Shown one piece after another: positions 1 to 64,000 of a stretch of 64,000 nt of DNA. This stretch comes from Trypanosoma brucei (lineage: Eukaryota). Position 1 is the first letter of the stretch, and every line of letters begins with the position of its first letter. The notes under the pieces are model-generated. The model saw only the letters and a list, made by a program, of their open reading frames with translations. It was not told where the DNA came from and made no database searches. The position numbers and the translations under genes are program-made. The stretch covers positions 32,001 through 96,000 of the forward strand of contig AE017150.2 in assembly GCA_000002445.1 (NCBI GenBank), written 5' to 3'.

Positions 1-759
1 ATTGGGTCTCTCCTCAATCTCTGCATCTACATCCGCAGGTTCAGGACTTACATCCACCTCCGCTTCGGTCCAAATCCGCTGTGGTTTTCCATCGAATATC
101 TTCATTCCAAATGGCTCTTCATCATAACCCGACATCACATAACTCCATTTTGCATTATAAATGGAATCATAAGCGCCTTCAACTTCAACAGCACCATCAG
201 CTGTTTGGGCAGCTCGTTTCCTTGCTTCTTTGGCAATGCGCAGTGCCCTGTCCAACTTTGTCGCTGCCACGGGACCAACAAATTCCCTTATTTGCGCTGT
301 TGCATTTTCTTCCCATTGGTGAATGTCTTCAATCCTATTACGAGGCAGATAAATAACTGCCCTCAGTAATTGAAACTCATCAAGCCCCCGTACCCTTCCT
401 AGAAGCCTGGCATTCACAATATAATCCTCCGGGCTCTGAACAAAAATGGGCATCCTAACATTTTCTGCTTCAGCCACCGCAAAAGTCCCGCCAACGAACT
501 CCTGAATAAAGTCGTTCACTGTCATTTTACGCAAACCCGCATAGCGTTGCAGCAACACATCCCTCACCTTACTATTCATCGTCCATGTTAGTCCCCCTTC
601 AGTTCTCTGCCGTATTTGTGGAGGCTGAGCAGCAGCAGCAGCAGGAGGCGGCGGTACATTTTCATCCCGTGGCCTCCTCACTGCTGCTCCAAAATTACCT
701 GCCACTTGTTGGTTTGCATTATTTCTTCGTCGACCCCCACCTCTTCGACGTCTTGACAT
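1..759 (-). CDS. RHS-like P-loop NTPase, 5' portion only (ATG at 757-759; 253 codons in-frame to window edge; gene continues beyond position 1). Mosaic of C-like (600-759), A-like (~180-420) and B-like (1-180) segments.
   Basis: I translated the minus strand from the ATG at 757-759 and found no stop down to position 1. The start reads MSRRRRGGG...RRPRDENVPPPP...QIRQRTEGG. DNA 600-759 is near-identical to 26166-26340 (type C N-terminus). DNA 180-365 is near-identical to 5700-5880 (type A). DNA 1-180 is ~88% identical to 15963-16145 (type B). Confidence 0.7.
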   Translation of the reverse strand, partial: MSRRRRGGGRRRNNANQQVAGNFGAAVRRPRDENVPPPPAAAAAQPPQIRQRTEGGLTWTMNSKVRDVLLQRYAGLRKMTVNDFIQEFVGGTFAVAEAENVRMPIFVQSPEDYIVNARLLGRVRGLDEFQLLRAVIYLPRNRIEDIHQWEENATAQIREFVGPVAATKLDRALRIAKEARKRAAQTADGAVEVEGAYDSIYNAKWSYVMSGYDEEPFGMKIFDGKPQRIWTEAEVDVSPEPADVDAEIEERPN

Positions 760-2945
760 AACTCTTTTAATATTATTAACTTAACTTCCTTTCCTTTCCT
801 TTTTTCTCTGAAATTATAAATAACTGAAGTAAAGTAACATATGAGGAAAAAAAAATAGCGTGTGCACAGTGTAACATAATATCAAATGTAATAGAGCAAG
901 ATAATGTTTATTCACTATCATTTGTATAATATGATATCATAGCGCATTTGGTATTGAGAGGAACAATTTCAAAATATAGCAGCTGTAAATAAATTATTTC
1001 CCTTGCTTCATCATTATGTGCTAAATATAATTAATTTCCTGTATCATTCTTTCTAAACCATATATAATACGGAAAAAAAAATATTACTGCCTCATATACC
1101 TGCATAAGCACTTCGTATATATAATCAATATTTAAAGAGAGTCAAATTCTATCAATTAAAATCAAGTAAAACAAAAAACAAAAAATTTATGGATATTAAT
1201 GAAGCGAAGAAATAGAGTATCGGCACAACACATAGGGATATATACACACATGAATACGCACTACACAACTGTTCCACTGGAGTTTCCTCACTTCTGTCAA
1301 TACGTAATATTCACTTGCATTGAATAAACTCATTGAAATATAAATCACTTATCCCCTCCCCCGTGTATTCACTTACTTCCAAAGAAGAATATTAAATAAT
1401 GTCTGTAGGACAGGTAAAAAAGAAACTGATACTCTATTTTGCATCAGATAACCAAAAGGTATTTCTGTTTACTTTGATTATAAACAAAAACATCATTTTG
1501 CTCTCAGTAGAAATAAAATTTAATTACTTGCCTACTCACTGTTCACAACCATCAACAACTAATTCAGCCCCACAAATTCACATGAATCTGATGTGCCATC
1601 GTTGTTGGATTCATTCACACACCTTTTATGATGGTGATTATACAACATATTGTAAATAATTGAAATAAAATTAATACAATTAATTGAGGAAACCGTAAAA
1701 GATTATCATAACATATCTTTTATTTTCCCTCCTTTCATTTACACAAATTAAATATGTAATGATACAATTCCCTTTCAGTGTGTGTCCTCACTTATTGTAT
1801 CATCATTGTAAGTTTCCTATTGCTCATATACACAAAGCTATTGGAATAACAAAAAATAAAACAACACATCTAAACAACTTGAAATAATATATAACAAATA
1901 AAGGTAAAAAAGAGAATGAGCGTGAACTGACAGATAATAAAATGAAACACGTCTCGCACTTCCCTTATAAATATTCAATAGTTGGCGGATTACAAATAAA
2001 AACAATTACATAATATAGAAAAGAAGAGATATAATTACATTATACACCTGCATGTGGATATGTAACAGCGAGTCATAGTAGAAATAAATTGGCTAAACAC
2101 AATAGTTATGGAAGATAACATAATTCAAAATATTAAAAATATTATTCTATCAACATTCCCTTCCTTCTCCATTAAGTTTTCAAATGGTTTCAAATAATAA
2201 TTCACATAATCTCATACATATGTTATGATGGGTTTTGCATGCAGTACAATTTAAAGGAAGTGTAGCTCATATAACATTTTCAAAAATAGGTATTGAATGA
2301 CTGTTTGCTACCATCAATTACATTTCCAATGCCTAATTACACTTTTATATGCATGAAGGAAGTTACTGATCATAACTTTGACATGCTCGAGAATCCATAA
2401 CACAAAGCGACAGCTGCATGCAATTAAAAATAAAAATATAAATAACATCCGAATTCATTTACTGACAGATGAGTGCAAGTCATTCACCCAAACTTCATAG
2501 CTGCAAATATAAACTCGCTGCTGCCAATAGGAAATAATCCCGCATAAATATTGAGTATCTGAAAATGATAGCAACGGGTTTCCATTATTGAAATATATAC
2601 ATAAACTACATGAGGTATATGAAGCCATATTGGTAAAGTGTCACTACGCATGTTGCAATTTACTATCAAAAGTGTCTGCCTTATTTTATTTCTTGTGTTA
2701 CTTTAACTCATGAGTATTATTCATTATTCTTTACAATACAACTGTAAGTCATTTTGCATTTTTTTATATTTTCTTATTCTCTCATACTGGAAGTATTCCA
2801 CATATGAGATTCCTCAATATCGTTCACAAAATAAAAATAATTTTATTTACTTCTGCATTCAGTTTCTCGTGTAGCAGTGTGTACACTAATCATCCATAAA
2901 GTTTTTAATTTGCCAAATACATCATTACGAAACTATTTTCATACA
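760..2945. repeat. Spacer module U, copy 1. This ~2.1-2.2 kb AT-rich module is found 5' of the A/C-type genes.
   Basis: It aligns by eye along its whole length with 6255-8335, 26341-28525, 31769-33915 and 37223-39303. Confidence 0.8.
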
Positions 2946-3797
2946 CAAACACAAACACATACAAATAAACAACCAAACATTTTTAAATGTTGTTGTGAAA
3001 CGAAAATTGAATCACGGAAAATTGTGGGGCGCACACGTAATGGGCACCATGAATGCCTCTTTGGATATTCCTCTATGGATTTTCACCAGCATCATCAACT
3101 TACTTTTTGTGTAAAAAAATAATAGAAACAAGACAGAACAGAAAAAAGAAATAAAGGTACAAATGCATTAATAAACCCAACTCCTCAGCAGGAAATCAAG
3201 AACAGGAAGCCACGAAAAGCGTATGGCACATATGATTTTCACCTCTCAGTTACTTAAGGTGGATCGCATGATTTACCCACCTTCTAAGAACACACCCTCC
3301 GAGAGGCCCGATTAAAAGAAAAAAAAACGCTATGACGGTTGAAAAGACGTTTTTCATAAACCTTCACTTTATACGTGAGGATGCATGAATAAACAATGAT
3401 AACGATGAGAATGCTAACGGAAACAATGACGAACCGTGAGGATCCTAGAAAAAAAAATAAAATAAAATCATCACGTACCTTCGCAGTAGGGAAACTTAAT
3501 AAATAACAAAATATAAATATTCCCTACACAGAGGTATAGGGAGTGTTCGTCAACTTCGTAATGCTAATCAAAAAGCCTTCAAATGTATCGATCATTCGTG
3601 TAGTCAATCAAATAAGAAGTAACATGTACTACACGCACAAAAGCACACTTATAAAGCCTACAAACCCACTTGCCCCCTTTTAGAGAATACCACTCTCTAG
3701 TCAGTGATAGGAGAGGTGATATTAAAAGTATTCCCTTTATAATTATTTCTGACTCATCAATTCGTTGCAACATAACATAACATGCAAAGATGTTGCA
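2946..3797. repeat. Module D_A, copy 1 (~850 bp 3' flank of A-type genes).
   Basis: Shared with 28526-29398, 33916-34765 and 58776-59627. Confidence 0.8.
3256..3283. other. Perfect 7-bp inverted repeat (aaggtgg ... ccacctt) with a 14-nt loop, ~520 nt 3' of the A-type stop codon. Conserved in all four D_A copies.
   Basis: aaggtggatcgcatgatttacccacctt read directly from the sequence. The same string occurs in D_A copies 2-4 near 28857, 34225 and 59105. Confidence 0.5.
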
Positions 3798-6167
3798 TCA
3801 GGCAGCGGGGCCACCAGCAATAGCGTTTGGTTCATCCTGGGTGATCTCCTTAACAATATTCCCTTCCATCTTCACTTGAAACTGGTTGATTCTATTCCAC
3901 AACTCTGTAGTATAATCGCCTCTGCCCCCAACTGGTTCGCACTTCTGCCTCTCCTCGATTGGCTTGCTGTCACTGTACTGTATGTAAATCAGTTCCCATT
4001 TCAAGTTTCTTGCGAGCTCATCCCATTCACCAAACAATTTTTTCATTGCCTTGATAAACTTATCTACCTTCGCTCGTGTCGTGTGATGCGTTGGTGCCAC
4101 TGTCGCCTGGAGCAGAACAATTGTTGTTGCGGTGATCGCCCTTCCTTCTCTATCAACAGCTGGCTCAGTTACAAAGAAAAAGGCGTCCACAACGGGGAAA
4201 TTTCCCTGTACAGGTCGGTAGAAGCACCCGACCTCAATGTCTTGGCCTGTCGTTTCGGGGTTAAACTGACGAAGTGAAGTTGGAACACGTCCCACGGCAT
4301 TACCACTTGCCAGAACGGATACATTTGAATCCATTTCTTCTCCAACGCGAGGGAGATACCGCAGGTGCGTCACAATCGTCTGCACAACATTTCCCATCGT
4401 GAAGGCATATACGCCCACATTTTCAAATTCATCAGCGGCCCGCTCTTCTTTCCCACGAAAAACCTTTCGAAGGTAATTGTCTCGCATACATGCTGTGTTC
4501 GCCCACACTCTCAATTTCTGCTCAATATCAATGGAAACAGCTCTGTTTCTGCATTCTTCTCCATTCTCAGTTACAACCCGGACCAACTTAGCTAACATGT
4601 AAGTAGTCCCGTCCTGGCGCCATTGAACTCGACTATTCAGCACCTTCATGTAGTGACTATCATCGCCTCTACTGATTTCTGCCAGTGCCTCATTTATTTC
4701 TCTAACGCGGCCCTTGTAGCGTTTTTCACCTTCCAGTACTTGGCGGGCCAGTGGGCCCACCTTCTTAATCCATCCCAATGTTTTCTGCCATTCATTCTCA
4801 AGGTTTATGATGTGAGCTTCGGTGATTTTACTTTCCTCCAACTTCGACAGCCGCCTCCACGCAACCGCAGCCTTCAGTTCCACCTCTTCATAGCAATTGA
4901 TGCAAAGGAACTCGCAACCCCGTGGTTCCTTCCAGTCTTTGTAGTTATTTGGATCTGGAGATGTCAACACAATTACGGGCCACGCTCCCGGCAAGTCTGC
5001 GGGTATGGGTTGGTGCCTGTCTTTCCAAAAGTCGTATATAATGTAACCAAGAACTTTTTCAACAACGAAGGCCTCAACAGCATCCAATCCATCTTTTTCT
5101 TTTTCATAGAATACAACCTTTCCCGGATGATCGTTTGTCGCCCTGAAGAAAATATATGCCCTACCCTTCACAAAATAAGCGATATTCCGCAACAGCTCCG
5201 AATCGTAATGCAGCAACCTTTGAAGCAGAAACGAGCCAACACCAAATGATTTCCCAATACCTGGAGTGCCAACGAGGACGCAAGGAATCTGTTTTTTATT
5301 CACGCCTGGCCCTAACCACAAATCCAGCCTGTGCTTCACGAGATACCACACTCTCATTACCTCTCGACGAATGTACACATCCCCGTCAAACACGTAGTCT
5401 CCTGGTTCTTCCGCTTCCTCTTGAATTGCATGTTCCGGAATGCTGAAAGAGTTATACGGCCAACCCTCCTGCGAGGTGAGCACAGCAATCTCTAAATTAC
5501 CGTGACGAGGCAGTGGGTCGCACAAGTCATAAGGCGTGTGACTGACATTCACCTCCTCTTCTGTCCACAACTCGGGCTCGCCGTCACTATTACCCACCAC
5601 CTTCATGCCAAGAGGTAAATCATTGTGACCCGACTCCACATAACCCCATGTCGCATTGTATATGGATTCATATACTCCTTTCAGTTCGACACCATCAGCT
5701 GTTTGGTGAGCTCGTTCCCTTGCTTCTTTGGCAATGCGCAGTGCACTGTCCAACTTTGTCGCTGCCACGGGACCAACAAATTCCCTTATTTGCGCTGTTG
5801 CATTTTCTTCCCATTGGTGAATGTCTTCAATCCTATTACGAGGCAGATAAATAACTGCCCTCAGTAATTGAAACTCATCAAGCCGCTGTATCCTTCCTAG
5901 AAACCCGGCATTCACAATATAATCCTCCGGGCTCTGAACAAAGACACCCACTGACACATTAGAAGTGCCGAGGGTTTCACCGAAGTGATGATTCAAAAGG
6001 TCATGCAATTTCATATCCCTCAAACCCGCAAAGCGTTGAAGCAATACATCTTCAATAGAACTATTCATCGTCCATGTTGGTCCCTCTTCATCCCCGCGCA
6101 GTCTCTTGAGAAAACGCCTTGCCGCATGTAAGCCATCAGTATAGAAACGCCGCATTGAATTCCACAT
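3798..6167 (-). CDS. RHS-like P-loop NTPase, subfamily A, copy A1 (789 aa from ATG of MWNSMRRF). The ORF-track extension to 6254 begins at a GTG and runs through the polypyrimidine tract.
   Basis: The ORF is 2.4 kb. Walker A GTPGIGKS is at ~5244-5273 and Walker-B-like LGYIIYDF at ~5022-5050. It is near-identical to copies at 29399..31768 and 34766..37135. A polyY+AG tract lies immediately 5' of the ATG on the gene strand. Confidence 0.8.
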   Translation of the reverse strand: MWNSMRRFYTDGLHAARRFLKRLRGDEEGPTWTMNSSIEDVLLQRFAGLRDMKLHDLLNHHFGETLGTSNVSVGVFVQSPEDYIVNAGFLGRIQRLDEFQLLRAVIYLPRNRIEDIHQWEENATAQIREFVGPVAATKLDSALRIAKEARERAHQTADGVELKGVYESIYNATWGYVESGHNDLPLGMKVVGNSDGEPELWTEEEVNVSHTPYDLCDPLPRHGNLEIAVLTSQEGWPYNSFSIPEHAIQEEAEEPGDYVFDGDVYIRREVMRVWYLVKHRLDLWLGPGVNKKQIPCVLVGTPGIGKSFGVGSFLLQRLLHYDSELLRNIAYFVKGRAYIFFRATNDHPGKVVFYEKEKDGLDAVEAFVVEKVLGYIIYDFWKDRHQPIPADLPGAWPVIVLTSPDPNNYKDWKEPRGCEFLCINCYEEVELKAAVAWRRLSKLEESKITEAHIINLENEWQKTLGWIKKVGPLARQVLEGEKRYKGRVREINEALAEISRGDDSHYMKVLNSRVQWRQDGTTYMLAKLVRVVTENGEECRNRAVSIDIEQKLRVWANTACMRDNYLRKVFRGKEERAADEFENVGVYAFTMGNVVQTIVTHLRYLPRVGEEMDSNVSVLASGNAVGRVPTSLRQFNPETTGQDIEVGCFYRPVQGNFPVVDAFFFVTEPAVDREGRAITATTIVLLQATVAPTHHTTRAKVDKFIKAMKKLFGEWDELARNLKWELIYIQYSDSKPIEERQKCEPVGGRGDYTTELWNRINQFQVKMEGNIVKEITQDEPNAIAGGPAA

Positions 6168-6199
6168 TGCTAATGCCCTATTGTCTCGTTGTCTAGCAA

Positions 6200-6236
6200 C
6201 TGCAAAATTAAAGTAACGTATGAGGAAAATAATAGT
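6200..6236 (-). promoter_or_regulatory. Putative trans-splice acceptor signal for A1: a polypyrimidine tract followed by AG (gene strand tattattttcctcatacgttactttaattttgcag), ~35 nt 5' of the ATG.
   Basis: Reverse complement of 6200-6236. The same tract precedes A2 and A3. This is the pattern used for spliced-leader addition in trypanosomatids. Confidence 0.4.
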
Positions 6237-6254
6237 GTGTAAATAATGTAACAC

Positions 6255-8335
6255 AATATCAAATGTAATAGAGCAAGATAATGTTTATTCACTATAGTTT
6301 GTATAATATGATATCATAATGTATTTGGTATTGAGAGGAACAATTTCAAAATATAGCAGCTGTAAATAAATATTTCCCTTGCTTCATCATCATGTTCTAA
6401 AAATAATTAATTTCCTGCATCATTCTTTCTAAACCATATATAATATGGAAACAAAAAATATTACTGCCTCATATACATGCATCAACACTACGTATATATA
6501 ATCAATATTTAAAGAGAGTCAAATTCTATCAATTAAAATCAAGTAAAACAAAAAACAAAAAAATTTATGGATATTAATGAAGCGAAGAAAAAGAGTATCG
6601 GCACAACACATAGATATATACACACATGAATACACACCACACAATTGCTTCTTTATTTATCCTCCCCATTTTTACAATTCATAATATTCACTTGCATTGA
6701 ATAAACTCATTGAAAATATAAATCACCTATCCCCTCCCCCGTGTATTCACTTACTTCCAAAGGAGAATATTAAATAATGTCTGTAGGACAGGTAAAAAAA
6801 AAAAACTGATAGTCTTTTTGCATCAGATAACCAGAGAGTATTTCTGTTTACTTTCATAATAAACAAAAACATTCTTTCACCTTCAGTTAAAATAAAATTG
6901 ATTTACTTGCCTCCTTACTGTTCACAACCATCAACAACTAATTCAGCCCCACATATTCACATGTATTTTATGTGCCATCGTTGTTTGATTTATTCACACA
7001 TCTTCCATGATGGTGATGATACAACATATGAAAAATTATTGAAATACAATTAATACAATTATTTGAGGAACCCATGAAAGACTATCATAACATATCTTTT
7101 ATTTTCCCTCCTTTCATTTACAAAAATTAAATATGTAATGAGACAATTCCCTTTCAGTACGTGTCCACACTTATTGTATCATCATTGTAAGTTTCCTATT
7201 GCTCACATACACAGAGCTATTGGAACAACAAAAACATAAAACAACACATCTAAACAACTTGATAAAATATATAATAAATAAATAAAGGTAATAAAGAGAA
7301 TGAGCGTGAACAGACAGATAATAAAATGAAACACGTCTCGTACTTTCCTTATAAATATTCAATAGTTGGCGGATTACAAATAAAAACAATTACACATTAT
7401 AGAAAGGAAAGGATATAATTACATTATACACCTGCATGTGGATATGTAACAGTGAGTCATAGTAGAAATAAATTGTCTAAACACAATAGTTATGGAAGAT
7501 AAAATAATTCAAAATATCAATAATATTATTCTATCAACATTCCCTTCCTTCTCCATTAAGTTTTCAATGGATTTAAATAATAATTCACATAATCCCATAC
7601 ATATGTTATGACGGGTATTGCATGCAGTACAATTTAAAGGAAGTGAAACTCATATAACATTTTCAAAAAAAAAAGGCATTGAATGGTTGTTTGCTACCAT
7701 CAATTACATTTCCAATGCCTAATTACACTTTTGTATGCATGAAGGAAGTTACTGATGATAACTTTGACATGCTCGAGAATCCATAACACAAAGCGACTGC
7801 TGCATGCAATAAAAAATAAAAATATAAATAACATCCGAATTCATTTACTGACAGATGAGTGCAATTCATTCATCCAAACTTCATAGCTGTAAACATAAAC
7901 TCGTTGCTGCCAATAGGAAATAATCCCGCATAAATATTGAGTATCTGAAAATGATAGCAACGGGTTTCCATTTTTGAAATATATGCATAAACTACATGAG
8001 GTATATGAAGCCATATTGGTAAAGTGTCACTACACATGTTGCAATTTACTATCAGAAGTGTCTGCCTTATTTTATTTCTTGTGTTACTGTAACTCATGAG
8101 TATTATTCATTATTCTTTACAATACAACTGTAAGTCATTTTGCATTTTTTTATATTTCCTTATTCTCTCATACTGGAAGTATTCCACATATGAGATTCCT
8201 CAATATCGTTCACAAATAAAAATAATTTTATTTACTTCTGCATTCAGTTTCTTGTGCAGCAGTGTGTGTACTAATCATCCATAAAGTTTTTAATTTGCCA
8301 AATACATCATTACGAAACTATTTTCATACACATGC
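6255..8335. repeat. Spacer module U, copy 2.
   Basis: Same sequence blocks in the same order as the other U copies (e.g. agagtcaaattctatcaattaaaatcaagtaaaac, atgtctgtaggacaggtaaaaaa, catccgaattcatttactgacagatgagtgc). Confidence 0.8.
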
Positions 8336-9084
8336 ACAAACAAACCGTTGGGACAATATCTTTGAGGAATTTCCTTCACTATATTTGCAGTTCAGTAGTA
8401 ATTAAAATACACTTTTTGTATAATTCAACACATGGTGGAATTGCAAAGAAATGTGATGGTACTTATAATCAATAAGTTCCCAATTTTCCTCACATGGTCT
8501 CTTTTCATGCCTTTCCACACATATATAATTCACAGAGAATTACTGCAATATCCTTCATATGCTTTCAGGATTCCATATGTCACAATACAAATAATATACA
8601 TTTACACATATATATAATTTGGACAGCATATTGCTTAACATATAAATTATCACAAACCTATGATATTACACTCCTCCTAAGAATAATAGAATCAAATCAT
8701 TTCTATTTTGCATCATTACATGAAGCTTTGGAAAAGAAAAAAAAAGAATCAAACAAAAGGTAATGTAAAGAACACAGTTTCATAATACAGATTATAACTT
8801 GTTTGTGAATTTCAGATGCAAACACAAAATGTTCAAACAGTAAAACAGTAAAGGATAGTACTGGTGATGTAAGCACAAATTAATCAAAAATAGAAACATA
8901 AATAAAATTGAAACTTATAAAAACACAAATATATATGATACAAATATTTACCACATATTATAATTCGCCACCCTCACACTTGAATTAGAAAGAGTACATA
9001 ACACACATATGTGGTAAAACTAATACAACTCGAGTATACGTATGTGCCATCTTCATAACATAATCATTCTAATATTTACTCAGT

Positions 9085-9114
9085 ATGTGTGTCTGTGTGT
9101 GTGTCTGTGTGTGT
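9085..9114. repeat. TG-rich microsatellite (gtgtgtgtctgtgtgtgtgtctgtgtgtgt) inside the L module. It recurs in other L copies and is length-variable.
   Basis: Read directly from the sequence. Counterparts are at ~40053-40082, ~18771-18796 (TATG/TG) and ~49805-49820 (shorter). Confidence 0.85.
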
Positions 9115-11229
9115 AGAAATGATGAAATGTAATTGTAACAAATCAGGCACAACACAAACAAAATATATGAATTATATTATTCTCTAAAAAGTAGAAGAAT
9201 AAAAATCAAGAAATATTACGCAGCTTTTCTCACAAGTAATTTTGTTTCTGTATATAACACGACAGCTGACAACATTAAACTCTCAATTCCATAATATCTG
9301 ACACCTGAAGTGATAATTAGCAGCGGATGCCTTTAACAAAAAACAACAGAAATAACAACATCAAAGCATGTTTTGAAAGCTTAAATAAACTTCCTCATGG
9401 ATAAACCATTTGTACGAAGTTTGAGTGCCAAGTTGGAGGAACAAAGAAAAAATAAAAAAAGAAGAATTAAATGGTAAAACAATTGCGTGTGATATAACTA
9501 AAGGATTTGTTAGGCACTACACTCATTAAACTCCAGTTTCATAAAAATACTGCAAGGCATAATATTTACTGCTTTACCGGTTATGTGCCTCCAGCAAGCA
9601 ATAATAAATACTTCGAGTATTATTCAATTTCTGATGCTATGAAGTGTGTAATAAATTAGTGCGGGAGCAAAATATTCAAATGTTGGTGTTCACTTCAAAT
9701 TATAACCTCTGCACTATGAATGTCTCTCGATGTTTATAATTTGAGAGAGCAAAAGTGACGGCGCTATTACTTATTTCTTCCAGTTCATGAATACATACAC
9801 ATATTTATACATATATAATCAGAGGTGACACGCAAAAGCGTTTAAACATCAGGCATGAACATCTTTCCATTCAAAGTAAGACGATACAATAAGGTAAGTT
9901 TAGGATGAAGTGAAGGTATCATAATGTTAATATCTTCCTTCAAGCGGAGGATTCAATTCAAATAGGCGTACTTCACAAACAATAGTAAAATAACTGAGAA
10001 AACTTATATCACTTAATCGTTATTTCCTTCAATTCTTATTTTGAATCGCTCTGTACCGTCACACCTTCAATAAAGTATATAGTGACGCATTTCATACATC
10101 CTCCCTAAGCCATCTCTCATAGTCATTAGCTCTCAACAGCAATAATAACAAATAATGAATAGTTTAGTTCTTACCTTCCCTTTTTTACTACCCACAAGAA
10201 AGATATACGAAATAATTATCATACTGAATAAACAGTAGGCGTTCCTCATTATCCTACACAAAATATGAATTGAAACGATAATTTACTAACGGAGCGGAAG
10301 TGTCTGAAAGCGTCTTTAACTCGTCTCCTGTGCGGGGCGAAGAGGGTTGTGTTGTGTGGGCTTTCTAAAAATTTCACTCTCTTGCAGACAGCTGTGTAAA
10401 TAAACGGGGAGTACAGGTGTGTTTAGAGAAAGATAACCGTACAAAATAATACTCTGCACTCCTATGACCAAAACAACCATTCATAATGCAGGCTTTCAAA
10501 ATACACGATATCATCTCAACAAATTGTAATTTTTTTTTGCATAATGTCCTCCAGAAGACAGAACAACAGATGACACAGTTAAATAACACATGACAAACAA
10601 GGAATATAACCGCACATCCTCAGCAGTAAATGTTTCAGTTTCTCCTTTAAAAAAAAAAAAGAAAAATAAAACAGTTTCACACGTGTGGTCCAAAAGCTGC
10701 ATCAGCCAATACAATATCTTGACAGCTTGTCACGCAGTCTTGCCTCAAGAAGAAAATAAATCATTCATCTCTGCTTTCCTTAGTTGATAAATGAGATCCC
10801 ATGCTGTGTTAACTCCCGTCTCCATTCAAAAAGTTGACTCAACGTTATGACGAGGCAGTGACCAAAAACAATCCAAATGCAATTCTAAATTTCTTCATAT
10901 TACGTTTTCAGTTTTATTACACATTTCCCCAACCATTCCAAGTACTAACAGGAATAATTTGGTTCTATAATAATGCATGTGTTTTCTACAGCTCTTTCAT
11001 TTTGTTATGATCCGCACAAAAATTATATATGTGGTTGTTGATTCGTCCTGTCAATCAAAGTAACAATCATAATAATTAATTTTCCCCTTTTCTTCATTTT
11101 TTCTATTAGCACATGTGCACCTTGGTGAGATCACTTTCACTCATTTGCACTGATTGGTCAACACTATTTAGTTCGTTATTCAACACACTCCCTTACATGT
11201 CCTCCTCTCACCATTTATAACCCACACGA

Positions 11230-13814
11230 GCAGCATCAAATATAAATTGTGAAGAGGTATGAGATCACAAGGAGCTCGCTCTCATTGAGAAGGTTGGATG
11301 CGTCATATATATATAATCATGTAATCCCTTTCCATTTCAACAATACGCAAACCTCAACTGCGGAATCGACTTTGAATGAGTTGACCTCGTCAGCATGAAA
11401 CGGGGCCCGCCAAGTGGCATGAACATTAATCTTATCAGTAAACATGTGTTTGAGGTGTTGGTAATAAATGGGGTCAAAGAAAACATAAGTGCGTATCATC
11501 TTCCCCGTTATGCCCGAGTGGAAAATATACATCATCTCCGTGAAGATAATTGTATCCATGTTGTATCAATTCCTCATCCAGCTCTTCATCCTTATCAGTA
11601 CCCAAACGAAGTGCCATCGCCTAACTTTTTCCGTGAATGCACTCACACCTTTGAGCTAACGAGTTCCAGCAACTTTGCAACTGTCATACGGCTCGGGAAT
11701 CCATGAGAATTTATGATCATATCTGTGCAAATGCCTTTACTCATTGAAGGGCATGTTAACACACCATCAGTCATGAGATCCACTACTCCCTCCAGCCAGC
11801 GCCGTGAGGAAAACTTATTTCAGACCTCGGGACCGCGAACTTCTCTCGTAGTAACTTTAACTTTATTGTTCTACATCCATTGATATATCCGAGTCACTGG
11901 AAGGTGAGAGATGAACACATTTGGTCCACAACAGCAGGCTGAGGGTATTTATTATATTCAAGAAAATTAGGTCTTGGTTCCTTGAAAGGCACGGGAGTGT
12001 ATTTGTTTACAAAAATATCAAACTGACAAACAGCCGCACCTTTACTACTGGCAATACCATCACTACTAAAGGCATTGTGTCTCGCAACATTCCAATCTGT
12101 TGGAAGAATTATATCATACATACTCACCGTTGGGAAGTCTTTCCAGTTCCATCTCATGCTTACAAAAAACAACATAGCACCCATAGCCACAATTGAGCGA
12201 ACTGCGGTTGTGTACACCTTTGCGTCTTCAATATTGTAACCTCTATAGCTCATAATGCATACCATCGTATTAATTCCTGCACCTAATATTTCGTAGTTGC
12301 TTAGGTTCATAGCCTTCGTCCGGCAAAGGGACAGTTGAGAGTAAGCACTCAACATAAGTACTGTGTCCATTTCTAATGTACTGATTATACGCAATGGTTC
12401 CAACAGCTTGCTTGCCCATGGCTGACTGTAATGTGTTTCGTGCAAATTGATTGTGATGTGGAAAGGAAAATAATGCTAGCGACAACTCCAAGTGAGCCTC
12501 GTGTACTGCTCAATGTCTTTGTGGTGAACTGCTATAAGAGAGTCATTCGCTTCGTCATATAAGTCAATGAATTCCACAACAAGCCCTCAACTAAAATATC
12601 GTTAATCGATCACTTGCTTGAACTCAAGTTATCCAGATGTTAAGAAATTACAGCGTGTTTCCCATCGCAAACGAAAACATACAACCTCACGATCCTTCCG
12701 CCAACACAAACAATTTGAACACTCTTCTGACGGTCATTTATCGCAATTGAAACGTAAGGATGCAAGCGGCCTGTGTTCCTCAGGGTTCGTAATACATCCC
12801 GACACAAACGGCTCATGTATCGATAAACGCACATCAGCACTTCATTGAGGAAAACTGTGTAGTATTTAAGAAATTCGTTAAGACTGATATAATCTATTTC
12901 CTCCACTCCAATATTGTACGCATCCGCGTGTAAACAAACAAATTATCCATGTCTAGTGTTACCTGACTAAGAATGGCAAAATTATTAACCAAACAGCAAC
13001 AACTTTCACCCTCTGGGGTATCGCAAGGAGGGATATACACCATTCCCCATTGACTTGAATAGAGAAATAATGATCCGCACATGTGGGTCAATAGACGAGG
13101 CCATGGTCACTCCACTGCTGCCGTTACATATGATCACTGCATGGTTTTTATATCAATGTTGATGATGATGTGGGATTTGCTGCTGGAGGCAACCAACAAC
13201 ATAAGTTTAAGGTTGCCACGTGTGAAGAGAGGCCCAACTGCCAACCCTCAACCAGGATAACAGAAGTGATTATAAGGAAAGAGAAGACAACATATCATAG
13301 TATGTTTACCCACCGACAAATAACTGAAGAAAGAGAGAGAGAGAGAAAGAGAGGAAAATAGAAACAATCACGTCACCTGCTGCGCGTCTGCGAAGAACAC
13401 CATCAAGAGCTGCTCCATAACTGCAACCATAACTAACATGTATAATATAATTATAACAGCTCGTATATGAAACAGCACATCCAGTAACTGCTTCTAATGT
13501 TTGCATATTTCACTCCGTCACAATCTCTCTCCCATGACACCTACTGGAAACACAACTCAGAGGAGTTATAGTTGAGGCATGTTTCCAATACGCCCTCTCC
13601 ACCACGGATGGCAAAGAAGCAAAAAGTACCATTACATTTTTGTTCCTTTTATCATTGGTCTATAGATCCCTATCTCTACACGGATGGAAAATTTAGATTG
13701 TATAAATGAAAAGAAGATGTGAAGAGTTAGTGTAGTATAATCCAATTCTTTAGTTAGTAACAGCACAAATGAAAACAAAACGTTACAATGTTTTCTTACG
13801 TCCGTCGATAACAT
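11230..13814 (-). pseudogene. Degenerate, frameshifted, 5'- and 3'-truncated pseudogene of the second-largest subunit of a multisubunit RNA polymerase (RPB2/RPC2/RPA2 family). It corresponds roughly to residues ~390-1050 of yeast RPB2.
   Basis: Minus-strand ORF fragments align to conserved RPB2-family blocks in the right order. 12894..13091 has WGMVYIPPCDTPEGESCCCLVNNFAIL, matching [24 protein letters not shown]. 12640..12906 has LRTLRNTGRLHPYVSIAINDRQKSVQIVCVGGRIVRLYVFV, matching [41 protein letters not shown]. 12270..12491 has [22 protein letters not shown], matching [22 protein letters not shown]. 11894..12445 has [22 protein letters not shown]...[21 protein letters not shown], matching [22 protein letters not shown]...[20 protein letters not shown]. 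11317..11559 has VFFDPIYYQHLKHMFTDKINVHATWRAP, matching [26 protein letters not shown]. Frames change between blocks, and about 100 aa including the RHGQKG block is missing. Confidence 0.7.
13327..13352. repeat. (GA)n microsatellite inside the RNA polymerase pseudogene region.
   Basis: agagagagagagagaaagagagg read directly from the sequence. Confidence 0.85.
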
Positions 13815-14166
13815 TATTTCTGTCTTTCTCTGTGCCCCTTAAGATTACGATGTGGCTTAACTCCAGTTACGCGTTAGCCGATAAAATACTACTTTTGCTA
13901 TTCCTTAGTCGTCTTCATTTCCACTTCCCTTCCCTCACCTCCGGCACTCAAGTGAATTATCACGTCCCTTTCCTTGCAGCAGCTGCGGAAGCTCATTACT
14001 GGTGGACAAACAACACACTTGGAATGGCGCAACGGGGCACTTCAAGTTGTGATCATAAACCAAACCAGGTACAAAAACGAACCCGCTCCTCCTAATGGTT
14101 GGTTCCCTCCTCTTTAAGCATTTGTCACTCTTAACAGCAACGCCGTGCACTGCTAAAAAAAAACAA

Positions 14167-16743
14167 TTACGCGTCTTCACCTCCTTCCACGTCGTCCATT
14201 GCTACGTCACCTCGCCCCTCCACAACCTCTTCACGAGCGCGCCGCCTTCCCGCCAGTCCCATCAATGCTGGTGCATCTCGCATGCCAGATTCTCGGCGAT
14301 ATGCCTGAATTAATTCCGCTTGCATCGTTTCCTTGAGTGTCACTTGGAATTGGTCGATGGATTCCCAAAATGTTTGCGGTCCCAGAGGACCTCCGTCCTC
14401 ACCTCCAGCTCTATCGGGAGGTCCTTCGCAAAGTTGCCTGCGGGTTATCGTGCCACCGTTAACCGAATTAATGTATATCATTTCCCAAGCCATGTTACCC
14501 GAAAACGTGTTCCAGTCGGAAAAATAACTTGCTATGTTTTCTCGGAACTTCTGCACCTTATCCGTAGTGGTGGGGTGCCTCTCCGACTTGGTTACTTGTA
14601 AAAGCACAGCTATATTTGGAGTGGTCGGTGGCGCTGTTCCGTCACGGTTTCTCCTGAGCCGCCCCTCAACGAAAAAAAAGCCATCCACCACGGGTTCATT
14701 GCCTGTGGCAGGGAGGTAGAGAACCATGTGTTCACAGCGTTCAATTGGTCGCTGTTGGGCCGCAGGTAAGGCCTTCTGCCCAATGAGTCTCAACTGCTGA
14801 GGAGCCATGTCGTTCAGTATGCTTCGACGGTCAGCTATTTCTCTGCCTCGTCGCAGGTATTTCAAGTTGTTTGCGATAACTTTAAAAACTCGAGGGAAAA
14901 GAAGCGAAAGCAACGCAAGCCTTTCAAAAGCGTTGGCCCCGACACTCTCGTCTGACATTATAATCTCCTTTGACGTCATCTCCACAATAAGAATGCCAAA
15001 TAATGTGCAAATCAACATATTCCAAATGTTGACAGAAAGCGATCTGCAACGATATGATTCGACATTGACAGTCCCAGAGCTTACCCGCACTATCTTCACC
15101 AATTTGTGCGTTACCACATCATTTTGCCAGTCCGAAGATTTTCCAATAATCTTATCATATTTCTTTCCGTTTTCGCTATCGAGCTGCCTAGCTTCTTTAC
15201 GCACACATTCCAGTCGTGCGTCATAGTCAGGGGCTGAGAAAACAAAACGAGGCAATGGACCAACCATGTCAATGCGCTCTTCCACAATTTTCCACTCGCT
15301 TTCAAGCTCCTCCATTAACTGCTGCCTCGTTTTGTCGCGCGGCGCCTCCTCCGAAAGCACACACAGCTTTTTCCATGCCACAAATGCCTTCATGTCGCGC
15401 ACATCATCACAGTTTATAATAATATGGCGGTCTCCCCTATTCTTTGCCCAGTGCTCGTAATGTGCCGTATCCGGAGAAGTGAGGATAGTTACACCCCAAA
15501 AAGGTGAAGGAAGATTCTGCGGTGGAGTTTCATTCTTTTCACTGATATCAACAATTACGTGCCCCTTCTTTTCGTACTTTACTGCATCTATGGCCTTAAC
15601 AGCAGCTTTCACGTGTTCATACTGCACAACCCTTTCCTCTTCTCCGGGTTTCTTGTTATATATGAGGAAGGCGTTCCCGTCTGTGAAATATGCAACAACA
15701 TCAAGCATTCCATCATTGAAGTGAAGCAATGAATGAAGCAAAAATGATCCAACTCCATACGACTTTCCAATACCAGGTGTACCAATAACAATATGTATCG
15801 GTGGTCTGTGGGCTGTGTCATTCAGCCACCATGTTTGCAGCCCTCGTTGGATTATATACCACACGCGCATGATTTCACGACGGATGTATACGTGGTTGCA
15901 AATTGCTCTGCATTTCTTCCTTAAGCACAGTGAAAACCCGTTGTATGGCCAACCCTTCTCCGAAGTGAGAACGAAAATCTCCAAACCATTGGGTCTCTCC
16001 TCAATCTCTGCATCAACATTCGCAGGGTCAGGAGTTATATCCACCTCCGCTTCGGTCCATATGTGCTGTGGTTTTCCATCAAACACTTTCATGCCAAGTG
16101 GCTCTTCATCATAACCCGACATTACATAACTCCATTTTGCATTATAAATGGAATCATACACTCCTTTCAGTTCGACAGCACTAGCAGCTGTTTGAGCAGC
16201 TCGTTCCAATGCTACATTGAGTGCATCATTCAACATGTTAGTGACAATAATCCAAAGCCGCTCTCCATCTCTCAGTCCACGAATATTCACCTGTAACCCG
16301 GCCTTTACTACCTCATCTGCTTGTTGCCAGCGCTGAAGATTCAATATTCCCTCTCTGAACAACAGGGGGTAAGCAGTAGCAAAAACTTGGTACACTTGAT
16401 ACTCTGTTGTCGCGAATATTCGATTGAGCGCATTAACGTCATTAATATACTCTTCAGGTTCCAGTACGAACACAAACATTGATACATTATTTTCTTCATT
16501 CACATTATATCTTCTGCCAAAATTACGCCTCAAAAAATCATTCAACGTCACATTTTCAGGATGAGCCCGACCATTCAGCAAAACTGCTTCAACGCTGCTG
16601 AAAAGACCCCATCGTGGTTGGTTATTATTCTCCACTCGTTGCTGGACTGCTGGAGGTTCCGCATCGTTACGCGCAGCCTCCTCATTTTCTCGTCTCCTTC
16701 CCTCAATGTCACCCCTTCCTTCAATAGGAACCTGTTGATTCAT
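14167..16743 (-). CDS. RHS-like P-loop NTPase, subfamily B, copy B1 (858 aa, MNQQVPIEGRGD...).
   Basis: The ORF is 2.58 kb. It carries IVIGTPGIGKSYGVGSFLLHSLLHF (Walker A), GHVIVDI (Walker B-like) and VLTSPD. The central region is homologous to types A and C, with divergent termini. Confidence 0.8.
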   Translation of the reverse strand: MNQQVPIEGRGDIEGRRRENEEAARNDAEPPAVQQRVENNNQPRWGLFSSVEAVLLNGRAHPENVTLNDFLRRNFGRRYNVNEENNVSMFVFVLEPEEYINDVNALNRIFATTEYQVYQVFATAYPLLFREGILNLQRWQQADEVVKAGLQVNIRGLRDGERLWIIVTNMLNDALNVALERAAQTAASAVELKGVYDSIYNAKWSYVMSGYDEEPLGMKVFDGKPQHIWTEAEVDITPDPANVDAEIEERPNGLEIFVLTSEKGWPYNGFSLCLRKKCRAICNHVYIRREIMRVWYIIQRGLQTWWLNDTAHRPPIHIVIGTPGIGKSYGVGSFLLHSLLHFNDGMLDVVAYFTDGNAFLIYNKKPGEEERVVQYEHVKAAVKAIDAVKYEKKGHVIVDISEKNETPPQNLPSPFWGVTILTSPDTAHYEHWAKNRGDRHIIINCDDVRDMKAFVAWKKLCVLSEEAPRDKTRQQLMEELESEWKIVEERIDMVGPLPRFVFSAPDYDARLECVRKEARQLDSENGKKYDKIIGKSSDWQNDVVTHKLVKIVRVSSGTVNVESYRCRSLSVNIWNMLICTLFGILIVEMTSKEIIMSDESVGANAFERLALLSLLFPRVFKVIANNLKYLRRGREIADRRSILNDMAPQQLRLIGQKALPAAQQRPIERCEHMVLYLPATGNEPVVDGFFFVEGRLRRNRDGTAPPTTPNIAVLLQVTKSERHPTTTDKVQKFRENIASYFSDWNTFSGNMAWEMIYINSVNGGTITRRQLCEGPPDRAGGEDGGPLGPQTFWESIDQFQVTLKETMQAELIQAYRRESGMRDAPALMGLAGRRRAREEVVEGRGDVAMDDVEGGEDA

Positions 16744-17305
16744 TTCACTCTCTGAATAATAATCTTAATTGAGTGCGTTGTGTTATTTCCTTTCTTTGTA
16801 ACATAAATTTTAAAAAAGGGATAAAAGATGAGAGAATTTAAAATAGATACATTTCTAAACCAAAGCAAATATACAATCAATGAATATCAGGAATTAATAT
16901 GGCAGGTGGAAACTATTTATTGAAATTAGAATTCAATACAAATCTTATCATGTGTTAAGAACTCACAGCAACTTAAGCACAAATAAGGTATGACAGTACG
17001 AATAGACATTTCTGTTTGGAGGAAAGCTCAAACAACAATTCCCATTCAGAGCACACAATCATTCCAGAAAAAAAAAATATACTTAGATATATTTATTTAT
17101 GAAAAAGCAAAAAAAATAAATGTGGCATTGCCATAAAAAACAGCATATAATAGGTTTAGTGATAAATCATGCAAAACGTAGAATCCTCGGGTGCATACAG
17201 AAAAGTGCCTTACTTACCTTACAAAATTAAAAATATACCAAAAGTAAAAATAAATATAAAACATTATCTTCACAAATCAAACCAGACACGTATTAAGCAA
17301 GAGAA
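16744..17305. repeat. Module U_B, copy 1 (~560 bp immediately 5' of B-type genes).
   Basis: Shared with 47725-48291, 57464-58032 and 62084-62479. Confidence 0.8.
16780..16850 (-). promoter_or_regulatory. Putative polypyrimidine tract and AG acceptor region 5' of B1 (gene strand ctctcatcttttatccctttttttaaaatttatgttacaaag).
   Basis: Reverse complement of 16790-16835. Conserved in front of B2 and B3. Confidence 0.3.
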
Positions 17306-18055
17306 AATAATTCATATAATCTCATACATATGTTATGATGGGCATTGCATGCAGTACAATTTAAAGGAAGTGTAACTCATATAACATTTTCAAAAAAAGG
17401 TATTGAATGGTTGTTTGCTACCATCAATTACATTTCCAATGCCTAATTACACTTTTATATGCATGAAGGAAGTTACAGATGATAACTTTGACATGCTCGA
17501 GAATTCATAACACAAAGCGACTGCTGCATGCAAATAAAAAAATATAAATATAAATAACATCCGAATTCATTTACTGACAGATGAGTGCAATTCATTCACC
17601 CAAACTTCATAGCTGCAAATATAAACTCGCTGCTGCCAATAAGAAATAATCCCGCATAAATATTGAGTATCTGAAAATGATAGCAACGGGTTTCCATTTT
17701 TGAAATATATGCATAAACTACATGAGGTATATGAAGTCATATTGGTAAAGTGTCACTACGCATGTTGCAATTTACTATCAGAAGTGTCTGCCTTATTTTA
17801 TTTCTTGTGTTACTGTAACTCATGAGTATCATTCATTATTCTTTACAATACAACTGTAAGTCATTTTGCATTTTTTTATATTTTCTTATTCCCTCATACT
17901 GGAAGTATTCCACATATGAGATTCCTCAATATCGTTCACAAAATAAAAATAATTTTATTTACTTCTGCATTCAGTTTCTCGTGTAGCAGTGTGTACACTA
18001 ATCATCCATAAAGTTTTTAATTTGCCAAATACATCATTACGAAACTATTTTCCAC
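17306..18055. repeat. Partial U module (distal ~750 bp only), entered from U_B at an internal point.
   Basis: Matches U positions equivalent to ~2205-2945. The join is at aataattcatataatctcatacatatg. Confidence 0.7.
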
Positions 18056-20192
18056 AAATAAACAAACAAACATTCCATTGGGACAATATCTTTGAGATAT
18101 TTCCTTCACCATATTCGCAGTTCAGTAGTGATTAAAAGAAACTTTTCTGTATAATTCAACACATGGTGGAATTGCACAGAAATGTGATGGTACTTATAAT
18201 CCATAAGTTCCCAATTTTCCTCACATGGTCTCCTTTTTATGCCTTTACATCCTTATATAATTCACAGAGAATTACTGCAATTTCTTTCATATGCTTTCAG
18301 GATTCCATATGTCACAACACAAATAATATATACATTTACACATATATATAATTTGGACATAATATTGCTTAACATATAAATTATCACAAACCTATGACTT
18401 TACACTCCTCCTAAGAATAATAGAATCAAATTATTTCTATTTTGCATCATTACATGAAGCTTTGGAAAAGGAAAAAAAGAATAAAACAAAAGGTAAAGAA
18501 CACAGTTTTTTAATACAGATTATAACTTGTTTGTGAATTTCAGATGCAAACACAAAATGTTCAAACAGGGAAACAGTAAAGGACGTTACTGGTGATGTAA
18601 GCACAAATTAACCAAAAATAGAAACATAAATAAAATTGAAACTTATAAAAACACAAATATATATGATACAAATATTTACCACATATTATAATTCGCCACC
18701 CTCACACTTGAATTATAAAGAGTACATAACACAAATATGTGGTAAAACTAATACAACTCGAATATACATATGTATGTATGTATGTGTGTGTAGAAATGAT
18801 GAAATGTAATTGTAACAAACCAGGCACAACACAAACAAAATATATGCATTATATTATTCTCTAAAAAGTAGAAGAATAAAAATCAAGAAATATTACGCAG
18901 CTTTTCTCACAAGTAATTTTGTTTCTATACATATATATATACATATATAACACGACAGCTGACAACATTAAACTCTCAATTCCATAATATCTGACGCCTG
19001 AAGTGATAATTAGCAGCGGATGCCTTTAACAAAAAACAATAGGAATAACAACATCAAAGCATGTTTTGAGAGCTTAAATAAACTTCCTCATGGATAAACC
19101 ATTTGTACGAAGTTTGAGTGCCAACTTGGAGGAACAAAGAAAAAATAAAAAAGAAGAATTAAATGGTAAAAGAATTGCGTGTGATATAACTAAAGGATTT
19201 GTTAGGCACTACACTCATTAAACTCCAATTTCATAAAAATACTGTAAGGCATAATATTTACTGCTTTACCGGTTATGTGCCTCCAGCAAGCAATAATAAA
19301 TACTTCGAGTATTATTCAATTTCTGATGCTATGAAGTGTGTAATAAAGTAGTGCATGAGTAAAATATTCAAATGTTGGTGTTCACTTCAAATTATAGACT
19401 CTGCACTATGAATGTCTCTCGATGTTTATAATTTGAGAGAGCAAAAGTGACGGCGCTACTATTTATTTCTTCCAGTTCATGAATATATAAATATATTTAT
19501 ACATATATATAATCAGAGGTGACATGCAAAAGCGTTTAAACATCAGGCATGAACATCTTTCCATCCATTTAAAGTAAGACGATACAATAAGGTAAGTTTA
19601 GGATGAAGTGAAGGTATCATAATGTTAACATCTTCCTTCAAGCGGAGGATTCAATTTAAATAGGCGTACTTCACAAACAATAGTAAAATAACTGAGAAAA
19701 CTTATGTCACTTAATCGTTATTTCCTTCAATTCTTATTTTGAATCGCTCTGTACCGTCACACCTTCAATAAAGTATATAGTGACGCATTTCACACATCCT
19801 CCCTAAGCCATCTCTCATAGTCATAGCTCTCCACAGCAATAATAAAAAATAATGAATAGTTTAGTTCTTACCTTCCCTTTTTTACTACCGACAAGAAAGA
19901 TATACGAAATAATTATCATACTGAATAAACAGTAAGGTTTCCTCATCATCCTACACAAAATATGAATTGAAACGATAATTTACTAACGAAGCGGAAGTGT
20001 CTGAAAGCGTCTTTAACTCGTCTCCTGTGCGGGGCGAAGAGGGTTGTGTTGTGTGGGCTTTCTAAAAATTTCACTCTCTTGCAGACAGCTGCGTAAATAA
20101 ACGGGGAGTACAGGTGTGTTTAGAGAAATATAACCGTACAAAATAATACTCTGCACTCCTAAGTCCAAAACCATTCATAATGCAGGTTTTCA
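18056..20192. repeat. Partial L module (proximal 2.1 kb). It breaks off into unique sequence at ~20192.
   Basis: Matches L1 8336-~10480. It diverges after gcaggttttca. Confidence 0.7.
18927..18950. repeat. (TA)n/(TACA) microsatellite in a partial L module. Counterparts are at ~40215-40240 and ~49960-49982.
   Basis: Read directly from the sequence. Confidence 0.8.
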
Positions 20193-23100
20193 TTAAAAAA
20201 ATAAGTAGCAGTAGTAGTAGTAAGGAGAAAGCTATTGTTTTTTCTCACTCCTGCTGCCACGTACATCATGCGTAATACAACAGTTTCCATTTATTCTATG
20301 GTAGATTTTTTCACATAGCAAGGGATACTCGGAATTGCTGTATCACTTTCGTTGTCCCAGCCATACTGTCTGCTTTTCATGGTTAAACTAAAACTCCAAT
20401 GAAATCACATTGTTGTGTCATCTTTTGCGAGTCACCAATAATGGTTGTGCCCCACATTCCTCCATGTTCGTAACTATTTTGTTTCCACGACATTTAACCA
20501 CGTCATGTGCCTCACACTGATAAATATGTTGCATATCCATGTTTGAGTCCTCAATCTTTCAGGGGTCGCCTGCTGCAGCCTCACGAGAAGTGCATGTCCT
20601 GAAAAAACTCTTGTGATGGTGTGTAAAATTCCAGGAGTCCATTTTATTAACTGATGGGGAGTCGATTCAAATTCACTAATTCCTCATTTTTGCTAACGTA
20701 TCGGAACCCCAGCCGAATATCTTCAGGCAACTTCACTTGAGAGAGGAATGACTTTAGATCAAACAATGCCACCGACTGGTCATGGAGAGTATTTAAATAC
20801 TGGGAAAAGTGACCCAATGGGGCATATGCCTCATAATCATCCCTGCTCTTTTTAGCCTTTGGTCATGCAATAAACCAACACCTTCTTCCAAATCTGTGTT
20901 TCCTCCATCACAAATAATGGCACACAACCCATCCTGTCGTATGTCTCTCTGAAACTGGGCCAATGATACGCGGCTGCTTCATTATTTGGGCATACTTTTC
21001 TACAATGCGCAATTCTGACTCCTTCTTTGATACTTTCTCTCTTTCTTTCTTTCTGCATCATCTGTGCTATTCATGATGCTCCAAACCTCATCAAATCGTT
21101 TACTCGCTGCTTACATCATCCTCTGTCAAATCCACGGAAGGGAAATCATTCCCACATTCATTTCCTATTGGAGAGGTGAAGTCTTTTTTTTTTCTCTTCC
21201 CGTGAGGTCACCTTCATTTCCCCTTGTGAGTGTCAAGGAATGCTGTGCAATCGATAATTTGGGAAGATATTCACCGTTATAAGTCCCGGCTTCCCTCACA
21301 CTGAGGCCGCACATTTCTTTCAATTGTATCTTACATCAAAAACATTAAAAGAACCGGCTTGCTTACGGAAGCTGTCACACATCTGAGATACCACACTGTG
21401 CCTCGTGGAAGTTCTATTGTGTAGATATGCTTTCCCAATTGTATTAATAATATGTTGTCAATGTCGTGTTCCATTGCAACTACTTCCGCTGCGCGTGTCA
21501 GCAGTGCTCTTCTCTTTATGGGATGTTCTATCATTACGTATGGTCTTTTCAGTATGGTGTCACTTTTCCCCTTTGTGGTAATGGCTATGAACTTCTTCCT
21601 CTTTCCTCCAGAGGTTCCTCCCTATGACTTTTCTCACACTGGCAATATCCTTTTCCCAGTTGATATTTACGCATCGTGTGACTCTGTGGGTATCGCTTTT
21701 GAATTTCTTTGGAAGGTTCCCTCGAAAAAAAATCCACTATTGAGGCTTGCCTGCCGTGTGAGTGTGGTATAACATTTTTCTCTTTTTTTTTGGAGCTGTG
21801 TAATTTCTTTTTGCCATCGCATGGCTGGGTGTAATTCAGGTCACTACTCATATTGCGACTGGATACCACTCTGGACGGAACTTCCTGCAAGATATTATCG
21901 AATCCCCATTACAACATGTGTTGTGTTTGTTTGATGGGTTTACCTGTTACCGTATTGTAAAGATGGACCCAAAAACAAAATCCGCGTCGGTGTGTCCAAT
22001 AGAGATGATGGAAGAGTTCTCCTGTACTGAAATAGCAATGCTTTTTGCGAGTCGTAAACTTACAACAACAAATAGAAGTGCAGTTGCATCCTATGCTGGA
22101 ATGCGGTAATGATTTTCCGCCAATGCATAAAAACACCGCATGATGAATTCCCTATCGCTCAAATGTTTTAGTCCTCAGCCACATTCACTTTGCTATTCTA
22201 TTGGCTCCTGAAACCAATGTCATGATGTACGGATGGCTTTGTGTGGGAACTGCAATAAAAATAAGAATAATAATAATAATAACTCCTTTCACCAATGAGT
22301 TTACTATTGGTTGTAAAAGTGCTCTTGGTGCCACTCCATTTTTCTTTTCTTGAGTCCCCAGCTGCTGAAGACCTGTTGTATTTTTTAAAAAGAGTGATGC
22401 ACCGTTTTATTCCCCACCCCTTTCAGGTGAATTTCTCCTGCACGGTTGATACTTTCCCATTGTAGAATGTTCCTCAAGGTGTTTCCTTTGTGAAGCTTTG
22501 GTTATGCTATAATTAAAGACCACTCAACTCCATGCTTCCGGGACCTGCTGTTGCATTTATTCCCCTTTAGTTGCTGCAAATTTATTCATTTGACAAGTTG
22601 TAGTGCAATACTTCACTTGACCATATGTGTAACATCGTGTCTCGTTGCTTTGTAAAAACTCAAAAAGAACACATCAGGTGATATTCTTCTGTTCTTACTT
22701 CGTACATTCACATCTCTTCCCGTCAGTTCGGAAACTCCCACACAAACTCACCACTCTGTGAAGATTTGTAATTTCCGTTAGTGATGGGCGTACTGAAGTG
22801 GGAATGTTTGGCACTTCAAAAACTAAGTTTTTTAAACTTACACCTTCCTTCTTGCATAGAGCTTCATTTCGAGAGTAAAAGAATAGTTGAGTATCATGAG
22901 AAAACATAAGCCCAAATATTCTCAACGCAAGCTTTCAATAAAAACAAACACATTAAGATGGTTCAGTGAACACATGCAGGATAATCCCTAGCAAAGGTAT
23001 TATTCACACCCAATAAACAACTCAAACAAATAACACCAGCATACATATCGCAGACACATATAAGTTGCACCTGCACAAACAAATAAAGACTGCTGTGACT

Positions 23101-23835
23101 CATCATGTGTAAAATATTATGAGCACAAAAACATAAATGTATTTGATCTTCCATGAATGTATAACACAATATTATTTTGCATTATCACCGGAAAAATATT
23201 TTTTTTATATTGATATATATATATTCAGCTAAAAGTCAAGAGTGAGCTGTGGCCTTGTAGAACTGTAAATGCGTGCATGTTCTGATATTGTTGTTTCCCA
23301 TTGTAAAATGAAGATACCTGCAGATGTGAGGAAACGACTCCTTTAATGCTTATGATGCATCAAATAATTCTCTCGTAAGGAAAGGAGAGAACAAATGCTC
23401 AGTACACGTGTCCCTATTTGTATCTTTCAATGAAGGTTCTCTTGAATGGAGTAAAGAAAAAAACAGAGAAAAAGCAAGAAGTATATGATGTAATTGGTGA
23501 GACATAATGAAATGACCCAACAAGAGGGAGAGGAAGTTACATGCCTTGACTAAAGTCATACAAATAAAGCCAGACCCTTCACACTCGTTTTACAATGTTC
23601 TGTCGTATCGCTCTGCATAAAAAAAAAAATACTAATAGGAAAGGGAAATGTAAGAATAGAGTAAAAAAGCATCAAATAGCTTGAGGATTATCGACACTCA
23701 GCTACGTGGAATGATACGTATCGCAAATTTGTGTTTGAAATGATCACCATCCTAATGAACTTACCCGTATGTTACTTAATCCTAGGAAATACTTCTCTGT
23801 GCGCTCAAGTTACCTGGCAACTTTCCTTCCGCACC
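20193..23835. other. Unique ~3.6 kb segment lying 3' of the type C gene. It has no counterpart elsewhere in the window and no ORF of 110 aa or more with a Met start.
   Basis: None of the U, L, D_A or U_B sequence blocks occur here. It contains short (GTA)n, (CTTT)n and (ATA)n tracts. Confidence 0.6.
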
Positions 23836-26340
23836 CTATGCATTGTTACCACCTCTATTGTTAACTCCGTTGTTATTTTCACCTCTTGTTTTCAATTCAA
23901 CGTATAGTGCAATAATGTGTTTATAAAGTGAGACCGCGAACTGACGCACTTCCCTTTTCCAAAATCTTTCCTCAACCTCATTATTTTGCCCTTCATCTCT
24001 GTCAGTCCTTTCACAGCACTGCGGCTTCGTAATTTTTTCGCTGTCAACCCTTTGGACATAAATTATTTCCCATACCATATCATTGGAAAAATTGTCCCAA
24101 CCTTGGAAGTAACTTCGCAAATACCTCTTCATCTTAAATAACCCACCGGTGCTGCAGGGATGTCTACCGGAAACTGTGTACTGCAGTCCCACAAAAGTCT
24201 TCGGGCTCTCAACGAAAAAGAACGCATCAACAACTGGGAAGCTCCTTGATTGCGGCTTGTACAATTTCATGTATTGAATTTCAGCTCCAGCTACAATTGG
24301 AACATCCTCAGGAACCACAATCGAAGGACCAATGAGTCTTGGTTCTTGCAGCACCTGCAGCACACTTTGTGGAATTTGATTCCTAGCAAATGAAAGGCCC
24401 TGTAACTCCCTTGCCAACTCAGTTAGTGTATTCTCATGCGACAATGCTTCAATGCCACTCTTCTCAAACATGTAGGCGGCGATAGCGCGGTTAGACAGCA
24501 GAGCAGACATTGCAGCATATTTATCCGTTAGCCAAGGTATCAGAAAGTCTAAAATAGCTTGTCCCGTGTAAGATGAAAGCGGTCTGCAGCGATACATTTC
24601 ACACAGGAGCTTCTCCTCCTTCACTCGAACAACCCCTACTAACTTGTGTGATACTTCATCTGTTTGCCACATAGCTGCGTTTTGGAAATATTTAGCGTAA
24701 TCATTCATATCATCATCTTTCATTTTGCCAATGGCTTCCTGAACCTTTCCCTCCTGCCTATTATACGAACTAAGACGACCAATATGACGAAGCAGTGGAC
24801 CAACGATACGAATGCGAGCTTGAATTTCTTGCCATTCACTTTCAATTTTCTCCTTTGCAACTGGAGGACTCCACTTGTAAGCAGGAGCAATTTTCCCCCA
24901 TCTCGATATGTGTATGGCTTCCAAATCCTTCAATGTATCACAGTTCATGTAAATATCTGAGGCGGTGTTTTGCTTGGACCATTCATGGAATTGCTTGACG
25001 TTTGGAGAGCTCAAAGCAATACCGGCACAACCAGCAGGTGGTTTCGTCGGAGCAGGATGGTCCTTGTCCACATCGAATATAACGTATCCCTTGATATCCT
25101 CACCGCTACGTGATCCTCCGATTATTTGCTCAACAACTGTAAATGCATTCCCATAATCATTGTAAAACGTAACATATCCTGCTCGACCACCTATGGGTTT
25201 GTGAAACACATACGCCTTACCCCTCACAACGTATATGATAATCTGAAGCTGACTCGCTTCATAATGCAGTAGTTTGTATAACAGTAGGGATCCCACGGAA
25301 AACGATTTACCAATACCAGGTGTACCAATAAGAACATTAGACGCATCGTCAACAATCACTTCATCCATAAGCCACCGGTTAAGCACATTCTCCACCTTGT
25401 ACCACACCCTCAGTGCTTCCCTGCGGATATAAACATCACTTTTAAAAACATACTCCACTCCCTTCTCATGATTAATATCATAATCATTTGGGTTCTTTTC
25501 GAAAGACGTGTATGGCCAACCCATTTGAGATGTAAGCACAGCAATCTCCAAGTTACCGTGACGGGGAAGTGGTTCGTTCATAGTTTCCGGAGTGTGACTG
25601 ACATCAACCTCCTCCTTCGTCCACATGTGTGGCGGTCTTCCATTGAACACTTTCATTCCAAGTGGCTCTGTATCATGACCCGACTCCACATAACTCCACG
25701 TCGCATTGTATATAGAATCATATACTCCTTTAAGTTCGCTACCATCAGCTGTTTGGGCAGCTCGCTTTTCCGCTCTCTTGGCGGCCGTCACCGCTCCATC
25801 CAACCTTCCCCTCGCCACGGGACCAACAAATTCTCTTATTTCCACTGTCCCCTTCTCCTCCCACTGACTGAGGTAGTAAATTTCTTTTTCATCAAGGTAC
25901 CTTGCTTTCCGCTTCATTTCAGAGAATTGGTCATATAATTCTTTATATTCCTCAAACTGATAAAGCCGCTGTATCCTTTCTAGAATCCCGGCATCCAAAA
26001 TATAATCCCCTGGGCTTTGAACAAACACATCCATGGCCACATTCTCTGTGTTATACGTGTTTAAAAACTTTTTCAGCAAAAAGTCATGCAGTGTCAAATT
26101 ACGCAAACCCGCATAATCATCCAGCAGCACATCCCTCACCTTACTATCCATAGTCCAGTTGGGCCCCCCTTCAGTTCTCTGCCGTATTTGTGGAGGCTGA
26201 GCAGCAGCAGCAGCAGCAGGAGGAGGAGGCGGCGGTACATTTTCATCCCGTGGCCTCCTCATGGGCCCTTCAAAATTATCTGCCACTTGTTGATTTTCAT
26301 TATTTCCTTGTGGAGCTGCGGGACTATTTGCTCTTGACAT
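23836..26340 (-). CDS. RHS-like P-loop NTPase, subfamily C, single copy (834 aa, MSRANSPAAPQ..., proline/alanine-rich N-terminus).
   Basis: The ORF is 2.5 kb. It carries LIGTPGIGKSFSVGSLLLYKLLHY, GYVIFDVDKD and the same conserved blocks as A and B (YIRRE..RVWY, GNLEIAVLTSQ.GWPY, FPVVDAFFFVE). Confidence 0.8.
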   Translation of the reverse strand: MSRANSPAAPQGNNENQQVADNFEGPMRRPRDENVPPPPPPAAAAAAQPPQIRQRTEGGPNWTMDSKVRDVLLDDYAGLRNLTLHDFLLKKFLNTYNTENVAMDVFVQSPGDYILDAGILERIQRLYQFEEYKELYDQFSEMKRKARYLDEKEIYYLSQWEEKGTVEIREFVGPVARGRLDGAVTAAKRAEKRAAQTADGSELKGVYDSIYNATWSYVESGHDTEPLGMKVFNGRPPHMWTKEEVDVSHTPETMNEPLPRHGNLEIAVLTSQMGWPYTSFEKNPNDYDINHEKGVEYVFKSDVYIRREALRVWYKVENVLNRWLMDEVIVDDASNVLIGTPGIGKSFSVGSLLLYKLLHYEASQLQIIIYVVRGKAYVFHKPIGGRAGYVTFYNDYGNAFTVVEQIIGGSRSGEDIKGYVIFDVDKDHPAPTKPPAGCAGIALSSPNVKQFHEWSKQNTASDIYMNCDTLKDLEAIHISRWGKIAPAYKWSPPVAKEKIESEWQEIQARIRIVGPLLRHIGRLSSYNRQEGKVQEAIGKMKDDDMNDYAKYFQNAAMWQTDEVSHKLVGVVRVKEEKLLCEMYRCRPLSSYTGQAILDFLIPWLTDKYAAMSALLSNRAIAAYMFEKSGIEALSHENTLTELARELQGLSFARNQIPQSVLQVLQEPRLIGPSIVVPEDVPIVAGAEIQYMKLYKPQSRSFPVVDAFFFVESPKTFVGLQYTVSGRHPCSTGGLFKMKRYLRSYFQGWDNFSNDMVWEIIYVQRVDSEKITKPQCCERTDRDEGQNNEVEERFWKREVRQFAVSLYKHIIALYVELKTRGENNNGVNNRGGNNA

Positions 26341-28525
26341 AACTCTCTTAATATTATTAACTTAACTTCCTTTCCTTTTCTTTTTTCTCTGAAATTATAA
26401 ATAACTGAAGTAAAATAATAGATAAGAAAACAATAGCGGGTGAACAGTGTAACATAATATCAAATGTAATAGAGCGCGTTAATGTTTATTCACTATAGTT
26501 TGCAGAATATGATATCATAATGTATTTGGTATTGAGAGGAACAATTTCAAAATATAGCAGCTGTAAATAAATATTTCCCTTGCTTCATTATCATGTGCTA
26601 AATATAATGAACTTCATACATCATTTCTTTAACTATGAATAACATGCAGACAAAAAATATTACTGCCTCATATACCTGCATAAACACTTCGTATATATAA
26701 TCAATATTTAAAGAGAGTCAAATTCTATTGATTAAAATCAAGTAAAACAATAAACAAAAAATTTATGGATATTAATGAAGCGAAGAAAAAGAGTATCGGC
26801 ACAACACATAGATATACACACACATGAATACACACCACACAACTACACAACTGTTCCACTGGAGTTTCCTCACTTCTGTCAATACGTAACATTCACTTGC
26901 ATTGAATAAACTCATTGAAATATAAATCACTTATCCCCTCCCCCGTGTATTCACTTACTTCCAAAGGAGAATATTAAATAATGTCTGTAGGACAGGTAAA
27001 AAAAAACTGATAGTCTTTTTGCATCAGATAACCAGAGAGTATTTCTGTTTACTTTCATAATAAATAAAAACATTCTTTCACCTTCAGTTAAAATAAAATT
27101 TAATTACTTGCCTCCTCATTGTTCACAACTATCAACAACTAATTCAGCCCCACACATTCACATGTATTTTATGTGCCATCGTTGTTTGATTCATTCACAC
27201 ACCTTTTATGATAGCGATAATACAACATATGGAAAATAATTGGAATAAAATTAATACAATTAATTGAGGAAACCGTAAAAGATTATCATAACATATCTTT
27301 TATTTTCCCTCCTTTCATTTACACTGATTAATTATGTAATGAGACAATTCCTTTTCAGTACGTGTCCACACTTATTGTATCATCATTGTAAGTTTCCTAT
27401 TGCTCACATACATAAAGTTATTGGAATAACAAAAAAATAAAACAACACATCTAAATAACTTGAAAAAATATATAACAAATAAAGGTAATAAAGAAAATAA
27501 GCGTGAACAGACAGATAATAAAATGAAACACGTCTCGCACTTTCCTTATAAATATTCAATAGTTGGCGGATTACAAATAAAAACAATTACACATTATAGA
27601 AAAGAAGAGATATAATTACATTATACACCTGTATGTGGATATGTAACAGTGAGTCATAGTAGAAATAAATTGTCTAAACACAATAGTTATGGAAGATAAA
27701 ATAATTCAAAATATTAAAAATATTATTCTATCAACATTCCCTTCCTTCTCCATTAAGTTTTCAAATGGTTTCAAATAATAATTCACATAATCTTATACAT
27801 ATGTTATGATGGGTATTGCATGCAGTACAATTTAAAGGAAGTAAAACTCATATAACATTTTCAAAAATAGGTATTGAATGACTGTTTGCTACCATCAATT
27901 ACATTTCCAATGCCTGATTACACTTTTATATGCATGAAGGAAGTTACTGATGATAACTTTGACATGCTCGAGAATTCATAACACAAAGCGACTGCTGCAT
28001 GCAATAAAAAATAAAAATAAAAATAACATCCGAATTCATTTACTGACAGATGAGTGCAATTCATTCACCCAAACTTCATAGCTGCAAATATAAACTCGCT
28101 GCTGCCAATAGGAAATAATCCCGCATAAATATTGAGTATCTGAAAATGATAGCAACGGGTTTCCATTATTTAAATATATACATAAACTACATGAGGTATA
28201 TGAAGCCATATTTGTAAAGTGTCACTACACATGTTGCAATTTACTATCAAAAGTGTCTGCCTTATTTTATTTCTTGTGTTACTTTAACTCATGAGTATTA
28301 TTCATTATTCTTTACAATACAACTGTAAGTCATTTTGCATTTTTTTATATTTTCTTATTCCCTCATACTGGAAGTGTTCCACATATGAGATTCCTCAATA
28401 TCGTTCACAAAATAAAAATAATTTTATTTACTTCTGCATTCAGTTTCTCGTGTAGCAGTGTGTACACTAATCATCCATAAAGTTTTTAATTTGCCAAATA
28501 CATCATTACGAAACTATTTTCATAC
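26341..28525. repeat. Spacer module U, copy 3 (5' of the type C gene).
   Basis: Direct comparison with the other U copies. Confidence 0.8.
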
Positions 28526-29398
28526 ACAAACACAAACACATACAAATAAACAACCAAACATTTTTAAATGTTGTTGTGAAACGGAAATTGAATCACGGAA
28601 AATTGTGGGGCGCACACGTAATGGGCACCATGAATGCCTCTTTGGATATTCCTCTATGGATTTTCACCAGCATCATCAACTTACTTTTTGTGTAAAAAAA
28701 AACAAAAAAGAAAAAAAGAAAAAAGAAATTTAAAAAGAAAACAAAAAAGAAATAAAGGTACAAATGCATTAATAAACCCAACTCCTCAGCAGGAAATCAA
28801 GAACAGGAAGCCACGAAAAGCGTATGGCACATATGATTTTCACCTCTCAGTTACTTAAGGTGGATCGCATGATTTACCCACCTTCTAAGAACACACCCTC
28901 CGAGAGGCCCGATTAAAAGAAAAAAAAACGCTATGACGGTTGAAAAGACGTTTTTCATAAACCTTCACTTTATACGTGAGGATGCATGAATAAACAATGA
29001 TAACGATGAGAATGCTAACGGAAACAATGACGAACCGTGAGGATCCTAGAAAAAAAAATAAAATAAAATCATCACGTACCTTCGCAGTAGGGAAACTTAA
29101 TAAATAACAAAATATAAATATTCCCTACACAGAGGTATAGGGAGTGTTCGTCAACTTCGTAATGCTAATCAAAAAGCCTTCAAATGTATCGATCATTCGT
29201 GTAGTCAATCAAATAAGAAGTAACATGTACTACACGCACAAAAGCACACTTATAAAGCCTACAAACCCACTTGCCCCCTTTTAGAGAATACCACTCTCTA
29301 GTCAGTGATAGGAGAGGTGATATTAAAAGTATTCCCTTTATAATTATTTCTGACTCCTCAATTCGTTGCAACATAACATAACATGCAAAGATGTTGCA
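28526..29398. repeat. Module D_A, copy 2 (contains an expanded purine-rich tract).
   Basis: Direct comparison. Confidence 0.8.
28693..28755. repeat. Expanded A/purine-rich tract in D_A copy 2. The same expansion is at 58942-59003. D_A copies 1 and 3 carry a short version.
   Basis: aaaaaaaaacaaaaaagaaaaaaagaaaaaagaaatttaaaaagaaaacaaaaaagaaataaagg versus aaaaaaataatagaaacaagacagaacagaaaaaagaaataaagg at 3113-3160. Confidence 0.8.
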
Positions 29399-31768
29399 TC
29401 AGGCAGCGGGGCCACCAGCAATAGCGTTTGGTTCATCCTGGGTGATCTCCTTAACAATATTCCCTTCCATCTTCACTTGAAACTGGTTGATTTTATTCCA
29501 CAACTCTGTAGTATGATCGCCTCTGCCCCCAACTGGTTCGCACTTCTGCCTCTCCTCGATTGGCTTGCTGTCACTGTACTGTATGTAAATCAGTTCCCAT
29601 TTCAAGTTTCTTGCGAGCTCATCCCATTCACCAAACAATTGTTTCATTGCCTTGATAAACTTATCTACCTTCTCTCGTGTCGTGTGATGCGTTGGTGCCA
29701 CTGTCGCCTGGAGCAGAACAATTGTTGTTGTAATGATCGCTCTTCCTTCTCTATCAACAGCTGGCTCAGTTACAAAGAAAAAGGCGTCCACAACGGGGAA
29801 ATTTCCCTGTACAGGTCGGTAGAAGCACCCGACCTCAATGTCTTGGCCTGTCGTTTCGGGGTTAAACTGACGAAGTGAAGTTGGAACACGTCCCACGGCA
29901 TTACCACTTGCCAGAACGGATACATTTGAATCCATTTCTTCTCCAACGCGAGGGAGATACCGCAGGTGCGTCACAATCGTCTGCACAACATTTCCCATCG
30001 TGAAGGCATATACGCCCACATTTTCAAATTCATCAGCGGCCCGCTCTTCTTTCCCACGAAAAACCTTTCGAAGGTAATTGTCTCGCATACATGCTGTGTT
30101 CGCCCACACTCTCAATTTCTGCTCAATATCAATGGAAACAGCTCTGTTTCTGCATTCTTCTCCATTCTCAGTTACAACCCGGACCAACTTAGCTAACATG
30201 TAAGTAGTCCCGTCCTGGCGCCATTGAACTCGACTATTCAGCACCTTCATGTAGTGACTATCATCGCCTCTACTGATTTCTGCCAGTGCCTCATTTATTT
30301 CTCTAACGCGGCCCTTGTAGCGTTTTTCACCTTCCAGTACTTGGCGGGCCAGTGGGCCCACCTTCTTAATCCATCCCAATGTTTTCTGCCATTCATTCTC
30401 AAGGTTTATGATGTGAGCTTCGGTGATTTTACTTTCCTCCAACTTCGACAGCCGCCTCCACGCAACCGCAGCCTTCAGTTCCACCTCTTCATAGCAATTG
30501 ATGCAAAGGAACTCGCAACCCCGTGGTTCCTTCCAGTCTTTGTAGTTATTTGGATCTGGAGATGTCAACACAATTACGGGCCACGCTCCCGGCAAGTCTG
30601 CGGGTATGGGTTGGTGCCTGTCTTTCCAAAAGTCGTATATAATGTAACCAAGACCTTCTTCTTCAACCAAGGCCTTAACAGCATCCAATCCATCTACTTC
30701 TTTTTCATAGAATACAACCTTTCTCGGATGATCATTTGTCGCCCTGAAGAAAATATATGCCTCGCCCTTCACAAAATAAGCGATATTCCGCAACCGCTCC
30801 GAATCGTAATGCAGCAACCTTTGGAGCAGGAACGAGCCAACACCAAATGATTTCCCAATACCTGGAGTGCCAACGAGGACGCAAGGAAACGGTTCTTCGA
30901 CCAGCTCTGGCCCTAACCACAAATCCAGCCTCTGCTTCACAAGATACCACACTCTCATTACCTCTCGACGAATGTACACATCCCGGTCAAACACATGGAC
31001 CTTTGGCTTTTCCTCACCCTCTTGAATCGCTCTTCGCGGAGTGCGGAAACGATTATATGGCCAACCCATTTGAGATGTGAGCACAGCAATCTCTAAATTA
31101 CCGTGACGAGGCAGTGGGTCGCACAAGTCATAAGGCGTGTGACTGACATTCACCTCCTCTTCTGTCCACAACTCGGGCTCGCCGTCACTATTACCCACCA
31201 CCTTCATGCCAAGAGGTAAATCATTGTGACCCGACTCCACATAACCCCACGTCGCATTGTATATGGATTCATATACTCCTTTCAGTTCGACACCATCAGC
31301 TGTTTGGTGAGCTCTTTTCCTTGCTTCTTTGGCAATGCGCAGTGCACTGTCCAACTTTGTCGCTGCCACGGGACCAACAAATTCCCTTATTTGCGCTGTT
31401 GCATTTTCTTCCCATTGGTGAATGTCTTCAATCCTATTACGAGGCAGATAAATAACTGCCCTCAGTAATTGAAACTCATCAAGCCGCTGTATCCTTCCTA
31501 GAAACTTGGCATTCACAATATAATCCTCCGGGCTCTGAACAAAGACACCCACTGACACATTAGAAGTGCCGAGGGTTTCACCGAAGTGATGATTCAAAAG
31601 GTCATGCAATTTCATATCCCTCAAACCCGCAAAGCGTTGAAGCAATACATCTTCAATAGAACTATTCATCGTCCATGTTGGTCCCTCTTCATCCCCGCGC
31701 AGTCTCTTGAGAAAACGCCTTGCCGCATGTAAGCCATCAGTATAGAAACGCCTTATTGAATTCCACAT
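29399..31768 (-). CDS. RHS-like P-loop NTPase, subfamily A, copy A2 (789 aa). It differs from A1/A3 in a patch around residues 240-330 (RFRTPRRAIQEGEEKPKVHVF, VEEPFPC).
   Basis: Full-length ORF starting at ATG MWNSIRRF. The frame upstream is closed by a stop, which supports MWNS as the true start for all A copies. Confidence 0.8.
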   Translation of the reverse strand: MWNSIRRFYTDGLHAARRFLKRLRGDEEGPTWTMNSSIEDVLLQRFAGLRDMKLHDLLNHHFGETLGTSNVSVGVFVQSPEDYIVNAKFLGRIQRLDEFQLLRAVIYLPRNRIEDIHQWEENATAQIREFVGPVAATKLDSALRIAKEARKRAHQTADGVELKGVYESIYNATWGYVESGHNDLPLGMKVVGNSDGEPELWTEEEVNVSHTPYDLCDPLPRHGNLEIAVLTSQMGWPYNRFRTPRRAIQEGEEKPKVHVFDRDVYIRREVMRVWYLVKQRLDLWLGPELVEEPFPCVLVGTPGIGKSFGVGSFLLQRLLHYDSERLRNIAYFVKGEAYIFFRATNDHPRKVVFYEKEVDGLDAVKALVEEEGLGYIIYDFWKDRHQPIPADLPGAWPVIVLTSPDPNNYKDWKEPRGCEFLCINCYEEVELKAAVAWRRLSKLEESKITEAHIINLENEWQKTLGWIKKVGPLARQVLEGEKRYKGRVREINEALAEISRGDDSHYMKVLNSRVQWRQDGTTYMLAKLVRVVTENGEECRNRAVSIDIEQKLRVWANTACMRDNYLRKVFRGKEERAADEFENVGVYAFTMGNVVQTIVTHLRYLPRVGEEMDSNVSVLASGNAVGRVPTSLRQFNPETTGQDIEVGCFYRPVQGNFPVVDAFFFVTEPAVDREGRAIITTTIVLLQATVAPTHHTTREKVDKFIKAMKQLFGEWDELARNLKWELIYIQYSDSKPIEERQKCEPVGGRGDHTTELWNKINQFQVKMEGNIVKEITQDEPNAIAGGPAA

Positions 31769-33915
31769 TGCTAATGCCCTATTGTCTCGTTGTCTAGCAA
31801 CTGCAAAATTAAAGTAACGTATGAGGAAAATAATAGTGTGTAAATAATGTAAAATAATATCAAAAGTAATAGAGCGCCTTAATGTTTACTCACTATTGTT
31901 TGTATAATATGATATCATAATGTATTTGGTATTGAGAGGAACAATTTCAAAATATAGCAGCTGTAAATAAATATTTCCCTTGCTTCATCATCATGTTCTA
32001 AAAATAATTAATTTCCTGCATCATTCTTTCTAAACCATATATAATATGGAAACAAAAAATATTACTGCCTCATATACATGCATCAACACTACGTATATAT
32101 AATCAATATTTAAAGAGAGTCAAATTCTATCAATTAAAATCAAGTAAAACAATAAGCAGAAAAAAATTTAAGGATATTAATGAAGCGAAGAAAAAGAGTA
32201 TCGGTACAACACATAGATACACACACACACAACTAAACAACTGTTCCACTGGAGTTTCTTCCCTTTCTGTCAATACGTAACATTCACTTGCATTGAATAA
32301 ACTCATTGAAAATATAAATCACTTATCCCCTCCCCCGTGTATTCGCTTACTTCCAAAGGAGAATATTAAATAATGTCTGTAGGACAGGTAAAAAAAAACT
32401 GATAGTCTTTTTGCATCAGATAACCAGAGAGTATTTCTGTTTACTTTCATAATAAACAAAAACATTCTTTTACCTTCAGTTAAAATAAAATTTAATTACC
32501 TGCCTCATTAGTTGTTCACAACTGTCAACAACTAATTCAGCCCCAGAAATTCACATGTATCTGATGTGCCATCGTTGTTTGATTCATTCAGATGTCTTCC
32601 ATGATGGTGATTGCACAACATATGGAAAATAATTGGAATGAAATTAACACAATTAATTGAGGAAACCGTAAAAGATTATCATAACACATTTTAAAATTTC
32701 CCTCCCTTCATTTACACAGATTAAATATGTAATGATACAATTCCCTTTCAGTACGTGTCCTCACTTATTGTATCATCATTGTAAGTTTCCTACTGCTCAT
32801 ATACGCGAAGCTATTGGAATAACAAAAATAATGAAACGACACATTTAAATAACTTGAAAAAATATATAACAAATAAAGGTAATAAAGAGAATGTGTGAAC
32901 AGACAGATAATAAAATGAAACACGTTTCGCACTTTCCTTATAAATATTCAATAGTTGGTATGTTACAAATAAAAACAATTATATAATATAGAAAGGAAGG
33001 AATATAATTACATTATACACCTGCATGTGGATATGTAACAGTGAGTCATAGTAGAAATAAATTGCCTAAACACAATAGTTATGAAAGATAAAATAATTCA
33101 AAATATCAATAATATTATTCTATCAACATTCCCTTCCTTCTCCATTAAGTTTCCAATGGTTTCAAATAATAATTCACATAATCTCATACATATGTTACGA
33201 TGGGTATTGCATGCAGTACAATTGAAAGAAAGTGTAACTCATATAACATTTTCAAAAAAAAAGGCATTGAATGGTTGTTTGCTACCATCAATTACATTTC
33301 CAATGCCTAATTACACTTTTATATGCATGAAGGAAGTTACAGATGATAACTTTGACATGCTCGAGAATTCATAACACAAAGCGACTGCTGCATGCGATAA
33401 AAAATAAAAATATAAATAACATCCGAATTAATTTACTGACAGATGAGTGCAATTCATTCACCCAAACTTCATAGCTGCAAACATAAACTCGCTGCTGCCA
33501 ATAGGAAATAATCCCGCATAAATATTGAGTATCTGAAAATGATAGCAACGGGTTTCCATTTTTGAAATATATACATAAAATACATGAGGTATATGAAGTC
33601 ATATTGGTAAAGTGTCACTACGCATGTTGCAATTTACTATCAAAAGTGTATGCCTTATTTTATTTCTTGTGTTACTGTAACTCATGAGTATCATTCATTA
33701 TTCTTTACAATACAACTGTAAGTCATTTTGCATTTTTACATATTTCCTTATTCTCTCATGCTGGAAGTATTCCACATATAAGATTCCTCAATATCGTTCA
33801 CAAAATAAAAATAATTTCATTTACTTCTGCATTCAGTTTCTTGTGCAGCAGTGTGCACTAATCATTCATAAAGTTTTTAATTTGCCAAATACATCATTAC
33901 GAAACTATTTTCATA
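31769..33915. repeat. Spacer module U, copy 4.
   Basis: Direct comparison with the other U copies. Confidence 0.8.
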
Positions 33916-34765
33916 CACACACATACACAAACACAAACAACCAAACATTTTTAAATGTTGCTGTGAAACGGAAATTGAATCACGGAAAATTGTGTGGCGC
34001 ACACGTAATGGGCACCATGAATGCCTCTTTGAATATTCCTCAATGGCTTTTCACCAGCATCATCAACTTACTTTTTGTGTAAAAAAATAATAGAAACAAG
34101 ACAGAACAGAAAAAAGAAATAAAGGTACAAATGCATTAATAAACCCAACTCCTCAGCAGGAAATCAAGAACAGGAAGCCACGAAAAGCGTATGGCACATA
34201 TGATTTTCACCTCTCAGTTACTTAAGGTGGATCGCATGATTTACCCACCTTCTAAGAACACACCCTCCGAGAGGCCCGATTAAAAGAAAAAAAAACGCTA
34301 TGACGGTTGAAAAGACGTTTTTCATAAACCTTCACTTTATACGTGAGGATGCATGAATAAACAATGATAACGATGAGAATGCTAACGGAAACAATGACGA
34401 ACCGTGAGGATCCTAGAAAAAAAAATAAAATAAAATCATCACGTACCTTCGCAGTAGGGAAACTTAATAAATAACAAAATATAAATATTCCCTACACAGA
34501 GGTATAGGGAGTGTTCGTCAACTTCGTAATGCTAATCAAAAAGCCTTCAAATGTATCGATCATTCGTGTAGTCAATCAAATAAGAAGTAACATGTACTAC
34601 ACGCACAAAAGCACACTTATAAAGCCTACAAACCCACTTGCCCCCTTTTAGAGAATACCACTCTCTAGTCAGTGATAGGAGAGGTGATATTAAAAGTATT
34701 CCCTTTATAATTATTTCTGACTCCTCAATTCGTTGCAACATAACATAACATGCAAAGATGTTGCA
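33916..34765. repeat. Module D_A, copy 3.
   Basis: Direct comparison. Confidence 0.8.
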
Positions 34766-37135
34766 TCAGGCAGCGGGGCCACCAGCAATAGCGTTTGGTT
34801 CATCCTGGGTGATCTCCTTAACAATATTCCCTTCCATCTTCACTTGAAACTGGTTGATTTTATTCCACAACTCTGTAGTATGATCGCCTCTGCCCCCAAC
34901 TGGTTCGCACTTCTGCCTCTCCTCGATTGGCTTGCTGTCACTGTACTGTATGTAAATCAGCTCCCATTTCAAGTTTCTTGCGAGCTTATCCCATTCACCA
35001 AACAATTGTTTCATTGCCTTGATAAACTTATCTACCTTCTCTCGTGTCGTGTGATGCGTTGGTGCCACTGTCGCCTGGAGCAGAACAATTGTTGTTGTAA
35101 TGATCGCTCTTCCTTCTCTATCAACAGCTGGCTCAGTTACAAAGAAAAAGGCGTCCACAACGGGGAAATTTCCCTGTACAGGTCGGTAGAAGCACCCAAC
35201 CTCAATGTCTTGGCCTGTCGTTTCGGGGTTAAACTGACGAAGTGAAGTTGGAACACGTCCCACGGCATTACCACTTGCCAGAACGGATACATTTGAATCC
35301 ATTTCTTCTCCAACGCGAGGGAGATACCGCAGGTGCGTCACAATCGTCTGCACAACATTTCCCATCGTGAAGGCATATACGCCCACATTTTCAAATTCAT
35401 CAGCGGCCCGCTCTTCTTTCCCACGAAAAACCTTTCGAAGGTAATTGTCTCGCATACATGCTGTGTTCGCCCACACTCTCAATTTCTGCTCAATATCAAT
35501 GGAAACAGCTCTGTTTCTGCATTCTTCTCCATTCTCAGTTACAACCCGGACCAACTTAGCTAACATGTAAGTAGTCCCGTCCTGGCGCCATTGAACTCGA
35601 CTATTCAGCACCTTCATGTAGTGACTATCATCGCCTCTACTGATTTCTGCCAGTGCCTCATTTATTTCTCTAACGCGGCCCTTGTAGCGTTTTTCACCTT
35701 CCAGTACTTGGCGGGCCAGTGGGCCCACCTTCTTAATCCATCCCAATGTTTTCTGCCATTCATTCTCAAGGTTTATGATGTGAGCTTCGGTGATTTTACT
35801 TTCCTCCAACTTCGACAGCCGCCTCCACGCAACCGCAGCCTTCAGTTCCACCTCTTCATAGCAATTGATGCAAAGGAACTCGCAACCCCGTGGTTCCTTC
35901 CAGTCTTTGTAGTTATTTGGATCTGGAGATGTCAACACAATTACGGGCCACGCTCCCGGCAAGTCTGCGGGTATGGGTTGGTGCCTGTCTTTCCAAAAGT
36001 CGTATATAATGTAACCAAGAACTTTTTCAACAACGAAGGCCTCAACAGCATCCAATCCATCTTTTTCTTTTTCATAGAATACAACCTTTCCCGGATGATC
36101 GTTTGTCGCCCTGAAGAAAATATATGCCCTACCCTTCACAAAATAAGCGATATTCCGCAACAGCTCCGAATCGTAATGCAGCAACCTTTGAAGCAGAAAC
36201 GAGCCAACACCAAATGATTTCCCAATACCTGGAGTGCCAACGAGGACGCAAGGAATCTGTTTTTTATTCACGCCTGGCCCTAACCACAAATCCAGCCTGT
36301 GCTTCACGAGATACCACACTCTCATTACCTCTCGACGAATGTACACATCCCCGTCAAACACGTAGTCTCCTGGTTCTTCCGCTTCCTCTTGAATTGCATG
36401 TTCCGGAGTGCTGAAAGAGTTATACGGCCAACCCTCCTGCGAGGTGAGCACAGCAATCTCTAAATTACCGTGACGAGGCAGTGGGTCGCACAAGTCATAA
36501 GGCGTGTGACTGACATTCACCTCCTCTTCTGTCCACAACTCGGGCTCGCCGTCACTATTACCCACCACCTTCATGCCAAGAGGTAAATCATTGTGACCCG
36601 ACTCCACATAACCCCATGTCGCATTGTATATGGATTCATATACTCCTTTCAGTTCGACACCATCAGCTGTTTGGTGAGCTCTTTTCCTTGCTTCTTTGGC
36701 AATGCGCAGTGCACTGTCCAACTTTGTCGCTGCCACGGGACCAACAAATTCCCTTATTTGCGCTGTTGCATTTTCTTCCCATTGGTGAATGTCTTCAATC
36801 CTATTACGAGGCAGATAAATAACTGCCCTCAGTAATTGAAACTCATCAAGCCGCTGTATCCTTCCTAGAAACTTGGCATTCACAATATAATCCTCCGGGC
36901 TCTGAACAAAGACACCCACTGACACATTAGAAGTGCCGAGGGTTTCACCGAAGTGATGATTCAAAAGGTCATGCAATTTCATATCCCTCAAACCCGCAAA
37001 GCGTTGAAGCAATACATCTTCAATAGAACTATTCATCGTCCATGTTGGTCCCTCTTCATCCCCGCGCAGTCTCTTGAGAAAACGCCTTGCCGCATGTAAG
37101 CCATCAGTATAGAAACGCCGCATTGAATTCCACAT
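34766..37135 (-). CDS. RHS-like P-loop NTPase, subfamily A, copy A3 (789 aa from MWNS). The ORF-track version to 37222 adds a 29-aa upstream extension that is not conserved in A2.
   Basis: Near-identical to A1 apart from a few substitutions. It belongs to the 13.8 kb segmental duplication. Confidence 0.8.
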   Translation of the reverse strand: MWNSMRRFYTDGLHAARRFLKRLRGDEEGPTWTMNSSIEDVLLQRFAGLRDMKLHDLLNHHFGETLGTSNVSVGVFVQSPEDYIVNAKFLGRIQRLDEFQLLRAVIYLPRNRIEDIHQWEENATAQIREFVGPVAATKLDSALRIAKEARKRAHQTADGVELKGVYESIYNATWGYVESGHNDLPLGMKVVGNSDGEPELWTEEEVNVSHTPYDLCDPLPRHGNLEIAVLTSQEGWPYNSFSTPEHAIQEEAEEPGDYVFDGDVYIRREVMRVWYLVKHRLDLWLGPGVNKKQIPCVLVGTPGIGKSFGVGSFLLQRLLHYDSELLRNIAYFVKGRAYIFFRATNDHPGKVVFYEKEKDGLDAVEAFVVEKVLGYIIYDFWKDRHQPIPADLPGAWPVIVLTSPDPNNYKDWKEPRGCEFLCINCYEEVELKAAVAWRRLSKLEESKITEAHIINLENEWQKTLGWIKKVGPLARQVLEGEKRYKGRVREINEALAEISRGDDSHYMKVLNSRVQWRQDGTTYMLAKLVRVVTENGEECRNRAVSIDIEQKLRVWANTACMRDNYLRKVFRGKEERAADEFENVGVYAFTMGNVVQTIVTHLRYLPRVGEEMDSNVSVLASGNAVGRVPTSLRQFNPETTGQDIEVGCFYRPVQGNFPVVDAFFFVTEPAVDREGRAIITTTIVLLQATVAPTHHTTREKVDKFIKAMKQLFGEWDKLARNLKWELIYIQYSDSKPIEERQKCEPVGGRGDHTTELWNKINQFQVKMEGNIVKEITQDEPNAIAGGPAA

Positions 37136-37222
37136 TGCTAATGCCCTATTGTCTCGTTGTCTAGCAACTGCAAAATTAAAGTAACGTATGAGGAAAATAA
37201 TAGTGTGTGAACAGTGTAACAT

Positions 37223-39303
37223 AATATCAAATGTAATAGAGCAAGATAATGTTTATTCACTATAGTTTGTATAATATGATATCATAATGTATTTGGTATT
37301 GAGAGGAACAATTTCAAAATATAGCAGCTGTAAATAAATATTTCCCTTGCTTCATCATCATGTTCTAAAAATAATTAATTTCCTGCATCATTCTTTCTAA
37401 ACCATATATAATATGGAAACAAAAAATATTACTGCCTCATATACATGCATCAACACTACGTATATATAATCAATATTTAAAGAGAGTCAAATTCTATCAA
37501 TTAAAATCAAGTAAAACAAAAAACAAAAAAATTTATGGATATTAATGAAGCGAAGAAAAAGAGTATCGGCACAACACATAGATATATACACACATGAATA
37601 CACACCACACAATTGCTTCTTTATACATCCTCCCCATTTTTACAATTCATAATATTCACTTGCATTGAATAAACTCATTGAAAATATAAATCACCTATCC
37701 CCTCCCCCGTGTATTCACTTACTTCCAAAGGAGAATATTAAATAATGTCTGTAGGACAGGTAAAAAAAAAAAACTGATAGTCTTTTTGCATCAGATAACC
37801 AGAGAGTATTTCTGTTTACTTTCATAATAAACAAAAACATTCTTTCACCTTCAGTTAAAATAAAATTGATTTACTTGCCTCCTTACTGTTCACAACCATC
37901 AACAACTAATTCAGCCCCACATATTCACATGTATTTTATGTGCCATCGTTGTTTGATTCATTCACACATCTTCCATGATGGTGATGATACAACATATGAA
38001 AAATTATTGAAATACAATTAATACAATTATTTGAGGAACCCATGAAAGACTATCATAACATATCTTTTATTTTCCCTCCTTTCATTTACAAAAATTAAAT
38101 ATGTAATGAGACAATTCCCTTTCAGTACGTGTCCACACTTATTGTATCATCATTGTAAGTTTCCTATTGCTCACATACACAGAGCTATTGGAACAACAAA
38201 AACATAAAACAACACATCTAAACAACTTGATAAAATATATAATAAATAAATAAAGGTAATAAAGAGAATGAGCGTGAACAGACAGATAATAAAATGAAAC
38301 ACGTCTCGTACTTTCCTTATAAATATTCAATAGTTGGCGGATTACAAATAAAAACAATTACACATTATAGAAAGGAAAGGATATAATTACATTATACACC
38401 TGCATGTGGATATGTAACAGTGAGTCATAGTAGAAATAAATTGTCTAAACACAATAGTTATGGAAGATAAAATAATTCAAAATATCAATAATATTATTCT
38501 ATCAACATTCCCTTCCTTCTCCATTAAGTTTTCAATGGATTTAAATAATAATTCACATAATCCCATACATATGTTATGACGGGTATTGCATGCAGTACAA
38601 TTTAAAGGAAGTGAAACTCATATAACATTTTCAAAAAAAAAAGGCATTGAATGGTTGTTTGCTACCATCAATTACATTTCCAATGCCTAATTACACTTTT
38701 GTATGCATGAAGGAAGTTACTGATGATAACTTTGACATGCTCGAGAATCCATAACACAAAGCGACTGCTGCATGCAATAAAAAATAAAAATATAAATAAC
38801 ATCCGAATTCATTTACTGACAGATGAGTGCAATTCATTCATCCAAACTTCATAGCTGTAAACATAAACTCGTTGCTGCCAATAGGAAATAATCCCGCATA
38901 AATATTGAGTATCTGAAAATGATAGCAACGGGTTTCCATTTTTGAAATATATACATAAAATACATGAGGTATATGAAGTCATATTGGTAAAGTGTCACTA
39001 CGCATGTTGCAATTTACTATCAAAAGTGTATGCCTTATTTTATTTCTTGTGTTACTGTAACTCATGAGTATTATTCATTATTCTTTACAATACAACTGTA
39101 AGTCATTTTGCATTTTTACATATTTCCTTATTCTCTCATGCTGGAAGTATTCCACATATGAGATTCCTCAATATCGTTCACAAATAAAAATAATTTTATT
39201 TACTTCTGCATTCAGTTTCTTGTGCAGCAGTGTGTGTACTAATCATCCATAAAGTTTTTAATTTGCCAAATACATCATTACGAAACTATTTTCATACACA
39301 TGC
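37223..39303. repeat. Spacer module U, copy 5.
   Basis: Direct comparison. Near-identical to copy 2. Confidence 0.8.
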
Positions 39304-42300
39304 ACAAACAAACCGTTGGGACAATATCTTTGAGGAATTTCCTTCACTATATTTGCAGTTCAGTAGTAATTAAAATACACTTTTTGTATAATTCAACACA
39401 TGGTGGAATTGCAAAGAAATGTGATGGTACTTATAATCAATAAGTTCCCAATTTTCCTCACATGGTCTCTTTTCATGCCTTTCCACACATATATAATTCA
39501 CAGAGAATTACTGCAATATCCTTCATATGCTTTCAGGATTCCATATGTCACAATACAAATAATATACATTTACACATATATATAATTTGGACAGCATATT
39601 GCTTAACATATAAATTATCACAAACCTATGATATTACACTCCTCCTAAGAATAATAGAATCAAATCATTTCTATTTTGCATCATTACATGAAGCTTTGGA
39701 AAAGAAAAAAAAAGAATCAAACAAAAGGTAATGTAAAGAACACAGTTTCATAATACAGATTATAACTTGTTTGTGAATTTCAGATGCAAACACAAAATGT
39801 TCAAACAGTAAAACAGTAAAGGATAGTACTGGTGATGTAAGCACAAATTAATCAAAAATAGAAACATAAATAAAATTGAAACTTATAAAAACACAAATAT
39901 ATATGATACAAATATTTACCACATATTATAATTCGCCACCCTCACACTTGAATTAGAAAGAGTACATAACACACATATGTGGTAAAACTAATACAACTCG
40001 AGTATACGTATGTGCCATCTTCATAACATAATCATTCTAATATTTACTCAGTATGTGTGTCTGTGTGTGTGTCTGTGTGTGTAGAAATGATGAAATGTAA
40101 TTGTAACAAATCAGGCACAACACAAACAAAATATATGAATTATATTATTCTCTAAAAAGTAGAAGAATAAAAATCAAGAAATATTACGCAGCTTTTCTCA
40201 CAAGTAATTTTGTTTCTGTATATATATATATACATATATAACACGACAGCTGACAACATTAAACTCTCAATTCCATAATATCTGACACCTGAAGTGATAA
40301 TTAGCAGCGGATGCCTTTAACAAAAAACAACAGAAATAACAACATCAAAGCATGTTTTGAAAGCTTAAATAAACTTCCTCATGGATAAACCATTTGTACG
40401 AAGTTTGAGTGCCAAGTTGGAGGAACAAAGAAAAAATAAAAAAAGAAGAATTAAATGGTAAAACAATTGCGTGTGATATAACTAAAGGATTTGTTAGGCA
40501 CTACACTCATTAAACTCCAGTTTCATAAAAATACTGCAAGGCATAATATTTACTGCTTTACCGGTTATGTGCCTCCAGCAAGCAATAATAAATACTTCGA
40601 GTATTATTCAATTTCTGATGCTATGAAGTGTGTAATAAATTAGTGCGGGAGCAAAATATTCAAATGTTGGTGTTCACTTCAAATTATAACCTCTGCACTA
40701 TGAATGTCTCTCGATGTTTATAATTTGAGAGAGCAAAAGTGACGGCGCTATTACTTATTTCTTCCAGTTCATGAATACATACACATATTTATACATATAT
40801 AATCAGAGGTGACACGCAAAAGCGTTTAAACATCAGGCATGAACATCTTTCCATTCAAAGTAAGACGATACAATAAGGTAAGTTTAGGATGAAGTGAAGG
40901 TATCATAATGTTAATATCTTCCTTCAAGCGGAGGATTCAATTCAAATAGGCGTACTTCACAAACAATAGTAAAATAACTGAGAAAACTTATATCACTTAA
41001 TCGTTATTTCCTTCAATTCTTATTTTGAATCGCTCTGTACCGTCACACCTTCAATAAAGTATATAGTGACGCATTTCATACATCCTCCCTAAGCCATCTC
41101 TCATAGTCATTAGCTCTCAACAGCAATAATAACAAATAATGAATAGTTTAGTTCTTACCTTCCCTTTTTTACTACCAACAAGAAAGATATACGAAATAAT
41201 TATCATACTGAATAAACAGTAGGCGTTCCTCATTATCCTACACAAAATATGAATTGAAACGATAATTTACTAACGGAGCGGAAGTGTCTGAAAGCGTCTT
41301 TAACTCGTCTCCTGTGCGGGGCGAAGAGGGTTGTGTTGTGTGGGCTTTCTAAAAATTTCACTCTCTTGCAGACAGCTGTGTAAATAAACGGGGAGTACAG
41401 GTGTGTTTAGAGAAAGATAACCGTACAAAATAATACTCTGCACTCCTATGACCAAAACAACCATTCGTAATGCAGGTTTTCAAAATACACGATATCATCT
41501 CAACAAATTGTAATTTTTTTTTGCATAATGTCCTCCAGAAGACAGAACAACAGATGACACAGTTAAATAACACATGACAAACAAGGAATATAACCGCACA
41601 TCCTCAGCAGTAAATGTTTCAGTTTCTCCTTTAAAAAAAAAAAAGAAAAATAAAACAGTTTCACACGTGTGGTCCAAAAGCTGCATCAGCCAATACAATA
41701 TCTTGACAGCTTGTCACGCAGTCTTGCCTCAAGAAGAAAATAAATCATTCATCTCTGCTTTCCTTAGTTGATAAATGAGATCCCATGCTGTGTTAACTCC
41801 CGTCTCCATTCAAAAAGTTGACTCAACGTTATGACGAGGCAGTGACCAAAAACAATCCAAATGCAATTCTAAATTTCTTCATATTACGTTTTCAGTTTTA
41901 TTACACATTTCCCCAACCATTCCAAGTACTAACAGGAATAATTTGGTTCTATAATAATGCATGTGTTTTCTACAGCTCTTTCATTTTGTTATGATCCGCA
42001 CAAAAATTATATATGTGGTTGTTGATTCGTCCTGTCAATCAAAGTAACAATCATAATAATTAATTTTCCCCTTTTCTTCATTTTTTCTATTAGCACATGT
42101 GCACCTTGGTGAGATCACTTTCACTCATTTGCACTGATTGGTCAACACTATTTAGTTCGTTATTCAACACACTCCCTTACATGTCCTCCTCTCACCATTT
42201 ATAACCCACACGAGCAGCATCAAATATAAATTGTGAAGAGGTATGAGATCACAAGGAGCTCGCTCTCATTGAGAAGGTTGGATGCGTCATATATATATAA

Positions 42301-45150
42301 TCATGTAATCCCTTTCCATTTCAACAATACGCAAACCTCAACTGCGGAATCGACTTTGAATGAGTTGACCTCGTCAGCATGAAACGGGGCCCGCCAAGTG
42401 GCATGAACATTAATCTTATCAGTAAACATGTGTTTGAGGTGTTGGTAATAAATGGGGTCAAAGAAAACATAAGTGCGTATCATCTTCCCCGTTATGCCCG
42501 AGTGGAAAATATACATCATCTCCGTGAAGATAATTGTATCCATGTTGTATCAATTCCTCATCCAGCTCTTCATCCTTATCAGTACCCAAACGAAGTGCCA
42601 TCGCCTAACTTTTTCCGTGAATGCACTCACACCTTTGAGCTAACGAGTTCCAGCAACTTTGCAACTGTCATACGGCTCGGGAATCCATGAGAATTTATGA
42701 TCATATCTGTGCAAATGCCTTTACTCATTGAAGGGCATGTTAACACACCATCAGTCATGAGATCCACTACTCCCTCCAGCCAGCGCCGTGAGGAAAACTT
42801 ATTTCAGACCTCGGGACCGCGAACTTCTCTCGTAGTAACTTTAACTTTATTGTTCTACATCCATTGATATATCCGAGTCACTGGAAGGTGAGAGATGAAC
42901 ACATTTGGTCCACAACAGCAGGCTGAGGGTATTTATTATATTCAAGAAAATTAGGTCTTGGTTCCTTGAAAGGCACGGGAGTGTATTTGTTTACAAAAAT
43001 ATCAAACTGACAAACAGCCGCACCTTTACTACTGGCAATACCATCACTACTAAAGGCATTGTGTCTCGCAACATTCCAATCTGTTGGAAGAATTATATCA
43101 TACATACTCACCGTTGGGAAGTCTTTCCAGTTCCATCTCATGCTTACAAAAAACAACATAGCACCCATAGCCACAATTGAGCGAACTGCGGTTGTGTACA
43201 CCTTTGCGTCTTCAATATTGTAACCTCTATAGCTCATAATGCATACCATCGTATTAATTCCTGCACCTAATATTTCGTAGTTGCTTAGGTTCATAGCCTT
43301 CGTCCGGCAAAGGGACAGTTGAGAGTAAGCACTCAACATAAGTACTGTGTCCATTTCTAATGTACTGAATATACGCAATGGTTCCAACAGCTTGCTTGCC
43401 CATGGCTGACTGTAATGTGTTTCGTGCAAATTGATTGTGATGTGGAAAGGAAAATAATGCTAGCGACAACTCCAAGTGAGCCTCGTGTACTGCTCAATGT
43501 CTTTGTGGTGAACTGCTATAAGAGAGTCATTCGCTTCGTCATATAAGTCAATGAATTCCACAACAAGCCCTCAACTAAAATATCGTTAATCGATCACTTG
43601 CTTGAACTCAAGTTATCCAGATGTTAAGAAATTACAGCGTGTTTCCCATCGCAAACGAAAACATACAACCTCACGATCCTTCCGCCAACACAAACAATTT
43701 GAACACTCTTCTGACGGTCATTTATCGCAATTGAAACGTAAGGATGCAAGCGGCCTGTGTTCCTCAGGGTTCGTAATACATCCCGACACAAACGGCTCAT
43801 GTATCGATAAACGCACATCAGCACTTCATTGAGGAAAACTGTGTAGTATTTAAGAAATTCGTTAAGACTGATATAATCTATTTCCTCCACTCCAATATTG
43901 TACGCATCCGCGTGTAAACAAACAAATTATCCATGTCTAGTGTTACCTGACTAAGAATGGCAAAATTATTAACCAAACAGCAACAACTTTCACCCTCTGG
44001 GGTATCGCAAGGAGGGATATACACCATTCCCCATTGACTTGAATAGAGAAATAATGATCCGCACATGTGGGTCAATAGACGAGGCCATGGTCACTCCACT
44101 GCTGCCGTTACATATGATCACTGCATGGTTTTTATATCAATGTTGATGATGATGTGGGATTTGCTGCTGGAGGCAACCAACAACATAAGTTTAAGGTTGC
44201 CACGTGTGAAGAGAGGCCCAACTGCCAACCCTCAACCAGGATAACAGAAGTGATTATAAGGAAAGAGAAGACAACATATCATAGTATGTTTACCCACCGA
44301 CAAATAACTGAAGAAAGAGAGAGAGAGAGAAAGAGAGGAAAATAGAAACAATCACGTCACCAGCTGCGTGTCTGCGAAGAACACCATCAAGAGCTGCTCC
44401 ATAACTGCAACCATAACTAACATGTATAATATAATTATAACAGCTCGTATATGAAACAGCACATCCAGTAACTGCTTCTAATGTTTGCATATTTCACTCC
44501 GTCACAATCTCTCTCCCATGACACCTACTGGAAACACAACTCAGAGGAGTTATAGTTGAGGCATGTTTCCAATACGCCCTCTCCACCACGGATGGCAAAG
44601 AAGCAAAAAGTACTATTACATTTTTGTTCCTTTTATCATTGGCCTATAGATCCTTATCTCTACACGGATGTAAAATTTAGATTGTATAAATGAAAAGAAG
44701 ATGTGAAAAGTTAGTGTAGTATAATCCAATTCTTTAGTTAGTAACAGCACAAATGAAAACAAAACGTTACAATGTTTTCCTACGTCCGTCGATAACATTA
44801 TTTCTGTCTTTCTCTGTGCCCCTTAAGATTACGATGTGGCTTAACTCCAGTTACGCGTTAGCCGATAAAATACTACTTTTGCTATTCCTTAGTCGTCTTC
44901 ATTTCCACTTCCCTTCCCTCACCTCCGGCACTCAAGTGAATTATCACGTCCCTTTCCTTGCAGCAGCTGAGGAAGCTCATTACTGGTGGACAAACAACAC
45001 ACTTGGAAAGGCGCAACGGGGCACTTCAAGTTGTGATCATAAACCAAACCAGGCACAAAAACGAACCCGCTCCCCCTAATGGTTGGTTCCCTCCTCTTTA
45101 AGCATTTGTCACTCTTAACAGCAACGCCGTGCACTGCTACAAAAAAACAA
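39304..45150. repeat. Spacer module L, copy 2.
   Basis: Direct comparison. Offset ~+30970 relative to copy 1. Confidence 0.8.
42214..44798 (-). pseudogene. Second copy of the RNA polymerase second-largest-subunit pseudogene, inside L module copy 2.
   Basis: Same fragment set at a +30984 offset: 42301..42543, 42878..43429, 43254..43475, 43624..43890, 43878..44075, 44616..44798. Confidence 0.7.
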
Positions 45151-47724
45151 TTACGCGTCTTCACCTCCTTCCACGTCGTCCATTGCTACGTCACCTCGCC
45201 CCTCCACAACCTCTTCACGAGCGCGCCGCCTTCCCGCCAGTCCGATCAATGCCGGTGCATCTCGCATGCCAGATTCTCGGCGATATGCCCGAATTAATTC
45301 CGCTTGCATCGTTTCCTTGAGTGTCACTTGGAATTGGTCGATGGATTCCCAAAATGTTTGTGGTCCCAGAGGACCTCCGTCCTCACCTTGATCTCTATCG
45401 GGAGGTCCTTCGCAAAGTTGCCTGATGGTTATCGTGCCACCGTTAACCGAATTAATGTATATCATCTCCCAAACCATGTTGCGGGAAAACGCACCCCAAT
45501 CAGAAAAATATCTTTCCATGTTTTTTCGGAACTTCTGCACCTTATCCGTAGTGGTGGGGTGCCTCTCCGACTTGGTTACTTGTAAAAGCACAGCTATATT
45601 TGGAGTGGTCGGTGGCGCTGCTCCGTCACGGTTTCTCCTGAACCGCCCCTCAACGAAAAAAAAGCCATCCACCACGGGTTCATTGCCTGTGGCAGGGAGG
45701 TAGAGAACCATGTATTCACAATTATCAATTGGTTGCTGTCTGGCCGCAGGTAAGGCCTTCTGCCCAATGAGTCTCAACTGCTGAGGAGCCATGTCGTTCA
45801 GTATGTTTCGACGGTCAGCTATTTCTCTGCCTCGTCGCAGGTATTTCAAGTTGTCTGCGATAACTTTAAAAACTCGAGGGAAAAGAAGCGAAAGCAACGC
45901 AAGCCTTTCAAAAGCGTTGGCCCCAACACACTCGTCTGATAATGTAATCTCCTTTGACGTCATCTCCACAATAAGAATGCCAAATAATGTGCAAATCAAC
46001 ATATTCCAAATGTTGACAGAAAGCGATCTGCAACGATATGAATCGACATTGACAGTCCCAGAGCTTACCCGCACTATCTTCACCAATTTGTGCGTTACCT
46101 TATCATTTTGCCAGCCCTTAGATTTACTAATAATCTTATCATATTTCTTTCCGTTATCGCTATCGAGCTGCCTAGCTTCTTTACGCACACTTTCCAGTCG
46201 TGCGTCATAGTCAGAGACTGAGAAAACAAAACGAGGCAGTGGACCAACCATGTCAATGCGCTCTTCCACAATTTTCCACTCGCTTTCAAGGTCCTCCATT
46301 AACTGCTGCTTCGTCTTGTCGCGCGGCACCTCCTCCGAAAGCACACACAGCTTTTTCCATGCCACAAATGCCTTCATGTCACGCACATCATCACAGTTTA
46401 TAATAATTTGGCGGTCTCCCGTGTCCTTTGCCCACTCCTCGTAATGTGCCGTATCCGGGGAAGTAAGGACAGTTACACCCCAACTCAAATGGCGCAGCTC
46501 ACCAGGCGGTTTAAGTAGGTCGTTACCGATGTCAACAATGATGTGACCTCTTTTATTTTCTAACGCATCCATAGCCGTAATAGCATTCTTTGAGACCACA
46601 TACTTTTCAACCCTCCCCTCTTCTCCGGGTTTCTTGTTATATATTAAGAAAGCGATTTCTCCCACGAAATATGCAACAACATCAAGCATTCCATCATTGA
46701 AGTGAAGCAATGAATGAAGCAAAAATGATCCAACTCCATACGACTTTCCAATACCAGGTGTACCAATAACAATATGTATCGGTGTTCTCTGAGCTGTCTT
46801 TTCCACCCACCATGCTTGTAACCCTCGTTGGATTATATACCACACGCGCATAATTTCACGACGGATGTATACATGTTTAAAATTGTTCTTGCGTATATTA
46901 ACGTCCCTCGATGCAAACCTGTTGTATGGCCAACCCTTCTCCGAAGTGAGAACAAAAATCTCCAAACCATAAGGTCTCTCCGGCACTCGTGCATCAACAT
47001 TCGCAGGAAGAGGAGTTATATCCACCTCCTCCTTCGTCCACATGTGCGGCGGTCTGCCATCGAACACTTTCATGCCAAGTGGCTCTTCATCATAACCCGA
47101 CATTACATAACTCCATTTTGCATTATAAATGGAATCATACACTCCTTTAATTTCGACAGCACTAGCAGCTGTTTGGGCAGCCCGTTCCAATGCTACATTG
47201 AGTGCATTATTCAGTAGCGCATTGACAACAATCCAAAGCCGCTCTCCATCTCTCAGTCCACGAATATTCACCTGTAACCCGGCCTTTACTACCTCATCTG
47301 CTTGTTGCCACTGCTGAAGATCCAATATTCCCTCATCCTCAAAGAAACCATAGACGCTGACAAAACGTTTGTACACTTTATACTCTGCCGTCGCGAATAT
47401 TAGATTGAGCGCATTAACGTCATTAATATACTCTTCAGGTTCCAGTACGAACACAAACATTGATACATTATTTTCTTCATTCACATTATATCTTCTGCCA
47501 AAATTACGCCTCAAAAAATCATTTACACTCACATTTTCAGGATGGACCCGACCTTCCAGCAAAACTGCGTCAACGCGGCTGAAAAGACTCCATTGTGGTT
47601 GGTTGTTATTCTCCACTCGCTGCTGCACTGCTGGAGGTTCCGCATCGTTACGCGCAGCCTCCTCATTTTCTCGTCTCCTTCCCTCAATATCACCCCTTCC
47701 TTCAATAGGAACCTGTTGATTCAT
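45151..47724 (-). CDS. RHS-like P-loop NTPase, subfamily B, copy B2 (857 aa).
   Basis: Full-length ORF, ~90% identical to B1. Same motif set. Confidence 0.8.
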   Translation of the reverse strand: MNQQVPIEGRGDIEGRRRENEEAARNDAEPPAVQQRVENNNQPQWSLFSRVDAVLLEGRVHPENVSVNDFLRRNFGRRYNVNEENNVSMFVFVLEPEEYINDVNALNLIFATAEYKVYKRFVSVYGFFEDEGILDLQQWQQADEVVKAGLQVNIRGLRDGERLWIVVNALLNNALNVALERAAQTAASAVEIKGVYDSIYNAKWSYVMSGYDEEPLGMKVFDGRPPHMWTKEEVDITPLPANVDARVPERPYGLEIFVLTSEKGWPYNRFASRDVNIRKNNFKHVYIRREIMRVWYIIQRGLQAWWVEKTAQRTPIHIVIGTPGIGKSYGVGSFLLHSLLHFNDGMLDVVAYFVGEIAFLIYNKKPGEEGRVEKYVVSKNAITAMDALENKRGHIIVDIGNDLLKPPGELRHLSWGVTVLTSPDTAHYEEWAKDTGDRQIIINCDDVRDMKAFVAWKKLCVLSEEVPRDKTKQQLMEDLESEWKIVEERIDMVGPLPRFVFSVSDYDARLESVRKEARQLDSDNGKKYDKIISKSKGWQNDKVTHKLVKIVRVSSGTVNVDSYRCRSLSVNIWNMLICTLFGILIVEMTSKEITLSDECVGANAFERLALLSLLFPRVFKVIADNLKYLRRGREIADRRNILNDMAPQQLRLIGQKALPAARQQPIDNCEYMVLYLPATGNEPVVDGFFFVEGRFRRNRDGAAPPTTPNIAVLLQVTKSERHPTTTDKVQKFRKNMERYFSDWGAFSRNMVWEMIYINSVNGGTITIRQLCEGPPDRDQGEDGGPLGPQTFWESIDQFQVTLKETMQAELIRAYRRESGMRDAPALIGLAGRRRAREEVVEGRGDVAMDDVEGGEDA

Positions 47725-48291
47725 TTCGCTCTCCTAATAATAATCTTAATTGAGTGTGTTGTGTTATTTCCTTTCTTTGTAACATAAATTTTAAAAAAGG
47801 GATAAAAGATGAGGAAATTTAAAATGGATACGCTTATAAACCAAAGCAAATATACAACCAATAAATATTAGGAATTAATATGGCAGGCGGAAACTATTTA
47901 TTGAAATTAGGATTCAATACAAATCTTATCATGTGTTTAGAACTCACAGCAACTTAAGCACAAATAAGGTATGACAGTATGAAAAAATTTTTCTCTTGGG
48001 AGGAAAAACTCAAACAACAATTTCCATTCAGAACACACAATCATTCCAAAAAAAAATAATATACATATATGTATGTATTGAAAAGCAAAAAAAATAAATG
48101 TGGCATTGCCATGAGAAATAGGAAACAATAGTTTTAGCGATAAATCATGCAAAACGTAGAATACTCGGTTGCATACAGAAAAGTGCCTTACGTACCTTAC
48201 GAAATTTAAAAAAACAAAATACTGAATGTAACGATAAATATAAAACATTATCTTCACACTTCAAACCAGACACGTATTAAGCAAGAGAAAA
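47725..48291. repeat. Module U_B, copy 2.
   Basis: Direct comparison. Confidence 0.8.
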
Positions 48292-49055
48292 TAATTCATA
48301 TAATCTCATACATATGTTATGACGGGTATTGCATGCAGTACCATATAAAGGAAGTGTAACTCATATAACATTTTCAAAAAAAGATATTGAATGGTTGTTT
48401 GCTACCATCAATTACATTTCCAATGCCTGATTACACTTTTATATGCATGAAGGAAGTTACTGATCATAACTTTGACATGCTCGAGAATCCATAACACAAA
48501 GCGACAGCTGCATGCAATTAAAAATAAAACATAAAAACAACATCCGAATTCATTTACTGACAGATGAGTGCGAGTTATTCACCCAAACTTCATAGCTGCA
48601 AACATAAACTCGCCGTTGCCAAAAGGAAATAATCCCGCATAAATATTGAGTATCTGAAAATGATAGCAACGGGTTTCCATTTTTGAAATATATGCATAAA
48701 CTACATGAGGTATATGAAGCCGTATTGGTAAAGTGTCACTACGCATGTTGCAATTTACTATCAGAAGTGTCTTCCTTATTTTATTTCTTTTGTTACTGTA
48801 ACTCATGAGCATCGTTCATTATTCTTTACAATACAACTGTAAGTCATTTTGCATTTTTACATATTTCCTTATTCCCTCATACTGGAAGTATTCCACATAT
48901 AATATTCCTCAATATCGTTCACAAAATAAAAATAATTTCATTTTCTTCTGCATTCAGTTGCTCGTGTAGCAGTGTGCACACTAATCATCCATAAAGTTTT
49001 TAATTTGCCAAATACATCATTACGAAACTATTTTCCACAAATAAACAAACAAACA
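48292..49055. repeat. Partial U module (distal part only).
   Basis: Same as 17306-18055. Confidence 0.7.
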
Positions 49056-52000
49056 AATCATTGGGACAATATCTTTGAGATATTTCCTTTACTATATTTG
49101 CAGTTCAGTAGTGAATAAAAGAAACTTTTCTGTATAATTCAACACATGGTGGAATTGCACAGAAATGTGATGGTACTTATAATCAATAAGTTCTCAATTT
49201 TCCTCACACGGTCTCCTTTCATGCCTTTACATCCTTATATAATTCACAGAGAATTACTGCAATTTCTTTCATATGCTTTCAAGATTCCATATGTCACAAT
49301 ACAAATAATATATATATATATATATCCTCCTACATAATTTGCACATAATATTGCTTAACATATAAATTATCACAAACCTATGATATTACACTCTTCCTAA
49401 GAATAATAGAATCAAATCATTTCTATTTTGCATCATTACATGAAGCTTTGGAAAAGGAAAGAAAAAGAATCAAACAAAAGGTAATGTAAAGAACACAGTT
49501 TTTTAATACAGAATATAACTTGTTTGTGAATTTCAGATGCAAACACAAAATGTTCAAACAGGGAAACAGTAAAGGACGGTACTGGTGATGTAAGCACAAA
49601 TTAATCAAAAATAGAAACATAAATAAATTTGAAACTTATAAAAACACAAATATATATGACACAAATATTTACCACATATTATAATTCGCCACCCTCACAC
49701 TTGAATTATAAAGAGGACATAACACACATATGTGGTAAAACTAATACAACTCGAATATACGTATGTGCCATCTTATTAACATAATCATTCTAATATTTAC
49801 TCAGTATGTATGTCTGTGTGTAGAAATGATGAAATGTAATTGTAACAAATCAGGCACAACACAAACAAAATATATGCATTATATTATTCTCTAAAAAGAA
49901 GAATAAAAATCAAGAAATATTACGCAACTTTTCTCACAAGTAATTTTGTTTCTGTATATATATATATATATAACACGACAGCTAACAACATTAAACTCTC
50001 AATTCCATAATATCTGACACCTGAAGTGATAATTAGCAGCGGATGCCTTTAACAAAAAACAACAGAAATAACAACATCAAAGCATGTTTTGAGAGCTTAA
50101 ATAAACTTCCTCATGGATAAACCATTTGTACGAAGTTTGAGTGCCAAGTAGGAGGAACAAAGAAAAAATAAAAAAAAGAAGAATTAAATGGTAAAACAAT
50201 TGCGTGTGATATAACTAAAGGATTTGTTAGGCACTACACTCATTAAACTCCAGTTTCATAAAAATACTGTAAGGCATAATATTTACTGCTTTACCGGTTA
50301 TGTGCCTCCAGCAAGCAATAATAAATACTTCGAGTATTATTCGATTTCTGATGCTATGAAGTGTGTAATAAATTAGTGCATGAGTAAAATATTCAAATGT
50401 TGGTGTTCACTTCAGATTATAAACTCTGCACTATGAATGTCTCGCGATGTTTATAATTTGAGAGAGCAAAAGTGACGGCGCTACTATTTATTTCTTCCAG
50501 TTCATGAATATATAAATATATTTATACATATATAATCAGATATGACATGCAAAAGCGTTTAAACATCAGGCATGAACATCTTTCCATCCATTTAAAGTAA
50601 GACGATACAATAAGGTAAGTTTAGGATGAAGTGAAGGTATCATAATGTTAATATCTTCCTTCAAGCGGAGGATTCAATTCAAATAGGCGTACTTCACAAA
50701 CAATAGTAAAATAACTGAGAAAACTTATATCACTTAATCGTTATTTCCTTCAATTCTTATTTTGAATCGCTCTGTACCGTCACACCTTCAATAAAGTATA
50801 TAGTGACGCATTTCATACATCCTCCCTAAGCCATCTCTCATAGTCATAGTTCTCAACAGCAATAATAAAAAATAATGAATAGTTTAGTTCTTACCTTCCC
50901 TTTTTTACTATCGACAAGAAAGATATACGAAATAATTATCATGCTGAATAAACAGTAAGGTTTCCTCATTATCCAACACAAAATATGAATTGAAACGATA
51001 ATTTACTAACGAAGCGGAAGTGTCTGAAAGCGTCTTTAACCCGTCTCCTGTGCGGGGCGAAGAGGGTTGTGTTGTGTGGGCTTTCTAAAAATTTCACTCT
51101 CTTGCAGACAGCTGCGTAAATAAACGGGGAGTACAGGTGGGTTTAGAGAAATATAACCGTACAAAATAATACTCTGCACTCCTAAGTCCAAAACAACCAT
51201 TCGTAATGCAGGTTTTCAAAATACACGACATCATCTCAACAAATTGTAATTATTTTTTTTGCATAATGTCCTCCAGAAGACAGAACAACAGATGACACAG
51301 TGAAATAACACATGACAAACAAGGAATATAACCGCACATCCTCAGCAGTAAATGTTTCAGTTTCTCCTTTAAAAAAAAAAAAAGAAAAATAAAACAGTTT
51401 CACACGTGTGGTCCAAAAGCTGCATCAGCCAATACAATATCTTGACACCTTGTCACGCAGTCTTGCCTCAAGAAGAAAATAAATCATTCATCTCTGCTTT
51501 CCTTAGTTGATAAATGAGATCCCATGCTGTGTTAACTCACGTCTCCATTCAAAAAGTTGACTCAACGTTGTGACGAGGCAGTGACCAAAAACAATCCAAA
51601 TGCAATTCTAAATTTCTTCATCATATGCTTTCAGTTTTATTACACATTTCCCCAACCATTCCGAGTACTAACAGGAATAATTTGGTTCTATAATAATGCA
51701 TGTGTTTTCTACAGCTCTTTCATTTTGTTATGATCCGCACAAAAATTATATATGTGGTTGTTGATTCGTCCTGTCAATCAAAATAATAATCATAATAATT
51801 AATTTTCCCCTTTTCTTCATTTTTTCTATTAGCACATGCGCACCTTGGTGAGATCACTTTCACTCATTTGCACTAATTGGTCAACACCATTTAGTTCGTT
51901 ATTCAACACACTCCCTTACATGTCCTCTTCTCACCATTTATAACCCACAGGAGCAGCATCAAATATAAATTGTGAAGAGGTATGAGATCACAAGGAGCTC

Positions 52001-54880
52001 GCTCTCATTGAGAAGGTTGGATGCGTCATATATATATAATCATGTAATCTTTTTCCATTTCAACAATACGCAAACCTCAACTGCGGAATCGACTTTGAAT
52101 GAGTTGACCTCGTCAGCATGAAACGGGGCCCGCCCAGTGGCATGAACATTAATCTTATCAGTAAACATGTGTTTGAGGTGTTGGTAATAAATGGGGTCAA
52201 AGAAAACATAAGTGCGTATCATCTTCCCCGTTATGCCCGAGTGGAAAATATACATCATCTCCTTGAAGATAATTGTATCGATGTTGTATCAATTCCTCAT
52301 TCAGCTCTTCATCCCTATCGGTACCCAAACGAAGTGCCATCGCCTAACTTTTCCATGAATGCACTCACGCCTTTGAGCTAACGAGTTTCAGCAACTTTGC
52401 ATCTGTCATACGGCTGGGGAATCCATGAGAATTTATGATCATATCTGTGCAAATGCCTTTACTCATTGAAGGGCATTTTAACACACCATCAGTGATGAGA
52501 TCCACTACTCCCTCCAGCCAGCGCCGTGAGGAAAACTTATTTCAGACCTCGGGACCGCAAACTTCTCTCGTGGCAACTTTAACTTTATTGTTCTACATCC
52601 ATTGATATATCCGAGTCACTGGAAGGTGAGAGATGACCACATTTGGTCCACAACAGCAGGCTGAGGGTATTTATTATATTCAAGAAAATTAGGTCTTGTT
52701 TTCATGGAAGGCACGGGAGTGTATTTGTTTACAAAAATATCAAACTGACAAACAGCCGCACCTTTACTACTGGCAATACCATCACTACTAAAGGCATTGT
52801 GTCTCGCAACATTTCAATCTGTTGGAAGAATTATATCATACATACTCACCGTTGGGAAGTCTTTCCAGTTCCATCTCATGCTTGCAGAAAACAACACGCC
52901 ACCCATAGCCACAATTGAGCGAACTGCGGTTGTGTACACCTTTGCGTCTTCAATATTGTAACCTCTATAGCTCATAATGCATACCATCGTATTAATTCCT
53001 GCACCTAATATTTCGTAGTTGCTTAGGTTCATAGCCTTCGTCCGGCAAAGGGATAGTTGAGAGTAAGCACTCAACATAAGTACTGTGTCCATTTATAATG
53101 TACTGAATATACGCAATGGTTCCAACAGCTTGCTTGCCCATGGCTGACTGTAATGTGTTTCGTGCAAATTGATTGTGATGTGTAAAGGAGAATAATGCTA
53201 GCGGCAACTCCAAGTGAGTCTCGTGTACTGCTCAATGTCTTTGTGGTGAACTGCTATAAGACAGACATTTGCCTTGTCATATACGTCAATGAATTCCACA
53301 ACAAACCTTCAGCTAAAATATCGTTAATCGAGCACTTGCCTGAACTCAAGTTATCCAGGTGTTGAGAAATTACAGCGTGTTTCCCATCGCGAACGACAAC
53401 ACACAACCGCATGATCCTTCTGCCAACACAAACAATTTGAACACTCTTCTGACGGTCATTTATCGCAATTGAAACGCAAGGATGCAAGCGGCCTGTGTTC
53501 CTCAGGGTTCGTAATACATCCCGACACAAACGGCTCATGTATCGATAAACGCACATCAGCGCTTCATTGAGAAAAACTGTGTAGTATTTAAGAAATTCGT
53601 TAAGGCTGATACAATCCATTTCGTACACTCCAATATTGTACGCATCCGCATGTAAAAAAAAAACAAATTATCCATGTCTAGTGTTACCTGACTAAGAATA
53701 GCAAAATTATTAACCAAACAGCAACAACTTTTACCCTCTGGGGTATTGCAAGGAGGGACATACACCATTCCCCATTGACTTGAATAGAGAAATAAGTCCG
53801 CACATGTGGGTCAATAGACGAGGCCATGGTCACTCCACTGCTGCCGTTACATATGATCACTGCATGGTTTTTATATCAATGTTGATGATGATGTGGGATT
53901 TGCTGCTGGAGGCAACCAGAAACATAAGTTTAAGGTTCCCACGTGTGGAGAGAGGCCCAACTGCCAACCCTCAACCAGGATAACAGAAGTGATTATAAGG
54001 AAAAAGACAACATATCATAGCATGTTTACACACCGACACATAATTGAAGAAAGAAAGAGAGAGAGAGGAAAATAGAAACAATCAGGTCACCAGCTGCGTG
54101 TCTGCGAAGAACACCATCAAGAGCTGCTCCATAACTGCAACCATAACTAACATGTATAATATAATTATAGCAGCTCGTATATGAAACAGCACATCCAGTA
54201 ACTGCTTCTAATGTTTGCATATTTCGCTCCGTCACAATCTCTCTCCCATGACACCTACTGGAAATACAACTCAGAGGAGTTTTAGTTCAGGCATGTTTCC
54301 AATACGCCCTCTCCACCACGGATGGCGAAGAAGCAAAAAGTACTATAGCATTTTTGTTCCTTTTATCATTGGCCTATAGATTCCTATCTCTACACAGATG
54401 GAAAATTTAGATTGTATAAATGAAAAGAAGATGTGAAGAGTTAGTGTAATATAATCCAATCCTATAGTTAGTAACAGCACAAATGAAAACAAAACGTTAC
54501 AATGTTTTCTTACGTCCGTCGATAACATTATTTCTGTCTTCATCTGTGCCCCTTAAGATTACGATGTGGCTTAACTCCAGTTACGCGTTAGCCGATAAAA
54601 TACTACTTTCGCTATTCCTTAGTCGTCTTCATTTCCACTTCCCTTCCCTCACCTCCGGCACTCAAGTGAATTATCACGTCCCTTTCCTTGCAGCAGCTGC
54701 GGAAGCTCATTACTGGTGGACAAACAACACACTTGGAAAGGCGCAACGGGGCACTTCAAGTTGTGATCATAAACCAAACCAGGTACAAAAACGAACCCGC
54801 TCCCCCTAATGGTTGGTTCCCTCCTCTTTAAGCATTTGTCACTCTTAACAGCAACGCCGTGCACTGCTAAAAAAAAACAA
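49056..54880. repeat. Spacer module L, copy 3.
   Basis: Direct comparison. Slightly more diverged than copies 1 and 2. Confidence 0.75.
51950..54543 (-). pseudogene. Third copy of the RNA polymerase second-largest-subunit pseudogene, inside L module copy 3. Slightly more diverged, with extra frame disruptions.
   Basis: Fragments 52040..52258, 52814..53092, 52992..53213, 53254..53628, 53556..53768 and 54343..54543 carry the same motifs ([24 protein letters not shown]). Confidence 0.65.
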
Positions 54881-57463
54881 TTACGCGTCTTCACCTCCTT
54901 CCACGTCGTCCATTGCTACGTCACCTCGCCCCTCCACAACCTCTTCACGAGCGCGCCGCCTTCCCGCCAGTCCCATCAATGCTGGTGCATCTCGCATGCC
55001 AGATTCTCGGCGATATGCCTGAATTAATTCCGCTTGCATCGTTTCCTTGAGTGTCACTTGGAATTGGTCGATGGATTCCCAAAATGTTTGCGGTCCCAGA
55101 GGACCTCCGTCCTCACCTCTATCTCTATCGGGGGGTCCTCCGCAAAGTTGCCTGTGGGTTATCGTGCCACCGTTAACCGAATTAATGTATATCATTTCCC
55201 AAGCCATGTTACCCGAAAACGTGTTCCAGTCGGAAAAATAACTTGCTATGTTTTCTCGGAACTTCTGCACCTTATCCGTAGTGGTGGGGTGCCTCTCCGA
55301 CTTGGTTACTTGTAAAAGCACAGCTATATTTGGAGTGGTCGGTGGCGCTGTTCCGTCACGGTTTCTCCTGAGCCGCCCCTCAACGAAAAAAAAGCCATCC
55401 ACCACGGGTTCATTGCCTGTGGCAGGGAGGTAGAGAACCATGTGTTCACAGCGTTCAATTGGTCGCTGTTGGGCCGCAGGTAAGGCCTTCTGCCCAATGA
55501 GTCTCAACTGCTGAGGAGCCATGTCGTTCAGTATGCTTCGACGGTCAGCTATTTCTCTGCCTCGTCGCAGGTATTTCAAGTTGTTTGCGATAACTTTAAA
55601 AACTCGAGGGAAAAGAAGCGAAAGCAACGCAAGCCTTTCAAAAGCGTTGGCCCCGACACTCTCGTCTGACATTATAATCTCCTTTGACGTCATCTCCACA
55701 ATAAGAATGCCAAATAATGTGCAAATCAACATATTCCAAATGTTGACAGAAAGCGATCTGCAACGATATGATTCGACATTGACAGTCCCAGAGCTTACCC
55801 GCACTATCTTCACCAATTTGTGCGTTACCTTATCATTTTGCCAGCCCTTAGATTTACTAATAATCTTATCATATTTCTTTCCGTTATCGCTATCGAGCTG
55901 CCTAGCTTCTTTACGCACACTTTCCAGTCGTTCGTCATAGTCAGGGGCTGAGAAAACAAAACGAGGCAGTGGACCAACCATGTCAATGCGCTCTTCCACA
56001 ATTTTCCACTCGCTTTCAAGCTCCTCCTTTAACTGCTGCCTCGTTTTGTCGCGCGGCACCTCCTCCGAAAGCACACACAGCTTTTTCCATGCCACAAATG
56101 CCTTCATGTCACGCACATCATCGCAGTTTATAATAATTCGGCGGCCTCCCGTGTCCTTTGCCCACTCCTCGTAATGTGCCGTATCCGGGGAAGTGAGAAC
56201 AGTTATACCCCAACTCAAATGGCACAGCTCATCAGGCGGTGTAAGTAAGCGCTTACCGATGTCAACAATGATGTGCCCTTTTTTTTTCTTGGATACTAAC
56301 GCAGCTATTGCGTCAACGGCATCTTCCGGGACTTTATACCTCTCAACCCTCCCCTCTTCTCCGGGTTTCTTGTTATATATTAAGTAAGCGATTTTACCCA
56401 CGAAATATGCAACAACATCAAGCATTCCATCATTGAAGTGAAGCAATGAATGAAGCAAAAATGATCCAACTCCATACGACTTTCCAATACCAGGTGTACC
56501 AATAACAATATGTATCGGTGTTCTCCGAGCTGTCTTTTCCACCCACCATGTTTGCAGCCCTCGTTGGATTATATACCACACGCGCATAATTTCACGACGG
56601 ATGTATACATGTTTAAAATTGTTCTTGCGTATATTAACGTCCCTCGATGCAAACCTGTCGTATGGCCAACCCTTCTCCGAAGTGAGAACAAAAATCTCCA
56701 AACCATTGGGTCTCTCCGGCACTCGTGCATCAAGATTCGCAGGATCAGGAGTTATATCCACCTCCGCTTCGGTCCATATGCGCTGTGGTTTTCCATTAAA
56801 CACTTTCATTCCAAGTGGCTCTCTACGATAACCCGACATTACATAACTCCATTTCGCATCATAAATGGAATCATACACTCCTTTAATTTCGACAGCACTA
56901 GCAGCTGTTTGGGCAGCTCGTTCCAATGCTACATCGAGTGCATCATTCAACATGTTAGTGACAATAATCCAAAGCCGCCCTCCATCTCTCTGTCCACGAA
57001 TATTCACCTGTAACCCGGCCTTTACTACCTCATCTGCTTGTTGCCAGCGCTGAAGATTCAATATTCCCTCTCTGAACAACAGGGGGTAAGCAGTAGCAAA
57101 AACTTTGTACACTTGATACTCTGTTGTCGCGAATATTCGATTGAGCGCATTAACGTCATTAATATACTCTTCGCATCGTTGTACAAAGGCAAACATTGAT
57201 GCTCTCAGGAGACGTTGATCCAAGTCGATATCATCGAGTAAATTACGCCTCAAATAATCATTTACACTCACATTTTCAGGATGAGCCCGACCATTCAGCA
57301 AAACTGCTTCAATGCAGCTGAAAAGTCTCCATTGTGGTTGGTTATTATTCTCCACTCGTTGCTGGACTGCTGGAGGTTCCGCATCGTTACGCGCAGCCTC
57401 CTCACGCTCTCGTCTCCTTCCCTCAATGTCACCCCTTCCTTCAATAGGAACCTGTTGATTCAT
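54881..57463 (-). CDS. RHS-like P-loop NTPase, subfamily B, copy B3 (860 aa). It carries a ~55 nt substituted patch (RRNLLDDIDLDQRLLRASMFAFVQRCEE replaces RRNFGRRYNVNEENNVSMFVFVLEPEE).
   Basis: Full-length ORF. The patch at ~57180-57260 is a substitution block of near-equal length (length change 3 nt = one codon, reading frame preserved), not a frameshift. I checked by translating both versions. Confidence 0.8.
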   Translation of the reverse strand: MNQQVPIEGRGDIEGRRREREEAARNDAEPPAVQQRVENNNQPQWRLFSCIEAVLLNGRAHPENVSVNDYLRRNLLDDIDLDQRLLRASMFAFVQRCEEYINDVNALNRIFATTEYQVYKVFATAYPLLFREGILNLQRWQQADEVVKAGLQVNIRGQRDGGRLWIIVTNMLNDALDVALERAAQTAASAVEIKGVYDSIYDAKWSYVMSGYRREPLGMKVFNGKPQRIWTEAEVDITPDPANLDARVPERPNGLEIFVLTSEKGWPYDRFASRDVNIRKNNFKHVYIRREIMRVWYIIQRGLQTWWVEKTARRTPIHIVIGTPGIGKSYGVGSFLLHSLLHFNDGMLDVVAYFVGKIAYLIYNKKPGEEGRVERYKVPEDAVDAIAALVSKKKKGHIIVDIGKRLLTPPDELCHLSWGITVLTSPDTAHYEEWAKDTGGRRIIINCDDVRDMKAFVAWKKLCVLSEEVPRDKTRQQLKEELESEWKIVEERIDMVGPLPRFVFSAPDYDERLESVRKEARQLDSDNGKKYDKIISKSKGWQNDKVTHKLVKIVRVSSGTVNVESYRCRSLSVNIWNMLICTLFGILIVEMTSKEIIMSDESVGANAFERLALLSLLFPRVFKVIANNLKYLRRGREIADRRSILNDMAPQQLRLIGQKALPAAQQRPIERCEHMVLYLPATGNEPVVDGFFFVEGRLRRNRDGTAPPTTPNIAVLLQVTKSERHPTTTDKVQKFRENIASYFSDWNTFSGNMAWEMIYINSVNGGTITHRQLCGGPPDRDRGEDGGPLGPQTFWESIDQFQVTLKETMQAELIQAYRRESGMRDAPALMGLAGRRRAREEVVEGRGDVAMDDVEGGEDA

Positions 57464-58032
57464 TTCACTCTCCGAATAATAATCCTAACTGAGTGTGTTG
57501 TGTTATTTCCTTTCTTTGTAATATAAATTAAGAAAAGAATTAAGATGAGGGAATTTAAAATGGATACACTTATAAACCAAATCAAATATACAATTAATGA
57601 ATATTAGGAATTAATATGGCAGATGGAAACTATTTATTTAAATTAGGATTCAATACAAATCTTATCATGTGTTGGGGCGTCACGGCAACTTAAGCACAAA
57701 TAAGGTATGACAGTATGAATAAACATTTCTCTTGGGATGAAAAACTCAAACAACAATTCCCAGTTACTGCACACCATCATTTCAGAAAAAATATATATAC
57801 TTAGATATATTTATGTATGGAAAAGCAAAAAAAATAAATAAATGTGGCATTACCACGAAAAATGGGAAACAATAGTTTTAATGATAAATCATGCAAAACG
57901 TAGAAAACTCGGTTGCATACAGAAAAGTGCCTTACTTACCTTACAAAATTAAAAATATACCAAAAGTAAAAATAAATATAAAACATTATCTTCACAAATC
58001 AAACCAGACACGTATTAAGCAAGAGAAAATAA
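57464..58032. repeat. Module U_B, copy 3.
   Basis: Direct comparison. Confidence 0.8.
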
Positions 58033-58775
58033 TTCACATAATCTCATACATATGTTATGATGGGCATTGCATGCAGTACAATTTAAAGGAAGTGTAACTC
58101 ATATAACATTTTCAAAAAAAAAAGTAATGAATGGTTGTTTGCTACCATCAATTACATTTCCAATGCCTAATTACACTTTTATATGCATGAAGGAAGTTAC
58201 AGATGATAACTTTGACATGCTCGAGAATCCATAACACAAAGCGACAGCTGCATGCAAATAAAAAAATATAAATATAAATAACATCCGAATTCATTTACTG
58301 ACAGATGAGTGCAATTCATTCACCCAAACTTCATAGCTGTAAACATAAACTTGCTTCTGCCAAAAGGAAAAAATCCCGCATAAATATTGAGTATCTGAAA
58401 ATGATAGCAACGGGTTTCCATTTTTGAAATATATGCATAAACTACATGAGGTATATGAAGCCATATTGGTGAAGTGTCATTACGCATGTTGCAATTTACT
58501 ATCAGAAGTGTATGCCTTATTTTATTTCTTGTGTTACTGTAACTCATGAGTATCATTCATTATTCTTTACAATACAACTGTAAGTCATTTTGCATTTTTA
58601 CATATTTCCTTATTCTCTCATACTGGAAGTATTCCACATATGAGATTCCTCAATATCGTTCAAAAAATAAAAATAATTTTATTTACTTCTGCATTCAGTT
58701 TCTCGTGTAGCAGTGTGTACACTAATCATCCATAAAGTTTTTAATTTGCCAAATACATCATTACGAAACTATTTT
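58033..58775. repeat. Partial U module (distal part only), joined here to D_A rather than to L.
   Basis: Same as 17306-18055, then continues into D_A-type sequence. Confidence 0.7.
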
Positions 58776-59627
58776 CCACAAATAAACAAACAAATAAACA
58801 ACCAAACACTTTTAAATGTTGTTGTGAAACGAAAATTGAATCACGGAAAATTGTGGGGCGCACACGTAATGGGCACCATGAATGCCTCTTTGGATATTCC
58901 TCAATGGCTTTTCACCAGCATCATCAACTTACTTTTTGTGTAAAAAAAAACAAAAAAGAAAAAAAGAAAAAAGAAATTTAAAAAGAAAACAAAAAAGAAA
59001 TAAAGGTACAAATGCATTAATAAACCCAACTCCTCAGCAGGAAATCAAGAACAGGAAGCCACGAAAAGCGTATGGCACATATGATTTTCACCTCTCAGTT
59101 ACTTAAGGTGGATCGCATGATTTACCCACCTTCTAAAAACACACCCTCCGAGAGGCCCGATTAAAAGAAAAAAAAACGCTATGACGGTTGAAAAGACGTT
59201 TTTCATAAACCTTCACTTTATACGTGAGGATGCATGAATAAACAATGATAACGATGAGAATGCTAACGGAAACAATGACGAACCGTGAGGATCATAGAAA
59301 AAAAAACACATACTTTTACATTAAGGAAACTTAATAAATAACAAAATATAAATATTCCCTACACAGAGGTATAGGGAGTGTTCGTCAACTTCGTAATGCT
59401 AATCAAAAAGCCTTCAAATGTATCGATCATTCGTGCAGTCAATCAAATAAGAAGTAACATGTACTACACGCACAAAAGCACACTTATAAAGCCTACAAAC
59501 CCACTTGCCCCCTTTTAGAGAATACCACTCTCTAGTCAGTGATAGGAGAGGTGATATTAAAAGTATTCCCTTTATAATTATTTCTTGTTTTTCAATTCGT
59601 TGCAACATAACATGCAAAGGTGTTGCA
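58776..59627. repeat. Module D_A, copy 4 (3' of the chimeric pseudogene; contains an expanded purine-rich tract).
   Basis: Direct comparison. Confidence 0.8.
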
Positions 59628-62083
59628 TCAGGCAGCGGGGCCACCAGCAATAGCGTTTGGTTCATCCTGGGTGATCTCCTTAACAATATTCCCTTCCATC
59701 TTCACTTGAAACTGGCTGATTTTATTCCACAACTTTGTAGTATAATCGCCTCTGCCCCCAACTGGTTCGCACTTCTGCCTCACATCGATTGGCTTGCTGT
59801 CACTGTACTGTATGTAAATCAGCTCCCATTTCAAGTTTCTTGCGAGCTTATCCCATTCACCAAACAATTGTTTCATTGCCTTGATAAACTTATCTACCTT
59901 CTCTCGTGTCGTGTGATGCGTTGGTGCCACTGTCGGCTGGAGCAGAACAATTGTTGTTGCGGTGATCGCTCTTCCTTCTCTATCAACAGCTGGCTCAGTT
60001 ACAAAGAAAAAGGCGTCCACAACGGGGAAATTTCCCTGTACAGGTCGGTAAAGGCACCCAACCTTGATGTCTTGGCCTGTCGTTTCGGGGTAAATATGAC
60101 GAAGTGAAGTTGGAACACGTCCCACGGCATTACCACTTGCCAGAGCGGATACATTTGAATCCATTTCTTCTCCAACGCGAGGGAGATACCGCAGGTGCGT
60201 CACAATCGTCTGCACAACATTTCCCATCGTGAAGGCATATATGCCCACATTTTCAAATTCATCAGCGGCCTGCTCTTTTTTCCCACGAAAACCCTTTCGA
60301 AGGTAATTGTCTCGCATACATGCTGTGTCCGCCCACACTCTCAATTTCTGCTCAATATCAATGGAAACAGCTCTGTTTCTGCATTCTTCTCCATTCTCAG
60401 TTACAACCCGGACCAACTTAGCCAACCTGTATGTAGTCCCGTCCTCGCGCCATTGAACTCGACTATTCAGCACCTTCATGTAGTGTTCAGCATCGCCTCT
60501 ACTGATCTCCTCCAGTGCCCCATTTATTTCTCTAACGCGGCCCTTGTAGCGTTTTTCACCTTCCAGTACTTGGCGGGCCAGTGGGCCCACCTTCTTAATC
60601 CATCCCAATGTTTTCTGCCATTCATTCTCAAGGTTTATGATGTGAGCTTCGGTGATTTTACTTTCGTCCAACTTCGACAGCCGCCTTCACGCAACCGCAG
60701 CCTTCAGTTCCACCTCTTCATAGCAATTGATGCAAAAGCGCTCGCAAGCCCGTGGCCGCTTCCAGCGTCTGTAGTTATTTGGATCTGGAGATGTCAACAC
60801 AATTACGGGCCACGTTTCCGGCAATTTTGTCGGTATGGGTTCATCTCTCTCTTTCGCAAAGTCGTATATAATGTAACCAAGACCTTCTTCATCAGCCAAG
60901 TCATTGACAGCATCCAATCCATCTACTTCTTTTTCATAAAATACAACCTTTCTCGGATGATCATTTGTCGCCCTGAAGAAAATATATGCCCTACCCTTCA
61001 CAAAATAAGCGATATTCCGCAACAGCTCCGAATCGTAATGCAGCAACCTTTGGAGCAGAAACGAGCCAACACCAAATGATTTCCCAATACCTGGAGTGCC
61101 AACGAGGACGCAAGGTATTTGTTTTTTATTCACGCCTGGCCCTAACCACAAATCCAGCCTCTGCTTCACAAGATACCACACTCTCATTACCTCTCGACGA
61201 ATGTACACATCCCCGTCAAACACATGGACCTTTGGCTTTTCCTCACCCTCTTGAATTGCTCTTCGCGGAATGCGGAAACGATTATACGGCCAACCCTTCT
61301 GCGAGGTGAGCACAGCAATCTCTAAATTACCACGTCGAGGCAGTGGGTCGCACAAATCGTAAGGCGTGTGACTGACATTCACCTCCTCTTCTGTCCACAA
61401 CTCGGGCTCGCCGTCACTATTACCCACCACCTTCATGCCAAGAGGTAAGTCATTGTGACCCGACTCCACATAACCCCACGTCGCATTGTATATGGATTCA
61501 TATACTCCTTTCAGTTCGACACCATCAGCTCTTTGAGCAGCTCGCTTTTCCGCTTCCTTGAGTGCATTATTCAACATGTTAGTGACAATAATCCAAGTCT
61601 GCTCTCCATTTCTCAGTCCACGAATATTCACCTGTAACCTGGCCTTTACTTCCTCATTTGCTTGTTTCCAGCGCACGAGATTCAATATTCCCTCATTCTC
61701 ATAAAAACCATAGACGCTGACAAAACGTTTGTACACTTTATACGGTATTGTCGCGAATATTCGATTGAGCGCATTAACGTCATTAATATACTCTTCACAT
61801 CGTTGTAAACCCCAGATATTGATACATTATTTTCTTCGTTCACATTGTATCTTGTGCCAAAATTAAGCTTCAAAAAATCATTCAACATCACATTTTGAGG
61901 ATGTGGCAGACCATTCAGCAAAACTGCTTCAATGCAGCTGAAAAGTCTCCATTGTGGTTGGTTATTATTCTCCACTCGTTGCTGCACTGCTGGAGGTTCC
62001 GCATCGTTACGCGCAGCCTCCTCACGCTCTCGTCTCCTTCCCTCAATGTCACCCCTTCCTTCAATAGGAACCTGTTGATTCAT
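59628..62083 (-). pseudogene. Chimeric RHS-like pseudogene. The N-terminus is B-like and identical to B3 (61700-62083). The body is A-like from ~61550 downward. It has one in-frame nonsense (TGG to TGA at 60687-60689) and a small deletion/frameshift near 61740-61800.
   Basis: The ORF track splits it into 59628..60671, 60687..61736 and 61682..62083 in different frames. At 60687-60689 the DNA reads tca (TGA on the gene strand), whereas intact A copies read cca (TGG, W of AVAWRRLSK). Flank 62084-62479 is identical to the B3 upstream module. Confidence 0.75.
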
Positions 62084-62479
62084 TTCACTCTCCGAATAAT
62101 AATCCTAACTGAGTGTGTTGTGTTATTTCCTTTCTTTGTAATATAAATTAAGAAAAGAATTAAGATGAGGGAATTTAAAATGGATACACTTATAAACCAA
62201 ATCAAATATACAATTAATGAATATTAGGAATTAATATGGCAGATGGAAACTATTTATTTAAATTAGGATTCAATACAAATCTTATCATGTGTTGGGGCGT
62301 CACGGCAACTTAAGCACAAATAAGGTATGACAGTATTAATAAACATTTCTGTTGAGAGGAAAACTCAAACAACAATTCCCGGTTACTTCACACCATGATT
62401 TCAAAAACAATAATATACTTACACATATATTTATGTATTGAAAAGCAAAACAAATAAATAAATGTGGCATTGCCATGAA
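62084..62479. repeat. Module U_B, copy 4 (truncated; identical to copy 3 over its length).
   Basis: 62084-62479 equals 57464-57859 base for base by eye. Confidence 0.8.
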
Positions 62480-64000
62480 AAAAAAAACAGTTTCACACGT
62501 GTGGTCCAAAAGCTGCATCAGCCAATACAATATCTTGACAACTTGTCACGCAGTCTTGCCTCAAGAAGAAAATAAAACATTCATCACTTGTTTACTTAAT
62601 TGATAAATGAGATCCCATGCTGTGTTAACTCACGTCTCCATTCAAAAAGTTGACTCAACGTTGTGACGAGGCAGTGACAAAAAACAATCCAAATGCAATT
62701 CCAAATTTCTTCATATTACGTTTTCAGTTTTATTACACATTTCCCCAACCATTCCAAGTACTAACAGGAATAATTTGGTTCTATAATAATGCATGTGTTT
62801 TCTACAGCTCTTTCATTTTGTTATGATCCGCACAAAAATTATATATGTGGTTGTTGATTCGTCCTGTCAATCAAAGTAATATAATAATTAATTTTCCCCT
62901 TTTCTTCATTTTTTCTATTAGCACATGTGCACCTTGGTGAGATCACTTTCACTCATTTGCACTGATTGGTCAACACTATTTAGTTCGTTATTCAACACAC
63001 TCCCTTACATGTCCTCTTCTCACCATTTATAACCCACACGAGCAGCATCAAATATAAATTGTGAAGAGGTATGAGATCACAAGGAGCTCGCTCTCATTGA
63101 GAAGGTTGGATGCGTCATATATATATAATCATGTAATCCCTTTCCATTTCAACAATACGCAAACCTCAACTGCGGAATCGACTTTGAATGAGTTGACCTC
63201 GTCAGCATGAAACGGGGCCCGCCAAGTGGCATGAACATTAATCTTATCAGTAAACATGTGTTTGAGGTGTTGGTAATAAATGGGGTCAAATAAAACATAA
63301 GTGCGTATCATCTCCCCCGTTATGCCCGAGTGGAAAATATACATCATCTCCTTGAATATAATTGTATCCATGTTGTATCAATTCCTCATTCAGCTCTTCA
63401 TCCTTATCGGTACCCAAAGGCATTGCCATCGCCTAACTTTTCCGTGAATGCACTCACGCCTTTAAGCTAACGAGTTCCAGCAACTTTCCATCTGTCATAC
63501 GGCTCGGGAATCCATGAGAATTTATGATCATATCTGTGCAAATGCCTTTACTCATTGAAGGGCATGTTAACACACCATCAGTGATGAGATCCACTACTCC
63601 CTCCAGCCCGTGCCGTGAGGAAAACTTATTTCAGACCTCGGGACCGCGAACTTCTCTCGTAGCAACTTTAACTTTATTGTTATACATTCATCGATATATC
63701 CGAGTCACTGGAAGGTGAGAGATGACCACATTTGGTTCACAACAGCAGGCTGAGGGTATTTATTATATTCAAGAAAATTAGGTCTTGGTTCCTTGAAAGG
63801 CACGGGAGTTTATTTGTTTACCAAAATATCAAACTGACGAATAACCGCACCTTTACTACTGGCAATACCATCAATATTAAAGGCATTGTGTCTCGCAACA
63901 TTTCAATCTGTTGGAAGAATTATATCATACATACTCACCGTTGGGAAGTCTTTCCAGTTCCATCTCATGCTTACAAAAAACAACACGCCACCCATAGCCA
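62480..64000. repeat. Partial L module (internal part), entered from U_B through a poly-A tract.
   Basis: Matches L1 ~10670-12190. The junction is at ccatgaaaaaaaaaacagtttcacacgtgtgg. Confidence 0.7.
63042..64000 (-). pseudogene. Fourth, window-truncated copy of the same RNA polymerase subunit pseudogene (3' part only), in a partial L module.
   Basis: 63129..63371 matches 11317..11559 (VLFDPIYYQHLKHMFTDKINVHATWRAP). The sequence through 64000 tracks L1 positions ~11230-12190. Confidence 0.6.

What the first reader, a model, noticed from the sequence alone, without database searches (positions are those of the whole stretch)
1..759. Mosaic gene at the window edge: C-type N-terminus, A-type middle, B-type continuation
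Segments 600-759, ~180-420 and 1-180 are each near-identical to a different subfamily copy elsewhere in the window (26166-26340, 5700-5920 and 15963-16145), yet the frame stays open. This is direct evidence of segmental gene conversion or recombination generating new subfamily combinations.
Basis: seen in the sequence. Interest (0 to 1): 0.55.

Follow-up and report, generated by a model that had tools for sequence, protein, structure and literature searches.

The report
Patchwork start of a trypanosome RHS gene
The window edge holds the first 253 codons of a retrotransposon-hot-spot (RHS) gene from the Trypanosoma brucei TREU927 chromosome II array, and its patchwork of pieces shared with different paralogues is real but is the ordinary, already described result of recombination in this gene family.

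Summary
The window is the RHS gene array of T. brucei brucei TREU927 chromosome II. Seven intact genes in it are exact matches to XP_951478 to XP_951484. Positions 1-759 (minus strand) are the open 5' 253 codons of an eighth RHS gene, cut by the window edge.

The mosaic is real. Sites that discriminate between parents are strongly clustered (permutation p<5e-5 for all three parent pairs).
- 593-680 is identical to the RHS1-type copy C, apart from a 9-nt indel.
- 217-444 is 224/228 identical to the three RHS2-type copies (A).
- 1-216 is only about 87-89% like the B copies. It is the common variant also found in RHS3 and RHS4 proteins, so it is not specifically B.
It matches RHS1-like proteins encoded elsewhere in the genome (30/30 aa).

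The same alternative cassettes are shuffled across the whole family. The A-to-B-like junction also occurs in RHS3 and in a T. b. equiperdum protein, so it is neither new nor an assembly artefact. A second mosaic (a B-to-A pseudogene) lies at 59628-62083.

Recombination between paralogues at short conserved patches is the best explanation. This is already published for RHS genes, so interest is low.

The parts
1..759 (-). 5' part (253 codons, ATG at 759) of an RHS gene cut by the window edge. No stop codon. Best whole-length relative is RHS3 P0018, at only 66-67% aa identity.
500..759 (-). RHS1-like (C-like) tract. 593-680 is identical to C (23836-26340) apart from a 9-nt indel. 720-759 is diverged from C and resembles another RHS1 variant (P0051). 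It is colinear with the segmental duplication 508-8345 ~ 26080-33932.
445..534 (-). Cassette with no donor in the window (<=57% nt identity to any copy). The encoded aa 76-105 match P0019 30/30 and RHS1 proteins P0043 and P0046 28/30.
217..444 (-). RHS2-type (A-type) tract, 224/228 identical to all three A copies, with a 139-nt perfect run at 248-386.
1..216 (-). B-like tract (start of the RHS_N domain), 87-89% identical to B1. It is the common 'AKWSYVMSGY...ITPxPANVDAEIEERPN' variant also carried by RHS3, RHS4 and other proteins. About 176-205 has substitutions not found in any window copy.
760..3797 (-). Intergenic region upstream of the edge gene, shared at 80-100% identity (per 100-nt window over 801-2900) with the regions upstream of C and the A copies. 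It is part of the duplicated array unit.
3798..6167 (-). A1, an intact RHS2-type gene (XP_951478), the nearest copy carrying the A tract.
14167..16743 (-). B1, an intact B-type RHS gene (XP_951479, also AAL14355), the best window match for 1-216.
23836..26340 (-). C, an intact RHS1-type gene (XP_951480, also AAL14352), the best window match for 593-759.
59628..62083 (-). Second mosaic: an RHS pseudogene with a B-type 5' end of about 540 nt and an A-type body. The junction at about 61525-61545 lies in the same conserved RAAQTADG-coding patch as the edge gene's A-to-B-like junction. The frame is broken.

Best explanation
Positions 1-759 are the 5' third of a member of the retrotransposon hot spot (RHS) gene family, in the tandem RHS array of T. 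brucei brucei TREU927 chromosome II.

The N-terminal 250 codons of this family consist of four or so blocks. Each block exists in a few deeply diverged alternative versions, and the blocks are separated by short stretches conserved in all copies. Examples are the sequences coding FVQSPEDYI and RAAQTADG.

Homologous recombination between paralogues starts or ends in those conserved patches and reshuffles the blocks. The routes are unequal crossing-over within the array, and gene conversion between neighbouring and ectopic copies.

The edge gene is one such combination:
- RHS1-like blocks 1 and 2,
- an RHS2-like block 3, recently homogenised with the RHS2 copies (the nearest is 3 kb away),
- the common RHS3/4/5-like block 4.

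Shown: family and organism identity, the mosaic pattern and its significance, family-wide shuffling, and the position of junctions in conserved patches.

Inferred: the recombination mechanism, its direction and its timing.
For: Family and organism:
- Pfam RHS_N, RHSP and DUF7578 hit all copies.
- The seven intact genes are exact matches to XP_951478-XP_951484 of TREU927, on a 1,193,948-bp record. A clusters with 'RHS2a' and C with RHS1.

Mosaic pattern:
- Sliding identity, perfect-run mapping and Viterbi segmentation agree.
- Permutation p<5e-5 for each parent pair.

Array duplications:
- Large segmental duplications at 94-96% identity. One of them ends inside the gene at about 508 (508-8345 ~ 26080-33932).

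Family-wide shuffling:
- Alternative versions of blocks M1-M4 occur in many combinations among 25 T. brucei-group proteins.
- The automatic test scored a four-gamete violation only for M2/M3. The automatic clustering lumped M4 into one type. Sorting the M4 sequences printed by hand into the B-like and A/C-like types also gives violations for M1/M4 and M3/M4.

Junctions:
- They fall in nucleotide stretches conserved in all copies.
- The pseudogene at 59628-62083 has the opposite B-to-A junction in the same patch, with block-wise switching among B1/B2/B3 and among A1/A2/A3.

Literature:
- RHS mosaics by unequal crossing-over and gene conversion in T. cruzi, and crossing-over between RHS variants upstream of the retroelement site in T. 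brucei (PMC7563717).
Against: - No long-read or independent clone data were available for this exact copy.
- The direction of transfer, and whether each junction arose in this copy or was inherited from an ancestral gene, cannot be resolved. The A-to-B-like junction is shared with RHS3 and with T. b. equiperdum, so it is probably old.
- The B-like tract is 11-13% diverged from every window copy, so no recent exchange with B is shown.
- Only 9 nucleotide copies (those in the window) could be analysed. The family-wide comparison is at protein level only.
Confidence: 0.85

Rival explanations
1. Inherited architecture. The gene belongs to a subfamily (RHS3-like) whose ancestral N-terminus already had this order of block types. 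On this view the pattern is vertical descent of an old chimera, plus local homogenisation, and not new recombination in this copy.
For: The best whole-length relative is RHS3 P0018 (66-67% over aa 1-253). P0018 and T. b. equiperdum P0001 share the block-3 (A-type) plus block-4 (B-like) combination.
Against: Block 3 is 98% identical at nucleotide level to the neighbouring RHS2 copies, but only about 75-85% identical at protein level to P0018 or P0001, so a recent exchange with RHS2 is still needed. The block-2/block-3 combination is unique to this copy in the sample. This rival overlaps the main explanation, since the old chimera was itself made by recombination.
Confidence: 0.3
2. Assembly chimera. 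Reads from different RHS paralogues were collapsed into an artificial mosaic at this position of a highly repetitive array.
For: The array contains 5-30 kb repeats at 92-96% identity, which are hard to assemble. No read-level data were available here.
Against: Three junctions lie within 760 nt, and the conserved patches at the junctions are only about 20-40 nt long. From my own knowledge, Sanger reads are much longer than that. The frame stays open through all junctions. The same block combinations occur in independently deposited sequences (P0018 RHS3, P0001 T. b. equiperdum). One tract has no source in the window at all. Neighbouring genes match separately deposited GenBank proteins exactly (AAL14352 and AAL14355 against the AAQ155xx series).
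Confidence: 0.03
3. Mutational divergence with block-wise selective constraint. The near-identical tracts would simply be strongly conserved parts of the protein, and the rest would have diverged by point mutation.
For: The junction patches are conserved in all subfamilies.
Against: The tract identical to A is only 30-50% identical to B and 42-80% identical to C over the same columns. The tract identical to C is 40-45% identical to A and B. Discrete alternative versions exist, not graded divergence. Conflicting block combinations across the family cannot arise without recombination. The non-coding flanks are 92-100% identical, so the duplicates are young.
Confidence: 0.02

Closest known systems
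T. brucei RHS multigene family (RHS1 to RHS6/7; Bringaud et al. 2002, as cited in PMC7563717; Florini et al. 2019, PMC6393297)
   Same: Same organism, same chromosome II array and same Pfam domains. The neighbouring genes are exact matches to deposited RHS1-type and RHS2-cluster proteins and a third deposited RHS protein of the B type. Subfamilies are defined by C-termini, while N-terminal parts are shared between subfamilies. 78 of 118 TREU927 copies are pseudogenes.
   Different: Nothing categorical. No annotated protein beginning with this 253-aa sequence was found, so this copy may be one of the annotated pseudogenes. Its subfamily cannot be assigned because the C-terminus lies outside the window.
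Mosaic RHS genes of T. cruzi (Bernardo et al. 2020, PMC7563717)
   Same: That paper reports transcribed RHS genes with up to three inserted fragments from different RHS groups, recombination frequent in the amino-terminal coding region, and a mechanism of unequal crossing-over plus segmental and interlocus gene conversion. That is the same kind of pattern seen here.
   Different: Different species. Here the exchange points can be placed in specific conserved patches of a tandem array, and a second mosaic with the opposite junction lies in the same window.
Mosaic VSG formation by segmental gene conversion in T. brucei
   Same: Subtelomeric paralogue arrays of the same organism, in which segmental conversion creates chimeric genes (my own knowledge; cited within PMC7563717).
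   Different: RHS proteins are nuclear P-loop proteins, not surface antigens. Nothing suggests that the shuffling is selected for immune evasion or happens on the time scale of an infection.

Membership tests
RHS (retrotransposon hot spot) protein family | RHS_N domain (PF20445) | tested here: met
   Edge protein aa 197-244 match profile positions 1-48 of 127, E=7.1e-18, above the curated cut-off. The match is truncated by the window edge.
RHS (retrotransposon hot spot) protein family | N-terminal DUF7578 (PF24466), as in the full-length RHS copies | tested here: met
   aa 76-135, E=1.4e-17. The same domain is found in A, B and C.
RHS (retrotransposon hot spot) protein family | P-loop domain RHSP (PF07999) with the GTPGIGKS ATP/GTP-binding motif | not testable with these tools
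   In the full copies it lies at about aa 300-650, so for the edge gene it is beyond position 1. The contig could not be extended.
RHS (retrotransposon hot spot) protein family | RIME/ingi insertion hot spot just downstream of the P-loop codons | not testable with these tools
   It lies outside the window for this copy (position taken from PMC7563717).
RHS subfamily assignment (RHS1-7) | Subfamily-specific C-terminal domain | not testable with these tools
   The C-terminus is outside the window. The N-terminus is closest overall to RHS3 P0018 (66-67%), but subfamilies are defined by C-termini.
Recombinant (mosaic) gene produced by gene conversion or crossing-over between paralogues | Parent-informative sites significantly clustered along the gene | tested here: met
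   Maximum-excursion statistic 77 of 240, 152 of 307 and 140 of 290 informative sites. None of 20,000 permutations reached these values.
Recombinant (mosaic) gene produced by gene conversion or crossing-over between paralogues | Tracts near-identical to one paralogue, flanked by sequence highly diverged from that same paralogue | tested here: met
   A tract 224/228, against 35-50% identity to A on the 5' side. C tract 593-680 identical, against 35-58% further 3'. The B-like tract meets this only weakly, at 87-89%.
Recombinant (mosaic) gene produced by gene conversion or crossing-over between paralogues | Conflicting block combinations across the family (four-gamete type incompatibility) | tested here: met
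   The automatic test scored M2/M3 only. M1/M4 and M3/M4 incompatibilities come from sorting the block-4 sequences printed by hand into two types. This is protein level and a limited sample.
Recombinant (mosaic) gene produced by gene conversion or crossing-over between paralogues | All tracts lie on one physical molecule (not an assembly artefact) | not testable with these tools
   No reads were available. Indirect support: the same junction type occurs in independent sequences P0018 and P0001.

The most novel reading that the evidence does not exclude
The N-terminal 250 codons of T. brucei RHS genes could be a true combinatorial cassette system. It would have a small set of fixed exchange points (the FVQSPEDYI-coding and RAAQTADG-coding patches). 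The array would keep generating in-frame, expressed new combinations that alter the partner specificity of these nuclear, transcription-associated P-loop proteins. The edge gene (A-to-B-like) and the pseudogene at 59628-62083 (B-to-A) would then be products of exchanges at one such hot spot.
Probability: 0.15. Interest if true: 0.4.

Novelty: already known. Interest (0 to 1): 0.15.

Why it matters
It matters little beyond being a clear worked example. RHS genes are an abundant subtelomeric family of trypanosomes. Some members act in Pol II transcription elongation and mRNA export (PMC6393297). Mosaicism through recombination is already an accepted route of their diversification.

The useful by-products are a base-level map of the exchange points in this array and the observation that junctions recur in the same short conserved patches. 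These could guide a family-wide breakpoint analysis.

Tried and rejected
Extending the contig beyond position 1:
- The look-up of encoding contigs returned nothing for A1, C, B1 or P0002. T. brucei genes appear not to be in that index.

Looking for the full-length product of the edge gene:
- The search for homologous proteins with the 253-aa fragment gave a single 62% hit. That search clearly missed relatives that BLASTP later found. I therefore treat the absence of a 100% hit only as moderate evidence that this copy has no annotated protein, that is, that it is a pseudogene.
- The exhaustive search of representatives gave RHS3 P0018, at 67%, as the best hit.

Literature:
- Bringaud et al. 2002 could not be read, by DOI or by my guessed PMC id. 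Its content is cited second-hand from PMC7563717.
- A literature search for 'chromosome II' found nothing.

Other negative results:
- The Rfam scan of the window gave no hits.
- No tandem repeats in 1-4000.
- Automatic single-linkage clustering of block 4 lumped all variants together, so I classified block 4 by hand from the printed sequences.

Idea considered and set aside:
- The edge gene and the pseudogene at 59628-62083 as recent reciprocal crossover products. I consider this unlikely because the edge gene's B-like part is 11-13% diverged from all B copies.

Full report
**What the window is**

All large ORFs lie on the minus strand and are separated by AT-rich spacers. They carry the Pfam domains DUF7578, RHS_N and RHSP, the retrotransposon hot spot protein P-loop domain.

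Exact-sequence look-up shows that the seven intact genes are XP_951478 to XP_951484 of Trypanosoma brucei brucei TREU927, on a 1,193,948-bp record. From my own knowledge that length is chromosome II.

They cluster with 'RHS2a' (AAL14353).
- 'C' (23836-26340) clusters with RHS1 proteins and equals AAL14352.
- 'B' copies are 14167-16743, 45151-47724 and 54881-57463. B1 equals AAL14355.

So this is a long-known, annotated locus.

The array is built of large segmental duplications at 92-96% identity, for example 827-18773 ~ 31807-49766 and 508-8345 ~ 26080-33932.

**Checking the observation**

Positions 759 to 1 on the minus strand form an open frame of 253 codons starting with ATG. It has DUF7578 and the first 48 positions of RHS_N.

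I aligned the 5' 1 kb of all nine copies in the window. Then I computed 40-nt sliding identity, the longest identical runs and a three-parent minimum-mismatch segmentation. The result:

| Window positions | Best parent | Identity | Notes |
|---|---|---|---|
| 759-500 | C | 82% | 593-680 identical except one 9-nt indel in a GCN/CCN run; 720-759 only about 60% |
| 499-453 | none | best 53% | no parent in the window |
| 452-194 | A | 94.6% | core 217-444 is 224/228, with a 139-nt perfect run at 248-386 |
| 193-1 | B1 | 88.6% | BLAST gives 87.1% over 1-232 against 15988-16219 |

Among sites where two candidate parents differ and the edge gene agrees with one of them, the agreement is extremely clustered. 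None of 20,000 permutations reached the observed excursion for C/A, A/B or C/B.

The mosaic is therefore real and far beyond chance. However:
- Only two of the three claimed tracts are 'near-identical'.
- The finding omits the tract at about 445-534.

**Where the unexplained pieces come from**

I compared 30-aa windows of the edge protein with 69 RHS proteins retrieved from the database, P0001 and the window's own proteins.

- aa 76-105 (window 445-534) match P0019 30/30, and the RHS1 proteins P0043 and P0046 28/30.
- aa 1-30 match another RHS1 variant, P0051, at 26/30.
- The whole first 105 aa are thus RHS1-like, but they are a patchwork of RHS1 variants that are mostly encoded outside the window.
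- The 'B-type' tract (aa 181-253) is matched about equally well by B1, P0023, P0006, P0009 (RHS4) and P0018 (RHS3).
- Window about 176-205 carries substitutions found in no window copy. They encode GAVEVEGAY, which resembles P0019, P0023 and P0006.

'B-type' is therefore too specific a label. This tract is the common variant of that block.

**Family-wide picture**

An alignment of the N-termini of 25 T. brucei-group RHS proteins shows four blocks. Each block has a few deeply diverged alternative versions, found in many combinations. Examples:
- P0006 has C-like blocks 1-3 with a B-like block 4.
- P0016 (H25N7.01) has B-like blocks 1-3 with an A-like block 4.
- RHS3 (P0018) has a C-like block 1, an A-like block 3 and a B-like block 4.

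All four combinations of two block-2 types with two block-3 types exist. The automatic clustering lumped block 4 into one type. When I sorted the block-4 sequences printed by hand into the two obvious types, the same holds for blocks 1/4 and 3/4. That pattern cannot arise without recombination.

The A-type block 3 plus B-like block 4 combination of the edge gene is shared by P0018 and by the T. b. equiperdum protein P0001. So this junction is old and exists in independent sequences. The block-2/block-3 junction at about 445 is unique to the edge gene in this sample.

The best whole-length relative of the fragment, both in the retrieved set and among 1.84 billion cluster representatives, is RHS3 P0018, at only 66-67%.

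**Junction anatomy**

At nucleotide level the switches fall within stretches conserved in every copy:
- TTTGTTCAGAGCCCGGAGGATTATATT (coding FVQSPEDYI) at about 445,
- CGAGCTGCCCAAACAGCTGATGG (coding RAAQTADG) at about 200-220.

The pseudogene at 59628-62083 is a second mosaic.
- It is B-type for its first 540 nt or so, switching block-wise between B3-like, B1/B2-like and B2-like stretches.
- From about 61545 downward it is A-type, switching between A2-like and A1/A3-like stretches.
- Its B-to-A junction sits in the same RAAQTADG-coding patch.

One end of the duplication 508-8345 ~ 26080-33932 falls inside the edge gene at about 508. This fits an unequal exchange within the array.

**Mechanism**

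The best-supported explanation is homologous recombination between RHS paralogues, initiated or resolved in the short conserved patches. The routes are unequal crossing-over in the tandem array, and gene conversion with neighbouring and ectopic copies.

The 98% identity of block 3 to the RHS2 copies (the nearest is 3 kb away), against about 75-85% protein identity to the same block in RHS3 or T. b. equiperdum, indicates a comparatively recent exchange between the edge gene and the RHS2 copies. Its direction is unknown. The junction to the B-like block is probably inherited.

This is inference from pattern. No read-level or experimental evidence was available.

Rivals I considered:
- An assembly chimera is unlikely. 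Three junctions lie within 760 nt, at patches of only 20-40 nt. The frame stays open. One tract has no source in the window. The same combinations occur in independent sequences.
- Divergence by point mutation with block-wise constraint is excluded by the discrete alternative versions and the conflicting combinations.

**Comparison with what is known**

- RHS genes were described in T. brucei in 2002.
- TREU927 has 118 RHS genes, of which 78 are pseudogenes (PMC6393297).
- For T. cruzi, an RDP-based study reported that transcribed RHS genes are mosaics with up to three foreign fragments, often in the amino-terminal coding region. It attributed them to unequal crossing-over and to segmental and interlocus gene conversion (PMC7563717).

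The finding is thus another instance of a published phenomenon in a published locus.

**What could not be settled**

- The remaining two thirds of the gene lie beyond position 1. These include the P-loop domain, the RIME/ingi hot spot and the subfamily-defining C-terminus.
- Attempts to extend the contig failed.
- No database protein starts with this 253-aa sequence. This hints that the copy is annotated as a pseudogene, but that search was demonstrably insensitive, so the hint is moderate at best.

**Verdict**

- Novelty: already known.
- Interest: low, 0.15.

Noticed in passing
window 59628-62083 (-): A second mosaic RHS copy, a pseudogene with a broken frame. Its 5' end of about 540 nt is B-type and its body is A-type. 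There is fine block-wise switching among B1/B2/B3 and among A1/A2/A3. The B-to-A junction lies in the same conserved RAAQTADG-coding patch as the edge gene's junction.
   Followed up: partly
window 11894-12445 (-), 12640-12906 (-), 53254-53628 (-); repeat units 10661-12189 ~ 41645-43173 ~ 51384-52911 ~ 62477-64000: Broken ORFs between the RHS genes match RNA polymerase second-largest-subunit domains (Pfam RNA_pol_Rpb2_6 E=4.6e-13; Rpb2_4 E=1.3e-11 and 9.5e-9). This looks like a decayed Rpb2-like pseudogene relic that has been copied along with the array unit upstream of the B-type genes.
   Followed up: partly
window 6168-6254 and 37136-37222 (-): A1 and A3 have an in-frame 29-codon upstream extension, giving an 818-aa form, the length of the deposited 'RHS2a' AAL14353. 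In A1 the extension begins with GTG instead of ATG. A2 lacks the extension (789 aa). The annotated XP_ proteins use the 789-aa start.
   Followed up: no
window 827-18773 vs 31807-49766; 7579-18070 vs 48290-58794; 508-8345 vs 26080-33932: The array is built of nested segmental duplications of 8-18 kb at 94-96% identity. The gene order is edge, A1, B1, C, A2, A3, B2, B3, then the pseudogene. One duplication end lies inside the edge gene at about 508.
   Followed up: partly
window 640-660 (-), versus 26230-26260 in C: A 9-nt length difference in a (CCN)n(GCN)n run coding the PPPP-AAAAA stretch is the only difference between the edge gene and C across 593-680. It is probably replication slippage in a low-complexity tract.
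   Followed up: no

Follow-up and report, generated by a model that had tools for sequence, protein, structure and literature searches.

The RHS array covered by the window (the whole 64,000-nt stretch of Trypanosoma brucei DNA that was analyzed) carries, downstream of its subfamily-B RHS genes, repeated copies of a decayed gene for the second-largest subunit of RNA polymerase III, RPC2. This relic is very probably an unprocessed (DNA-level), non-functional pseudogene of RPC2, which subsequently decayed and was amplified together with the RHS-B unit. That a decayed polymerase gene for the second-largest subunit was co-amplified with the RHS repeat had been correctly recognized in the initial annotation, while its limits, its internal structure and its donor locus are revised below. 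The elements of the first relic-bearing unit are as follows:

8100-11218, minus strand: AT-rich proximal spacer downstream of the relic, GC about 0.30
11219-13058, minus strand: RPC2 relic copy 1 (blastn, tblastn, Pfam Rpb2 domains 3, 4 and 6)
13059-13417, minus strand: fragment of the chromosome-1 locus from upstream of RPC2 (blastn, 83.3% over 335 nt to positions 7563-7891 of the RPC2 locus sequence L001)
13324-13362, minus strand: polypyrimidine tract followed by AG, from the trans-splice acceptor region of the WD40 gene (sequence and locus alignment)
13418-14166, minus strand: sequence 3' of the subfamily-B RHS gene (97-98.5% identity to both 44402-45150 and 54132-54880)
14167-16743, minus strand: RHS gene R2, subfamily B, 858 aa (Pfam RHSP, RHS_N and DUF7578)

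Identity and parent gene of the relic

The T. brucei RPC2 gene has 1129 codons, of which ~482-1080 were colinear with the minus strand of 11219-13058; its protein matched each full relic copy with an E-value of 8.8e-155 in tblastn. Such a match is far beyond chance and not a product of low complexity; neither a low-complexity artifact nor an absence of RPC2 similarity, both considered beforehand, was encountered. At the nucleotide level, relic copy 1 was 82.8% identical to the RPC2 gene of T. b. gambiense (L001 11445-13239) over 1864 blastn columns, with 86.5% identity to functional RPC2 when only aligned bases were counted. All conserved blocks previously placed on the minus strand, colinear but in shifting frames, were recovered by six-frame translation. 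Pfam searches identified RNA_pol_Rpb2 domains 3, 4 and 6 in colinear order with E-values from 4e-4 to 5e-13, and each fragment reached or exceeded the gathering score of Pfam. A phmmer search against PDB likewise gave a significant match (E 7e-134).

Among the solved structures, the best scores were obtained with the yeast and human RPC2 subunits of Pol III (451 and 449 bits), as compared to 315 bits for archaeal Rpo2, 309 bits for Rpb2 of Pol II and 198/187 bits for RPA2/A135 of Pol I, and a Pol II or Pol I origin was rejected on these grounds. The named top database matches were all RPC2, with Trypanosoma RPC2 as the closest proteins: the frame-corrected relic protein had 76-77% identity to its T. 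brucei homolog, 71% to that of T. congolense and 70% to that of T. cruzi. Judged from these similarities, the relic belongs to the Pol III class, toward which the initial annotation had leaned, and the question of class is closed. The relic contained seven of the eight derived residues specific to T. brucei and none of the nine specific to T. congolense, indicating that it arose within the T. brucei lineage.

The product of the parent gene is the 1129-aa protein CAJ15945.1/XP_001218757.1. The working RPC2 gene is single-copy and located on chromosome 1; the functional sequence (P0240) is recorded on T. b. gambiense chromosome 1 and on a TREU927 contig. In TREU927, we take the array of the window to belong to chromosome 2 and the parent RPC2 to chromosome 1. 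In the T. b. gambiense chromosome 1 record, the functional gene is located at a distance of 4.7-8.1 kb from the beginning, which suggests that it borders an RHS array on that chromosome. The relic resembles its parent in the colinear codons ~482-1080 and in the shared T. brucei-specific residues; in contrast to the parent, it is truncated, lesioned, fused to a WD40 gene fragment and located in RHS arrays on other chromosomes.

Fusion junction and flanking sequences

The RPC2 homology ended at ~13058 and not, as initially annotated for a span of 11230-13814, further upstream. The adjacent 359 nt (13059-13417) corresponded to the upstream region of a different gene, comprising the intergenic region and the first ~46 codons of the WD40-repeat gene that neighbors RPC2. 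The ATG of this gene was located at 13202-13200 on the minus strand, and the tblastn match with the WD40 protein began at 13202. The remaining part, 13418-13814, had no polymerase homology, and the possibility that it contained the N-terminal part of RPC2 was rejected by tblastn.

Both blocks were colinear and co-oriented with the functional locus at ~83% identity, L001 7563-7891 corresponding to window positions 13417-13083 and L001 11445-13239 to 13057-11219. In the junction alignment, codon ~46 of the WD40 gene was fused to codon ~482 of RPC2 at the pentanucleotide TCAAT, with 3.5 kb of the parental sequence missing. TCAAT was present on both parental sides of the junction, making a 5-nt microhomology. 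The WD40 upstream fragment together with this junction points to a segmental duplication at the DNA level followed by a deletion: a flank of the parent locus was copied along with RPC2 in the same order and orientation, as in an unprocessed pseudogene.

Within the WD40 fragment, the polypyrimidine tract and AG at 13324-13362 were aligned with the same tract in the upstream region of the functional WD40 gene. They were intact-looking and situated ~800 nt beyond the stop codon of RHS-B; any role that they may have in the relic is hypothetical.

On the other side of the relic, a derivation of the proximal spacer from the downstream flank of the functional gene was considered and rejected, since the region 8336-11230 had no resemblance to that flank in blastn, nor did the whole of 8100-11218 match L001. 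A segmental DNA transfer is thus supported on the 5' side, because the WD40 upstream region was co-copied. The 13418-14166 flank likewise had no blastn match to the RPC2 locus.

Lesions and relaxed constraint

Relic copy 1 contained 25 small insertions together with a 23-nt deletion; six in-frame stops remained after frame correction, and frameshifts occurred approximately every 70 nt. Both ends were truncated, as had been noted before, the N-terminal 481 and the C-terminal ~49 codons of RPC2 being absent. The catalytic-cleft motif RHGQKG, initially believed to have been lost within a deletion of ~100 aa, was found in place but mutated to RRWLEG (wider block SRRWLEG); the change in this block is from KFSSRHGQKGVVG to KFSSRRWLEGVVD. 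The only sizeable internal loss was the 23-nt deletion, equivalent to ~8 codons. No full-length ORF with intact active-site-cleft motifs was therefore left, and the truncation, indels, stops and RRWLEG motif together make the relic a derivative of the Rpb2 family and not a functional member of it.

The substitutions relative to the parent were nearly even across the three codon positions (14.4, 10.6 and 16.0%), as were the differences among the copies (24/18/24, 21/19/25 and 22/17/25). GC-to-AT changes outnumbered AT-to-GC changes (164 vs 46), and the GC content was 41.5% in the relic vs 48.7% in the corresponding functional segment. As judged from these substitution patterns, purifying selection on the relic is absent and its constraint relaxed.

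The small indels of the relic were skewed 25:2 in favor of insertions, with a striking excess of small tandem duplications.

Copies within the RHS array

Three further copies were found in the window by blastn and tblastn, in agreement with the initial count of three full copies and one partial:

42203-44401, minus strand: relic copy 2 (RPC2 part ~42203-44042, WD40 part to 44401)
51942-54131, minus strand: relic copy 3 (RPC2 part ~51942-53783, WD40 part to 54131)
63031-64000, minus strand: relic copy 4, cut by the window end (equivalent to L001 12313-13239; blastn 82.2% over 970 nt)

In the RPC2 part, copy 2 had 99.95% identity to copy 1 and exactly the same indels. Copy 3 was 96.2% identical to copy 1 and had the same two breakpoints and 24 of the 25 insertions, one 1-nt insertion being absent, while copy 4 had the same 3' breakpoint and shared indels with the other copies. 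The copies differed from each other by 0.05-3.8%, as compared to 13.5% from the parent gene. The lesions common to all copies indicate that the decay preceded the amplification and that the relic had a single origin before it was multiplied.

The window contained eight RHS genes or pseudogenes of three subfamilies, and the relic always followed a subfamily-B gene, all four copies being co-oriented with the RHS genes as stated in the initial annotation. Directly upstream of copy 1 in the direction of transcription was R2, whose protein was 100% identical to an RHS protein of T. b. brucei TREU927 in a homology search and matched the Pfam families RHSP (E 2e-67) and RHS_N (E 2e-34), as expected for a unit of the RHS array. 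The 3' flank of R2 (13418-14166) was restricted to the relic-bearing units and occurred nowhere else in the window. The assumption that every long spacer contains the relic failed for 16744-23835, in which tblastn detected nothing similar to RPC2, even with a threshold of E<=10. This spacer shared only the proximal part, its positions 17826-20192 matching 8100-10498, and its remainder (20193-23835) had no Pfam match and lacked self-similarity as well as any resemblance to the RPC2 locus. Scans for Rfam families and tandem repeats yielded nothing.

The unit of RHS-B and relic, with the same junction, was also present on T. b. gambiense chromosome 11 (1.083-1.106 Mb), where the relic was ~3.6% divergent from the copies in the window.

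Alternative explanations

RHS genes are hot spots for insertion of ingi and RIME (PMC6393297), and the relic is truncated at its 5' end, as is often the case in retro-copies, both of which favor a processed pseudogene produced from RPC2 mRNA by the ingi/RIME machinery. However, the relic includes 359 nt of intergenic and 5' coding sequence of the neighboring gene in genomic order, and this WD40 upstream fragment could not have come from a mature, monocistronic, spliced-leader-capped mRNA. Furthermore, the relic breaks off at its 3' end within the coding sequence (codon ~1080) and has no A-run there, and the ORFs beside it showed neither reverse-transcriptase nor endonuclease domains. A processed origin is effectively refuted by the co-copied fragment, which reaches beyond any mature RPC2 mRNA, and is regarded as extremely improbable. 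The same very low probability is assigned to independent captures of RPC2 or to a functional paralogue that has diverged and encodes a truncated polymerase-like protein. The longest ORF, of 183 aa (11894-12445), does match Rpb2 domain 6, and similar fragments have been deposited as T. b. gambiense gene models; yet the depositors themselves labeled them 'hypothetical protein, unlikely', and a paralogue is contradicted by the dense frameshifts, the remaining stops, the destroyed cleft motif and the even distribution of substitutions over the codon positions. Independent captures are contradicted by the identical breakpoints and by the indels common to all copies.

A passenger origin might also be combined with a by-product role, if the relic were transcribed within the RHS polycistron and acted as a source of siRNA or antisense RNA on RPC2 or as a polyadenylation signal for RHS-B. 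Exact matches of 20 nt or more between the relic and functional RPC2 numbered 13, including seven of 24-31 nt, and RHS and ingi loci are the largest source of siRNA in procyclic T. brucei (PMC3447711), while the polyadenylation variant would be consistent with the conserved WD40-derived tract and AG ~800 nt past the RHS-B stop. Against such roles, the RPC2 part was no better conserved among the copies than the whole spacer (96.2 vs 95.4%), and the only pseudogenes named in the small-RNA survey were Tb927.5.290 and Tb09.160.3400, not this relic. A by-product role of any kind is therefore considered unlikely. The more specific proposal, that the relics are transcribed with the RHS arrays and that the 24-31-nt matches would feed small RNAs tuning RPC2 mRNA, is very doubtful; if true, small RNAs from the relic would couple the activity of the RHS/retroelement arrays to Pol III output.

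Proposed history

The preferred reading, a DNA-level pseudogene carried along by the RHS-B unit, would comprise four steps. A segment of ~5.7 kb, beginning in the intergenic sequence that precedes the WD40 gene and ending at RPC2 codon ~1080, would have been duplicated, the copy landing in the 3' flank of an RHS gene of subfamily B. The internal 3.5-kb stretch would then have been lost at TCAAT, joining WD40 codon ~46 to RPC2 codon ~482, although the order of these two events is deduced and not directly seen. The fusion would have undergone a long neutral decay, accumulating ~13.5% substitutions, 25 micro-insertions, six nonsense codons and a drift from GC to AT, before the RHS-B gene, the relic and the spacer were multiplied as one unit in the chromosome 2 array and on other chromosomes, presumably by unequal crossing-over, gene conversion or ectopic recombination.

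The passenger pseudogenes known from trypanosome subtelomeres, such as ESAG and VSG fragments, are similar in being DNA copies with a flank that were inactivated and co-amplified with a repeat unit. The relic differs from them in its parent, which is a single-copy essential gene of core transcription and not a member of a contingency family.

Previous records of the relic

The impression that the relic was unusual and had escaped annotation was not sustained, since fragments of it already exist as gene models in T. b. gambiense, with UniProt names given after their Rpb2 domains. The DAL972 models CBH17320.1 and CBH17321.1 (UniProt D0A6L9 and D0A6M0) are relic ORF fragments of 74 and 92 aa. They belong to the paralogous relic copy on chromosome 11, downstream of RHS-B, and contain Rpb2 domains 4 and 6, but are treated as separate 'hypothetical protein, unlikely' genes instead of one pseudogene. 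A literature phrase search for polymerase pseudogenes in RHS regions, in a collection without the 2003 papers on chromosomes I and II, found nothing.

The RHS region of T. brucei chromosome II is reported to span ~250 kb, and the abstract of the work describing it (El-Sayed et al. 2003) reportedly mentions truncated pseudogenes of RNA polymerase scattered among the RHS genes; these pseudogenes are almost certainly the same objects as the relics. That abstract is said to give no polymerase class, donor locus, WD40 fusion or junction. The relic is an ordinary genomic fossil that has reportedly been published already; the Pol III class, the donor locus, the WD40 fusion and the TCAAT junction were worked out here.

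Significance

The relic is dead and non-functional, a passenger of RHS array dynamics that contributes nothing to transcription, and it therefore matters little for transcription biology. For annotation, it is best represented as one pseudogene feature and not as several 'hypothetical' ORFs. As a fossil, it dates and orders events in the history of the RHS arrays: capture of a core gene segment from chromosome 1, a microhomology-associated deletion, a long decay and an amplification, with the unit spreading to at least two chromosomes. In addition, its ~1.8 kb of unconstrained sequence with a known ancestor provides a spectrum of neutral mutation for T. brucei repeat arrays, which is characterized by a strong GC-to-AT bias and an excess of small tandem-duplication insertions.

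Polymerase relic in the RHS array

The window contained RHS (retrotransposon hot spot) genes arranged head-to-tail on the minus strand, and a polymerase relic, consisting of a broken partial copy of a second-largest-subunit gene joined to a WD40-gene fragment, was always located after the RHS genes of subfamily B (R2, R6 and R7) together with a B-specific 749-nt 3' flank:

14167-16743, minus: RHS gene R2, 858-aa ORF, with Pfam RHSP, RHS_N and DUF7578
11219-13417, minus: relic copy 1, full
about 42203-44401, minus: relic copy 2, full
about 51942-54131, minus: relic copy 3, full
63031-64000, minus: relic copy 4, partial, interrupted by the window end

The initial annotation had counted three full copies and a partial one, which agrees with the three full copies and the one ending at the window edge. 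Its placement of the pseudogene in every long ("L") spacer was overstated: the long spacer at 16744-23835, which follows the subfamily-C gene R3, had no polymerase similarity in tblastn with T. brucei RPC2 (RNA polymerase III second-largest subunit) and had only its proximal AT-rich part in common with the relic-bearing spacer. Its distal 3.6 kb (20193-23835) was found once in the window, was of unusual composition (AT skew of -0.15 in 20001-22000), contained no ORF above 106 aa, and matched neither a Pfam family nor the RPC2 locus. The R2 protein was 100% identical to an RHS protein of T. b. brucei TREU927, the R2-bearing sequence being presumably TREU927 chromosome II.

Six-frame translation of the minus strand at 11000-14100 recovered all the polymerase blocks described initially, colinear and in changing frames, while separate inter-stop pieces matched the Pfam RNA_pol_Rpb2 domains 3, 4 and 6 with scores that reached or exceeded the respective gathering scores. 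The T. brucei RPC2 protein matched each full copy with an E-value of 8.8e-155 (tblastn), which, together with the Pfam matches, puts the similarity far beyond chance. The extent of 11230-13814 was too long, with the RPC2 part ending at about 13058 and the relic at 13417. The named top matches of the stitched relic translation in a homology search were Pol III RPC2 only, the closest being kinetoplastid, and against all solved structures the frame-corrected relic scored 451 bits with RPC2 of yeast and 449 bits with that of human, 309 bits with Rpb2, and 198 and 187 bits with Pol I RPA2 and A135, respectively. The class, previously left open with a lean toward Pol III/Pol I over Pol II, is thereby settled, by sequence similarity, as Pol III; the reading as a decayed second-largest-subunit gene amplified with the RHS family was right in kind.

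Donor locus and junction

A second homology search yielded full-length RPC2 proteins of kinetoplastids, and the T. brucei protein (P0240; CAJ15945.1 / XP_001218757.1; 1129 aa) was taken from the cluster of a T. theileri representative. In T. b. gambiense the functional gene sits on chromosome 1, 4.7-8.1 kb from the record start (locus L001, FN554964.1 1-18115; gene at L001 10001-13390); in TREU927 we take it to be on chromosome I. The L001 gene order on a single strand is PHO4, PHO4, DOT1-like, WD40, RPC2 and a 273-aa gene. RPC2 is the second called gene counting from the start of FN554964.1, and the final 4.7 kb up to that start had no RHS similarity.

Window 13057-11219 aligned with L001 11445-13239 at 82.8% identity over 1864 columns in blastn (86.5% at aligned bases), covering codons ~482-1080 of the functional gene. 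In the functional frame, the relic amino acids were 76-77% identical to RPC2 of T. brucei, with lower values for T. congolense (71%) and T. cruzi (70%), and the relic carried seven of the eight T. brucei-derived residues vs none of the nine T. congolense-derived ones, therefore descending from a T. brucei-lineage RPC2 after the split from T. congolense.

Window 13417-13083, which adjoins the RPC2 part on its upstream side, matched L001 7563-7891 at 83% (blastn), i.e., the 5' end of the WD40-repeat gene preceding RPC2 and the intergenic region upstream of that gene, with the WD40 start codon at window 13202-13200. Detailed alignment placed the fusion at about window 13058, joining WD40 codon ~46 to RPC2 codon ~482 with TCAAT at the join in both parental sequences and a gap of about 3.53 kb relative to the parental locus. 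This gap is either a later microhomology-associated internal deletion or was built so during copying. Since both pieces keep the order and orientation of the functional locus, the copy was made from genomic DNA; the same neighbor-gene sequence effectively rules out an mRNA-derived copy. On the 3' side the homology ended within coding sequence, at codon ~1080, and was followed by AT-rich spacer with no counterpart downstream of functional RPC2 (blastn vs L001). Segmental transposition of the locus, which had been suggested for the proximal spacer part, thus failed on that side (8336-11230 vs the functional flank was negative) and was supported on the opposite side, through the WD40 upstream region.

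Decay and amplification

Compared to the functional gene, the relic had 25 insertions, each 1-7 nt long and together adding 64 nt, one deletion of 23 nt, a doubtful 5-nt one at the 3' edge, and six in-frame stops left once the frameshifts were removed. The conserved KFSSRHGQKGVVG segment, within the ~100-aa stretch including RHGQKG wrongly described as deleted, was present as KFSSRRWLEGVVD, its motif mutated. Substitutions from the parent were nearly even by codon position (14.4, 10.6 and 16.0%) in a gene whose protein shows over 90% conservation across Trypanosoma, indicating no coding constraint; inter-copy differences were also even (24/18/24, 21/19/25 and 22/17/25). GC-to-AT changes numbered 164 vs 46 in reverse, with GC falling from 48.7% (functional) to 41.5% (relic). 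Judging from its sequence, the relic is dead.

Pseudogenes usually show a deletion bias. The indel spectrum here (11219-13058 and copies 2-4) was very one-sided, with small insertions vs only one or two deletions, and 14 of the 25 insertions were exact tandem duplications of neighboring bases. They were placed on the relic branch because, compared with the other RPC2 proteins of Trypanosoma, the functional gene is unchanged in length.

Both breakpoints were common to all copies, as was essentially the whole indel list (private: one 1-nt insertion in copies 1 and 2, and one 3-nt change in copy 3), and divergence among copies was 0.05-3.8% vs 13.5% from the parent gene; most decay therefore preceded amplification. 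T. b. gambiense chromosome 11 (FN554974.1, 1.083-1.106 Mb) has an 85%-identical RHS-B gene followed by a WD40-RPC2 fusion of the relic type. This copy (L002 13334-15537, FN554974.1 ~1.0965-1.0988 Mb) lies in an internal RHS cluster, adjoins a subtilisin-like (Peptidase_S8) gene, and is ~3.6% from window copy 1 and about as far from copy 3. From this copy, two ORF fragments were deposited as separate gene models, CBH17320.1 and CBH17321.1 ('hypothetical protein, unlikely'), with UniProt names following their Rpb2 domains. The course of events would have begun with the copying of a WD40-RPC2 segment of chromosome 1 at the DNA level, followed by internal deletion at the microhomology, neutral decay and then co-amplification with RHS-B units.

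The array also contained a direct duplication of ~18 kb (827-18773 vs 31807-49766, offset ~30.98 kb, 96.4% overall), of which about 10 kb (~3300-13300 vs ~34280-44280) was 99.5-100% identical, the flanks dropping to 82-95%, a pattern suggestive of a recent tract of gene conversion or a mosaic. The RHS-B proteins R2 and R6 were only 84% identical, yet their downstream spacers were 99.4% identical. RHS gene R8 (59628-61736) is divided by a frameshift into 347- and 349-aa ORFs, and the relic-bearing spacer to its right reaches it after only ~740 nt (61737-62477), missing the equivalent of 8100-10660, so that the 'L' spacers are not uniform. T. b. gambiense chromosome 11 keeps this arrangement at 95% (L002 6398-19143).

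Possible roles and significance

The relic is best explained as a functionless passenger of RHS array turnover. A by-product role, either as a source of siRNA on RPC2 or through a polypyrimidine/AG signal, is very improbable, even though the relic and functional RPC2 share 13 identical stretches of 20 nt or longer, of which seven are of siRNA size (24-31 nt), and a polypyrimidine tract plus AG is retained at 13324-13362 (minus), about 800 nt 3' of the stop codon of RHS-B. The survey that identifies RHS and ingi loci as a major source of siRNA did not single out the relic pseudogene (PMC3447711), and the relic is no better conserved among copies than the spacer around it. Every relic copy has kept this tract and the AG acceptor of the WD40 gene nearly intact; in trypanosomes, a tract of this kind could serve as the signal for trans-splicing the relic RNA and for polyadenylating the RHS mRNA upstream of it.

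Literature phrase searches gave no secondary mention of polymerase pseudogenes among RHS genes. El-Sayed et al. (2003, Nucleic Acids Res), in the abstract of their paper on chromosome II, reportedly mention a few truncated RNA polymerase pseudogene copies among RHS genes; on that account the feature would already be known. The present analysis contributes the assignment to Pol III, the identity of the donor locus, the WD40 fusion with its junction, and the relative timing.
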